A DNA stretch of 32,000 nucleotides, from contig JBAQRV010000001.1 in the NCBI GenBank assembly GCA_049296095.1, positions 180,001-212,000 of the forward strand, read 5' to 3'. This stretch comes from Candidatus Saccharimonadota bacterium. Its GTDB lineage: Bacteria; Patescibacteriota; Saccharimonadia; Saccharimonadales; Saccharimonadaceae. The position numbers were made by a program, and so were the translations under genes. The notes under the pieces are model-generated. The model saw only the letters and a program-made list of their open reading frames with translations. It ran no database searches and was not told the origin of the DNA. Positions 1 through 32,000 of the stretch are shown here, piece after piece (position 1 is the stretch's first letter; every line of letters starts with the position of its first letter).

Positions 1-1
1 T

Positions 2-748
2 AGCGAACTGACCTGGATCCTCGATTGCTTTACTGGCATTGGTGAAATGAGCCGTATGACGCAGTTTAAGGACAAATCAGAGGGCTTAGGTGACGAAAGG
101 GTAAGTATGGGGTTATTTAATTATCCTGTGCTCATGGCGGCTGATATCCTCTTGTATAACGCCGAGTACGTCCCGGTCGGCGACGATCAGTCGCAGCACC
201 TTGAATTCACTCGTGATATTAGTGAACGTATGAATGCTCGTTTCGGCGAATTGTTTGTCGTCCCTAGGTCTGTAAAGGAGCAACACGCTTTCTTTGGTAA
301 AGACCAGGGCCTTCGAATTATGGATTTGCAAAATCCAACCAAGAAGATGAGTAAGAGTGATGAGATTGGCAAGGGAGTCATTTTCCTAAATGATGATCCT
401 GAGGCTGCTGCTCAGAAAATCATGAGTGCGACAACTGATGATGTGGCCGAGGTGCGACTTGATCGCAAGAACCAGCCTGGTATCAGCAATCTTTTAGAAA
501 TCCTGGCGCTGCTCCGTGGAGTGCCTCTTGATGAGGTGGTCAAGGAATTTGAAGGCCAGACCCGTTACGGAGACTTTAAGGCGGTTGCGGCCGAGGAAGT
601 AAAGCGATTCCTGACCGATTTCCAGCAAAGGCTCGCTGAAGTTGATGAAGCGGCAGTTATTGCCAAGCTTGAAGCATCCGAAGCAGAACTGCGCCTCGTT
701 GCCAACGAGACCCTCCTCAAAGCTCAACGAGCTGTTGGGTTACGCTAG
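2..748 (+). CDS. trpS: tryptophan--tRNA ligase, C-terminal part (5' end lies outside the window)
   Basis: The reading frame is open from base 2 (SELTWILDCFTGIGEMSRMTQFKDK...). It has the class I aaRS KMSKS signature (KKMSKSD) and overall TrpRS-like sequence. The first ATG in the ORF track (47) is internal. Confidence 0.9.
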   Translation, partial: SELTWILDCFTGIGEMSRMTQFKDKSEGLGDERVSMGLFNYPVLMAADILLYNAEYVPVGDDQSQHLEFTRDISERMNARFGELFVVPRSVKEQHAFFGKDQGLRIMDLQNPTKKMSKSDEIGKGVIFLNDDPEAAAQKIMSATTDDVAEVRLDRKNQPGISNLLEILALLRGVPLDEVVKEFEGQTRYGDFKAVAAEEVKRFLTDFQQRLAEVDEAAVIAKLEASEAELRLVANETLLKAQRAVGLR

Positions 749-756
749 GAAGCACG

Positions 757-1935
757 GTGACCAAAACTCTTATCCCTACCATTCTGGCGATCTTGCGCCA
801 ATTCCACGTTGCTGATGATGAGTCGACGCAGCGATCTGTTTCTAATGCAAAGGAACAGCAACCGCGCCAATTTACAAATCTCATTTCATTTATCTTTAAC
901 CAGACAAAGTACTATATTATCTTTGATGATAACGCTGACGACGACAAAGAGCACCTCAAAGAGCTGATTGCCTTTGATCGCTCTGATATAAAAGGCTATT
1001 TCGTACAAAACCCGCGTGATGAAAGTAAAACTTATGGCATGCCTTTCAAAGGCAAAGTTGTTTACTTATTCCAGATCGTTTCTGAAAAAAAGCGACTTGA
1101 TCTTGAGCTCGCCGAGCGCTATCCAGATCTGTCCCGTAGTACAATTCAAAAATATATCAAAGCAGGGCATGTTCAGGTGAATGGTGAAGTCATTACTAAA
1201 GCAAAACACGATATCAAAGATACTGATGATATTGCCATGGTACCGCCGACCAGTACCGATTTCTCGACGAGCGAAATTCCGATTCTCTATATTGATGATA
1301 ACGTGATTGTTATCAATAAACCGGCAGGCGTATTGACCCACAGCAAGGGTGCGATGAACGATGAATTTACAGTGGCAGACTTTTTCCGCCGTTATACCAC
1401 TAATGCCCTCGAGACCACTCGTCCTGGTATTGTGCATCGTCTCGACAGAGACACAAGCGGTGTTATGATCGGTGCTCGGAACGATGAAACGGCCCTACTG
1501 CTTAAGAAGCAATTCTCTGATCGTGGGACGAAAAAGGAATATATCGCCATCGTCAGTGGTGTGCCAAAAGTTGACCATGCCGTCATTGATCTGCCGATTG
1601 GACGAAATCCGTCCGCACCGAGTACTTTCCGCGTCAATGTTCGAGGGAAAGCTGCTATAACGACCTACGAGGTTCTCGCGACGAATAATGATCATACGCT
1701 CGTGAAGCTCAATCCAAAGACGGGTCGCACCCATCAACTTCGTGTCCATATGGAGTACATAAATACACCGATATGGGGTGATCGAATCTATGGCCACAAA
1801 AAGGACAAAGCTGACCGCCTTTACCTGCATGCTCATAAGCTTGAGATCACTATTCCAACTTCACGACGCGAAACATTTATCGCACCGGTACCAAAGGAGT
1901 TTACCAAACATTTTCCAGGAGTAGGGAATGTCTAA
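757..1935 (+). CDS. rluD: RluA/RluD-family 23S rRNA pseudouridine synthase with S4 domain and an unusual ~100-aa N-terminal extension
   Basis: S4-like segment (RLDLELAERYPDLSRSTIQKYIKAGHVQVNGE) and catalytic motif HRLDRDTSGVM. The GTG start lies 8 nt after the trpS stop. The start is uncertain; an internal ATG at ~1039 would give a canonical-length protein. Confidence 0.85.
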   Translation: MTKTLIPTILAILRQFHVADDESTQRSVSNAKEQQPRQFTNLISFIFNQTKYYIIFDDNADDDKEHLKELIAFDRSDIKGYFVQNPRDESKTYGMPFKGKVVYLFQIVSEKKRLDLELAERYPDLSRSTIQKYIKAGHVQVNGEVITKAKHDIKDTDDIAMVPPTSTDFSTSEIPILYIDDNVIVINKPAGVLTHSKGAMNDEFTVADFFRRYTTNALETTRPGIVHRLDRDTSGVMIGARNDETALLLKKQFSDRGTKKEYIAIVSGVPKVDHAVIDLPIGRNPSAPSTFRVNVRGKAAITTYEVLATNNDHTLVKLNPKTGRTHQLRVHMEYINTPIWGDRIYGHKKDKADRLYLHAHKLEITIPTSRRETFIAPVPKEFTKHFPGVGNV

Positions 1936-2755
1936 TGCCTATACCCATTCAACATCACAAGCTCGACTCGAAGCATTAATCACAGACTTGCCTCAGTCGA
2001 TGCTCATCTCTGGCCCCGCAGGTGTCGGGTTAACAGGGGTAGCTGAGTATTTTGCGACATCACTCAAAACGCCTTTACAGGTAATCTTGCCCGAGAAAGA
2101 TGACAAAGTAGATATTGAAAAAGGAGTCATTTCAGTCGACAGTATCCGTCGCTTATACGATACGACAAAAACCATCGAAACGGGTCATCGAATAATCGCA
2201 ATCGATTATGCTGAGCGAATGGGACACCAGGCTCAAAATGCATTTCTAAAACTACTCGAAGAGCCTGGCGCTCATACGCATTTTGTTCTTTTGTCACATG
2301 AGCCATCTAGGTTATTGCCAACAATATTGTCTAGAGTGCAAATTCTTGAACTACGACCCATTACCAGCGAACAGTCTGAGAGACTTCTTGATGATTTAAA
2401 GATAACTGACGAAAAAAAGCGTACACAGCTTTTATTTATGGCGACCGGATTGCCAGCAGAACTTACCAGACTTGCGACGGATCAAGATTACTTTGAATCG
2501 AGAGCACAAATAGTACGCGATGCCCGCCAGTTCGTGCAGGGAAGCGCCTACGAGCGCTTGAAAGTTTCTCAAAAATACAAAGACGACAGAACGCAGGCTC
2601 TTTTACTCCTAAGCGATGCTATGAAGATGATTCAAAAAGCGGTCAGAGAAGGCAATTCAGAGCTAGTACCAGTGATTAATGGCCTTTTGAAGGCCTACGA
2701 TCGCATTGAGGCCAATGGCAACGTCAGGCTTCAACTTTCGGTAGCCATGGTATAA
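1928..2755 (+). CDS. holB: DNA polymerase III delta-prime subunit
   Basis: Degenerate P-loop (GPAGVGL) and the clamp-loader motif AQNAFLKLLEEP, followed by SRLLPTILSRVQ. Overlaps the rluD end by 8 nt. Confidence 0.8.
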   Translation: MSNAYTHSTSQARLEALITDLPQSMLISGPAGVGLTGVAEYFATSLKTPLQVILPEKDDKVDIEKGVISVDSIRRLYDTTKTIETGHRIIAIDYAERMGHQAQNAFLKLLEEPGAHTHFVLLSHEPSRLLPTILSRVQILELRPITSEQSERLLDDLKITDEKKRTQLLFMATGLPAELTRLATDQDYFESRAQIVRDARQFVQGSAYERLKVSQKYKDDRTQALLLLSDAMKMIQKAVREGNSELVPVINGLLKAYDRIEANGNVRLQLSVAMV

Positions 2756-2763
2756 TAAGAGAA

Positions 2764-3417
2764 ATGTTAGGACTCATCCTTATTGCATTACTCGGTGCCT
2801 GGGCCTTGTACCAGCGACAAACCATTGGCGAAGTTGCCAGTGACTTACCGTCGAAACTTTCTGATAAGCTTGATCAGCTTTGGTCAATTGCGCAGACATC
2901 TTTAGTTGACCGCAAATACCTCCGGGCTGAAAAGGCGCTCCTTACCATTTTGCGCGTCGATGAACGTAATGCGAGCGCCTATAACCGCCTTGGTATACTG
3001 TACGCCAAACAGCAGCAGTTTAAAGAGGCGATTGAGTGTTTTGAAATTGCTCAGTCACTTGAGCCGAGTGCAAGTAGCCTCCATAATGTCGGCCTGATTT
3101 ATTTTGAAACGCAGAATTATGATAAGGCCGCCTTGGCTTTTGAACAGGCTCTCGCGATTGATAGTGATCTGGCCGCTCGACATATTGCCTACGCAAAGGT
3201 ACAAGAAAAGCTTGGTAATGACCGCAAAATGATCGATTCATTGGAGCGCGCTGTTGAGATTGATCCAATTCCTCAGACTTTGACGATTCTCGCCGATGCT
3301 TATGATCGAACAGGTGAGGAGCAACTTGCGCTTGATCTCCGTGAACGTGCCGCAAAGATGATTATTCCTCAAGGTAAGGATACTCGCGTACGACAACCTC
3401 GTCGTGTCGTTATGTAA
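2764..3417 (+). CDS. membrane-anchored TPR-repeat protein
   Basis: N-terminal hydrophobic helix (MLGLILIALLGAWALY) followed by several 34-aa TPR-like repeats (AYNRLGILYAKQQQFKEAIECFEIAQSLEP, LHNVGLIYFETQNYDKAALAFEQALAID). Confidence 0.7.
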   Translation: MLGLILIALLGAWALYQRQTIGEVASDLPSKLSDKLDQLWSIAQTSLVDRKYLRAEKALLTILRVDERNASAYNRLGILYAKQQQFKEAIECFEIAQSLEPSASSLHNVGLIYFETQNYDKAALAFEQALAIDSDLAARHIAYAKVQEKLGNDRKMIDSLERAVEIDPIPQTLTILADAYDRTGEEQLALDLRERAAKMIIPQGKDTRVRQPRRVVM

Positions 3418-3431
3418 GAATAAAGAGTAAT

Positions 3432-3462
3432 AAAATATCCCACGGCGAGGTGGGATATTTTA
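3432..3462. terminator. bidirectional intrinsic terminator between the TPR gene and tRNA-Tyr
   Basis: Hairpin AAAATATCCCA-cggcgagg-TGGGATATTTT, flanked by A-run and T-run. Confidence 0.7.
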
Positions 3463-3464
3463 TT

Positions 3465-3550
3465 TGGTGCTGGGAGTAGGATTCGAACCTACGAAGGCTG
3501 AGCCGCCAGTTTTACAGACTGGTGTGTTTGAACCACTTCACTATCCCAGC
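3465..3550 (-). tRNA. tRNA-Tyr (anticodon GTA), long variable arm, CCA encoded
   Basis: Reverse complement begins GCTGGGA and ends TCCCAGCACCA (7-bp acceptor stem). Anticodon loop is CT-GTA-AA. T-loop GGTTCGAATCC. 86 nt, type II architecture as expected for bacterial tRNA-Tyr. Confidence 0.9.
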
Positions 3551-3565
3551 AAGCATTAACACTAG

Positions 3566-3943
3566 TCATTTTACCTCATATTTCATGAATTTGCTAGCTT
3601 CTACGCTGATTGAATTGCGGTTTTCTATCTCTTTCCATGGAAAAAGAAATTGCTTTCCATCTGCAACGAAGACATAAAGAAGGTCAAATGCATCCACGCT
3701 ATACTTCTTGGCCGTATAATAGGATTGATTACCTCCCATAGTACGTAGAGCTGCCATGTGCTTGTTTGTGCCCTTATAGTATCCTGCATATTTGACTTGA
3801 ACCCGAAACAAGCAATTATCGATTTCAGCAATGAGATCATACTTTCGCTTGTCACCGATAGGTAGGCAGACTTCATACCCGTTAGTTATGAAGTAAGATA
3901 TTGCATGCGCAACAGCCAAATCACCCTTCTCTTTTGGTTTCAT
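3566..3943 (-). CDS. small PD-(D/E)xK endonuclease resembling the I-Ssp6803I type of group I intron homing endonuclease
   Basis: Pattern KGDLAVAHAISYFITNGYEVCLPIGDKRKYDLIAEIDNCLFRVQVK matches the D...(D/E)xK core (YDLI ... VQVK) of the small PD-(D/E)xK family that includes I-Ssp6803I. This is recalled family resemblance, not a database search. I prefer the M6 start (3943) because the upstream codons lie inside a perfect 14-bp hairpin. Confidence 0.6.
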   Translation of the reverse strand: MKPKEKGDLAVAHAISYFITNGYEVCLPIGDKRKYDLIAEIDNCLFRVQVKYAGYYKGTNKHMAALRTMGGNQSYYTAKKYSVDAFDLLYVFVADGKQFLFPWKEIENRNSISVEASKFMKYEVK

Positions 3944-3945
3944 AA

Positions 3946-3978
3946 AATAATAAAGCAACCAAAAGTTGCTTTATTATT
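3946..3978 (-). terminator. perfect 14-bp hairpin downstream of tRNA-Thr(TGT)
   Basis: AATAATAAAGCAAC-caaaa-GTTGCTTTATTATT. On the minus strand it is followed by a T-rich run immediately before the endonuclease ATG. Confidence 0.5.
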
Positions 3979-3994
3979 AAATATTGAATTCATT

Positions 3995-4071
3995 TGGAGC
4001 CGCCTCAGGGATTCGAACCCAGGACCCTCGCTTTACAAAAGCGATGCTCTAACCAGCTGAGCTAAGGCGGC
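3995..4071 (-). tRNA. tRNA-Thr (anticodon TGT), CCA encoded
   Basis: Reverse complement is GCCGCCTTAGCTCAGCTGGTTAGAGCATCGCTTTTGTAAAGCGAGGGTCCTGGGTTCGAATCCCTGAGGCGGCTCCA. Acceptor GCCGCCT/AGGCGGC and anticodon loop TT-TGT-AA. One T-T mismatch in the T stem. Confidence 0.85.
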
Positions 4072-4163
4072 AAGCTTTAGATACTCGACTTATTTTAACG
4101 GATATCAAACAGATGTTCAAGATACTTAACTCTTGTTTAAATATTATTAGGTACAATTTCTCT

Positions 4164-4748
4164 ATGATTACTAAAGACGTACTGACAAACTTATATATTG
4201 AACGTGGGTTTTCGATGAAACGGATAGCTATAGAGCTTAATTGCTCTGTCCATAGAGTTGAATACTGGATGCGAAAGTATATGCTTAAACGAAGAAGTCG
4301 TAGTGAAGCGCTGTATCATCATTATCACCCTGATGGACACCCTTTTAGTAAACATAGAATACGTACAATAGAAGATGCTACGCTGTATGGCCTAGGTATC
4401 GGCCTATACTGGGGTGAGGGTACGAAAAGAAATAGGCACTCCGTAAGGCTGGGAAATAGTGACCCTGCACTTATTCGTACATTTATGCAGTTTTTAGAGA
4501 CTTGTTTCGGAGTCAACATAAGTGAGCTACGATTTGGTCTCCAACTTTTTACAGATATCGAACCGATAAAGGCACTGCTCTATTGGAGAGAAGCGTTGAA
4601 TATCAGTGAGGATCAATTCTATAAGCCGCACATAACAGTTAGCGGCTCTTTAGGAACATACCGACAGAAATCACTATATGGTGTTATTACCCTTTACTAC
4701 AACAATTCCCGTCTTCGTGATATACTTGTCAGCGAGTTGCCACAATAG
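4164..4748 (+). CDS. HTH + single-motif LAGLIDADG-type homing-endonuclease-like protein
   Basis: LYGLGIGLYWGEGTK resembles a LAGLIDADG motif with an acidic residue. The N-terminal FSMKRIAIELNCSVHRVEYWMRKY resembles an HTH. I prefer the start at 4164 because a TACAAT -10 box (4152-4157) sits 6 nt upstream, the leaderless pattern seen elsewhere in the window. Confidence 0.6.
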   Translation: MITKDVLTNLYIERGFSMKRIAIELNCSVHRVEYWMRKYMLKRRSRSEALYHHYHPDGHPFSKHRIRTIEDATLYGLGIGLYWGEGTKRNRHSVRLGNSDPALIRTFMQFLETCFGVNISELRFGLQLFTDIEPIKALLYWREALNISEDQFYKPHITVSGSLGTYRQKSLYGVITLYYNNSRLRDILVSELPQ

Positions 4749-4793
4749 TACTAATATATAAGTACACAGTGCCAGTGCAACGACTAAATATAT

Positions 4794-5074
4794 GCCGCGA
4801 TAGCTCAGTTGGTAGAGCGCATCCATGGTGGGTCGCCTGACCCCTGCCTGCTTACCGAGAAATTGGTAAGTATCACCCGAATAACGGTTAATATCCCACG
4901 CAGGGACAAGACCGTGGCGACTAGAGTTATAGCCGCCCGAACGACTGACAAGGGAAGCTACGTCATCCAGATGATATGCTTAATATACAGTCTAGCCCTC
5001 TTATACTGCACAGAAATAAGAAGAGGTGTAAGCGAAGGATGAGGTCTCGGGTTCAATTCCCGATCGCGGCTCCA
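4794..5074 (+). tRNA. tRNA-Thr (anticodon GGT) interrupted by a 205-nt intron after anticodon position 36
   Basis: 5' exon 4794-4829: GCCGCGA TA GCTC AGTTGGTA GAGC G CATCC ATGGT. 3' exon 5035-5074: AA GGATG AGGTC TCGGG TTCAATT CCCGA TCGCGGC T CCA. Joining the exons gives a canonical 76-nt cloverleaf with loop AT-GGT-AA. Confidence 0.8.
4830..5034 (+). ncRNA. putative group I (self-splicing) intron, ORF-less
   Basis: The 5' exon ends in U and the intron ends in G. Exon GGU (4827-4829) can pair with GCC (4846-4848), giving the U.G wobble at the splice site. A P2-like hairpin forms from CTTACC/GGTAAG (4851-4856/4865-4870). A P4-P5-like element has A-rich joiners (ACGGT TAATAT CCC acgca GGG ACAAG ACCGT). 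GACTG/CAGTC is a candidate P7. Its size matches small tRNA group I introns. Confidence 0.7.
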
Positions 5075-5135
5075 AACTAGAATATATACCTGCGCTTGAT
5101 TTACTACTGTTAGTTTGCTATAATCTACCACTGAT

Positions 5136-5342
5136 ATGCCTAAAAAGAATACTAAGCGAAAACTCGTCGGACTTGTCAGCGAACTGACTGGTCACCGTAC
5201 GTACTACACGACCAAGAACACTCAGAACACCACTGAGAAGATTAGTCTAAAGAAGTACGACCCAATTGCACGTACCCACGCGACTTACACCGAGACAAAG
5301 AAGAACCTCGGACGTAACGAAGTCAAGCAACGCAAGAACTAG
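5136..5342 (+). CDS. rpmG: 50S ribosomal protein L33 (Cys-less form, short C-terminal extension)
   Basis: KLVGLVSELTGHRTYYTTKNTQNTTEKISLKKYDPIARTHATYTETK aligns with the L33 consensus (GTGHFYTTTKN...L.KFDP..R.H..YKE.K). An extended -10 TGcTATAAT (5116-5124) lies upstream. Confidence 0.85.
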   Translation: MPKKNTKRKLVGLVSELTGHRTYYTTKNTQNTTEKISLKKYDPIARTHATYTETKKNLGRNEVKQRKN

Positions 5343-6001
5343 TCTTGCTGCTTATCAAAGATTCGTGCCAGCCACAGCCCTGATTCAAGGGCTGTGTTTA
5401 GTATAGTGTCATTTAAGGTTTCGTTCGTCGTGTAGATATACAGTTTCTTATCTATCAATTCAACCGCATGAGGCCAAAGTCTCGCGGCAATAATCTGTGA
5501 AACTTCATGAGTGAGGTATTGCTCGATGTCAGCAACTCGCGTCGAAGTCGCATATAACTCGTACCGTCCGTGAAATTCTGCAGTATGCGCCCCTGAGAGC
5601 ATCGTATTTATGGGCAACAGGTGATGAAAGGCGGTAAAGAAGCGACTATAAGCCTCTTGATTATGAGTTAAGGGGCGTAAAAACAGGTGGGGGAGCGGCT
5701 CGTCGGTTTCCAGGTCAATACGCATAATAAGCCACGTCTGTTCTTGTTTCGAGCCATCCTTGGTGAGAACTGTATCAAAGCGGTCTACGATACTAATATC
5801 GTAGCCATCATAGGAGCCGACCGCGTAGTGACTATCCTTATGAGTCGTTGATACTGTTAACCCTCGAATAACGTCGTGATCATCCATGTGCTGATCAACC
5901 GAGCCGAAATACACCAGACCTAGCTTTTTAGCGAATTTCTTTAAAAGCCTGCCCCGAGCCGAGTTAATGTTTAAGATATTCTTTACAAACGCTCTCATCA
6001 C
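5339..6001 (-). CDS. hypothetical protein, last gene of the alpha-glucan operon
   Basis: 220-aa ORF whose start overlaps the GH15 stop by 4 nt. I recognise no motif. Confidence 0.5.
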   Translation of the reverse strand: MMRAFVKNILNINSARGRLLKKFAKKLGLVYFGSVDQHMDDHDVIRGLTVSTTHKDSHYAVGSYDGYDISIVDRFDTVLTKDGSKQEQTWLIMRIDLETDEPLPHLFLRPLTHNQEAYSRFFTAFHHLLPINTMLSGAHTAEFHGRYELYATSTRVADIEQYLTHEVSQIIAARLWPHAVELIDKKLYIYTTNETLNDTILNTALESGLWLARIFDKQQD

Positions 6002-7941
6002 TTTGTTTTCCTAATATAATCAAGTAGCGTAGAAATATATTCGGCATGAGACCAGGTCAAAGGTGCCGGTGAGACGACCGAGCTGTCTGTTGGATCAATC
6101 TGCTCACCGAGCATACCTGTATGAAGCGCATGATCCTTGACCCAATCTAACGTTTTTAGCCCACTGGCTGTATCATTTTGATCAATAGCGTATTGAGCCA
6201 GCCATAGAGTGGTGATAAACCAATAATTCCCTGATATATCACTATGTGCTCGGCGATAGTCATCGTTTTCGTAGCGAGGGAGGCCGACAATATCCTTAGA
6301 AATACCGAAAGTAGTCTTGGTTGTCTCGATAGAGGAGAGTAATTCAGCGCTCGTGTCATCAAATAGTCCGTACATAAACGACCCAAAGACAGCAGAGGTA
6401 TCGAGAATTGCATCTTTCTCGATTTCACCCTCGTGCACCAACAATCCCCGATAGAATGCTTTACGTTCGTCATTATACAAATGCTTCGCTGCAGCTGTCT
6501 TGATATCATCAGCGGCCGCTTGCCACTTCACTGCGCTCTCTTTGTCACCAACTGCCGTTGCAAGTTCGCAGGCTGCGAGGAGCGCCCCGTAGGTGACAGC
6601 GGTAGTATAGGTTGAGGTCGAAAAAGTCTGTTCCCATAGGTCATAGCTGGGTTTCGGTAGTCCCGTGACGTCATCGATAAACTCGGCCAGAAAGTCAGTC
6701 ATTGGCTTGATCATTGATCCGTAAAAGTCCTTTAGTAGTGTACTCCCGGGATTCATTTGATAGAACTGGGCAAATACAAATACAACCAGAGCGGTTTCAT
6801 CCTCTTGAATCGGTGCAGCAACGATCTCGCCGTGTATATACGGGTGCCAACTGCTTCCCAGGGCACCATCAGCGCGATACTTATGCATCAAATAGCCACT
6901 TGGGTGAAGCCCGCGCTTGCAGAACTCAAAGAAGCGATATGCCTCGTCGAAATACCCGAGGCGAATAAGTGGCCACACGGTATAGGCACCATCACGCGGC
7001 CAACTATAAGCATAATTGTCCTTTGAATAATTAAGCAAGCTACTATCTGTACTAGCGATGATTGCTCCACGCTTATCAATCTGTGACTTAATAATCATTA
7101 AACTTTGTATAAACAGTTCTTGATGAGATTCTGGAACATGCTTGCCAAACTCGAGGGCGGGCTTTAGCCACTCACGCCACCACTGGGCAGTCCCATGGAG
7201 ACGTTTTGACAATCCATCATCCTGCATCTGACGATGGATATAAAGTGCCTCACGTATCGACATGCCGGCTGCAATCCAATAATGAACTCGGCCTGAACTC
7301 TGCGCCTCGACCTGAAGCGTGAAGCCAATAATCGAGTCAACCCTGCCATGTTCGACATTATTACCACTCAAAATACCGTCTTCGGCATCGCGGAATGACC
7401 CCTCGTGGCCTTCAATACCGAAGAGACCGATTGAGTATTGATCAAACGACTGTTCACCGTTTACCCCAGAAATAATAAAGGCCCGACGACCACGGTAATG
7501 GAGGATAGCGTTGCTATCAGGCAGATACTGCGCCGTATCAGTATTACTTCGTGAATCACCGATCGCAAAGGCCTGGTACATAAATAATTTAATCTCACGC
7601 TTTTCATTGGCCAGGTTCACCACATGAATATTGCGCATAAACAGGCTCATCTCAGCATCGACACAATCATCGAACTCAAGAATAATGCCTAATTTCTCAT
7701 TTTTGGCTAAGGTATGGCCAATCAATGCGGTGTGAGGATAGCGGAATTGGAATGTCCAGCTATCTTTATCATCGAGCCAGCTCATCTGCCCATCGACGTA
7801 CACACCGACCTTATGGCGTAAATTAGTACCAGCGGCATGGTTTTCGAAGCCAACATAGGGGTAATAGAAATCGTGGACTAACCCGTATTTGTTGAGCCCG
7901 ACATGAAGTTCACCGTTACTAAGGACGATTGGCCTAGCCAC
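5998..7941 (-). CDS. glycoside hydrolase family 15 (glucoamylase/glucodextranase-like)
   Basis: 647 aa with the WPRDGAY motif and (alpha/alpha)6-type C-terminal region features typical of bacterial/archaeal GH15. Overlaps the GH57 stop by 8 nt. Confidence 0.8.
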   Translation of the reverse strand: MARPIVLSNGELHVGLNKYGLVHDFYYPYVGFENHAAGTNLRHKVGVYVDGQMSWLDDKDSWTFQFRYPHTALIGHTLAKNEKLGIILEFDDCVDAEMSLFMRNIHVVNLANEKREIKLFMYQAFAIGDSRSNTDTAQYLPDSNAILHYRGRRAFIISGVNGEQSFDQYSIGLFGIEGHEGSFRDAEDGILSGNNVEHGRVDSIIGFTLQVEAQSSGRVHYWIAAGMSIREALYIHRQMQDDGLSKRLHGTAQWWREWLKPALEFGKHVPESHQELFIQSLMIIKSQIDKRGAIIASTDSSLLNYSKDNYAYSWPRDGAYTVWPLIRLGYFDEAYRFFEFCKRGLHPSGYLMHKYRADGALGSSWHPYIHGEIVAAPIQEDETALVVFVFAQFYQMNPGSTLLKDFYGSMIKPMTDFLAEFIDDVTGLPKPSYDLWEQTFSTSTYTTAVTYGALLAACELATAVGDKESAVKWQAAADDIKTAAAKHLYNDERKAFYRGLLVHEGEIEKDAILDTSAVFGSFMYGLFDDTSAELLSSIETTKTTFGISKDIVGLPRYENDDYRRAHSDISGNYWFITTLWLAQYAIDQNDTASGLKTLDWVKDHALHTGMLGEQIDPTDSSVVSPAPLTWSHAEYISTLLDYIRKTK

Positions 7942-9163
7942 TCAGGCCTCCCGTGCGGTGTGTCTCATGTAAACGCCAACGAAGGTCACGAATCACGTTG
8001 AGGTAATACAGAAAAGCATCATACGGGGACTCATACGGGCTAAAGTAGGCATGGACGTCACCATCGGTAAACCACTTGGTGCACATATAATAGGCGTGGT
8101 CGGAGGTCTGGAGGCGACGCCAATCGGCGATCAAGTCCATATCATTAGTACGAAGGATGTCCTTCTCGAGCGCGTATAAATATGTGAGTGCCTCTTGTTG
8201 CATGCTATTGCCTGTCCAGGCAGTCAGGTCACGCTCGGAATCGGCCCAGGTCACTGTACTTGGCATGCTCAGCGTCCCCTTTGGTGGGTTTGCCTCGATT
8301 GCTTCTGAAACCGTGTAGAAGGTATTGCCAGGAGTTTTGAGCCATCGTTGAACAAACTCCTCAAAGAAGTCAAAGATACCAGTATCAGCCCATTGATGCT
8401 CACCGAAGGTCTCGTAGTCCATAAATAAGTTAACGAGCGGTTGGTCTTTGATCGATTCACTGGCCCATTCGGTATATTTGTCGGCGGTGAGGGGCCATTC
8501 TTGCCACTCTTTATTGCTAAATCGGAACGCTAGGTCATCACTTAAACGGTAATTTTTTAATAGCAAAGCAATATTTTCAGTTCCTTCGGGCTGATAGACG
8601 AAGTTTGGGCTACGCCAATCAAGGATTGGATCCCAGCCCTCAGCTAGGATACCTTTAAAGCCATAGCCGTCGGCCCATTTCGCCAACTGATCGTTATAAG
8701 CGAGCTCAGTATTACGAAATACCGACGTTTCAACACCAAACACTTCACGAATTTTATCGCGGTGCATCTCGACTTGTCGTTCAAACTCCATTTGACTATA
8801 GAAGAAAGCAAGCGAGTGATAGTAGGTTTCGGATACAATCTCAACTCGGCCAGTCTTCACAAGTTCCTGGAAACTTTCTAAGACGTCTGGCGCCCACTGT
8901 TCAGCCTGTTCGATGAATGTACCGGTGATACTTAAAGACACTCTAAATTCTTCATGAGTTTCTAATAGTTTCAGAAGGAGGGCATTCATTGGTCGGTACG
9001 ATTTCTCAGCTACCTTATGAAAAATCTTCTCGTTGTTGCGGTCACTCAGTGTGTCTGGTTCGACAAAGTAATTATGGTCTATTGAGGTGTCAAAAACAGA
9101 ATACTCTCGCACACGAAGGGGCTGGTGGACGTGCAGGTAGAGGGTGATGCCGCGTTTGGTCAT
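7934..9163 (-). CDS. glycoside hydrolase family 57 (alpha-amylase/branching-enzyme-like)
   Basis: N-terminal LHVHQPLR and the catalytic-region motif DYETFGEH are typical of GH57. I prefer the start at MTKRG (9163), which forms an ATGA overlap with the upstream glycosyltransferase stop. Confidence 0.8.
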   Translation of the reverse strand: MTKRGITLYLHVHQPLRVREYSVFDTSIDHNYFVEPDTLSDRNNEKIFHKVAEKSYRPMNALLLKLLETHEEFRVSLSITGTFIEQAEQWAPDVLESFQELVKTGRVEIVSETYYHSLAFFYSQMEFERQVEMHRDKIREVFGVETSVFRNTELAYNDQLAKWADGYGFKGILAEGWDPILDWRSPNFVYQPEGTENIALLLKNYRLSDDLAFRFSNKEWQEWPLTADKYTEWASESIKDQPLVNLFMDYETFGEHQWADTGIFDFFEEFVQRWLKTPGNTFYTVSEAIEANPPKGTLSMPSTVTWADSERDLTAWTGNSMQQEALTYLYALEKDILRTNDMDLIADWRRLQTSDHAYYMCTKWFTDGDVHAYFSPYESPYDAFLYYLNVIRDLRWRLHETHRTGGLSG

Positions 9164-10374
9164 GCCAATACCTTTGTTCGTGAATGAGTGTAGACCGCGG
9201 TACATTGTCTGGCGATGTCATTCCAGGAAACCTGGGCGTATTCTTTGGCAACGTTTGATTTCAGGCTCGTCTGCAAAGCTTCAGATGTGGCGATACCCAC
9301 AATCTGGTCGGCAAGTCGATCGATATCCCAGAAATCATATTTGAAGGTATTGTTTAGTACCTCAGACACACCTGACTGCCTCGTCAAAATAAGGGCGTTA
9401 TCATGGTGAGCAGCCTCAAGTGCCGTTAATCCGAACGGCTCGCTAACGGAGCTGAGTACAAAGATATCAGAGACGCTAAACGCATCACGCCACTGCTTGC
9501 CGCGAACGAAGCCAGTAAAGAAGACTCTGTCTGAAATGCCTAGTTGAGAGGCAAGTTCAATCAGCTCGTCCCGTTGTTCACCGTCACCAGCCATCAAAAG
9601 AGCGATTCGATCGTATTTGCTTACCGCTTTGGCTGTGGCACGAACCAAGTGTTCGAGGCCTTTTTGAATCGTGAAGCGAGTCACTGCACTGATGACGGTA
9701 TAGCCCTCATTCTTGAGCCCCTCGAGATAACGGAAGGTGCGTCGGTCGTATTCGTAACCATCGTCGAAACTTTCGACGTCAATAGCATTGTGCATAACCT
9801 CAATCTTGTCAGCTGGAATGCCGTACTTGTCGATAATAATATTCTTGGTAATCTGACTGACGGCAATAATACGGTCGGCAACGATCAAGCCCTGGTACTC
9901 AATCTCATGGACAATAGGGTTACCTTGGCCACCACCCGCTCGATCGTATTCAGTAGCGTGGACATGGACAATCAGAGGCGCATCTGTCAGCTGCTTGGCA
10001 CGGATGCCAGCCTCCATCGTCAGCCAGTCATGGGCATGAATGGCATCATAGTCTTTTTTACCTACTAACTCCTCGACGTAGCGAGTGTACCGACGTTGTA
10101 CGCCGCGGATATCCTTCACGTCACCTCGTTCGGGGTTGTCCTCGATAACAAACTTGCTGTCGTAGGCCTCGAGGCCATATCGCTCTAGTGGAGAGAGCTC
10201 GGTAGCATTATGAATATCCATGAAATCAATGTTTTCATGTTTAGCAGAGTAGGGGACAACAAAGTCGATACTGGTGCCTTGGAGGGCAAGTGCTCTGGCG
10301 AGATGATAGCAAGCTACACCTAGACCACCACTGTTATGTGGTGGCAATTCCCAGCCCAACATTAATATTTTCAT
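9160..10374 (-). CDS. GT-B glycosyltransferase, glycogen/alpha-glucan synthase-like (GT4/GT5)
   Basis: MKILMLGWELPPHNSGGLGVACYHLARALA N-terminus and a C-terminal E-x7-E-type region (SEPFGLTALEAA). First gene of the operon. Confidence 0.8.
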   Translation of the reverse strand: MKILMLGWELPPHNSGGLGVACYHLARALALQGTSIDFVVPYSAKHENIDFMDIHNATELSPLERYGLEAYDSKFVIEDNPERGDVKDIRGVQRRYTRYVEELVGKKDYDAIHAHDWLTMEAGIRAKQLTDAPLIVHVHATEYDRAGGGQGNPIVHEIEYQGLIVADRIIAVSQITKNIIIDKYGIPADKIEVMHNAIDVESFDDGYEYDRRTFRYLEGLKNEGYTVISAVTRFTIQKGLEHLVRATAKAVSKYDRIALLMAGDGEQRDELIELASQLGISDRVFFTGFVRGKQWRDAFSVSDIFVLSSVSEPFGLTALEAAHHDNALILTRQSGVSEVLNNTFKYDFWDIDRLADQIVGIATSEALQTSLKSNVAKEYAQVSWNDIARQCTAVYTHSRTKVLA

Positions 10375-10498
10375 ACCCCTATTTCGATGAGTTTTTACCC
10401 CATCGTCGGCTCCGTTTATTTTGGCCTAATTTTCAGTTCCAATTATAGATGTAAGCTTATGCTTTTACAACCTTAGAAACAGCCGAAATACAGAGTGA

Positions 10499-11656
10499 TT
10501 AGTCTTCGACCTGAGCTATGTCATGAGCGCGCCAAATTGCAACTGCTGTTGCAAACGGCACGAGCTGTGTGTAACCGTATAATTCCATGAGGCGACGGAC
10601 GATATAGCCAGTTTTTCCTGAAACATACAAACCCAGCCATTCCACATATCCCCAGCCTTGACCGACTGGCATGCCCGACATGACCGAGTGCGGATGATAG
10701 TGTGCGAGGGGTCGTTTACTTCTGATACGCGTCAGGTGCTTGGCCACAAAGGTAGCCTGTTGCATCGCCGGCCAGGCCATGCCACTGTATTTTACGGTGT
10801 TGTTATCGCCAATGACGTAAATATTCGGCAAAGCCTCTAGGTACGGGTTGACGTTGACGCGGCCGTTTGGCGCGAGATGAAAGAGGTGATCGTGCTTTGC
10901 AAAGAATGGATTGTTCGCGACGCCTGATGTCCAGACGGCGGTTGAGGTCTCGGTTTCTTTTCCTTCAATAGTGATATGATCGTCATTCAGCGACTCAACC
11001 TTATGATTCACCAACACTCTAATTCCTACTTTTTTGAGTCTTTGTGAAACGATTTTAGCCGCCGTCTTTGATGAACGAGGAACGATACGAGGAGCCGCCT
11101 CAACCAAGGTGACTTTTGCTCGTGAATGCTTGAGACGATTGATTGAGATGAGGTGCTGTAAGTATTCGTTTAGAGCGCCCGCCAGTTCGACGCCGGTTGG
11201 CCCCGCACCAATCACGAAGAACTCCTTATCTAACTTACGTTCGACAACTTCCTTATGAATATGGTCTTGAAACTGACGAATTTCATCGAGTGATTTTATG
11301 CCGAACGCATACTGCTTCATCCCTTTGATACCAAAGTAGGTCGTAACTGAGCCTATAGCAATCACCAGTGCATCGTAGTGATATTGTTTGGTTTTGCCAA
11401 TCACTAGGCGGCGATCTGGATCGATTGATTTCATCTTGTCATTAATCACCGTCACCGCTGGATGAGCCTGGAAGATGGCTTTTAGCGGGATGACTGATTC
11501 AGCCATATTCTTGCCCGTTGCCGTTGCATAGAGCGTCGCGTGATGAAGGAAATACGTCTCGTCAGAGATGAGGGTTATCTTGCCGATATGTCTCTTACTG
11601 AGCTCGACTGCCGCTTTGACACCAGCAAATCCACCACCAACCACCACTACATGCAT
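10499..11656 (-). CDS. ndh: type II NADH dehydrogenase (NDH-2) / FAD-dependent pyridine nucleotide-disulfide oxidoreductase
   Basis: Two dinucleotide-binding motifs (VVVVGGGFAGVKAA and FVIGAGPTGVELAG), ~385 aa. Confidence 0.85.
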   Translation of the reverse strand: MHVVVVGGGFAGVKAAVELSKRHIGKITLISDETYFLHHATLYATATGKNMAESVIPLKAIFQAHPAVTVINDKMKSIDPDRRLVIGKTKQYHYDALVIAIGSVTTYFGIKGMKQYAFGIKSLDEIRQFQDHIHKEVVERKLDKEFFVIGAGPTGVELAGALNEYLQHLISINRLKHSRAKVTLVEAAPRIVPRSSKTAAKIVSQRLKKVGIRVLVNHKVESLNDDHITIEGKETETSTAVWTSGVANNPFFAKHDHLFHLAPNGRVNVNPYLEALPNIYVIGDNNTVKYSGMAWPAMQQATFVAKHLTRIRSKRPLAHYHPHSVMSGMPVGQGWGYVEWLGLYVSGKTGYIVRRLMELYGYTQLVPFATAVAIWRAHDIAQVED

Positions 11657-11720
11657 GTTTGTTCCTTTGTTAGGCTAATTATGCTTATGGTAGCAGATTT
11701 AGCAGGGCCGCGCAAAGGCT

Positions 11721-11748
11721 TTGAGCAAAATCTGACATCTGTTACAAT
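11721..11748 (+). promoter_or_regulatory. sigma70-like promoter for tRNA-Trp
   Basis: TTGAGC (11721-11726), 16-nt spacer, extended -10 TGtTACAAT (11740-11748). The tRNA starts 11 nt downstream. Confidence 0.5.
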
Positions 11749-11758
11749 GTGTGGTTAT

Positions 11759-11833
11759 AGGGGCATAGTACAACGGTTAGTACGTGGGTCTCCAAAACCT
11801 GAGATCGTGGTTCGATTCCACGTGCCCCTGCCA
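11759..11833 (+). tRNA. tRNA-Trp (anticodon CCA), CCA encoded, intact
   Basis: AGGGGCA TA GTAC AACGGTTA GTAC G TGGGT CTCCAAA ACCTG AGAT CGTGG TTCGATT CCACG TGCCCCT G CCA. The anticodon stem contains two G.U wobble pairs. Confidence 0.92.
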
Positions 11834-11835
11834 AG

Positions 11836-11863
11836 AAAAATCACCGAATTGTCGGTGATTTTT
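11836..11863 (+). terminator. intrinsic terminator after tRNA-Trp
   Basis: ATCACCGA-attg-TCGGTGAT followed by TTTT. Confidence 0.75.
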
Positions 11864-12233
11864 CGTTTGGTTCGAACCCCTATTTAAAGCGGAGATTAAG
11901 TGTTACAGAAAAAGCAGTTTCTCAATACCTTAACAGAGGCATTTAACTACTACAGCTTGTGACAACCTCCACTTAAGCCTTAATGATATCTAAACGTTAT
12001 TGAAAACGACTAGTTTACGGCGAATTCAAAGTGCTTATGACGTCATAGGGTTGTTACAATGTATCATTAAGGATGATGATGTATTGAAGGTGTAGTTTAA
12101 CTATAGTGAGAAAGGGCATTTTTAAAGACTCCACCCCTGTTATTCTCTATGTAGCGTCGTAACAACGTATACTTATGGCATCTTCTAGAGGTGTAGCTCG
12201 ACATCTTGAAAGTATAGTGGGATGCTGGGGAAG

Positions 12234-12500
12234 TTAGGAGGGCCTTGCCCTACGTAGAATCGTCATATGGCGCCCCTTAACAAGCTCTAAGGCGTATCGA
12301 TCGTGGCGAATGAGGTATTCTCGATTGATTCGCAGAACTGTCTCTTCGACGCCGTATTTGTCGAACATATCCTGTATCTCCTGCGGGTAATGGTACCCCT
12401 CAACACGATCAAAGGCGTATGGCTCGATATCGATGAATCCGGTGGGATCACGAATCTTGTGCCAGTCTTCCCAGCCCAGCTCCTCTTTCTTGATCTTCAT
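12234..12500 (-). CDS. hypothetical protein (88 aa)
   Basis: ORF only. It follows the upstream minus-strand gene after a 15-nt gap. Confidence 0.4.
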   Translation of the reverse strand: MKIKKEELGWEDWHKIRDPTGFIDIEPYAFDRVEGYHYPQEIQDMFDKYGVEETVLRINREYLIRHDRYALELVKGRHMTILRRARPS

Positions 12501-12515
12501 AGTTTGGATTATAGC

Positions 12516-13013
12516 TTAGTTATCGCGTGTGTACTCACTTATCGTCATGGTCCAGTTGCCGTCCGCCATGATATTAAAAGTATATGGACCCTTGTTAGTA
12601 ATATTCATACCTCGAGTTTTATCGTAAGATCCAATCTCGTTTGCTAATATGTCTAGCTTCGTGCCCATTTTATTGACGAGCTGAACGATGAAGTTACTCG
12701 TACCATCGTGAGTAAACTTTACGTCATAAAGCCCCGATTCGAGCTCTACTGCTTTTGTTTCACTCGAGCCAGTTCCCGATAGGGTTGTTGGCTCTATATC
12801 AGGCTTCGTCGCCTCCACCTTGCTTGATGTATCTATTTCTGGTGCTTTAGTCGTATCTTCGACTATTTTCTCTGGCGATAGAGCAACTTGGCTCTTACCC
12901 GAATTGTAACCTTGCTGATATGACACGCCGCCAATTGCGAGCAATCCGACGATTACACCGACTGCTATAAGTGCATTTTTGTTGTAGGGACTTTCTTGAA
13001 CTTTCTTTACCAT
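12516..13013 (-). CDS. membrane-anchored/secreted hypothetical protein
   Basis: A strong SD (AAGGAGG) lies 6 nt upstream of the ATG at 13013 (MVKKVQ...). One TM/signal-anchor helix (ALIAVGVIVGLLAIGGV), a low-complexity linker, then a beta-rich C-terminal domain. Confidence 0.6.
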   Translation of the reverse strand: MVKKVQESPYNKNALIAVGVIVGLLAIGGVSYQQGYNSGKSQVALSPEKIVEDTTKAPEIDTSSKVEATKPDIEPTTLSGTGSSETKAVELESGLYDVKFTHDGTSNFIVQLVNKMGTKLDILANEIGSYDKTRGMNITNKGPYTFNIMADGNWTMTISEYTRDN

Positions 13014-13225
13014 TGCGAACCTCCTTGGAATAAAAAAGGACAACCTATCTCTAGGCTGTCTAGGTCAGCAACAGATTTGCATCCATTGTTTTCGAGAATA
13101 AGTTGCCCCTTCTCGGATACAAATAAAAAACTGATGCTGAAACCTAGACAAGGGTATTATAGCTTACTGATAAATTCTTAGCAAAAAGCAGTTATTTAAG
13201 TAGTTTTGCTATATAATACAATCAA

Positions 13226-14662
13226 ATGCGAGGAAGTACAGTGAGCGATGATAATTGGTCTACGGAGTCACTTGAGATTGGGTCTCTTTTACTATGGGAT
13301 GAGAATTCACGATTTCCTGACAAATACTTCGAAAAGCCCGAACAGGATTTAATCAACTTCTTTCTCTCAAGAAAGAGTTTTAAGCTCCCGTCGTTCACCG
13401 AAGAAATTGTGAACGAGATAGACGTTCCCCAAATTGAAAGAATCGTAGTTCTACGAGATGGCGAACGTAATATAGTTGTCGAGGGCAACCGACGATTGAC
13501 TGCATACAAACTACTCGCCAACCCGGAACTTGCGAAAGGCGATAAGAATTTCGCTCATTTTGAAGCTTTATCTAAAAGGGCTAACATCGATAGTACTTTT
13601 GCCGTTGAAGCCGCAGTCACAACTATTAAAGCGCAAGCCGATCGAGTTGTTGAACGTAAACACATGAAATCTAATAATGAAATTGGGTGGGGTGATTCGG
13701 AGCGTGCACATCATAGCGCACGAAAAGGCCAAGCAAACCGACAAACACAAACCAAAGTAGCAATCGCAAGAGAACTTAAAAAAACGGGACTAAGTGAATC
13801 CTTAATTGACCAGGTACTTGGTCCGGGCTACGTCACAACATTTCAACGTATTATGTCTGGCAGTGCAGCAGCTGAAATCTTTGAATACGAGATTGCAGAC
13901 GGAGGAGAACTCCAGGTCAGCGATTCATCATTCCTTGATAAGCTTCGCGTTGTGGCATTAAATGTTTTAGAAAAACAATCTTACGATGGACAAGAAATCA
14001 ATTCTCGAACCCTTAATAAGAATGAAGACATTAAAGAATACCTTGATGGTATAGGTGATAAACAGATAAAATCTGCGGCTGAAACAATCGAAAAAGCTAC
14101 CGGCACAAACCTTCTAGGCGAGACGACAATCACACTTGAAGGCAAGGATAAGAAAAAGACACCTCGCACTTCTGCAAGGAAATATCTAATTCCCGGTAGT
14201 TGTATTTTGCAAATTGACGGAGCAAATAAAATTAATAACATCTACTATGAACTCCAAAAAACAATTATTTTAGATGATAGCAAGCAAGCAAGCCCGAATG
14301 CGGCCGCAGTATTATTCCGTGTCTTTCTCGAGACAAGCCTTGATTACTATCTTGAGAAGCAAGGGCAGACCGTAAAACAAGACGATACTATATCATCCAA
14401 AATCCCACTTGTAGTTACTAGTATGCAAAAGTCGAACGACAACCTTCCCGCAAAGTTTTTCACAAATATTAATACCGTTGCAAGTGCAAAACCCGAGGTT
14501 AGCATTCTCTCTATTGTTAACTTTCATCAATACGTTCACTCACACTCAACTCAACCCCTCTCAAACGATCTTAAGACAGCCTGGGATAAGCTTCAGCCTT
14601 TTTTTGAGTACTTATGGGATTCATTGCATAAGCAATATACTGCAAAAAGTGAAAAAAGGTAG
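13226..14662 (+). CDS. ParB/sulfiredoxin-fold N-terminal domain protein with a long uncharacterised C-terminal region
   Basis: LLLWDENSRFP and IVVLRDGERNIVVEGNRRLTAYKLL resemble the ParB N-terminal (ParBc) motifs. The remaining ~350 aa have no motif I can name. Start is either ATG 13226 (8 nt after TATAAT 13212-13217) or GTG 13241 (preceded by GAGGAA). Confidence 0.6.
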   Translation: MRGSTVSDDNWSTESLEIGSLLLWDENSRFPDKYFEKPEQDLINFFLSRKSFKLPSFTEEIVNEIDVPQIERIVVLRDGERNIVVEGNRRLTAYKLLANPELAKGDKNFAHFEALSKRANIDSTFAVEAAVTTIKAQADRVVERKHMKSNNEIGWGDSERAHHSARKGQANRQTQTKVAIARELKKTGLSESLIDQVLGPGYVTTFQRIMSGSAAAEIFEYEIADGGELQVSDSSFLDKLRVVALNVLEKQSYDGQEINSRTLNKNEDIKEYLDGIGDKQIKSAAETIEKATGTNLLGETTITLEGKDKKKTPRTSARKYLIPGSCILQIDGANKINNIYYELQKTIILDDSKQASPNAAAVLFRVFLETSLDYYLEKQGQTVKQDDTISSKIPLVVTSMQKSNDNLPAKFFTNINTVASAKPEVSILSIVNFHQYVHSHSTQPLSNDLKTAWDKLQPFFEYLWDSLHKQYTAKSEKR

Positions 14663-14679
14663 TATTCTTGTCTTAAGGT

Positions 14680-15546
14680 ATGATAAAACCAAAAGCACAA
14701 AGAAAACACCTTTATACACCACTTAGATACCCCGGCGGTAAAACTTCATTATTTGAATTTTTTGCAAACGTCTTCATTGCGCATAAATGGAAACACCTTA
14801 CCTACGTAGAGCCGTACGCTGGAGGGGCAGGAGCTGCTCTTTCACTATTGATATTAGGGCATGTAGATAAAATCATTATTAATGACTTTGATAAAGCCGT
14901 ATTTTCTTTCTGGGATTCAATAATCCACAGAACCGACGAGTTCGTTGACCTTATCCGAGAAACCCCAATAACGATCGACGAGTGGTCGAAGCAGAAGTTA
15001 ATTCATAAAGCAGGAGATCACACAGATCCATTAGCTTTGGGTTTTGCAACGTTTTACTTAAACCGAACCAACCGCTCAGGAATACTAAATGGAGGCCCGA
15101 TAGGTGGTCATTCTCAAGGTGGAGAGTGGAAACTTGACGCACGTTATAAAAAAGAAAAACTTATTGAGAAAATAGAGCTGATTGCATCTTATAGAGATAA
15201 GATAACTATTCTAAATGATGATGGTATCGATGTTATTAAAAAATATGCTCATAAAAAAGAAGTGTTCATGTACGTTGATCCTCCATACTTTGTTAAGGGG
15301 GCAAATCTTTACTTAAATGCATTCAAGATTGCTGACCATGAAAAATTAGCACAAACTCTCAAAGATGCGCGTAACACAAAGTGGCTCTTAAGTTATGACA
15401 AAGAGCAAGAAATTTTGGATTTATACAAAGACATGAAATACGAAGTCTTTTCGTTAAAATATTCAGTTCACCATAATACACGATTGGGATCGGAGGTGAT
15501 GATCTTTTCAGACTCAATCGAAAAAGAGCTCATCGACATTCTATAG
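14680..15546 (+). CDS. D12-class N6-adenine DNA methyltransferase (Dam-like)
   Basis: N-terminal LRYPGGK (AdoMet motif), FYLNRTNRSG, and catalytic VDPPYF (DPPY). Lies 17 nt downstream of the ParB-like gene. Confidence 0.85.
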   Translation: MIKPKAQRKHLYTPLRYPGGKTSLFEFFANVFIAHKWKHLTYVEPYAGGAGAALSLLILGHVDKIIINDFDKAVFSFWDSIIHRTDEFVDLIRETPITIDEWSKQKLIHKAGDHTDPLALGFATFYLNRTNRSGILNGGPIGGHSQGGEWKLDARYKKEKLIEKIELIASYRDKITILNDDGIDVIKKYAHKKEVFMYVDPPYFVKGANLYLNAFKIADHEKLAQTLKDARNTKWLLSYDKEQEILDLYKDMKYEVFSLKYSVHHNTRLGSEVMIFSDSIEKELIDIL

Positions 15547-16257
15547 GTTAGGTATTTCGACGGAGTCGCTACTAACAGTCACATTCTTAACCTTCATTTC
15601 CTTAGTAGCATTTATGAGGGTATCGACGTGATATGCAATTCCAAATTCAATTATTCTACTTATCGTTTCTTTTAACTGCAGTTTCTCGTCTTCATACTCT
15701 ATAACCTCAGAAGCGACGACCCTTGCGCTTTTACTACCAATCGCCATACCCACAACTTTAACACCATTATGATAGGTCAGTATTGGTGAGCCAGATAGAC
15801 CTTCAATGATAGCAAACGGTAACGTTAATGCCGCGTGTTCGCTATGGATTGCATTACGGAAATTTACAATCTTACCACCAAAATAGCCATCTTGCGTGGT
15901 GACATTATTCTCGTGCTCATTAAAGAAACCCATCGAGTACACATCCTCTCCCACTTTTAGGTCGTAAGGACTTAAAAAAGGAATGTACTCCTTTCGTTTA
16001 TCATTAAAAGCATTCGGGAGGATAGCTATATCTAGATTCGGGTCTTTAGGGTAATTAACTTCTCCCACAGGGAAAAGCTTCTTACTCTCCTCGTCAAACA
16101 CAGCAAGATACTCGTCTTTTTCGAATGAAACGTCTACTACATGTCGGCATGTCATTAAGGTGCCCCCTGGTGCGATAGGAAACGCCGTGCCTAGATAATA
16201 AGATGGCTTTTGTCCAGCCGCCTTATAGAGTCTATAGAAAAATTTACTTTTTATCAT
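15541..16257 (-). CDS. cytoplasmic trypsin/chymotrypsin-fold serine protease
   Basis: Candidate catalytic triad contexts TCRHVV (His), LDIAIL (Asp) and GLSGSPIL (Ser, GDSGGP-like). No signal peptide. The ATG lies 2 nt after the stop of the upstream nuclease gene. The 3' end overlaps the methylase 3' end by 6 nt in convergent orientation. Confidence 0.7.
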   Translation of the reverse strand: MIKSKFFYRLYKAAGQKPSYYLGTAFPIAPGGTLMTCRHVVDVSFEKDEYLAVFDEESKKLFPVGEVNYPKDPNLDIAILPNAFNDKRKEYIPFLSPYDLKVGEDVYSMGFFNEHENNVTTQDGYFGGKIVNFRNAIHSEHAALTLPFAIIEGLSGSPILTYHNGVKVVGMAIGSKSARVVASEVIEYEDEKLQLKETISRIIEFGIAYHVDTLINATKEMKVKNVTVSSDSVEIPNL

Positions 16258-16259
16258 CG

Positions 16260-16937
16260 TTAAATTGACCTTACTTTGTATACTTTTTTGTTTAATAAGT
16301 GCGGTTCAAAGCGAAAAGCGTTATGAAGAGCTAAATCTCTTCCGCATGGTAAATCAATAAAAAATCCTTTTTTGTATTTATATTCATTAGCCTCAACTAA
16401 AGTGAGTAGTTTCACAAGATCATATAACCTTGATTCTTTTAGATGATTGGTACTTTTCTTTGCTTCAATAACAATATAATTATCAGTTGTTCCTCGCTTA
16501 TGTACGATAATGTCGGGGTATATTGTTTTCAAAAGTTCGCCACCATCTCGTAACCTTAAAACAAACGACACAAGATCAAATTCTTCATCATAAACTAAAT
16601 TTTCTGGATCAAGCAGCTGATTGCGAAGATAATCTACGTCATCAAGCGTAATATCTTCGTGTGCAAGAATATCAAGATTCAGACTCTTCTTGTTAAAACT
16701 TTTAGACAGATCGAGCAAACTGGCCATTCTGTGTAAAAAATCAAAGGGACTAATCGTAATGCTTTTTGGACCCGACAAGTTACGATTGAACTCACAGTCG
16801 ACATGCCACTCTGGGTACATTCTTTGAAGGTGCTCAGCGAGTTTGTGTGTAATTGAACGCTCACTCACATCTTCCCGCAGTAAGTAAGCATCGTGTTTCA
16901 CGAGCTTTTTGAGCGAGGAGTTCAAGCTTTTCTTCAT
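16260..16937 (-). CDS. PD-(D/E)xK superfamily nuclease (restriction-endonuclease-like)
   Basis: SERSITHKLAEHLQRMYPEWHVDCEFNR followed by IYPDIIVHKRGTTDNYIVIEAKK (PD...ExK core). I prefer the start at M22 (16937), which has a TATAAT box 10 nt upstream on the minus strand. Confidence 0.7.
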   Translation of the reverse strand: MKKSLNSSLKKLVKHDAYLLREDVSERSITHKLAEHLQRMYPEWHVDCEFNRNLSGPKSITISPFDFLHRMASLLDLSKSFNKKSLNLDILAHEDITLDDVDYLRNQLLDPENLVYDEEFDLVSFVLRLRDGGELLKTIYPDIIVHKRGTTDNYIVIEAKKSTNHLKESRLYDLVKLLTLVEANEYKYKKGFFIDLPCGRDLALHNAFRFEPHLLNKKVYKVRSI

Positions 16938-16989
16938 GTTAAGGTTTATTATATAGACTTTGGAGAATATTAGAGTATTGTTGTCCTTG

Positions 16990-18252
16990 ATGGACCTCAA
17001 ATACGCCCTCTACGCACGCAAATCCACCGAGTCGGACGAACGACAGGCGATGAGCATTGATTCACAGGTCAAAGAGATGATGGCGGTAGCGGAACGAGAG
17101 GGCATTACCGTCCAAGCCATCAAGCGAGAAAGTCATTCAGCAAAGCAATCGGCCACCCGGCCGATTTTTCTTGAGCTGGTCGAAGATCTTCGGACAGGGA
17201 AGTACGACGCGTTGCTGACCTGGGCACCGGATCGACTGTCGCGCAATGCGGGAGACCTCGGAGCGCTGGTGGATCTTATGGACGCCGGCAAGCTTCAGGA
17301 GATCCGAACCTACGGGCAAAGCTTTCGCAATAACCCGAATGAGAAGTTCCTGCTCATGATCCTCTGTTCACAGGCAAAGTTAGAGAATGACAACAAAGGA
17401 ATCACCATTAAGCGCGGTATGAGGGCTCGTGCGGCGCTTGGATGGCGTCCAGGCAATATTCCCATCGGATACCTCAATAGATCGCTAAATGGACGCAAGG
17501 ACATCGTTATCGATCCGGAGCGAGCTGAGATTATCAAAGAGATTTTTGAACGAGTGGCCGTACAAAAGCACTCGGGAAGGCAAGTGAAGCGGTGGCTAGA
17601 TGAAATGGATTTTAGATCGAAGCGGGGGAGCCTACTGTCGCTCAGCCAGGTATACAATATCCTTAGCAATAACTTCTACTTCGGAGAGTTCGAATACCCG
17701 AAAGGTGGCGAGCTCAGAATCGGAACGCACCAACCCCTCGTCACGAAAGAAACGTTCTTAGCTGCGAGGCGAACCATCGATGAGCAGAGAGTAAACCGAA
17801 CCGAATGGGGCTCACGGGTGTTACCTTACCGAAAAGTCTTCGTCTGCGGAGCGTGCGGTAACCATATGACCGTCGAGCAACAAGAAAGATATATCTACTA
17901 CCGATGCTCCGGCTATACCAAGGAAAAGGGAAGGTGCGACAATCCATCGCTGAGCTACGAAGAAATCGTCAGGCAAACTATCACCAGTGCCAACAAAGGT
18001 GTCATTAAAAGAACTTCATTCATCCAAACTTTTAATATGCTCATAGACGAGCACTACAGGGTAACCGTTTCGATAATGGAGAAGAAGGGGATACAACACA
18101 GCTCGAACACGCGGCTTCGTGACTATATAAATTACGTGTTCACCGTCGGAAGCATCGAACAGCAGGAAGAGGTATTCAGGAACCTTCTCGTAACCCCGGC
18201 AATCACGAATAAGAAGATCATTTTTATAAAGGTAGTCAGTATGGACACCTAG
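16990..18252 (+). CDS. large serine recombinase (resolvase/invertase N-terminal domain + recombinase domain + zinc ribbon)
   Basis: YALYARKSTESDERQAMSIDSQ (catalytic Ser context), LLTWAPDRLSRN, and a Cys cluster CGACGNHM...YYRCSGY...RCDN. I prefer the start at MDLKY (16990). Divergent from the nuclease gene with a 52-nt spacer. Confidence 0.8.
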   Translation: MDLKYALYARKSTESDERQAMSIDSQVKEMMAVAEREGITVQAIKRESHSAKQSATRPIFLELVEDLRTGKYDALLTWAPDRLSRNAGDLGALVDLMDAGKLQEIRTYGQSFRNNPNEKFLLMILCSQAKLENDNKGITIKRGMRARAALGWRPGNIPIGYLNRSLNGRKDIVIDPERAEIIKEIFERVAVQKHSGRQVKRWLDEMDFRSKRGSLLSLSQVYNILSNNFYFGEFEYPKGGELRIGTHQPLVTKETFLAARRTIDEQRVNRTEWGSRVLPYRKVFVCGACGNHMTVEQQERYIYYRCSGYTKEKGRCDNPSLSYEEIVRQTITSANKGVIKRTSFIQTFNMLIDEHYRVTVSIMEKKGIQHSSNTRLRDYINYVFTVGSIEQQEEVFRNLLVTPAITNKKIIFIKVVSMDT

Positions 18253-18269
18253 CGGTTTTACACATTTAC

Positions 18270-18298
18270 TTGACGATAATACCCCCAGGGGGTATTAT
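18270..18298 (+). promoter_or_regulatory. promoter with embedded CsoR-type operator palindrome
   Basis: TTGACG (18270-18275), 17-nt spacer, TATTAT (18293-18298). The spacer and -10 form the palindrome ATAATACCCCCAGGGGGTATTAT, which resembles known GC-core CsoR operators. The csoR ATG lies 6 nt after the -10. Confidence 0.7.
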
Positions 18299-18304
18299 CA
18301 AAGT

Positions 18305-18574
18305 ATGAGAGAAGATATAAAAACACGGGCGGTACATCGTTTAAAAATTGTCGAAGGTCAGATTCGCGGTCTACAGAAAATGGTCGAAGATGATAAGTAC
18401 TGTATCGACATTATCACTCAGGCGTCAGCAATAAAAGAAGCGTTATCGAGTATTGAAGATATGTTATTAGAAAACCATTTGAGTACTCATGTCATTCACC
18501 AGATAAGAAGTGGTAACGAGGCGCAAGCAACCGATGAGATCTTGAAAGTATACAAACTAAAGCGGAAAAAGTAA
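18305..18574 (+). CDS. csoR: CsoR/RcnR-family metal-sensing transcriptional repressor
   Basis: RLKIVEGQIRGLQKMVEDDKYCIDIITQASAIKEAL is the canonical DUF156/CsoR pattern. 89 aa. Confidence 0.85.
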   Translation: MREDIKTRAVHRLKIVEGQIRGLQKMVEDDKYCIDIITQASAIKEALSSIEDMLLENHLSTHVIHQIRSGNEAQATDEILKVYKLKRKK

Positions 18575-18595
18575 TGAGGGATTTAGGGGGATTTT

Positions 18596-20836
18596 ATGAC
18601 TAAATACGTATGTCCAATGCACTCAGATGTTACCAGTGACAAGCCCGGGGCATGTTCAAAATGCAACATGGATTTAGCACCGATTGATGATACAGAAGAA
18701 AAGCTGCTCGATCATCATAGTCATGAGAGCGGACATCGCGATAACAAGGCATTTCAATCAGATACGCGGTACGCTTGCCCCATGCACCCTGATGTAAGTT
18801 CGAACAAGCCAGGCATATGTCCAAAATGTCACATGGCTTTAGAAAAGACGAAATTGCAACCACTAAACGAATACGGTCATGAAAAACACGCAGGCCATAG
18901 TCCTAATATGTTCAAAAAAAAGTTTTGGCTGAGTCTACTCCTAACTATACCTACGCTGCTATTCTCGCATACCGTTCAGAGCTGGCTTGGTTTTGAGCTA
19001 ATATTCCCCGGTAGTCAGTACGTCCCTGCTATTTTCGGAACAATTATCTTTTTCTATGGCGGCTTAGTGTTCCTAAAAGGAGCCCGCGGCGAGCTTGCGG
19101 CTAAACGGCCCGGTATGATGACTCTGATTTCGATGGCGATTACCGTTGCGTTTATCTACAGCACCCTCGTAACATTCAGGCTCGTTAGTGGTATGGACTT
19201 CTGGTGGGAGCTCGCCACATTAGTAACGATCATGCTACTCGGCCACTGGCTGGAAATGGCATCAGTAGAAAGCGCACAAGGTGCATTAAAGGAGCTAGCG
19301 AAGCTACTGCCCGATGAGGCAGAGTTACTTGAACACGATAAAAGCCGTACTGTCTCCGTAAGCCAACTAAAAGTTGGTGATATAATACTCGTTCGCCCTG
19401 GGGCCCAAGTGCCTGTAGACGGAATCGTCACAAAGGGCGAATCAGAAATTAATGAGTCAATGCTCACGGGCGAATCGAAACCAGTAAAAAAAGTGGTTGG
19501 GGCCGATGTCATTGGTGGCACGATTAACACAAACGGTGCTCTCACCATCGAAGTGGCGAAGGTAGGTAGCAATACGGCACTAGCTGGCATCATGAAGCTA
19601 GTTGAAGATGCCCAGACAAGCAAGTCGAAAACACAAGAACTTGCAGACAGAGCAGCCTTTTATCTTACTTTTATTGCACTTGGTGCTGCTCTGCTCACAT
19701 GGGTAGGATGGTGGCTTGCTGGAGCATCCTCTGGATTTATTTTTGAACGAGTCGTGACGGTATTGGTGATTGCTTGTCCGCACGCTCTCGGCTTAGCGAT
19801 TCCGCTTGTGACGGCTATATCTACGACACTCGCAGCTAAGAATGGCCTGCTCGTGCGTGAGCGGATAGCACTTGAGTCAGCCCGCAATATCGATGTCGTG
19901 CTGTTTGATAAAACAGGAACACTCACAAAGGGCGAGCAGGGCGTCGTCGATGTTATCACTAAAAACAAAAGCCTCACCCTCAGCCTTGCTGCCGCACTTG
20001 AGCGTGAGTCAGAGCATCCGATTGCAAAGGCAATTTTCCAATATGCATACAGTCAAAATGTGCCAGAAACCCACATCACTGACTTTACGGCACTCTCTGG
20101 TCGCGGTGTACGAGCTAAGGTGAGTGGAAAAAGCGTCTATATCGGCGGACCAAGACTACTCGAAGAGCTGAACATTAAACTAGACAATGAGTTACAAAAA
20201 GCCACCGACAAATCTTCAACCGAGGGAAAAACTGTCGTGTTCGTCATCAAGGATAAGGCGGTACTTGGTGCTATCATGCTTGCCGATGTTATTCGTGAAG
20301 AATCAAAAGAAGCCGTTGCGACTCTTCACCATATGGGCAAGCGCGTCGCTATGTTGACGGGTGATAATAAGGGCGTGGCGGCATGGGTAGCTGGTGAGCT
20401 TGGCATTAAAGAATACTTCGCGGAAGTATTGCCGGAGCATAAAGCTGAGACGGTTAAGAAATTACAGGCTGACGGTAGCAGTGTAGCAATGGTAGGTGAT
20501 GGTGTGAACGATGCACCAGCATTGACACAAGCTAATATTGGAATTGCTATCGGCGCGGGCACGGATGTAGCGATTGAGTCTGCTGGAATCGTGCTGGCGA
20601 GTAGTGATCCGCGTGGTGTGGCCAAAATTGTAACGCTCTCAAAGCATGCCTATAGTAAGATGTTCCAAAACTTAGCCTGGGCAACAGGCTACAATGCTTT
20701 GGCCATTCCATTGGCTGCTGGAGTTACCTCGGCGTTAGGATTCGTTCTTTCACCAGCATTAGGTGCTGTCCTAATGTCGCTCTCGACGATTATTGTCGCT
20801 ATTAATGCACAGCTACTGAGACGAATAAGATTATAA
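18596..20836 (+). CDS. copB: copper-translocating P1B-type ATPase (CPH motif, CopB-like) with two N-terminal CPMH...C..C metal-binding modules
   Basis: DKTGTLT, GDGVNDAP, TGES and transmembrane CPH (VIACPHALGLA). The N-terminus has two repeats: YVCPMHSDVTSDKPGACSKCNMDL and YACPMHPDVSSNKPGICPKCHMAL. Confidence 0.9.
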   Translation: MTKYVCPMHSDVTSDKPGACSKCNMDLAPIDDTEEKLLDHHSHESGHRDNKAFQSDTRYACPMHPDVSSNKPGICPKCHMALEKTKLQPLNEYGHEKHAGHSPNMFKKKFWLSLLLTIPTLLFSHTVQSWLGFELIFPGSQYVPAIFGTIIFFYGGLVFLKGARGELAAKRPGMMTLISMAITVAFIYSTLVTFRLVSGMDFWWELATLVTIMLLGHWLEMASVESAQGALKELAKLLPDEAELLEHDKSRTVSVSQLKVGDIILVRPGAQVPVDGIVTKGESEINESMLTGESKPVKKVVGADVIGGTINTNGALTIEVAKVGSNTALAGIMKLVEDAQTSKSKTQELADRAAFYLTFIALGAALLTWVGWWLAGASSGFIFERVVTVLVIACPHALGLAIPLVTAISTTLAAKNGLLVRERIALESARNIDVVLFDKTGTLTKGEQGVVDVITKNKSLTLSLAAALERESEHPIAKAIFQYAYSQNVPETHITDFTALSGRGVRAKVSGKSVYIGGPRLLEELNIKLDNELQKATDKSSTEGKTVVFVIKDKAVLGAIMLADVIREESKEAVATLHHMGKRVAMLTGDNKGVAAWVAGELGIKEYFAEVLPEHKAETVKKLQADGSSVAMVGDGVNDAPALTQANIGIAIGAGTDVAIESAGIVLASSDPRGVAKIVTLSKHAYSKMFQNLAWATGYNALAIPLAAGVTSALGFVLSPALGAVLMSLSTIIVAINAQLLRRIRL

Positions 20837-20844
20837 GGAGGCGT

Positions 20845-21780
20845 ATGCACAACGAACACGAACATCATCATGATACAGAGACAGTTGATATACCAGCAGA
20901 CCGAAGGGCGATTTGTCCTGTAACAGGAGATGTCATCGATACGGCGGTTGCTGATAAGCTCGGACATTTCAGGGACGTGGATGACAAACGAATCTATTTC
21001 TGTTGCGCTACGTGCGTACAACTATTCGATAAATCCCCCGAACAATATACAGACCATCACCTTGGCCACGAACATCACCATCATATTCCAACAACAGGGA
21101 TACTACGTTTGAAGGAAAAAGAACATCTGATAGATAACGTCTGGGCCTTTCGTTTCACTGCTGATCAGCAGGTATTGTGGACTCCGGGACAATTTATCCG
21201 CGTTGAAATCCCTCACGATAATCCCGACAAAGAAGGCACAAAACGATGGTTTACCATCTCATCAACGCCGCATGACGGCTTTATTCAAATCACCACTCGT
21301 GTTACCAAAACGACATTCAAGCAAGCATTAGCTACCCTTGAAGTCGGAGACGATGTGCAACTCATCGAGCGACCAGACGGTGATTTTGTCTGGCAAGAAA
21401 GTGATAAGCCCCTTGTATTTGTTGCGGGCGGCATCGGCATCACCCCTTTTTATAGTATGTTAAAAGCACGCGGTCATAGTGGACAACCAGTGTCAGCGAC
21501 ACTTATCTATAGTGGTCGAACTGATGATTTGCCATTTAAGGCAGAGTTCGACGAAGCAAGTAAGCGTCATCCAGAGTTTACGGTGTACTATGTCATTGGT
21601 GAACCGCTGGCTGCTGATAAACTTACCGAGCTCGTGCCAGACCTTAATTCATCACAAGTCTATATTTCAGGTCCAGAGCCAATGGTAGAGGCAATCGGCA
21701 AGCAGTTAAAAAAGAATGGGATTACTGACGACTCTCTTCATCAGGACTTCTTCCCCCATTACAGCGAAGAGACTTACTAG
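20845..21780 (+). CDS. His-rich + YHS-domain fusion to an FNR-type FAD/NAD(P)-binding oxidoreductase
   Basis: N-terminal HNEHEHHHD, a YHS-like CPVTGDVID...YFCCATCVQLF, a second His run HLGHEHHHH, then RWFTISSTP (RxYS-type FAD motif) and GGIGITPF (NAD(P) motif). Confidence 0.7.
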   Translation: MHNEHEHHHDTETVDIPADRRAICPVTGDVIDTAVADKLGHFRDVDDKRIYFCCATCVQLFDKSPEQYTDHHLGHEHHHHIPTTGILRLKEKEHLIDNVWAFRFTADQQVLWTPGQFIRVEIPHDNPDKEGTKRWFTISSTPHDGFIQITTRVTKTTFKQALATLEVGDDVQLIERPDGDFVWQESDKPLVFVAGGIGITPFYSMLKARGHSGQPVSATLIYSGRTDDLPFKAEFDEASKRHPEFTVYYVIGEPLAADKLTELVPDLNSSQVYISGPEPMVEAIGKQLKKNGITDDSLHQDFFPHYSEETY

Positions 21781-21819
21781 AAATATGACTCTTTGTATAA
21801 ATTACGGTAAAATAGAGGT

Positions 21820-22194
21820 ATGAAACGAGTTTTTCACGGGGTCATTTCCGTATTTATTCTTACAGTTCTTAGTGCGCTGTCGTTAGGTATACATGCAGCT
21901 GCCGTGCAAACGATGAGCATGGGACACTCAATGGGCGGCGTCTCTCATCAGGCGAGTTCGTCTAGTTGTTTTACGTCCTGCATGACAGCAACTGTCCGTA
22001 AAGACGAAATCCTCAAGGAAACCAATAAAGACGAGGATGACAAGCCGCAGCCTCCGTTTTATGTCCAATTTCAGGCTTCTTCGCTCTTAGCTCTCAAGGA
22101 AGCTCATAATCAAGAAACCAGGGTTGCTATAGAAAAAGAACCGCCTCCTAGGGCGACACCCGCCTACATCAGCTTGGGCGTCTTTCGCGCTTGA
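21820..22194 (+). CDS. signal-anchored hypothetical protein with a Met/His-rich segment
   Basis: N-terminal hydrophobic segment followed by MSMGHSMGGVSHQ. Located inside the copper cluster. Confidence 0.45.
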   Translation: MKRVFHGVISVFILTVLSALSLGIHAAAVQTMSMGHSMGGVSHQASSSSCFTSCMTATVRKDEILKETNKDEDDKPQPPFYVQFQASSLLALKEAHNQETRVAIEKEPPPRATPAYISLGVFRA

Positions 22195-22241
22195 GATTAG
22201 CTACTTACGAATATCGTTAAATAGCTAATTTAGGAGTACCC

Positions 22242-22904
22242 ATGAACAACAAGAAATTATTTACAATCATTGCCGTTGTGCTTGTACTAGCAATTGCTGG
22301 CGCCGCACTATACTACGGCCTGCGAGGTAATACGGATAACATGTCTGGTATGAATATGGACGGTTCTACAAACAATAACTCGCTTGTTGACACCAATAGT
22401 GACACGTACAAACAATATGCAGCCATGAGCGGCGAGACCTATGATCGTAACTTTATAGCAAATATGATCGCCCATCACCAAGGCGCGGTTGATATGGCAA
22501 AATTGGCTCTTACGAACGCCAAGCACCAAGAGCTAAAAGATATGGCAAACGATATCATCTCGGCTCAGGAGGCAGAGATTGCAGAGATGACATCATGGCA
22601 AAAAGACTGGGGATACCCATCGACTAGTTCTGACAACATGATGGATCATGGTGCGATGGGGATGATGGATGATATGGCTAACATGACTACTGAGCTTGAG
22701 GGCAAGACGGGCGATGAATTTGACAAAGCCTTTATAGAGCAGATGATCATGCATCACCAATCGGCTATTGATATGGCTGCACCAGGCGAGCAGAACGCCC
22801 AACATCAGGAAGTAAAGGATCTCACGAAAGCGATTGTTGCTGCGCAAACAAAAGAAATCCAGCAAATGAAACAGTGGCAACAAGAGTGGGGTTATGAAAA
22901 TTAG
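22242..22904 (+). CDS. DUF305-family protein (copy 1)
   Basis: N-terminal TM/signal and two repeats of the DUF305 pattern (FIANMIAHHQGAVDMA, FIEQMIMHHQSAIDMA). AGGAG SD upstream. Confidence 0.8.
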   Translation: MNNKKLFTIIAVVLVLAIAGAALYYGLRGNTDNMSGMNMDGSTNNNSLVDTNSDTYKQYAAMSGETYDRNFIANMIAHHQGAVDMAKLALTNAKHQELKDMANDIISAQEAEIAEMTSWQKDWGYPSTSSDNMMDHGAMGMMDDMANMTTELEGKTGDEFDKAFIEQMIMHHQSAIDMAAPGEQNAQHQEVKDLTKAIVAAQTKEIQQMKQWQQEWGYEN

Positions 22905-23412
22905 AACATTTCCTATTGTACTCGCAGTCATCGCGGTTGGGTTCACAGGCACTATCGTGGCAGTAAAATTGAACGGGCCTCCAGAACCACCACGTCCAGG
23001 TACCGAGCAGAGCGATAATGGTCGTGAGCACGTTGACAGTAAAGAGTATGGTGGTGATCAACCGCCAACCTCTGGTCCTCATGCTAGCCCACTTGCGTGG
23101 GGTGTGTACGGTACCGAAGTCCGTGATGATCAGGTAATCCATAATATGGAGCACGGCGGAATATACGTGTCGTATAGGCCGGATCTACCTCAAAACGAGA
23201 TAGCAAAACTGCAAGCTCTGCTGTCTGAACCCTACTCTAATCCCGAGTTTAAACCAACCAAAATAGTACTTGCACCACGAACTGCAAATGCATCACCAAT
23301 CGAGCTGAGTTCATGGCAAAGAAACGAAAAACTACAGACGTATGATCAAGCAAAGGTCGAGGAATATATAAAGAGAAATCTGGGTAAAAGTCCAGAGCCA
23401 CTTGCGCGCTAG
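22894..23412 (+). CDS. DUF3105-family protein
   Basis: TM anchor, then PPTSGPH ... HNMEHGGIYVSY, which is characteristic of DUF3105. Overlaps the upstream stop by 11 nt. Confidence 0.7.
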   Translation: MKIRTFPIVLAVIAVGFTGTIVAVKLNGPPEPPRPGTEQSDNGREHVDSKEYGGDQPPTSGPHASPLAWGVYGTEVRDDQVIHNMEHGGIYVSYRPDLPQNEIAKLQALLSEPYSNPEFKPTKIVLAPRTANASPIELSSWQRNEKLQTYDQAKVEEYIKRNLGKSPEPLAR

Positions 23413-23452
23413 GCAAGATTATAATTAATCAGAAAGTAGGATAAAATATAGT

Positions 23453-24124
23453 ATGAGAAAAAAGCATAGGAATAGAAATAATAACAAGCTGCTCATAGGA
23501 GGTATTGCCATACTCACTATAGCTGCTGCGGTTATCTGGTATTTTGCATTTTTTTCTGTCAAACCTGAGGCGACAGTATCAAGCAATACAGATAGTGTGA
23601 ATACGAGTGATGAAGAAGCTAATAGCAGTAATAAATTCGCTAACTTAAAAGGTGATGCATTCGACGAAGCTTATATAGCTGACATGCTGGCGCATAATGA
23701 AGGCGCACTTAGTATGGCCGAACAAGCCGGACCCGTCGTAGCACACGAAGAAATCCTCACGCTGACCAGCAATATCCTACAGACGCAGGGTATGGAAATA
23801 GTACAAATGAAGGAGTGGCAGAAAGTGTGGGGGTATAAAGAAACGATGAGCGGAGGCCATATGAGCCACGGCAGTGCTGGTATGGATACGGGCGGTGATA
23901 TGGTCGAAATGATGAATAAGTTGAAGGGTTTAGAGGGAGAGGCATACGACAAGGAGTTCTTAAAACAAATGACTATTCATCATGAGCAGGCCATTGAGAT
24001 GTCGCGGTATGCTAATACCAATGCAAAGCACCAAGAGATCAAAGACCTTGCTAAAAACATCATTGAAGCACAGACAGCAGAAATCAATCAGATGAAACAG
24101 TGGCAGCAAGAGTGGGGATATTAA
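23453..24124 (+). CDS. DUF305-family protein (copy 2)
   Basis: Same two-repeat architecture (YIADMLAHNEGALSMA, FLKQMTIHHEQAIEMS). The C-terminal QMKQWQQEWGY is shared with copy 1. Confidence 0.8.
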   Translation: MRKKHRNRNNNKLLIGGIAILTIAAAVIWYFAFFSVKPEATVSSNTDSVNTSDEEANSSNKFANLKGDAFDEAYIADMLAHNEGALSMAEQAGPVVAHEEILTLTSNILQTQGMEIVQMKEWQKVWGYKETMSGGHMSHGSAGMDTGGDMVEMMNKLKGLEGEAYDKEFLKQMTIHHEQAIEMSRYANTNAKHQEIKDLAKNIIEAQTAEINQMKQWQQEWGY

Positions 24125-24783
24125 CTAGCATCTTTTTTTCTTGAGGGTGGAATGTTAAAGTCGCTCATTACCTGAAGTATAAGACCCGGTATAAGAATAA
24201 TGCCAAGGAACCACCACCAGACAGCAAAATAGGCAGTATTAAGACTCGTACCAACCGTAAGGCTATGGACGAAGATCGCCAGCATTGCTAGCGCCTGCAG
24301 GAGGCCCACAAACGGCCATACACCGAAATTAATAAGTTTACGGCGAAAAGGTTTTAAAACTTCGTAGAGCAGAAAGGATGTAAGGGCAGCTACGGCTAAG
24401 CCAATTGCCCATGCACGAAGCGGACCAACGTACGTGATGTAACTCTCCGGCGGTAGTAAGTTCGTGTCGAGAAAGCGCTGAACAAGAAAGAGAGTGGGGT
24501 GCATCAATATGAGCAATAGCGCAATCCGTCCTATCCAAGTGCTATATTGCACCTTGAAGAGACCCGTTTTATTTATCAATGCTGCTGTATATTGAGACCA
24601 TATTGCCACAAAAGCAAGTGTTCCTAGATAGGGGAAAAGTTCATACGTTGAACTGATAATACCGTCAGATGCAAAGAACTGTAACAACACTGTCGTAATT
24701 GAAGTAAACCCAAACAGGATCCAGATCGTGAATTGCTTTAAAGACAAAGTCGCCACATAACAAGTATACTTAAAAAGGAGCAT
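24121..24783 (-). CDS. polytopic membrane protein with intramembrane histidines (possible b-type haem / ferric-reductase-like TM protein)
   Basis: About six hydrophobic helices, with His residues inside helices (LILMHPTLF, IFVHSLTV). The start is uncertain: the longest ORF (to 24804) would overlap the divergent cyt-b5 gene start. Confidence 0.45.
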   Translation of the reverse strand: MLLFKYTCYVATLSLKQFTIWILFGFTSITTVLLQFFASDGIISSTYELFPYLGTLAFVAIWSQYTAALINKTGLFKVQYSTWIGRIALLLILMHPTLFLVQRFLDTNLLPPESYITYVGPLRAWAIGLAVAALTSFLLYEVLKPFRRKLINFGVWPFVGLLQALAMLAIFVHSLTVGTSLNTAYFAVWWWFLGIILIPGLILQVMSDFNIPPSRKKDAS

Positions 24784-24788
24784 AAGAA

Positions 24789-25184
24789 ATGAAAAAACGT
24801 ACACTAGCCATAATAATTATCGGTGTGTTAGTAATTATTATCGGATTGGGTATTTGGGCTATTGTCAGTAAGCAATCACAACCAAATTCTAATACTAAGA
24901 CAGAGCAGCCAACAGGCAGCTGGACAGCGGATGAAGTAGCCCAGCACTCTTCAAAGAGTGATTGCTGGACAATTATCGCCGACAGTGTTTATAACTTAAC
25001 CACATTTATCAATCGTCACCCTGGAGGTGATGAAATCCTCCGAGCATGTGGAACTGATGCAACGATGCTATTCACCTCTCGCCAAACAAATGATGGTCAA
25101 CCTATCGGCTCAGGCTCCCCGCACAGCCAAACCGCCTATGAACAACTTGCTGAATTCAAAATTGGCACACTCTCGAAAGAATAA
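24789..25184 (+). CDS. membrane-anchored cytochrome b5-like haem-binding domain protein
   Basis: AAGGAG SD and an N-terminal TM helix. The core motif is WTADEVAQHSSKSDCWTIIADSVYNLTTFINRHPGGDEIL (the HPGG motif of cyt b5). Confidence 0.75.
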   Translation: MKKRTLAIIIIGVLVIIIGLGIWAIVSKQSQPNSNTKTEQPTGSWTADEVAQHSSKSDCWTIIADSVYNLTTFINRHPGGDEILRACGTDATMLFTSRQTNDGQPIGSGSPHSQTAYEQLAEFKIGTLSKE

Positions 25185-25283
25185 TCGAAAACTACTGACG
25201 AGTTTTGGAGACCTAAACACTTAACTATCCTAACTTCACTTTCCGCCATACGATTATCAGATAAAGAATGAGTGTCCATTATA

Positions 25284-25344
25284 GGTTAGTACATAGGTCT
25301 CCAAAACCTAGGATCGTGGTTCGATTCCACGTGCCCCTGCCAAG
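25284..25344 (+). pseudogene. 5'-truncated tRNA-Trp copy (right-hand direct repeat of the island)
   Basis: Matches tRNA-Trp from the D-loop (GGTTAGTAC) to CCAAG, 57/61 identical. There is no AGGGGCA 5' acceptor strand or 5' D-stem upstream, so no cloverleaf can form. Confidence 0.8.
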
Positions 25345-25361
25345 CTTAAGCATTATGAAAA

Positions 25362-25384
25362 AGTCTCCGATTCGGAGGCTTTTT
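25362..25384 (+). terminator. intrinsic terminator, member of the GTCTCC...GGAGGC hairpin family (T1)
   Basis: AGTCTCCG-att-CGGAGGCT followed by TTTT. The T-run runs directly into an extended -10 (TGtTATGAT). Confidence 0.7.
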
Positions 25385-25399
25385 GTTATGATTATACTG

Positions 25400-25903
25400 A
25401 TGAAAATATTTCTCACCGGCGAACCTCATAGCGGAAAATCTACTCTTATTAATAAAATACTCTCACATTTTGATGACAAGATTGGTTTTGTGACAAACGA
25501 AGTCTTAGAAAATGGAGAACGAAAAGGTTTTGAGCTGACTTCATCAATAGGTGTTAAGGCCATGTTTGCAAGTACGGAATACACTTCCGCCATTCGTGTC
25601 TCAAAGTACGGTATTGAGATTAGTATTTTAGACAAGTTTCTAGAAGGCCTTCCCCTAATCAATCAAAGTGCTCTCCTATATATCGATGAAGTGGGACAGA
25701 TGCAACTGCACTCAGATACTTTTTCTAAAATCGTCGATGATTATATTTCTGCTCCAAATAACTTTATTGGAACATTGAGTAAAGTGTATGACCACGAGCT
25801 AATACAAAAGCTTAGGCAGAATTCTGAAATAGAAGTAATTGAAGTCACACCAGAAAACAGAGACGTACTAGAAAACGTGATAAGTTCGAAGCTCATCCAC
25901 TAG
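25400..25903 (+). CDS. small P-loop NTPase (THEP1/NTPase_1-like)
   Basis: MKIFLTGEPHSGKSTLINKIL (Walker A) and LLYIDEVGQMQL (Walker B), ~167 aa. The upstream part of the tracked ORF is translation through the tRNA remnant and terminator. Confidence 0.7.
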   Translation: MKIFLTGEPHSGKSTLINKILSHFDDKIGFVTNEVLENGERKGFELTSSIGVKAMFASTEYTSAIRVSKYGIEISILDKFLEGLPLINQSALLYIDEVGQMQLHSDTFSKIVDDYISAPNNFIGTLSKVYDHELIQKLRQNSEIEVIEVTPENRDVLENVISSKLIH

Positions 25904-25911
25904 GGGCTGCC
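25882..25911 (+). repeat. 30-nt box copy 1 (AAGTTCGAAGCTCATCCACTAGGGGCTGCC)
   Basis: Forms the last codons (SSKLIH*) of the NTPase gene plus 9 nt of 3' flank. Related copies lie at 26411, 27573 and 28454. Confidence 0.7.
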
Positions 25912-25932
25912 AAGTATAGATATTAATGAGAA

Positions 25933-25954
25933 AGTCTCCATTTCGGAGGCTTTT
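25933..25954. terminator. bidirectional intrinsic terminator (T2) of the same hairpin family
   Basis: AGTCTCC-atttc-GGAGGCT followed by TTTT. Lies between the convergent NTPase and FKBP genes. Confidence 0.7.
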
Positions 25955-25964
25955 CGTTATAGAA

Positions 25965-26354
25965 CTATTGAACCGCAATTAACTCGATATCAAATACGAG
26001 ATCGCTATTGGGAGCAATCGCCGACGAAGCTCGGCGCGAGCCATACGCCATCTCTGAAGGAATGATAAGACGACGGGTGCCGCCAACTTTCATGCCAGGA
26101 ACACCAACGGTCCATCCGTCTATTACTTGATCGAGTCCGAATGTTGCAGGATGATTTCCGTCGTGACTGCTTTCAAAAATCATGCCATCAGAGCAAAGTG
26201 CACCAGTATAATGCGCAGTGATGGTTGCATGTTCTGGAACCATATCGCCATCACCTTGGACAAGGTCTATGATTTCCAACTCAGTTACTTTATTTTTTCG
26301 AAGAGGTAAAAAATCTTGTAACAATGTTCCTTTAAGTCTGTCGTGTTTAGCCAT
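25965..26354 (-). CDS. FKBP-type peptidyl-prolyl cis-trans isomerase
   Basis: ITAHYTGAL.SDGMIFESSHD...FGLDQVIDGWTVGVPGMKVGGTRRLIIPSEMAYG...DLVFDIELIAV matches the FKBP consensus. Confidence 0.85.
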   Translation of the reverse strand: MAKHDRLKGTLLQDFLPLRKNKVTELEIIDLVQGDGDMVPEHATITAHYTGALCSDGMIFESSHDGNHPATFGLDQVIDGWTVGVPGMKVGGTRRLIIPSEMAYGSRRASSAIAPNSDLVFDIELIAVQ

Positions 26355-26410
26355 TCATCTATTATGACACGATCTTTGTTATGGTGAGACGATGAAAAAC
26401 TAGAAGCAAA

Positions 26411-26439
26411 AAGTTCTAAGTTCGCCCACTAGGGCTGCC
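26411..26439 (+). repeat. 30-nt box copy 2, apparent remnant of a gene 3' end
   Basis: AAGTTCTAAGTTCGCCCACTAGGGCTGCC. In frame it reads ...DDEKLEAKSSKFAH*, which resembles the Nudix-1 C-terminus (DDSKEILKLALKSSKFIH*) but has a stop 15 codons upstream. Confidence 0.55.
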
Positions 26440-26533
26440 GCGCAGTCGTACCCATTTACAGTATGGATACAATGTGGTATAATGAAGATATACTACCTAT
26501 TCGTTACACATTAAGGCTATATTCCACACGATT

Positions 26534-27355
26534 ATGAGAACTCTACGCAGTGGCACTACCGGTTCACAAGAAATGTTTGAATTTGATGGGCGGCTTCGCG
26601 TAAGTCGTGAATTCAGCAGTGACCAAGCTGGTCAGATGGCTATACATCGGGCGCATCGTGTTGGTGAATTTGCTCTCACGGAGGCAACTAGGGGGTTTCG
26701 TCGCAGAGTGGCCGGTCTATGGGTGCCCCATTCAGCGACTGAAAACAACGCCATCACTACTAACCCCGAGGGGTATATGAATAGGAGCGCAGAGCTTATT
26801 AAAGATAAGGTGTTCGAGAAGTACCTCAACGATAACGGTGAGTATTCTGTGGCAGAGACGAGGTTGGCGATCTGGGCCCAGTTTGCAGCTAATGGCCAGC
26901 GTAGCGCGATAGCTAATAAATACGAATCGTGGCGCGTTGATGGCAAAAATAAGGCAGTAACAATGAATCCTGGCTTCAGTACAGAAGGGTACGTCGATCG
27001 TGCCTTTGTCGAGTCAAGTCCCGTTGTCATGGGTAGTATTGCAGCCTACATGGCAGATCTAAAAAGCTATATTGGGCATCCAGATATGATGCACCATCTT
27101 AAACGAACATGGATTCAAGATGGTCACCGCCTCAAAAAAGAGGAGCACCTAGAACGAACTCAGCAATTTCTTCGTAAAGAACCTGATTGGGAATTTGACA
27201 GGTGGTTTGCAGAAAGTTACTACAATCACCGATCTCGTGCAAAATTTTGGTATGGGGTTATCCAAAAAAGCATACAAATGCGCGAAGACATCCTCGCGCA
27301 GAAACGTATTAAAGCCTGGAAAGAGGACATGGAGCGTCGCGGTTACGACGTATAG
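26534..27355 (+). CDS. hypothetical protein (273 aa)
   Basis: Long ORF with an extended -10 TGgTATAAT (26475-26483) ~50 nt upstream and terminator T3 just downstream. I recognise no motif. Confidence 0.55.
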   Translation: MRTLRSGTTGSQEMFEFDGRLRVSREFSSDQAGQMAIHRAHRVGEFALTEATRGFRRRVAGLWVPHSATENNAITTNPEGYMNRSAELIKDKVFEKYLNDNGEYSVAETRLAIWAQFAANGQRSAIANKYESWRVDGKNKAVTMNPGFSTEGYVDRAFVESSPVVMGSIAAYMADLKSYIGHPDMMHHLKRTWIQDGHRLKKEEHLERTQQFLRKEPDWEFDRWFAESYYNHRSRAKFWYGVIQKSIQMREDILAQKRIKAWKEDMERRGYDV

Positions 27356-27367
27356 GTAATGTCGAGG

Positions 27368-27390
27368 AGTCTCCAATTCGGAGGCTTTTT
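27368..27390 (+). terminator. intrinsic terminator (T3) of the same hairpin family
   Basis: AGTCTCC-aattc-GGAGGCT followed by TTTTT, running into TGtTATTAT. Confidence 0.7.
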
Positions 27391-27404
27391 GTTATTATTG
27401 ACTT

Positions 27405-27572
27405 ATGAGTCACAAGAAGCGGAATGTAAATACTCTGATTATCATTTCCTCGATAATTATCCTACTGGGCTTACTCGCAGCGGGCCTAATATATATGTGG
27501 TCACAGGGTTGCGATGCAAAGCTAGTAAATTCTGGGTACAGAACCACGCAGATTACTTCTTGTCGTGAATAA
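27405..27572 (+). CDS. possible small single-pass membrane protein (55 aa)
   Basis: Not in the ORF track (<60 aa). The ATG lies 6 nt after TATTAT (27393-27398). Translation is MSHKKRNVNTLIIISSIIILLGLLAAGLIYMW..., a basic N-terminus followed by one hydrophobic helix. Confidence 0.35.
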   Translation: MSHKKRNVNTLIIISSIIILLGLLAAGLIYMWSQGCDAKLVNSGYRTTQITSCRE

Positions 27573-27602
27573 AAGTTCGAAAGTTATTGCCTACAAACTG
27601 CC
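27573..27602 (+). repeat. 30-nt box copy 3 (diverged)
   Basis: AAGTTCGAAAGTTATTGCCTACAAACTGCC, 20/30 identical to copy 1 in an ungapped manual alignment. Same position relative to the RNA-A promoter as copy 4 has to RNA-B. Confidence 0.4.
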
Positions 27603-27650
27603 AAACCTAAGTATCATAGAGAGTCCTAGACACAAGACGAGTAGATATTA

Positions 27651-27679
27651 TTGACTTTTCATTGCACTTATGCTATTAT
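27651..27679 (+). promoter_or_regulatory. sigma70-like promoter of structured RNA A
   Basis: TTGACT (27651-27656), 17-nt spacer, TATTAT (27674-27679). Nearly identical to the RNA-B promoter. Confidence 0.65.
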
Positions 27680-27685
27680 AAATAC

Positions 27686-27929
27686 GATTGGTCTACTGGC
27701 CCGAGGGTCGTAGGTCAAGGATATAGAGGGCGGTTGCGTCCGGGGCGGGGCTTTTGAAGCCTTAAAGAACGCCGGCAATTGTCAATCTGTATCAGCGGGG
27801 TGTCCGCATCGAAGCCTGGGTTCATGCGTCTAACGGCGCTTATCCCGCAAGGGAGATAGAACACTTCGATAGCGGGCACCCCGCCCAACCCTCATCTAGC
27901 CACCCGCACGACATTGCCGGTGGCTTTTT
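27686..27929 (+). ncRNA. structured GC-rich RNA of unknown class, copy A (~244 nt)
   Basis: Has its own promoter and terminator (AGCCACC..GGTGGCT + TTTTT, 27898-27929). GC-rich relative to its flanks. Contains a GNRA-capped hairpin (CCC-GCAA-GGG, 27844-27853), a long-range helix 27803-27814/27864-27876, and outer helices GAGGGT/ACCCTC and GGGCGG/CCGCCC. No plausible ORF. End coordinates are approximate. Confidence 0.65.
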
Positions 27930-28007
27930 CTTTAGCAGTCTATAGATTCCATTAATTCGATTCTTGCTTCTTTCATAGTGCCTTGCCGAGATCATACTTA
28001 CCACAAA

Positions 28008-28030
28008 GGTCTCCGTTTGGATGCTTTTTT
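28008..28030 (+). terminator. degenerate copy (T4) of the hairpin family, fused to the Nudix-1 promoter
   Basis: GGTCTCC-gttt-GGATGC followed by TTTTTT, then TGcTATGAT (28030-28038). The stem is imperfect. Confidence 0.4.
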
Positions 28031-28046
28031 GCTATGATGAAACTAT

Positions 28047-28475
28047 ATGGATTTAAAGCTACATACACCATCAGCTGGAGGAATTGTTATCAGAGACGGT
28101 AACGTGCTTCTTATATATTCCACATCAAGAAATAGTTATGCATTTCCTAAAGGTACTATTGATGAAGGAGAGACCAAGGATATCACCGCAATCCGTGAAG
28201 TCAAAGAAGAAACAGGCTACAACGTAGAAATACTAGATTTTCTAGGCGATTATACATTTGATTTTGACTGGAAAGACGGCAATCGTTATCGTAAAACAGT
28301 TACATATTACCTTATGAATGTCGCTGACGATGAAGACCCTCACCCTATGCTGGAAGAAGGTGAGGATTTTGTGAACGTTTGGACACCTATCGACAAAGCA
28401 CATGAAGTTCTTACTTTTGATGATTCAAAAGAAATACTCAAGTTAGCACTTAAAAGTTCGAAGTTCATCCACTAA
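28047..28475 (+). CDS. Nudix hydrolase 1
   Basis: Nudix box GTIDEGETKDITAIREVKEETGY (GX5EX7REUXEEXGU). The ATG lies 8 nt after TATGAT (28033-28038). Confidence 0.85.
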   Translation: MDLKLHTPSAGGIVIRDGNVLLIYSTSRNSYAFPKGTIDEGETKDITAIREVKEETGYNVEILDFLGDYTFDFDWKDGNRYRKTVTYYLMNVADDEDPHPMLEEGEDFVNVWTPIDKAHEVLTFDDSKEILKLALKSSKFIH

Positions 28476-28484
28476 GGGGCTGCC
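28454..28484 (+). repeat. 30-nt box copy 4
   Basis: AAGTTCGAAGTTCATCCACTAAGGGGCTGCC. Forms the last codons (SSKFIH*) of Nudix-1 plus 3' flank. Confidence 0.7.
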
Positions 28485-28556
28485 GGGTGTAAGCAATTTA
28501 CAAATAAGGCTTTCCGTCTAGAGATCTACAAAATAATGTACTCTATCTCGCTAATA

Positions 28557-28585
28557 TTGACTTTCTATTGTACTTATGCTATTAT
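28557..28585 (+). promoter_or_regulatory. sigma70-like promoter of structured RNA B
   Basis: TTGACT (28557-28562), 17-nt spacer, TATTAT (28580-28585). Confidence 0.65.
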
Positions 28586-28591
28586 AAGCAT

Positions 28592-28834
28592 GATTGGTCT
28601 ATCGACTTGAGGGTCGTAGGTCAAGGATATAGTAGGCGGTTGCGTCCGAGGCGGGGCTTTTGAAGCCTTAAAGAACGCCGGCAATTGCCAATCTGTATCA
28701 GCGGGGTGTCCGCATCGAAGTCTGGGTTCATGCGTCTGACGACGCTTATCCCGTAAGGGAGATAGAACACTTCGATAGCGGGCATCCCGCCCAACCCTCA
28801 TTAGCCACCCGCATGACAGTGTCGGTGGCTTTTT
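28592..28834 (+). ncRNA. structured GC-rich RNA of unknown class, copy B (~243 nt)
   Basis: About 18 differences from copy A across the whole transcription unit by manual alignment. Changes fall in loops (GCAA to GTAA tetraloop) or preserve pairing (U.G to U-A in the hairpin at 28732-28745). The terminator T-run abuts the Nudix-2 promoter. The 100-aa minus-strand ORF here is judged spurious. Confidence 0.65.
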
Positions 28835-28848
28835 GCTATACTTCAAGA

Positions 28849-29265
28849 ATGCAACAAGGCCAATATCCGAACGCATTCTACCGAGTCTCGGTAAAGGCGG
28901 TTATCGTCAATGAGAAGAATGAGATATTTACCGTCCACGAAGGTGAGGACTGGACACTTCCAGGCGGAGGCTTAGACCACGGAGAAAAGCCGTTAACAGC
29001 ACTAAAACGAGAGCTTTACGAAGAAGCGTTTATTACTTCAGACTTTAAGGCGGTATTGATAGGAACAGAGTCATTTTATGTTGATAGTAAAGATGCGATG
29101 GCGTTTTGGTTAATCTACCGCCTGGACATGACCGAACCAAATTTTACCTACAAGGCGGGCGAAGACGCTGATGAGGTTACATTTCGCAACCCCAGTGACT
29201 TCAAAGATAGTGATTCATTATTTGAGCGACTTATTTATAAGTACGGTTCTAGGATCACCCTGTAA
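28849..29265 (+). CDS. Nudix hydrolase 2 (only distantly related to Nudix 1)
   Basis: Nudix box GGGLDHGEKPLTALKRELYEEAFI. I prefer the start at MQQGQ (28849), 6 nt after TGcTATACT (28834-28842). The upstream tracked codons lie in the RNA-B terminator. Confidence 0.8.
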   Translation: MQQGQYPNAFYRVSVKAVIVNEKNEIFTVHEGEDWTLPGGGLDHGEKPLTALKRELYEEAFITSDFKAVLIGTESFYVDSKDAMAFWLIYRLDMTEPNFTYKAGEDADEVTFRNPSDFKDSDSLFERLIYKYGSRITL

Positions 29266-29331
29266 AAGTACCTACCTAGGGTAGATCGAATCAAAACGAC
29301 TCATCTAGCCTGTTTTTGTTATGATGGAACC

Positions 29332-29685
29332 ATGAGTAGAATGCCGTACAGTTTTTCTAACGTATCAGAACGATACAAAAATAAATATTTATCAAAGCCG
29401 ATAATATTTTTAAAATACCTCGGCCAAGCAGGTTTCATAACTTTCGCCATATGTTTCACTATCGTAAAAATGAACGAAGGCGTGACTGGTGGATCATTGT
29501 TCCTCGATACGGTAACTTTGATTGCTGGATATAGTATTTCAGTTGGCATCGTATGTCTTATTGTTGTCGGTTTGAACGTAATGGGTTTAAAGAGTACTTT
29601 TGTAAAGATATTCTTGTATATGTTTTTACCCGCCGTTATTATCACTGCCATTCTTACGGTGATATTTATCCTACCTAGGCAATAA
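29332..29685 (+). CDS. small polytopic membrane protein
   Basis: Three or four hydrophobic helices. The ATG lies 6 nt after TGtTATGAT (29317-29325). I prefer it to the overlapping minus-strand ORF, which lacks start signals. Confidence 0.5.
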   Translation: MSRMPYSFSNVSERYKNKYLSKPIIFLKYLGQAGFITFAICFTIVKMNEGVTGGSLFLDTVTLIAGYSISVGIVCLIVVGLNVMGLKSTFVKIFLYMFLPAVIITAILTVIFILPRQ

Positions 29686-29751
29686 ATCATTTACCTTGAA
29701 CCAGCTACGTGACTCTGAGTTTTTGACAAAATTAAATCTCAAACAAACAGA

Positions 29752-30555
29752 CTACTCCGTAGCCGTTTCAACAGCCTTTACCACCATTGGCACATAGGCG
29801 CCCATCAATTCATGTCCCGCCATCACAACTGAAAGTGAAGCGTTCGGATTAGCTTTCACGATTTCTTGTAAATTTTTCTTTACGACGACAGGATCGAGCG
29901 CGCCGTGGATAATATGCATCGGTTTATGGAGCTTCTTGGCATCATCAAATGAAGTTTGGTGCAGGATACTTGATTCAAGGACTGCCAAATAAATATCGAC
30001 ATTCTTTTCTGTCACATTAAAAGCATCGCCGACGATTTTTAATTTAACCGCCAGTGGTACTGCTTCGACAATTCGTTGTGGGTTCTTCAAAACAAACTTG
30101 TAAAAATCTTTGAGTAACGTTGTTTGGCTAGGCAAGATACCTTGTTTCTCCTCGGCATTATAAAAAGGCGGGCTACATAAAATAAGCGACTTTACGATCA
30201 AAGGATAGCGTTTTGCAATCTCGACAGCAATCAAACTGCCCATTGAATGCCCGACAATAATAAGTGGCTGGCGAATATTCAAGCCAAGTAGCGTTGCAAT
30301 CACTGAGCGCGCTTGAATAGCGATATTATATTTTAGCCAACGTGGGCTAGGGGATCCACCAAAGCCGAGTAGGTCAACCGATATCACACGAATGTCGCTC
30401 GGGAGTTGCTTGACGACCTCTGCCCAGGCAGCACCAGAGTTGCCCATACCGTGAAGCAATAGCACCGTCGCTCGGGGTGCTTTTGCCTTTTGATCAGTGT
30501 ACACGTGGAGGCGATAAGGCACTCGGAGATATTTGTGTATAAGCGTGTTAAACAT
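29752..30555 (-). CDS. alpha/beta-fold hydrolase
   Basis: HGMGNSG oxyanion region and nucleophile elbow GHSMGS, with a C-terminal His context (AGHELM). Confidence 0.8.
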   Translation of the reverse strand: MFNTLIHKYLRVPYRLHVYTDQKAKAPRATVLLLHGMGNSGAAWAEVVKQLPSDIRVISVDLLGFGGSPSPRWLKYNIAIQARSVIATLLGLNIRQPLIIVGHSMGSLIAVEIAKRYPLIVKSLILCSPPFYNAEEKQGILPSQTTLLKDFYKFVLKNPQRIVEAVPLAVKLKIVGDAFNVTEKNVDIYLAVLESSILHQTSFDDAKKLHKPMHIIHGALDPVVVKKNLQEIVKANPNASLSVVMAGHELMGAYVPMVVKAVETATE

Positions 30556-30660
30556 ACGCTTATAGTATATGCTATCACCTCACGATTAGGTAAATCGCCC
30601 CCGATAGGGCATACTAAGTACAATACAACGGACGATTTCATCCCTACACGAAAGGTTCAT

Positions 30661-30897
30661 ATGGCAAATTCAGCCAGCGCCCAAAAATTCCTCGACTCAG
30701 CATTAGCGGACGAAGTACGCGAAACACTTATTGAAATGATGAACGACCCCAACTTTAATACCGAGTCGCTCTACTCAACAGCGGCAGGTGAAAAGCAATT
30801 GTTTGTTGATAAGCACCTGCGCTATCTCAGTCTCCATACCAATCTCAACACAGAGCACTATCTCTCAAACCTTCGTTTGATGACTCGTATACGCTAG
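30661..30897 (+). CDS. hypothetical protein (78 aa)
   Basis: I prefer the internal start MANSAS (30661), which is preceded by AAAGG. The tracked upstream part overlaps the divergent hydrolase gene. Confidence 0.4.
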   Translation: MANSASAQKFLDSALADEVRETLIEMMNDPNFNTESLYSTAAGEKQLFVDKHLRYLSLHTNLNTEHYLSNLRLMTRIR

Positions 30898-30944
30898 AAA
30901 ATCTCCCCTGTTGCTCGAAAAAGCATTAGTGCTATACTACCAAT

Positions 30945-31412
30945 ATGACTACAGATAAAATTACCTCCAGCAAAAAGACACATGTCAAAATCGTCCGACA
31001 CATCGAACCTCTCGAGAGTGATATACCAACAAAATCCCACGATTCATTTCACAAGATTTCTCAAAGCGTTTCCACGAAACTTGGTTCACCGACAGCTTTT
31101 GCGCTTGCCGTCTTACTTATCGTGGCCTGGATTGTTACTGGTCCATTCTTTCACTTCTCAGATACTTGGCAATTAGTGATTAACACGACAACAACCATCG
31201 TCACATTCCTGATGGTCTTTGCTATCCAAAACACTCAAAACCGAGACGCCAAAGCAATGCAACTCAAGTTGGATGAACTTATTAAGAGTAGCCGAGGTGC
31301 TCGCACTGAATTTGTTGATATCGAAGATCTGACAGATACCGAGCTTGACCTCCTACATGGTGAGTTCCGCGTCATTCATGAAAAGTTCCGCGACCGCCGC
31401 GACAACAAGTAA
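30945..31412 (+). CDS. low-affinity iron permease family protein (PF04120-like)
   Basis: GSPTAFALAVLLIVAWIVTGPFFHFSDTWQLVINTTTTIVTFLMVFAIQNTQNRDAKAMQLKLDELI matches my recollection of this family's conserved core. The ATG lies 6 nt after TGcTATACT (30930-30938). Confidence 0.7.
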   Translation: MTTDKITSSKKTHVKIVRHIEPLESDIPTKSHDSFHKISQSVSTKLGSPTAFALAVLLIVAWIVTGPFFHFSDTWQLVINTTTTIVTFLMVFAIQNTQNRDAKAMQLKLDELIKSSRGARTEFVDIEDLTDTELDLLHGEFRVIHEKFRDRRDNK

Positions 31413-31479
31413 TACACTCGCCGACATTTTCAAACTTTGCTATACTAGCAATAAACCATAAGCATATAAGGAGAAGCTT

Positions 31480-32000
31480 GTGAAAAAACTAGTCATTACT
31501 AGCCTTGTCGCTTCTTTTGTTGTCCTGGCAGGTATATTCTATAGTACCGACGTCAGCGCACAAACAACCACAACCGAACCAACTCAAACAGTTCGCTGTA
31601 CCATTGCCCAGGCACGGCTCAATACCCGCATCACCCAGGTTGATAAGGTCAAGACAGCGCAAACAAAGGTTTACAACGATTTACTTGCAAGAGTCGACCT
31701 AACAATCACCTCAGCAGAGGCGGCCAGCTACGACGTGAGTGACCTCACGGCAGCACGTAACACTGCTAGTGAAGCCATCCAAGCGTTTACCACCAAATCA
31801 TCTGAATACACGACCTCACTCATGGGAACCAAGAACCTTTCATGTGGTGAAAGCGGTGGGGAATTCGTGTCATCACTCGTCTCTACCAGAAAGGTCCTTA
31901 CCGAAACACGCCAGGCAAACCTTGCTATTAAAACAGCCTTCAGAAATGATGTTGTTCCAGCCCTCCAAGCGTACGCGTTATGGCTAAAAGAGAATACGAC
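31480..32000 (+). CDS. secreted hypothetical protein, 3' end outside the window
   Basis: Not in the ORF track. A GTG start lies 6 nt after the AAGGAGA SD. It has a signal-peptide-like N-terminus (VKKLVITSLVASFVVLAGIFYSTDVSA) and the frame stays open to the window edge. Confidence 0.55.
   Translation, partial: MKKLVITSLVASFVVLAGIFYSTDVSAQTTTTEPTQTVRCTIAQARLNTRITQVDKVKTAQTKVYNDLLARVDLTITSAEAASYDVSDLTAARNTASEAIQAFTTKSSEYTTSLMGTKNLSCGESGGEFVSSLVSTRKVLTETRQANLAIKTAFRNDVVPALQAYALWLKENT

What the first reader, a model, noticed from the sequence alone, without database searches (positions are those of the whole stretch)
4794..5074. Group-I-like 205-nt intron in the anticodon loop of tRNA-Thr(GGT)
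Seen directly: a perfect tRNA cloverleaf is recovered only if 4830-5034 is removed. The insertion lies between positions 36 and 37. The 5' exon ends in U and the insert ends in G. The exon's GGU can pair with GCC at 4846-4848 to give the U.G wobble at the 5' splice site. The insert folds into an ordered set of helices compatible with P1-P2-P4/P5-P6-P7-P8-P9. These include A-rich strands flanking a P5-like hairpin and a GACTG/CAGTC pairing that could be P7. Established knowledge: bacterial tRNA group I introns are known in tRNA-Leu(UAA), tRNA-fMet, tRNA-Ile(CAU) and tRNA-Arg(CCU), always following a U in the anticodon loop, and are about this size. I do not recall one in tRNA-Thr(GGU), nor in this kind of small-genome lineage, so both host gene and lineage could be new. 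The intron has no ORF; the 77-aa tracked ORF crosses the exon boundary and looks spurious.
Basis: partly seen in the sequence, partly recalled or inferred. Interest (0 to 1): 0.62.

Follow-up and report, generated by a model that had tools for sequence, protein, structure and literature searches.

The report
Group I intron splitting tRNA-Thr(GGU)
The only threonine tRNA(GGU) gene of this tiny Saccharibacteria-type genome is split right after its anticodon by a compact 205-base group I intron of the self-splicing type; it is real, but it belongs to an already catalogued class that is common in these bacteria.

Summary
Confirmed. Window 4794-5074 is tRNA-Thr(GGU) split between nt 36 and 37 by a 205-nt ORF-less insert (4830-5034). 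Only this placement reproduces the uninterrupted allele found in 33 of 39 species of the same genus.

The insert is a group I intron. It has a U.G pair at the 5' splice site, a terminal omega-G, and helices P1-P9 plus P9.0. All of these, including the P3/P7 pseudoknot, are backed by compensatory changes in relatives. The L2 tetraloop also covaries with a receptor in P8.

The genome is 99.8% complete. It has no other tRNA(GGU), although ACY codons make up 54% of Thr codons, and no EndA or RtcB. Splicing is therefore required and is probably autocatalytic.

Rfam RF00028 does not detect the intron.

It is not new. The site is the 'Thr.5Ug' class of Williams 2020. At least 120 Patescibacteria genomes carry the same core, and this scan has reported the family on other DNA dozens of times.

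One addition: a LAGLIDADG-like HTH gene (4164-4748) lies just upstream in 6 of 7 intron-bearing species of the genus. It is absent from all 30 intron-less loci I fetched. This suggests a composite mobile unit.

The parts
4794..4829 (+). 5' exon of tRNA-Thr(GGU), nt 1-36, ending in anticodon GGU (U36 = splice-site U-1)
   Evidence: identical to nt 1-36 of the uninterrupted alleles of species in the same genus
4830..5034 (+). 205-nt ORF-less group I intron
   Evidence: single copy in the genome
5035..5074 (+). 3' exon of tRNA-Thr(GGU), nt 37-76 including the encoded CCA
4827..4848 (+). P1 hairpin. Exon GGU (4827-4829) pairs with guide GCC (4846-4848), giving U4829.G4846 at the 5' splice site. 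The extension is 4830-4834 with 4839-4843.
   Evidence: U.G in 99/100 homologues; 5 of 8 pairs have changes on both sides
4849..4872 (+). P2 (4849-4858 with 4863-4872), capped by the GAAA tetraloop L2 (4859-4862)
   Evidence: all 10 pairs covary; the L2 type covaries with the P8 receptor type
4876..4878 (+). P3 5' strand CCC, pairing with GGG 4952-4954 (pseudoknot)
   Evidence: all 3 pairs show compensatory changes in relatives not chosen by my search pattern (CUC/GAG, UUC/GAA, CCG/CGG, CCA/UGG)
4884..4915 (+). P4-P5 domain. P4 is ACGGUU 4884-4889 with GACCGU 4910-4915. J4/5 is AAUAU 4890-4894. P5 is 4895-4897 with 4903-4905. J5/4 is ACAA 4906-4909.
   Evidence: RNAalifold; P5 3/3 pairs covary; P4 4/6 pairs covary
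4916..4937 (+). P6 hairpin (GGCG 4916-4919 with CGCC 4934-4937), with a loop of variable length
   Evidence: 3/4 pairs covary and 4/4
4938..4947 (+). J6/7 CGAAC (4938-4942) and the P7 5' strand GACUG (4943-4947)
   Evidence: invariant in 100 homologues; variants GACUU/AAGUC, GGAUG/CAUUC and GACUA/UAGUC are compensated
4952..4954 (+). P3 3' strand GGG, following J7/3 ACAA (4948-4951)
4956..4980 (+). P8 (4956-4958 with 4978-4980), with an internal loop like the 11-nt receptor (UACG 4959-4962 / UAU 4975-4977); inferred docking site of L2 GAAA
   Evidence: L2/P8 association
4982..4992 (+). J8/7 AAUAUA (4982-4987) and the P7 3' strand CAGUC (4988-4992)
   Evidence: aligns to the Rfam consensus AAGAUAUAGUC in homologue L064
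4995..5034 (+). P9.0 (GC 4995-4996 with GC 5032-5033) enclosing P9 (4997-5002 with 5021-5026), followed by the terminal omega-G 5034
   Evidence: both P9.0 pairs change on both sides in 38-44 of 100 sequences; P9 6/6 pairs covary
4164..4748 (+). Upstream gene: an N-terminal HTH plus a LAGLIDADG-like core (GLGIGLYWGEG). It is a candidate free-standing homing endonuclease (or maturase) linked to the intron-bearing allele.
   Evidence: family membership inconclusive

Best explanation
Window 4830-5034 is a genuine, compact, ORF-less group I intron in the only tRNA-Thr(GGU) gene of a 710-kb Saccharibacteria (Patescibacteria/CPR) genome.

Inferred mechanism: the pre-tRNA is transcribed with the intron. 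The intron folds into a P1-P9 core. In it, exon GGU pairs with guide GCC, the P3/P7 pseudoknot forms the core, and the L2 GAAA loop docks into the P8 receptor. An external guanosine attacks after U36. The terminal G5034, positioned by P9.0, then takes the G site, and the exons are ligated to give the anticodon loop AUGGUAA.

Shown here: the anatomy, its conservation, the covariation, and the need for the tRNA. Inferred: catalysis itself, and that it needs no protein.

The intron is optional within the genus. It usually travels with a LAGLIDADG-like gene that abuts the tRNA, and that gene probably mobilises it.
For: (1) Exact exon join. 33 of 39 species of the same genus have the uninterrupted allele, with junction CATGGTAAGGATG.

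(2) Homologous introns at the same site occur in 6 species of the genus, in at least 120 species-level genomes, nearly all Patescibacteria, and in 8 of 150 evenly sampled genomes of the phylum. About 110 of 118 read as ..GGU|...G|AA.

(3) An independent MAFFT plus RNAalifold run gives P1, P2, P4, P5, P6, P7, P8 and P9.

(4) Covariation on 100 sequences: 92.5% of cells paired against 78% in shuffles and 29-45% when slid, and 31 pairs changed on both sides, including P9.0. On 22 sequences not chosen by my pattern, P3 (3/3 pairs), P4 (4/6) and P7 (2/5) also show compensatory changes.

(5) Tertiary contact. L2 GAAA never occurs with a CC:GG P8 (0 of 56). L2 GUAA or GCAA occurs with one in 30 of 31.

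(6) RF00028 aligns homologue L064 over P1, P2, P3, P8, J8/7-P7' and P9 at 22.8 bits, E = 0.001. My model R1 picks up canonical tRNA-Thr(UGU) group I introns at E about 1e-5.

(7) In a phage contig the same core splits a ribonucleotide reductase at GTNP|CGE. Removing it by the U-1/omega-G rule restores the frame.

(8) The tRNA is needed. There is no other GGU tRNA in a 99.8%-complete single-contig genome. ACU plus ACC make up 54% of Thr codons.

(9) The genome has no EndA or RtcB.
Against: RF00028 gives no hit on the window, even at E<=10, and hits only 1 of 20 homologues, below its threshold.

P3 is only 3 bp. J6/7 (CGAAC) differs from the GUAGA of all the Williams seeds.

Autonomy of splicing is untested.
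Confidence: 0.9

Rival explanations
1. The intron has a group I fold but is not autonomous. With its 3-bp P3, it needs a protein helper. One candidate is the adjacent LAGLIDADG-like protein acting as a maturase rather than as, or as well as, a homing endonuclease.
For: The core is very compact. The upstream gene accompanies the intron in 6 of 7 intron-bearing species of the genus and in none of the 30 intron-less loci I fetched. From my own knowledge, LAGLIDADG proteins are known group I maturases.
Against: One intron-bearing species (G006/L005) lacks the gene anywhere in its genome. About half of 99 CPR loci with the intron have no homologue nearby. G020 keeps the gene next to an intron-less tRNA. 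The phage and metagenome copies have no such neighbour.
Confidence: 0.15
2. The gene is a tRNA pseudogene disrupted by a dead insertion. Thr ACY codons would then be read by tRNA-Thr(UGU).
For: Default tRNA finders and Rfam do not call the gene. tRNA-Thr(UGU) and tRNA-Thr(CGU) are present.
Against: The exons are intact and match the functional alleles of related species. The insert is under strong selection for structure. The same arrangement persists across a phylum. ACC is the commonest Thr codon.
Confidence: 0.03
3. The insert is removed by proteins, either as an archaeal-type bulge-helix-bulge intron or through RNase P/Z cuts followed by a ligase.
For: This scan has reported protein-processed tRNA-shaped inserts in phage tRNAs.
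Against: The genome has no EndA or RtcB, and the control genomes were positive. The position is 36/37, not 37/38. The insert has a group I core, not a BHB or tRNA-like fold.
Confidence: 0.02

Closest known systems
'Thr.5Ug' class of bacterial tRNA group I introns (Williams 2020, bioRxiv 10.1101/2020.01.27.920355; seed Rba53.Thr.5Ug)
   Same: Same host tRNA, same site (after GGU, anticodon-loop position 5 = 36/37), U-1 and omega-G, and P2 with a GAAA loop.
   Different: The seed has the classical core (GUAGAGACCA-GA-CGGGCGG, 6-bp P3, P6 GCC/GGU). The window has CGAAC-GACUG-ACAA-GGG and a 3-bp P3. A sequence profile of this family barely touches the seed (E = 0.17). The preprint's table is an image, so I could not see whether its counts include this compact lineage.
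Azoarcus sp. BH72 tRNA-Ile(CAU) and Agrobacterium tRNA-Arg(CCU) introns (subgroup IC3; Aol6.Ile2.5Ug and Rur1.Arg.5Ug in Williams' alignment)
   Same: Same position in the anticodon loop (36/37) and about the same size. No ORF. P2 with a GNRA loop and a receptor in P8. P7 is GACUG/CAGUC, as in the Arg intron. P9.0 lies before omega-G.
   Different: P3 is shorter and J6/7 is different. I saw no clear L9 tetraloop-P5 receptor pair. The intron is not detected by RF00028.
Free-standing homing endonuclease next to an ORF-less group I intron ('collaborative homing'; recalled from my own knowledge as Bonocora & Shub 2009, T7-like phages)
   Same: The intron has no ORF, and an endonuclease-like gene sits immediately beside the interrupted gene. 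The two co-occur across lineages.
   Different: Here the host is a bacterial tRNA gene. The protein's nuclease activity and its target are untested, and its LAGLIDADG membership is not established.

Membership tests
Group I intron | 5' splice site follows a U that forms a U.G wobble pair in P1 | tested here: met
   U4829.G4846; U.G in 99 of 100 homologues; the P1 extension covaries
Group I intron | Terminal omega-G, with P9.0 pairing next to it | tested here: met
   G5034; about 110 of 118 homologues end in G before AA; both P9.0 pairs covary (38 and 44 of 100 sequences changed on both sides)
Group I intron | Conserved core: P4-P6 stack and the P3-P8/P7 domain, with the P3/P7 pseudoknot | tested here: met
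   RNAalifold; covariation in every helix, including P3 (3/3 pairs, not part of the model) and P7
Group I intron | Conserved junctions J8/7 and J4/5 and the R/S-type sequence (GACUN ... AAGAUANAGUC) | tested here: met
   AAGAUA-CAGUC aligns to the RF00028 consensus AAGAUAUAGUC; J4/5 and J5/4 are A-rich
Group I intron | Match to Rfam RF00028 at its gathering score | tested here: not met
   No hit on the window at E<=10. One of 20 homologues scores 22.8 bits against a gathering score of 50. Williams 2020 notes that none of the Rfam seeds was bacterial. I read this as a limit of the model's sensitivity, not as a structural failure.
Group I intron | Guanosine-dependent self-splicing | not testable with these tools
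Indirect support: the tRNA is needed, and there is no EndA or RtcB.
Subgroup IC3 (classical bacterial tRNA introns) | L2 GNRA loop docking into a P8 receptor | tested here: met
   GAAA pairs with an 11-nt-like receptor, and GUAA/GCAA with CC:GG, in 30 of 31 against 0 of 56. Related sequences are not independent, so this is a pattern and not a statistic.
Subgroup IC3 (classical bacterial tRNA introns) | Core consensus G(U/C)AGAGACNN - GA - 6-7-bp P3, as in all the Williams seeds I compared | tested here: not met
   The window has CGAAC-GACUG-ACAA and a 3-bp P3. nhmmer against 8 seeds gives at best E = 0.01, over P2-P4 only.
'Thr.5Ug' class (Williams 2020) | Intron in tRNA-Thr at anticodon-loop position 5, with U-1 and omega-G | tested here: met
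Archaeal/eukaryal protein-spliced (BHB) tRNA intron | Splicing endonuclease and ligase present; usual site 37/38 | tested here: not met
   PF01974 and PF01139 are absent from the complete genome, with positive controls; the site is 36/37
LAGLIDADG homing endonuclease (upstream gene 4164-4748) | LAGLIDADG motif with an acidic residue, alpha-beta-beta-alpha-beta-beta-alpha core, and a database match | tested here: inconclusive
   The block LYWGEG contains an invariant G-E-G. The AF2 model (pLDDT 88.6) has a matching order of helices and strands. However, there is no Pfam LAGLIDADG hit, no PDB sequence hit, and only weak Foldseek hits to an intein endonuclease (E = 0.05, TM 0.3).

The most novel reading that the evidence does not exclude
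The ORF-less intron and the LAGLIDADG-like/HTH gene that abuts the tRNA's 5' end form one composite mobile unit. The protein would cut intron-less tRNA-Thr(GGU) alleles in the anticodon stem-loop. The intron would protect the carrier allele; in G020 a rewritten anticodon stem would do the same job. Under this reading the pair has spread repeatedly within and between CPR lineages.
Probability: 0.4. Interest if true: 0.55.

Novelty: new member of a known kind. Interest (0 to 1): 0.3.

Why it matters
There are three practical consequences.

(1) Annotation. Default ARAGORN and Rfam miss this gene, so the genome appears to lack tRNA-Thr(GGU). The same blind spot affects at least 120 Patescibacteria genomes. 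The model built here (R1) scores true members at 154-192 bits.

(2) RNA biology. This is a very compact group I core (about 175-266 nt, 3-bp P3) with clean covariation, including a tetraloop-receptor switch. That makes it a good minimal ribozyme to study.

(3) Evolution. The intron is patchy within one genus and is linked to a tRNA-abutting endonuclease-like gene. That makes a specific, cheap-to-test case for collaborative homing at a tRNA gene.

None of this changes the main point: the intron class and its site were already catalogued.

Tried and rejected
- **Rfam RF00028.** It gave nothing on the window at gathering score or at E<=10, and nothing in the whole genome. I judged this a sensitivity problem, after the sub-threshold alignment of homologue L064 and the covariation results.
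- **Island hypothesis from earlier scan notes** (intron-bearing tRNA as cargo of an island that split the host copy). No second tRNA-Thr(GGU) or half-gene exists in this genome. Rejected for this window.
- **ORF in the intron.** Rejected.
- **Protein-dependent splicing.** No EndA or RtcB.
- **Sequence-profile link to Williams' seeds.** nhmmer gave only marginal local matches.
- **Upstream protein.** Pfam gave only a weak HTH_23 hit. A PDB profile search gave nothing. Foldseek against PDB gave nothing at E<=0.001. Its family therefore remains open.
- **Literature.** Searching for the phrase 'divergent group I introns', quoted in earlier scan notes, found no paper. I could not verify the Castelle 2018 attribution and do not rely on it.
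- **Vertical versus horizontal history.** The tree is from one flanking gene with 4 intron-bearing tips, and the identity matrix is only suggestive.

Full report
**Observation**

The sequence reads as follows. The 5' exon at 4794-4829 is GCCGCGA UA GCUC AGUUGGUA GAGC G CAUCC AU GGU. The insert is 205 nt, at 4830-5034. The 3' exon at 5035-5074 is AA GGAUG AGGUC UCGGG UUCAAUU CCCGA UCGCGGC U CCA. Joined, the two exons form a perfect cloverleaf with anticodon GGU.

Default ARAGORN and the Rfam tRNA model do not call the gene. ARAGORN with intron search calls it at 4794-5074 with a 205-nt intron, but as Arg(GCG), because in this single sequence the cut can slide by two bases.

Relatives settle the position. 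The conceptual exon join matches an uninterrupted tRNA over all 76 nt at 86-99% identity in 33 of the 39 other species of the genus. The junction CATGGTAAGGATG is present in 29 of the 30 loci I fetched. Only the cut GGU|...G|AA reproduces it.

**The organism**

The window lies in a single-contig genome of 710,317 bp that is 99.83% complete. One member of the same genus (G010, locus L008) is the same contig as a public record titled Candidatus Saccharibacteria bacterium (L068). The lineage is therefore Saccharibacteria within Patescibacteria/CPR.

**What the insert is**

The insert is single-copy in the genome. Homologues that are 75-79% identical sit at the same site of the same tRNA in 6 of 39 species of the genus.

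Nearly all of them are named as Patescibacteria groups: Saccharibacteria, Paceibacterota/Parcubacteria, Yanofsky-, Komeili-, Moran-, Wolfe-, Uhr-, Peregrini- and Peribacteria, among others. In every case that ARAGORN could resolve, the pattern lies in a split tRNA. About 110 of 118 of these read as ..(A/U)UGGU | intron ..G | AA, that is tRNA-Thr(GGU) at 36/37 with U-1 and omega-G.

In an even sample of 150 genomes of the phylum, my covariance model found 8 strong members (154-191 bits), all at this site.

**Structure**

MAFFT plus RNAalifold on 108 unique sequences, run without any input from me, predicts P1, P2, P4, P5, P6, P7, P8 and P9. I added P3 and P9.0 by hand.

On a MAFFT alignment of 100 sequences (A1), my structure has 92.5% of cells paired. 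Shuffles give 78.2% and slid partners give 29-45%. There are 31 pairs with changes on both sides. The changes fall as follows:
- P2: 10 of 10 pairs
- P5: 3 of 3 pairs
- P6: 3 of 4 pairs
- P8: 2 of 3 pairs
- P9: 6 of 6 pairs
- P9.0, the two pairs next to omega-G: GC/GC, AC/GU, AU/AU and GU/AC
- The splice-site U.G pair is kept in 99 of 100 sequences.

P3, P4 and P7 do not vary in that set. For P7 and P3' this is partly because my search pattern fixed them. I therefore collected relatives that were not chosen by that pattern. These were the 8 introns from the phylum sample, two phage copies, seven copies on a metagenome contig found with a P4-anchored pattern, and four canonical tRNA-Thr(UGU)-type introns. 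In this second set:
- P3 shows CUC/GAG, UUC/GAA, CCG/CGG and CCA/UGG.
- P7 shows GACUU/AAGUC, GGAUG/CAUUC and GACUA/UAGUC.
- P4 covaries in 4 of 6 pairs.

P3 is not part of the model to which these sequences were aligned, so its pair counts are not biased by the fit.

A tertiary contact is also visible. When L2 is GAAA, P8 carries an asymmetric loop like the 11-nt receptor (GCUAAG/GCUACG ... UAUGC); none of those 56 sequences has a CC:GG helix. When L2 is GUAA or GCAA, P8 carries CC:GG in 30 of 31. From my own knowledge, this matches the known receptor preferences of GNRA loops and the L2-P8 contact of the Azoarcus-type introns. Related sequences are not independent, so I present this as a pattern and not as a test statistic.

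**Links to canonical group I introns**

RF00028 finds nothing on the window, and only one of 20 homologues scores at all. That one homologue (L064, 22.8 bits, E = 0.001 when searched alone) is aligned over P1 with the splice site, P2-GAAA, P3, P8, J8/7-P7' (AAGAUA.AGUCUA) and P9.

In the other direction, model R1 picks up classical group I introns of tRNA-Thr(UGU) (GUAGAGACUA ... AAGAUAUAGUCC) at E of about 1e-5 to 1e-6.

In a phage contig (L161), a 218-nt copy of the same core interrupts a ribonucleotide reductase gene at ..GMGTNP|CGEVVLRPRQFCNLS... Removing it after the U and after the terminal G restores the frame, and the joined product hits Ribonuc_red_lgC above Pfam's cut-off. This is independent evidence that this RNA family is spliced out.

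**Is it needed, and how is it removed?**

ARAGORN finds 39 tRNAs in the genome. For threonine these are only UGU and CGU, plus this split gene. In 445 long ORFs covering 75% of the genome, ACC is the commonest Thr codon, and ACU plus ACC make up 54% of Thr codons.

The genome has no tRNA-splicing endonuclease domain (PF01974) and no RtcB (PF01139), while both searches were positive in control genomes.

I infer that the intron is spliced in vivo, most probably autocatalytically.

**No ORF**

Only 3 of 118 homologous introns have any stop-free frame, and their lengths are spread over all three residues modulo 3. The 77-aa ORF at 4809-5042 is therefore spurious.

**Surroundings and mobility**

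The neighbourhood reads as follows:

| Feature | Coordinates | Strand |
|---|---|---|
| tRNA-Tyr | 3465-3550 | - |
| PD-(D/E)XK endonuclease gene | 3566-3958 | - |
| tRNA-Thr(UGU) | 3995-4071 | - |
| 194-aa gene | 4164-4748 | + |
| Split tRNA-Thr(GGU) | 4794-5074 | + |
| rpmG (L33) | 5136-5342 | + |

The 194-aa protein has an N-terminal HTH and an invariant ..LYWGEG.. block that resembles a LAGLIDADG motif. Its AlphaFold model (pLDDT 88.6) has a compatible alpha/beta order. However, Pfam, the PDB sequence search and Foldseek give no secure match, so its family is unproven.

The distribution of this gene is informative:
- Within the genus, it abuts the tRNA in 5 of 6 other intron-bearing species and in the window, and is absent from all 30 intron-less loci I fetched.
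- Genome-wide, it occurs in 6 of 7 intron-bearing genomes. The only other clear case is G020.
- In G020 it abuts an intron-less tRNA-Thr(GGU) whose anticodon stem is rewritten, from CAUCC/GGAUG to CGAAC/GUUCG.
- Across CPR, 44 intron-bearing loci have a homologue ending within about 125 nt upstream of the tRNA on the same strand. About half of the 99 loci with enough flank have none.

On a tree of the neighbouring gene, the four intron-bearing tips are scattered. Four changes are needed, and well-supported branches force at least three. The window's nearest relatives are intron-less.

The window's intron is 66-71% identical to those of the other six intron-bearing species, which are 76-82% identical to each other, whatever their place on that tree.

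Together this suggests repeated gain or loss of an intron-plus-gene unit. It does not prove it. The G020 allele fits the idea that the protein targets the anticodon arm and that carriers must disrupt the target.

**Comparison with what is known**

Williams (2020, bioRxiv 10.1101/2020.01.27.920355) extended the four classical intron-bearing bacterial tRNAs to 21 classes. His seed alignment contains Rba53.Thr.5Ug, an intron after GGU of a tRNA-Thr. The host gene and the site are therefore catalogued. Lui et al. 2021 (PMC8172020) also remark that some tRNAs in their circularized genomes, most of them CPR, carry group I introns.

The window's intron differs from that seed and from all the seeds I compared. 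Those share G(U/C)AGAGACNN-GA and a P3 of 5-7 bp. This family has CGAAC-GACUG-ACAA and a 3-bp P3, and sequence profiles barely connect the two. It is best described as a compact, divergent lineage of the same kind.

This scan has already reported the family on other genomes dozens of times. Those notes led me to the Williams preprint, which I checked myself. They also quote a Castelle 2018 attribution, which I could not verify.

**Verdict**

The novelty claim is not. Interest is modest. The most useful leftovers are the annotation blind spot and the testable link to the upstream endonuclease-like gene.

Noticed in passing
window 11759-11833 and 25268-25342: The 'second tRNA-Trp(CCA)' shares only its 3' ~60 nt (plus CCAAG) with the intact tRNA-Trp, and its 5' acceptor strand differs. 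It looks like an att-type direct repeat bounding a ~13.5-kb integrated island.
   Followed up: partly
window 3566-3958 (-): A PD-(D/E)XK endonuclease gene (PDDEXK_5, E = 9e-20) is wedged between tRNA-Tyr and tRNA-Thr(UGU). It is a second selfish-looking nuclease gene in this tRNA cluster.
   Followed up: no
L162 (metagenome contig Ga0180732_1008899) 2144-4148: There are seven copies of the same intron family (63-106 bits with model R1) within 2 kb, separated by only 14-142 nt. Some of the pieces between copies are repeated. This is either a gene crowded with group I introns or a tandem array. It remains unexplained.
   Followed up: partly
L161 (IMGVR_UViG_3300029931_000014), reverse strand, intron 705-922: In this phage contig, a 218-nt copy of the intron core splits a ribonucleotide reductase gene at GTNP|CGE. 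The same ORF also carries an intein-like LAGLIDADG_3 domain upstream.
   Followed up: yes
L175 (G020:C33) 798-873 on the reverse complement: This species of the same genus has the LAGLIDADG-like gene overlapping the 5' end of an intron-less tRNA-Thr(GGU). That tRNA's anticodon stem is fully rewritten by compensatory changes (CGAAC/GUUCG instead of CAUCC/GGAUG). It may be a target-site escape.
   Followed up: partly
L172, L174, L165:1792-1998, L173: Other Patescibacteria carry classical-core group I introns (GUAGAGACUA...AAGAUAUAGUCC) in tRNA-Thr(UGU) at the CU|GU site. One of them lies about 90 nt from an intron-bearing tRNA-Thr(GGU).
   Followed up: partly
genome C1:668897-669044 and whole genome: ARAGORN with intron search also proposes a tRNA-Cys with a 55-nt intron at position 38. 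It finds no tmRNA in this 99.8%-complete genome. I checked neither.
   Followed up: no

Follow-up and report, generated by a model that had tools for sequence, protein, structure and literature searches.

A probable defence islet in a Saccharibacterial genome, with a PD-lambda-5-family gene pair and a separate nuclease-protease operon

The gathering of a ParB-like protein, a DNA methylase, a PD-(D/E)xK nuclease and a trypsin-like protease in one AT-rich cluster of a Candidatus Saccharimonadota genome (GCA_049296095.1, JBAQRV010000001.1:180001-212000; the 32,000 nucleotides analysed here are termed the window) raises the question of whether the four genes constitute one new system or several that lie side by side. 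We consider it likely that the region is a defence islet, in which a PD-lambda-5-family pair stands next to a separate nuclease-protease operon on a mobile Saccharibacterial island.

ORF calling on the window confirmed the four genes at 13226-16937 (Table 1), and direct reading of the junctions bore out the spacing given in the initial annotation. The ParB-like gene and the methylase gene are separated by 17 nt, and the nuclease gene precedes the protease gene with a gap of 2 nt, TAA-cg-ATG. The mechanical reading frame of the nuclease runs to a TTG at 17000; the starts of its homologues correspond to the ATG. The 6-nt overlap between the 3' ends of the methylase and protease genes, at 15541-15546, consists of two stop codons abutting within the palindrome CTATAG. 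The AT-richness of the cluster is likewise real, with 39.1% GC at 13226-16937 versus 45.5% in the rest of the window; GC3 of the four genes is 0.34-0.39, while that of neighbouring genes is 0.45-0.61, except for CsoR (0.39). Each gene pair is preceded by the same -10-like element. As a consensus scan found no enrichment of promoter-like sites, the element upstream of the ParB-like gene is to be taken as a candidate promoter only, and that upstream of the nuclease-protease operon is likewise putative.

Table 1. Coordinates of the features discussed, in positions of the window
Feature	Position	Strand	Remarks
Homologue of PD-lambda-5 component A	13226..14662	+	478 aa
Homologue of PD-lambda-5 component B, predicted D12 methyltransferase	14680..15546	+	288 aa
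Predicted stand-alone chymotrypsin-fold serine protease	15541..16257	-	238 aa
Predicted PD-(D/E)xK nuclease	16260..16937	-	225 aa counted from ATG
-10-like element TATATAAT	13210..13217	+	8 nt upstream of the PD-lambda-5A start codon; candidate promoter
-10-like element TATATAAT	16948..16955	-	10 nt upstream of the nuclease start codon; candidate promoter of the nuclease-protease operon
tRNA-Trp(CCA)	11759..11833	+	ARAGORN; Rfam tRNA 63.7 bits; left boundary (attL side) of the island
Direct repeat of the 3' part of tRNA-Trp	25284..25344	+	57/61 nt identical (alignment); right boundary of the island
Large serine recombinase	16990..18252	+	Pfam Resolvase, Recombinase and Zn_ribbon_recom; phrog_95 integrase 2.2e-65

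The initial annotation recognised no named defence system in the cluster. The PADLOC profiles identify one: the methylase matches PD-Lambda-5_B (PDLC04018) over its full length at 1.6e-110, and residues 13-465 of the ParB-like protein match positions 4-465 of the 466 in PD-Lambda-5_A (PDLC03998) at 3.1e-68. The latter protein also matches 23 further PD-Lambda-5_A profiles and phrog_9592 (1.2e-36), and 519 homologues of it were collected. By these profile matches, the pair is a clear homologue of PD-lambda-5, a two-gene "ParB/HEPN, methyltransferase" system with demonstrated protection against phages in E. coli (Vassallo 2022, PMC9519451, Table S1). The validated prototype, 2461 bp from E. coli ECOR7, depended on a delta-mrr host, a requirement that implies methylase activity. 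No escape plaques were obtained with its clone, an unusual outcome for a simple restriction-modification (R-M) mechanism (PMC9519451). The literature searched yielded no published mechanism for PD-lambda-5.

The methylase is predicted to be a D12-class N6-adenine DNA methyltransferase, with a match to Pfam MethyltransfD12 (PF02086, 5.5e-20) and with DPPY and SAM-binding EPYAGGAG motifs in its translation. It scores 61.8 bits against the NCBIfam dam subfamily, under the cut-off of 114.85, and is therefore not a Dam orthologue.

The ParB-N domain assigned to component A was not detected by Pfam HMMs; a ParB-like N-terminus finds its support in the predicted structure. The AF2 model (pLDDT 81.8) resembles ParB/Noc/KorB with a Foldseek probability of ~1 and E of 4e-3, and viral ParB/GmrSD_N proteins with E of 2e-6 to 1e-3, so that the region of residues ~10-230, which carries the invariant motif EGNRRL, would adopt a ParB/GmrSD_N fold. 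The C-terminal domain (~330-478) is helical with conserved R365, E369, H434 and H438. A search of this domain for grounds for the HEPN label revealed neither an Rx4-6H motif nor a sequence match in Pfam or the PDB; the original HHpred support for a C-terminal HEPN was itself weak, at 8-36% probability (PMC9519451).

The nuclease is predicted to belong, as a long form, to the PD-lambda-3A family of PD-(D/E)xK nucleases. Its match to PADLOC PD-Lambda-3_A (1.8e-26) falls into two stretches on either side of a ~75-aa helical insert, and across 36 homologues E26, R27, H31, D47, E49, P141, D142, E158 and K160 do not vary. These residues include the PD...ExK motif (P141-D142, E158-A-K160), which upholds the nuclease class and the EAK motif proposed initially. 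The AF2 model (pLDDT 88) has a beta-sheet core. Its PDB fold matches, which include Can2, PfoI, a Cas4-like protein, Card1 and AddB, are weak (E >= 0.03), and the five PD-(D/E)xK nucleases among the top ten are interleaved with aldehyde dehydrogenases.

The convergent layout of methylase and nuclease, together with the intact catalytic motif, calls to mind a type II R-M system, in which the D12 methylase would shield host DNA from the nuclease while the ParB-like protein and the protease serve as accessories. A locus of Sungiibacteriota (L003), with the order hsdM, PD-lambda-5A, PD-lambda-5B, nuclease, hsdS, even places the nuclease directly downstream of a PD-lambda-5B-type methylase. Yet this is the only one of 81 other nuclease loci with such a methylase, and MethyltransfD12 is absent from the 25 most frequent Pfam families among the immediate neighbours of the nuclease. 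The commonest partners there are type I hsdM and hsdS, with hsdS directly downstream in 16/80 loci and hsdM upstream in 8-9. The methylase, for its part, travels with the ParB-like gene in 7/7 loci: A is directly followed by B on one strand in L003, L132, L133, L134, L136 and L138, at 36-88% identity, and the nuclease is lacking in L132, L134, L136 and L138. Moreover, the protease gene lies between methylase and nuclease in the window, and the E. coli PD-lambda-5 works with its two genes and no nuclease of this kind (PMC9519451). The type II reading, which the initial annotation had put forward with two accessory genes, is thus highly improbable.

The fourth gene is predicted to encode a stand-alone cytoplasmic chymotrypsin-fold (S1-type) serine protease. 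It matches Pfam Trypsin_2 (PF13365) at 5.5e-11 (43.8 bits versus a cut-off of 27.6), and the triad H39 (TCRHV), D76 and S155 (GLSGSP) is invariant in 36 homologues, among which a C-terminal extension is also conserved. Neither a signal peptide nor a transmembrane segment is apparent on hydropathy, with a 19-residue maximum below 1.6, in agreement with the protease lacking a signal peptide as first described. The family is small, with 76 clusters at <=1e-30, nearly all of 225-250 aa, and its weak PADLOC matches (3e-13 to 1e-7) are to the protease domains of PDC-M35A, RT-protease XI, LmuA and HamA. Its neighbours are heterogeneous and none is constant.

The distribution of the four genes across related loci bears on whether the protease, alone or together with the nuclease, is an obligate part of the system; it might, for instance, activate or degrade the ParB-like effector, or the nuclease, when infection occurs. 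The full four-gene arrangement recurs only in near relatives. In both L132 and L133 the protease is convergent with the methylase through the identical 6-nt stop overlap, and L123, a close relative, keeps the 2-nt coupling and shared orientation of nuclease and protease; L133 and L123, both from a single sample, break at the same protease residue. However, the identities among these relatives are high (78% nucleotide, 75-92% amino acid), so their shared order may be simple descent. L132 contains A, B and the protease and lacks the nuclease. The protease never accompanies the PD-lambda-5 pair at 36-62% identity (L003, L134, L136, L138), and both protease and nuclease are missing from the PD-lambda-5 loci at 55-62% identity. 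PD-lambda-5 was found in 0/48 other protease loci, the protease in 0/80 nuclease genome loci (tblastn and HMM) and the nuclease in 0/42 protease metagenome loci; these absences were judged within a few kb, and most of the related loci are short metagenome contigs. An obligate system of three or four genes is therefore quite unlikely. The finding that the initial annotation had named as one that would refute its proposal is thus largely in place: other genomes do not conserve protease and nuclease along with the methylase pair.

The same counts weigh on the idea that nuclease and protease form a self-contained abortive-infection or toxin module apart from PD-lambda-5, in which the protease would process or control the nuclease. 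The arrangement kept in L123 favours it, as does the recurrence of both domains as defence effectors (PD-lambda-3A on one side; LmuA, HamA and RT-protease in PADLOC on the other). But the pairing occurs only in the window and this one near relative. The L132 protease gene comes after an unrelated one at a distance of 115 nt, with a TATAAT-like element in the spacer just upstream of the start codon, and other close homologues of the protease stand alone (L124, L126, L129, L130) or after a recombinase (L131). We regard such a module as unlikely. For the protease-regulated nuclease of the initial annotation, acting as one system, support is local only. The third proposal of that annotation, independent systems in a defence islet, comes closest to the evidence; what it missed was that the A/B pair is a copy of the named system PD-lambda-5.

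The cluster is located in a ~13.5-kb island at tRNA-Trp. The tRNA-flanked island described initially is correct on its left side. On the right, a second putative tRNA at 25268-25342 gave no Rfam tRNA match at the gathering score and contains a repeat of the 3' part of the tRNA, and is therefore an att-type repeat rather than a functional tRNA. The large serine recombinase lies directly beside the cluster, as had been noted, and is divergent from the nuclease; its start is ambiguous between a TTG at 16960 and an ATG at 16990. Copies of the recombinase occur at two other loci: one of 52% identity next to the nuclease in L123, and one of 50% identity immediately upstream of a protease homologue in L131. 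This recombinase is probably the mobility gene of the cluster. The host of the island is a Saccharibacterium, Candidatus Microsaccharimonas. We also note that the flanks of L132 and L133 differ, an observation counted toward mobility along with the AT-richness and the recombinase linkage.

In the preferred reading, a defence islet with two parts, the D12 methylase would mark host DNA at adenine, and the ParB-fold protein, coupled upstream of it, would be the effector acting on infecting, unmarked DNA, which would amount to a methylation-based discrimination between self and non-self. The conserved C-terminal domain of the ParB-fold protein may add an abortive-infection activity. This mechanism follows the discoverers of PD-lambda-5, who read the system as "compacted RM+Abi" (PMC9519451). 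The nuclease and protease, in this order, would make up a separate operon; their families each appear to move independently between defence loci, and the two genes, joined beside the recombinase, probably contribute one or two more layers of defence or abortive infection. While the homologies, catalytic motifs, gene layout and co-occurrence counts are results, the biochemical activities, the use of methylation to tell self from non-self, and a defence role for nuclease and protease are inferred.

Some functional link between the two parts is possible, as L003 repeats the adjacency of PD-lambda-5 and nuclease and L132 and L133 keep the stop overlap. A speculative and rather doubtful extension is that the PD-lambda-3A-type nuclease is a plug-in back-up effector for modification-based immunity, which the protease couples to the state of PD-lambda-5. 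It builds on the position of the family within type I R-M operons, between hsdM and hsdS, in 16/80 loci, on the adjacency to PD-lambda-5, seen in the window and in L003, two CPR lineages far apart, and on L001, where the nuclease follows a DndB/DpdB-like ParB-fold protein. If it were true, the protease, 2 nt from the nuclease and stop-to-stop with the methylase, would make the cluster a multi-layer unit rather than a chance neighbourhood.

With this assignment, a system validated in E. coli but lacking a mechanistic explanation is placed in one of the Saccharibacteria, ultra-small episymbionts of the CPR. The PD-lambda-5 family has a broad distribution and good conservation, with identities of ~45% across Bacteroidota, the CPR and archaea. 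The analysis also draws attention to two under-described families, the PD-lambda-3A-like nuclease, often embedded in type I R-M operons, and a small set of stand-alone cytoplasmic S1 proteases that have no fixed partner. Current concepts of bacterial immunity are unchanged; the value lies in annotation and in the choice of constructs for mechanistic work on PD-lambda-5.

Accessory defence genes, for example of the PrrC/RloC type, occur between hsdM and hsdS of type I R-M operons. The nuclease family resembles these in adjoining hsdS from upstream, often with hsdM upstream as well. The window, in contrast, has no type I R-M system, and its nuclease is of the PD-(D/E)xK class rather than an anticodon nuclease.

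The window pair and the PD-lambda-5 prototype are alike in size and in the order of their two co-oriented genes, with a D12 adenine methylase after a component A of ~470-500 aa whose N-terminus is ParB-like and whose C-terminus is hard to assign; in the full-length matches of both window genes to the PADLOC profiles, a comparison at profile level; and in their location on mobile elements. They differ in the host, a member of the CPR (Saccharibacteria) as opposed to an E. coli prophage, and in the convergent protease gene that abuts the window pair. PD-lambda-3 is an abortive-infection system of a small PD-(D/E)xK nuclease, an AbiJ_NTD3+HEPN protein and a beta-propeller protein (Vassallo et al. 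2022, PMC9519451). The window nuclease is homologous to its component A with the same catalytic motifs, whereas the ~75-aa insert marks a long form found mostly in CPR. No ORFs for component B (AbiJ_NTD3 + HEPN/Hypoth_Ymh) or C (beta-propeller) occur within 12-18.3 kb; the only neighbours of the nuclease are the recombinase and, as its downstream partner, the serine protease. With the trypsin-like domains of defence systems, namely the Lamassu LmuA-protease, the Hachiman-type HamA fusions, the UG/Abi RT-protease class XI and PDC-M35A, this protease has the fold and the catalytic triad in common. It differs from them as a stand-alone protein of ~240 aa, with its own conserved C-terminal extension and with neither a fused sensor or ATPase nor a constant neighbour.

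The four open reading frames (ORFs) claimed by the initial annotation were borne out at the coordinates collected in the table. The mechanical ORF of the nuclease extends to a TTG at 17000, and the ATG is the start in its homologues.

Genes of the cassette and the adjoining recombinase, in window positions
Gene	Position	Strand	Length
ParB-like gene (A)	13226-14662	+	478 aa ORF
D12 methylase (B)	14680-15546	+	288 aa ORF
Protease	15541-16257	-	238 aa ORF
Nuclease, PD-(D/E)xK	16260-16937	-	225 aa counted from ATG
Large serine recombinase	16990-18252	+	

The reported spacings were confirmed by direct reading of the junctions. Genes A and B are separated by 17 nt, the nuclease and protease meet as TAA-cg-ATG with 2 nt between them, and the convergent B and protease genes overlap by 6 nt because both stop codons abut within the palindrome CTATAG. 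The AT-richness of the cassette relative to its neighbours is likewise evident, with 39.1% GC against 45.5% in the rest of the window and GC3 values of 0.34-0.39 for the four genes against 0.45-0.61 for neighbouring genes, with the exception of CsoR (0.39). The adjacent recombinase, which is divergent from the nuclease, was verified as a serine recombinase by its Resolvase, Recombinase and Zn_ribbon_recom domains. We also note that TATATAAT or TATAAT elements are situated 8-10 nt before the start codons of A (13210-13217, +) and the nuclease (16948-16955, -), and that the same type of element lies upstream of the protease start codon in the related locus L132 (about 3797-3802, -). Lying so close to the starts, these -10-like elements would point to leaderless transcripts, or to leaders of very small length, in such Saccharibacterial cassettes.

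No named system had been recognised in the four genes, a view revised by comparison with PADLOC, in which A matches PD-Lambda-5_A (3.1e-68; residues 13-465 on profile positions 4-465 of 466) and B matches PD-Lambda-5_B (1.6e-110). By sequence, A and B are thus assigned as a PD-lambda-5 homologue, the likeness to the E. coli prototype resting on the PADLOC profiles. Vassallo et al. 2022 (PMC9519451) described PD-lambda-5 from E. coli ECOR7 as a two-gene system of 2461 bp, labelled "ParB/HEPN, methyltransferase", which gave unusually broad protection against phages and whose cloning required a delta-mrr host. The literature searched for its mechanism yielded surveys and no mechanistic paper. B is a D12-class methylase (Pfam, 5.5e-20) with DPPY and SAM-binding motifs; its score lies under the NCBIfam cut-off of the Dam subfamily, so that it is not a Dam orthologue. 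In the PD-lambda-5 homologue, the methylase would mark self DNA and the ParB-fold protein would be the effector, with a conserved and unexplained C-terminal domain.

The ParB-N domain assigned to A in the initial annotation finds its support in predicted structure, whereas the Pfam HMMs detected no ParB domain; Pfam and NCBIfam searches gave nothing significant for A even with 28 homologues at E <= 1. The presence of a ParB domain is supported by an AlphaFold2 model computed from the 28 homologues (pLDDT 81.8), whose PDB matches include ParB, Noc and KorB at a probability of about 1 and whose matches among viral models include ParB/GmrSD_N proteins; the EGNRRL box is invariant. The C-terminal third (about 330-478) forms a conserved helical domain, in which R365, E369 and H438 are invariant and H434 nearly so. 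An Rx4-6H motif is absent and Pfam and PDB sequence searches of this domain returned no match, so the "HEPN" label of the A C-terminus is unconfirmed; HHpred support for that label was weak in the original study (PMC9519451). PDB sequence searches with the profiles of A and of the protease returned nothing useful. The A family is large and well conserved, with 519 homologue matches and ~45% identity across Bacteroidota, CPR and archaea, and B follows A in every locus inspected (L003, L132, L133, L134, L136 and L138; 36-88% identity).

Co-conservation of all four genes did not emerge from the gene-neighbourhood check, in which the full arrangement recurs in near relatives only. In L132, A, B and the protease are 88%, 84% and 89% identical to those of the window and the 6-nt stop overlap is identical; the nuclease is missing, and a spacer of 115 nt separates the protease from an unrelated gene upstream. 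L133 holds A (87%), B (85%) and the C-terminal half of the protease, while L123 holds the N-terminal half, the nuclease (75%) and the recombinase (52%). Both come from one sample, and the protease residue at which they break is the same; taken as one, they probably show that a second organism has all five genes in this arrangement. The near relatives share 73-78% nucleotide identity with the window and have different flanks, from which it follows that the block is mobile; recent common descent can account for its conservation. Unrelated genes follow the PD-lambda-5 pair in L134, L136 and L138 (55-62% identity). PD-lambda-5 is present in one of the 81 other loci of the nuclease and in none of the 48 other loci of the protease, and the co-occurrence table of all 138 loci shows no association beyond the near relatives and L003. 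An obligate multi-gene system could hold only within the narrow clade that shares this arrangement. A type II restriction-modification (R-M) system, as proposed earlier from the methylase and the convergent nuclease, fails on the test of co-inheritance.

The nuclease belongs to no Pfam family and matches PADLOC PD-Lambda-3_A in two stretches (1.8e-26). E26, R27, H31, D47, C48, E49, P141, D142, E158 and K160 are invariant in an alignment of 36 homologues, which shows a classical PD...ExK site. A ~75-aa helical insert distinguishes the members of ~225 aa, which come mostly from CPR, from forms of 150-190 aa, which lack it. The AlphaFold2 model is confident (pLDDT 88). Its resemblance to PDB folds is weak, with PD-(D/E)xK nucleases accounting for five of the ten best matches (Can2, PfoI, a Cas4-like protein, Card1 and AddB).

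Neighbourhoods of the nuclease were compared in 80 genome loci with relatives (L001-L080), many related loci being short contigs. The protease was found in none of the 80 by tblastn and family HMM. Type I hsdS lies directly downstream of the nuclease in 16 of the 80, with hsdM directly upstream in 8-9 of these; no description of such embedding of a PD-lambda-3A-family nuclease was found in the literature searched. Elsewhere the tightly linked neighbours are conflict-system proteins of various kinds, among them a TPR-PIN giant (L009) and a small Rx4H protein (L005). In L003 (Candidatus Sungiibacteriota, JACQRW010000008.1; 3217-8874), hsdM, PD-lambda-5A (36%), PD-lambda-5B (42%), the nuclease (50%) and hsdS follow one another on one strand with tiny or overlapping gaps. 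The PD-lambda-5 pair and nuclease are here inserted together within a type I R-M operon, the only other site among the 80 where they occur together. In L001 (Saccharibacteria UBA7683; 5795-7675), a gap of 3 nt separates a DndB/DpdB-like protein with the motif VIDGQHRI (Pfam DndB, 4e-11; PADLOC DpdB, 8e-16) from a downstream nuclease of the long form (52% identical); the DndB/DpdB-like protein is the second type of ParB-fold protein to be coupled to this nuclease. A recurrent ParB-fold partner was considered and rejected, as it qualifies only in L001 (DGQHR), L003 and the window; in L002 and L004 the proteins upstream of the nuclease show no relation to one another or to PD-lambda-5A. The location of the nuclease within type I R-M operons, its adjoining PD-lambda-5 in two lineages and its position after a DndB-like protein would fit a PD-lambda-3A-type nuclease acting as a plug-in back-up effector of modification-based immunity, which the protease would couple to PD-lambda-5 in the window; we regard this as improbable.

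The protease matches Trypsin_2 (5.5e-11), with H39, D76 and S155 invariant in 36 homologues. Its C-terminal extension beyond Trypsin_2 (residues about 170-238) has no family assignment and contains R179, E184, D190, E197, R201, E204 and G206, invariant in the same number of homologues. Hydropathy reveals no signal peptide or membrane segment, in agreement with the cytoplasmic protease described initially. The family is small in an exhaustive profile search (76 clusters at <=1e-30, 252 at <=1e-10), and nearly every member is a stand-alone protein of 225-250 aa. None of 42 metagenome protease loci holds the nuclease, and no common partner was found by BLAST clustering, Pfam or PADLOC on the neighbours, which range from housekeeping genes (FeoB, YchF) to R-M, HEPN, GIY-YIG, SNase and integrase genes. 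No papers on PDC-M35 turned up in the literature searched. The viral contigs scanned contain no protease or PD-lambda-5A loci and two distant nuclease loci; the plasmid and phage collections contain no protease, distant PD-lambda-5A relatives only (22-28% identity) and one marginal nuclease match.

Settings also differ among the closer protease homologues (57-69% identity). In L124 the homologue stands alone, adjoining an EcoRI-type methylase and a GmrSD/HNH protein, and in L130 it lies amid metabolic genes. In L129 (161-4501), small ORFs and genes for an MC6-like and a DUF2326 protein come after a 67%-identical homologue; the set resembles an ABC-three-component conflict system, of which the protease could be the effector. 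In L131 (3771-6723), a recombinase 50% identical to that of the window is situated 19 nt upstream of a 57%-identical protease on the same strand, in an island that also holds a D12 methylase, a SNF2/PLD helicase and an SMC-like ATPase. Linkage of recombinase and protease recurs here independently of the nuclease.

The cassette was described as part of a tRNA-flanked island; the island stands, with a genuine tRNA on its left side only. ARAGORN called tRNA-Trp(CCA) at 11759-11833 and 25268-25342, of which the former alone passes the Rfam tRNA model (63.7 bits). The right copy (25284-25344) has only the 3' 61 nt in common with tRNA-Trp (57/61 identical) and the 5' end of the call cannot form an acceptor stem, and it is therefore an att-type direct repeat bounding an island of ~13.5 kb. 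The large serine recombinase is the sole recombinase within the island. Large serine recombinases do not usually leave long att repeats. An NTPase_1 (PF03266) mechanical ORF (25268-25903) starts inside the pseudo-tRNA repeat, its true start probably lying further downstream. Further cargo (18305-25184) constitutes a copper/metal-resistance set of a CsoR-type repressor, a CopA P-type ATPase, an FAD/NAD oxidoreductase bearing a YHS/TRASH motif, two DUF305 proteins, a DUF3105 protein and a cytochrome b5 protein, which is notable for a reduced Saccharibacterial genome. Database proteins identical to those encoded here belong to Candidatus Microsaccharimonas sp., a Saccharibacterium.

The best-supported reading is that of a PD-lambda-5 homologue and a separate, local nuclease-then-protease operon. 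The operon would consist of two independently mobile defence-type genes gathered beside the serine recombinase, in the AT-rich segment of the tRNA-Trp island. All biochemical activities at the locus are inferred. PD-lambda-3, reported in the same study (Vassallo et al. 2022, PMC9519451), comprises a nuclease, an AbiJ_NTD3+HEPN protein and a beta-propeller protein, and acts by abortive infection. The window nuclease is homologous to the first of these genes, whereas the second and third are missing, which rules out PD-lambda-3 as the identity of the locus. The gene arrangement is real and was correctly described, and its core is a system already named, PD-lambda-5.

Follow-up and report, generated by a model that had tools for sequence, protein, structure and literature searches.

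Two paralogous copies of a candidate structured RNA gene in a tRNA-Trp cassette array of a Candidatus Saccharimonadota bacterium

A duplicated element beside tRNA-Trp

The window, by which we mean the whole 32,000-nt stretch of Candidatus Saccharimonadota DNA that was analysed, includes a variable array of single-gene cassettes located 3' of tRNA-Trp. The tRNA-Trp gene is duplicated, a terminator/promoter module recurs, and the 13.5-kb island beside the array carries a serine recombinase. Two copies of the element studied here (RNA copies A and B) lie within the array, where their neighbours are genes for Nudix hydrolases (Nudix A and Nudix B; Table 1), small membrane ORFs and a hydrolase. Nudix A orthologues also adjoin tRNA-Trp in relatives, the gene order beside this tRNA varies among L002, L009, L016, L035 and L041, and the att-like motif is repeated after successive genes in relatives. 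We infer that the RNA gene is a cassette of its own, one of which was duplicated.

Table 1. Features of the locus, with positions counted from the first nucleotide of the window
Feature	Position	Strand	Description
Second tRNA-Trp copy	25268..25342	+	Repeat family D4; right end of the 13.5-kb island and start of the cassette array with the RNA genes
att-like motif CTGCCAAACCTAAGT	27598..27612	+	Resembles the tRNA-Trp 3' end; upstream of RNA copy A
Candidate promoter, RNA copy A	27651..27679	+	TTGACT, 17-nt spacer, TG-extended TATTAT
Predicted RNA copy A, ~244 nt	27686..27929	+	5' end inferred 7 nt past the -10 box; 3' end at the T-run
Predicted core fold, copy A	27703..27893	+	P1 enclosing the P2 and P3 domains
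P1 helix	27703-27708 with 27888-27893	+	GAGGGT with ACCCTC; RNAalifold consensus
P2 hairpin domain	27720-27793	+	Within P1
P3 domain	27795-27884	+	20-bp helix leading to a junction of two hairpins, one with a UAAC loop and one with a GCAA tetraloop
Predicted intrinsic terminator, copy A	27898..27929	+	Stem AGCCACC/GGTGGCT, inner 3-bp stem, T5 at 27925-27929
Cassette junction 5' of Nudix A	28001..28046	+	Decayed hairpin GGTCTCC..GGATGC, T-run, TG-extended -10 TATGAT at 28033-28038, ATG at 28047
Nudix A, 142 aa	28047..28475	+	Pfam NUDIX 2.1e-19; RNA copies on both sides
att-like motif CTGCCGGGTGTAAGC	28480-28494	+	Weaker counterpart; upstream of RNA copy B
Candidate promoter, RNA copy B	28557..28585	+	TTGACT-17-TATTAT with TG, as in copy A
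Predicted RNA copy B, ~243 nt	28592..28834	+	Terminator 28803-28830, T-run 28830-28834
Predicted leaderless promoter, Nudix B	28834..28851	+	TG 28834-28835, TATACT 28837-28842, ATG at 28849
Nudix B, 138 aa	28849..29265	+	26% identical to Nudix A

Tandem small integrative elements at tRNA genes have been described as tycheposons (10.1101/2020.12.28.424599). As context only, the array resembles these and integron cassettes in having single-gene units bounded by tRNA 3'-end repeats, a strain-variable gene order by the tRNA, and a larger recombinase island at the same tRNA; it differs in that no dedicated small-cassette integrase was found, the boundaries are short and degenerate, and mobility is presumed. 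We also considered whether the element had arrived as foreign DNA together with the upstream 273-aa gene, which has no match in Pfam, PADLOC or NCBIfam, and rejected this since a GC content of 0.478 is ordinary for the genome.

The direct repeat that holds the two RNA copies is real. Positions 27646-27895 match 28552-28801 with 92% identity and, beyond a lone 1-nt indel, 27897-27929 match 28802-28834 with 91% identity, for an overall identity between copies of 92% (27646-27929 and 28552-28834). Homology extends from ~5 nt 5' of the -35 box through the final T of the terminator run, and the flanks of the two copies do not align with each other. The ~244-nt RNA body has 18 differences (15 transitions, two transversions and one indel) and the 40-nt promoter segment has seven. 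These values bear out the two near-identical segments with about 18 differences reported in the initial annotation, which had also correctly placed the end of the repeat at the terminator T-run between unrelated flanks; its start lies the ~5 nt before the -35 box rather than exactly there. Most differences are C/T or G/A transitions and are not specific to adenine, and we therefore rejected the template and variable repeats of a diversity-generating retroelement. An att duplication resulting from integration was also rejected, as the repeat takes in an entire gene together with its promoter and has diverged by 8%.

The RNA body has no ATG-start ORF of at least 20 aa on the sense strand, where all frame segments are short and stop-bounded, so the earlier remark that there is no credible ORF stands. 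What might suggest a protein-coding or small-peptide gene mistaken for an RNA is on the antisense strand, where both copies have an open 57-aa ORF with a TTG start and copy B alone has one of 100 aa. However, the shorter ORF shows seven amino-acid changes from ~8-9 nucleotide differences, and the longer frame has three stops in copy A and returned low-complexity matches only when searched against 1.84 billion representatives. A single query that joined all stop-free six-frame segments of both copies had no match up to E = 1 in 5.8 billion clusters, and the source annotation calls no gene at these positions. We regard a coding gene as hardly credible.

Predicted transcription units and RNA fold

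The candidate RNA promoters score 10/12 plus TG. Their hexamers and the TG are the same in both copies, and the other promoter positions differ at 7 of 26. Each RNA copy ends in a hairpin followed by U5, and the three changes in the copy-B terminator keep or add pairs (G-C to G.U; C/U to U.G). As in a stand-alone sRNA gene, a non-coding sequence is enclosed by its own promoter and a Rho-independent terminator, and each copy looks like its own transcription unit, although transcription itself and the exact ends are deduced from these signals. The RNA body differs between copies at 7.4% of positions, compared to 27% of non-hexamer promoter positions (Fisher p = 0.005), and is thus 3.6 times better conserved than the non-essential part of the promoter; gene conversion between the copies could be a partial source of the low divergence of the body. 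Promoter sequence of the copy-B type is also found 65 nt 3' of the Nudix A orthologue in L009-L015, and in L009 and L011 this orthologous promoter serves a ~85-nt 5' UTR and the gene for a 112-aa membrane protein, not an RNA.

The GC content of RNA copy A is 0.58 as opposed to 0.45 for the window, and both copies are predicted to be highly structured. The minimum free energy (MFE) is -111.9 kcal/mol for copy A (z -4.42) and -110.4 kcal/mol for copy B (z -6.00), and in each case none of 200 shuffled sequences was equally stable. The antisense strand folds more weakly (-95.1 kcal/mol for copy A and -93 for copy B), and the source of this ~17 kcal/mol asymmetry is the G.U pairs on the transcribed strand; the preference for the sense strand agrees with the orientation of the promoter and terminator.

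An RNAalifold consensus of the two copies has 79 pairs, none of which is broken in either. Six of the 18 differences are in paired columns, compared to 65% expected (binomial p = 0.0066), and the pair is kept in all six, although this test is biased towards significance, as its structure was derived from the very sequences being compared. With the MFE structure of copy A alone as the reference, two pairs are broken as opposed to ~5.5 under random mutation (P = 0.036), and only 2.4% of random mutants of copy A reach the stability of copy B; permutation tests of fold-preserving differences, performed on the two paralogues, gave P ~0.02-0.04. The consensus, again drawn from two paralogues only, contains no double-sided changes and six single-sided changes that preserve a pair. 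The fold is therefore best viewed as a model that rests on thermodynamics and on 18 differences between two paralogues.

Within this model, several details noted earlier were checked and are correct: the helix GAGGGT/ACCCTC is present in the consensus fold, the tetraloop changes from GCAA to GTAA (27847-27850 as compared to 28753-28756), and in the hairpin GCGTC-TAAC-GGCGC one change converts U.G to U-A and the other is in the loop. A proposed GGGCGG/CCGCCC helix is absent from the predicted fold, in which CCCCGC is instead taken up by GCGGGG in the long P3 helix.

Known RNA classes and the neighbouring Nudix genes

A scan of the whole window against Rfam 15 at gathering thresholds detected three tRNAs only. 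With the E-value limit raised to 10, both the region 27560-28900 and the individual copies yielded chance matches only, at 7-21 bits compared to thresholds of 35-100. The RNA was thus not assigned to any Rfam 15 family, including RNase P, SRP, tmRNA, 6S, T-box, the ykkC and NAD+ riboswitches, raiA and HEARO, and ARAGORN likewise found no tmRNA; the initial annotation had been unable to match it to RNase P, SRP, 6S, tmRNA, T-box or common riboswitch consensus sequences. BLASTN with the RNA against phage and plasmid collections gave no match. Six exact-pattern scans of viral_contigs yielded chance matches in coding DNA only, a scan of metagenome_contigs with GAAGCCTTAAAGAACGCCGG yielded seven chance matches, and one of genome_contigs with GTCGTAGGTCAAGGATAT yielded four, the source genome itself not being returned; these contig scans required exact 18-20-mers and miss homologues below ~90% identity, so their negative result is weak.

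Contigs carrying orthologues of the Nudix genes were searched with nhmmer and two covariance models, R1 (P3) and R2 (P1/P2). No RNA homologue was found in those of Nudix A (P0002, P0003, P0014, P0020 and P0026; 68-82% identity, L002-L020) or Nudix B (P0058, P0059, P0061, P0062 and P0063; 79-84% identity, L035-L042), ~ten distinct related contexts at 68-84% identity overall. Two further assemblies encode Nudix A and Nudix B in identical form. As far as these searches reach, the RNA gene appears to be lineage-restricted, confined to one species.

Each Nudix gene has a predicted extended -10 promoter of its own that suits a leaderless mRNA. The TG-extended -10 boxes of the two genes are 6-8 nt from the ATG, and TGnTAnnnT is located 6-9 nt before the ATG in these and many further genes. 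The junction in front of Nudix A is the fourth member of repeat family D3, and the same module is found 5' of RNA-less Nudix A orthologues. In front of Nudix B, the promoter is fused straight onto the T-run of the copy-B terminator, and its sequence, TTTTTGTTATAMTTCWAGAATGCAACA, also occurs 5' of the RNA-less orthologues in L038-L042. An extended -10 box for each Nudix gene had been proposed before; both were found, which favours the option of a stand-alone sRNA.

These promoters bear directly on whether the RNA is a leader that acts in cis, i.e., a riboswitch or attenuator that senses a nucleotide-derived ligand and whose terminator gates read-through into the downstream Nudix gene. The layout is suggestive, as the order of promoter, ~210-nt structured domain, intrinsic terminator and gene is seen twice, each time before a Nudix gene, the copy-B terminator is just 14 nt from the ATG, and alternative pairings are possible via G-rich and C-rich segments. 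There is also a precedent in ykkC subtype 2c, a Nudix-associated riboswitch for ADP/CDP that is likewise a structured RNA with an intrinsic terminator 5' of a Nudix hydrolase gene (PMC7266159). However, the RNA described here is twice the size of ykkC and has no sequence or structure match to it or to any riboswitch model in Rfam. The downstream genes have promoters positioned for leaderless mRNAs and no Shine-Dalgarno sequence usable by a read-through transcript, and copy A is set apart from Nudix A by ~117 nt and by another terminator-like module. RNA-less relatives keep the promoter and the leaderless start of Nudix B, and the element is absent from all examined orthologues of either gene; a gene that depends on the leader promoter, and an element conserved with that gene, were thus not what we found. 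The antiterminator pairing proposed in the initial annotation, between CCGGCAAT and ATTGCCGG, does exist as an alternative but is energetically poor: forcing CCGGCAAU onto the 3' strand of the terminator comes to +10.3 kcal/mol in copy A and +23.0 kcal/mol in copy B, whose substitutions weaken the antiterminator and preserve the terminator. The domains 5' of the terminator adopt the same fold whether or not it is included, and no accessible competing antiterminator was seen. A ligand-sensing leader, as had been suggested, is in our view unlikely.

The repeated adjacency might instead mean that the RNA is a partner of the Nudix enzymes, either as their substrate, through a 5' cap (NAD or Np4A) or a triphosphate, or as their antitoxin or regulator, in the manner of type III toxin-antitoxin (TA) systems. 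Both Nudix proteins bear a weak likeness to the RppH and YtkD RNA pyrophosphohydrolase models of NCBIfam, and the order of promoter, non-coding RNA, terminator and protein gene is that of type III TA loci. Yet the NCBIfam scores are far under the cut-offs, the PADLOC match is a generic Nudix one, and the Nudix proteins occur without the RNA in every relative examined, which argues that they do not need it and are not toxic in its absence. Type III TA systems of the ToxIN kind have tandem ~36-nt RNA repeats, whereas the RNA here is one complex 244-nt fold with no internal tandem short repeats, next to ordinary Nudix hydrolases and not an endoribonuclease toxin. (A retron msr-msd RNA also finds no counterpart, as there is no RT domain among the window ORFs scanned against Pfam.) Moreover, the two adjacencies are not independent: the copies stand on either side of a single gene in a cassette array that has been shuffled, and one local duplication accounts for both. 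The earlier argument that a conserved RNA with differing partners signals a functional RNA-Nudix link is therefore not supported; the placing of the RNA next to Nudix genes seems to stem from cassette shuffling and not from regulation, which leaves it a coincidence that each copy lies 5' of such a gene. We consider it improbable that the RNA is a Nudix partner. Somewhat different considerations apply to a non-functional or selfish repeat, be it a decaying foreign RNA gene, the end of a mobile element, or a DNA structure for cassette recombination, in which the RNA features would be incidental or relict. The searches place the element in one species, the array is prone to recombination and adjoins the recombinase-bearing island, and one junction is exactly at the shared T-run module. 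Against this, the -35, TG, -10 and terminator are intact in both copies whereas neighbouring promoter positions are 27% diverged, the substitutions are biased to keep the fold, the transcribed strand is the one favoured by G.U pairing, and the element has neither terminal inverted repeats nor a target-site duplication or a transposase. We find a selfish or relict repeat doubtful.

A proposed model and its implications

On balance we favour a lineage-restricted, stand-alone structured sRNA gene, present in two paralogous copies, that is not a riboswitch. Each copy would be transcribed from a near-consensus sigma-70 promoter and stopped by its own intrinsic terminator, and the product would be a ~244-nt RNA consisting of a 5' hairpin, the closing helix P1, two long hairpin domains (P2 and P3, the latter with a GNRA-capped three-way junction) and the terminator. 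This gene would be a cassette in a strain-variable, single-gene array downstream of tRNA-Trp, and a local duplication would have placed it on both sides of Nudix A, with one junction resulting from recombination in a 'GGC-TTTTT-G(C/T)TAT' terminator/promoter module common to the Nudix B cassette. The Nudix genes would rely on leaderless extended -10 promoters of their own, and the RNA terminator would shield them from the strong RNA promoter. What survives of the initial annotation is therefore what look like two independently transcribed, structured non-coding RNAs outside any Rfam family, next to Nudix genes with promoters of their own; the Nudix link and the role as a leader are not supported. 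Most likely the RNA acts in trans, through protein binding or in some other structure-dependent way, and is not a cis regulator of the Nudix genes. Antisense control of nearby gene starts was considered and rejected, as the predicted duplexes with the starts of Nudix A and Nudix B have unremarkable energies.

Orphan structured bacterial ncRNAs such as the raiA motif are found as GC-rich segments between genes, each equipped with a promoter and a terminator of its own (PMC10861870, PMC11109978). The RNA described here is similar in size (~200-250 nt), in its multi-helix fold with GNRA loops, in being GC-rich in an AT-richer genome, and in being a stand-alone unit with no ORF whose function cannot be deduced from its neighbours; those classes are defined by many covarying homologues, whereas here there are two paralogues in one species and no Rfam model. 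6S RNA is the housekeeping RNA most often missed by Rfam in divergent phyla, and it resembles our RNA in size range, strong promoter and terminator, and in sometimes having two paralogues per genome. However, 6S is a rod with a central bubble, while a branched P1/P2/P3 structure is predicted here, and our element sits in an accessory cassette array and is absent at the locus in related genomes.

CPR bacteria have small genomes and few protein regulators, and to our knowledge very few non-housekeeping RNAs are known in Saccharibacteria or other members of the group. One speculation, for which we would claim little likelihood, is that the ornate ~240-nt RNA represents a new class, carried as its own cassette in Saccharibacteria tRNA-Trp arrays and working with nucleotide-housecleaning enzymes (Nudix, NTPase, CYTH, HD and small kinases), for example as a 5'-capped or modified RNA handled by Nudix or as an RNA component of defence or counter-defence. 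If it is indeed strongly expressed, an accessory RNA so elaborately folded would be a useful entry point into the RNAs of CPR bacteria, and the surrounding architecture, made up of single-gene leaderless cassettes with copies of the tRNA-Trp 3' end at their boundaries, may prove more widely interesting than the RNA.

A repeated, terminator-bounded probable RNA gene

The two RNA genes, RNA-A (copy A) and RNA-B (copy B), form the sole long direct repeat in the window, with 92% identity between 27646-27895 and 28552-28801 and, past a 1-nt indel separating both repeat blocks, 91% identity between 27897-27929 and 28802-28834. The repeat starts ~5 nt 5' of the TTGACT box and ends at the final T of a T5 run, and comparison of the flanks beyond it gave no alignment on either side, confirming the promoter-to-terminator extent described in the initial annotation. 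Each copy is closed by a hairpin (AGCCACC...GGTGGCT) with a short inner stem, followed by U5. If the 5' ends are set at 27686 and 28592, 7 nt beyond each -10 box, the predicted RNAs would be ~244 nt (copy A) and ~243 nt (copy B) long.

The + strand folds to -111.9 (copy A) and -110.4 kcal/mol (copy B; z -4.42 and -6.00), a stability reached by 0/200 dinucleotide shuffles. The complementary strand folds only to -95.1 and -93.1 kcal/mol, an asymmetry that is expected where G.U pairs matter and is consistent with the direction of the promoter and terminator. In the consensus fold of both copies, a 5' hairpin comes first, then the closing helix P1 (GAGGGU/ACCCUC), a hairpin domain of 74 nt containing internal loops (P2), a 90-nt domain (P3) and the terminator; P3 consists of a 20-bp helix that opens into a junction bearing two hairpins, one with a UAAC/UGAC loop and the other with a GCAA/GUAA tetraloop. 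The RNAs are richer in GC (0.58 and 0.55) than the window (0.45) and the adjacent genes (0.38-0.44).

The copies differ by 15 transitions, 2 transversions and 1 indel. Paired positions make up 65% of the RNA yet hold 6/18 differences (binomial p = 0.0066), all six of which leave the pair intact. Because the structure used in this test was derived from both sequences compared, it was repeated on a structure taken solely from the copy A MFE: 2 of its pairs are disrupted in copy B, as against ~5.5 under random mutations of the same kinds (P = 0.036), and only 2.4% of random mutants of copy A are as stable as copy B. The -35, TG and -10 elements are identical, while other promoter positions differ at 7/26, a rate of 27% compared with 7.4% across the RNA body (Fisher p = 0.005). 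A coding gene is scarcely credible: the sense frames are stop-rich with only short TTG-start ORFs, a 100-aa antisense ORF of copy B is interrupted by three stops in copy A, and a 57-aa antisense ORF present in both has 7 amino-acid changes arising from ~8-9 nucleotide differences. Folding, composition, substitution pattern, conservation gradient and coding potential together favour a transcribed, structure-constrained RNA, as initially proposed; we regard this reading as probable, two paralogues providing no real covariation.

Features of the RNA/Nudix block, the tRNA-Trp region and related loci
Feature	Position	Strand	Description
RNA-A promoter	27651-27679	+	TTGACT-17 nt-TATTAT, TG extension
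RNA-B promoter	28557-28585	+	TTGACT-17 nt-TATTAT, TG extension
Nudix A	28047-28475		plain NUDIX-domain protein
Nudix B	28849-29265		plain NUDIX-domain protein
tRNA-Trp copies	11759-11833, 25268-25342		61 nt repeated at 93%
35-nt terminator/promoter module (family D3), AAAGTCTCCnnTTCGGAGGCTTTTTGTTAT	25355-25389, 25926-25960, 27361-27395, 28001-28035		four copies, 66-100% identical
Degenerate att-like motifs	27598-27612, 28480-28494		each 5' of one RNA copy
RNA promoter sequence in relatives, including spacer	L009 2250-2275, L010 2716-2741, L011 1877-1902, L013 966-991, L015 1139-1164		

Known families, antitermination and the Nudix genes

At gathering thresholds, Rfam 15 returned three tRNAs and nothing else across the entire window, and permissive scans (E up to 10), run on the locus and on the two copies separately, gave only scattered chance matches of 7-21 bits; the RNA thus fits no Rfam family, in line with the initial annotation, which had found no match to the common RNA classes it considered. 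ARAGORN predicted four tRNAs and no tmRNA. The predicted fold is branched, unlike the 6S rod. No homologue of the RNA was found in the sequence collections searched; since the pattern scans demand exact 18-20-mers, the result argues against close relatives there, not against homologues in general.

A cis leader, proposed as an antiterminator or riboswitch, appears quite unlikely. Pairing of CCGGCAAU with the 3' strand of the terminator, when imposed, carries an energy penalty of +10.3 kcal/mol (copy A) or +23.0 kcal/mol (copy B), the P2 and P3 folds are unchanged by the presence or absence of the terminator, and the three substitutions in the copy-B terminator retain or add terminator pairs and weaken the alternative pairing. 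It is similarly doubtful that the RNA is a partner or substrate of the Nudix proteins, a link suggested by its position upstream of both genes. Nudix A and Nudix B share 26% identity. Searches with nhmmer and with two covariance models (R1, for P3; R2, for P1/P2) did not detect the RNA in the genomic contexts of Nudix A orthologues (68-82% identical; L002-L020) or Nudix B orthologues (79-84% identical; L035-L042), so neither partner is conserved together with the RNA. In both genes a TG-extended -10 box lies 6-8 nt 5' of the ATG, with no Shine-Dalgarno sequence, a pattern shared with many window genes (TPR, 478-aa, NTPase, 55-aa, 117-aa, hydrolase and iron permease), all of which are predicted leaderless transcription units.

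The relatives keep the Nudix B unit 'GGC-TTTTT-GTTATAMT-TCWAGA-ATGCAACA', preceded by a generic hairpin (GTCTCC..GGAGGC); here the RNA-B terminator hairpin stands in its place, with the junction exactly within the shared T-run. The generic module persists 5' of Nudix A, as the most decayed of its copies, and RNA-A lies ~70 nt further upstream. An in-frame ATG within the RNA-B terminator (28813-28848) would lengthen Nudix B to 150 aa, similar to gene-caller calls of 149-153 aa for four orthologues (P0058, P0061, P0063 and P0065). Such extensions are no more than translated T-run and -10 promoter sequence, both conserved (..AFCY(N/T)SRM..), and almost certainly reflect misannotation.

The closest relatives by Nudix A, L009-L015, have the promoter sequence of the RNA, TTGACTTTnnATTnnACTTATGCTAT, 65 nt 3' of their Nudix A orthologue, where it precedes a ~85-nt 5' UTR and the gene for a predicted membrane protein of 112 aa without homologues in the window. 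Its recurrence there without the RNA indicates that the RNA-B promoter is orthologous and the RNA body is not, and that the same promoter serves different payloads.

A probable tRNA-Trp island and a putative single-gene cassette array

The tRNA-Trp pair brackets a 13.5-kb insertion (11834-25267), absent from relatives L002 and L016, that looks like an integrative island. Its genes include a D12 adenine methyltransferase, a trypsin-like peptidase, a large serine recombinase (16960-18252) and a copper-resistance block (CsoR-like repressor, CopA ATPase, DUF305, DUF4142 and DUF3105). In relatives, the order is Pyr_redox, tRNA-Trp, zero to three small genes and the Nudix A orthologue.

Single genes follow one another 3' of the second tRNA-Trp (25337-29340; also in L002, L009-L020 and L035-L042), each unit opening with the GTCTCC..GGAGGC hairpin and a T-run, after which a TG-extended -10 box sits 6-9 nt from a leaderless ATG. 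Several genes are followed by a motif like the tRNA-Trp 3' end (TTCCACGTGCCCCTGCCAAG) plus adjoining sequence (CTGCCAAGCATAAGC), the unit-end copy with its downstream bases reading ..TCCACTAG GGGCTGCCAAGCATAAGC. The copied tRNA end provides the final codons of unrelated proteins: the NTPase, Nudix A and many Nudix orthologues terminate ...L(I/V)H-stop, encoded by TCCACTAG-GGGCTGCCAAG. Gene order differs in every relative examined, and much of the cargo encodes nucleotide-housecleaning enzymes (Nudix, NTPase_1, CYTH, HD and AAA_18/AAA_33 kinases). The array resembles integron cassettes or tycheposon arrays; we found no description of such an array in Saccharibacteria in the literature searched.

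Other genes and gaps were seen in the same surroundings. Small leaderless ORFs encoding hydrophobic proteins of 55 aa and 117 aa (27405-27572 and 29332-29685), with no family match, flank the RNA/Nudix block. In L005 (6931-8529; also L006-L008), a 308-aa reverse transcriptase (RVT_1) lies ~1.2 kb 3' of the Nudix A orthologue, preceded by an unannotated gap of ~670 nt; the enzyme may be of the retron, DGR or Abi type, with an ncRNA. A CD-NTase and Cap15-like pair (CBASS; L003 1-1047), ~5 kb 5' of the Nudix A orthologue, suggests that the variable region also gathers defence genes. A 741-nt 'intergenic' gap in L035 (3637-4376) contains an uncalled HNH-endonuclease-like ORF and tRNA-Trp, along with a GC-rich stretch at whose close the tRNA 3' end appears a second time (GTGCCCCTGCCA), and is probably the scar of a further integration event.

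The RNA gene is probably a cassette in its own right that underwent local duplication, and array shuffling would account for its place next to two Nudix cassettes. That the copies are a relict or selfish repeat is unlikely, if conceivable in such an array; the pairs kept intact between them point to a constrained RNA. We lean towards a stand-alone structured sRNA, which would be transcribed as its own terminator-bounded unit and act in trans, its terminator insulating the downstream leaderless promoters; predicted duplexes with local gene starts were unremarkable. Among bacterial structured sRNAs, this RNA is new and so far confined to a single species.
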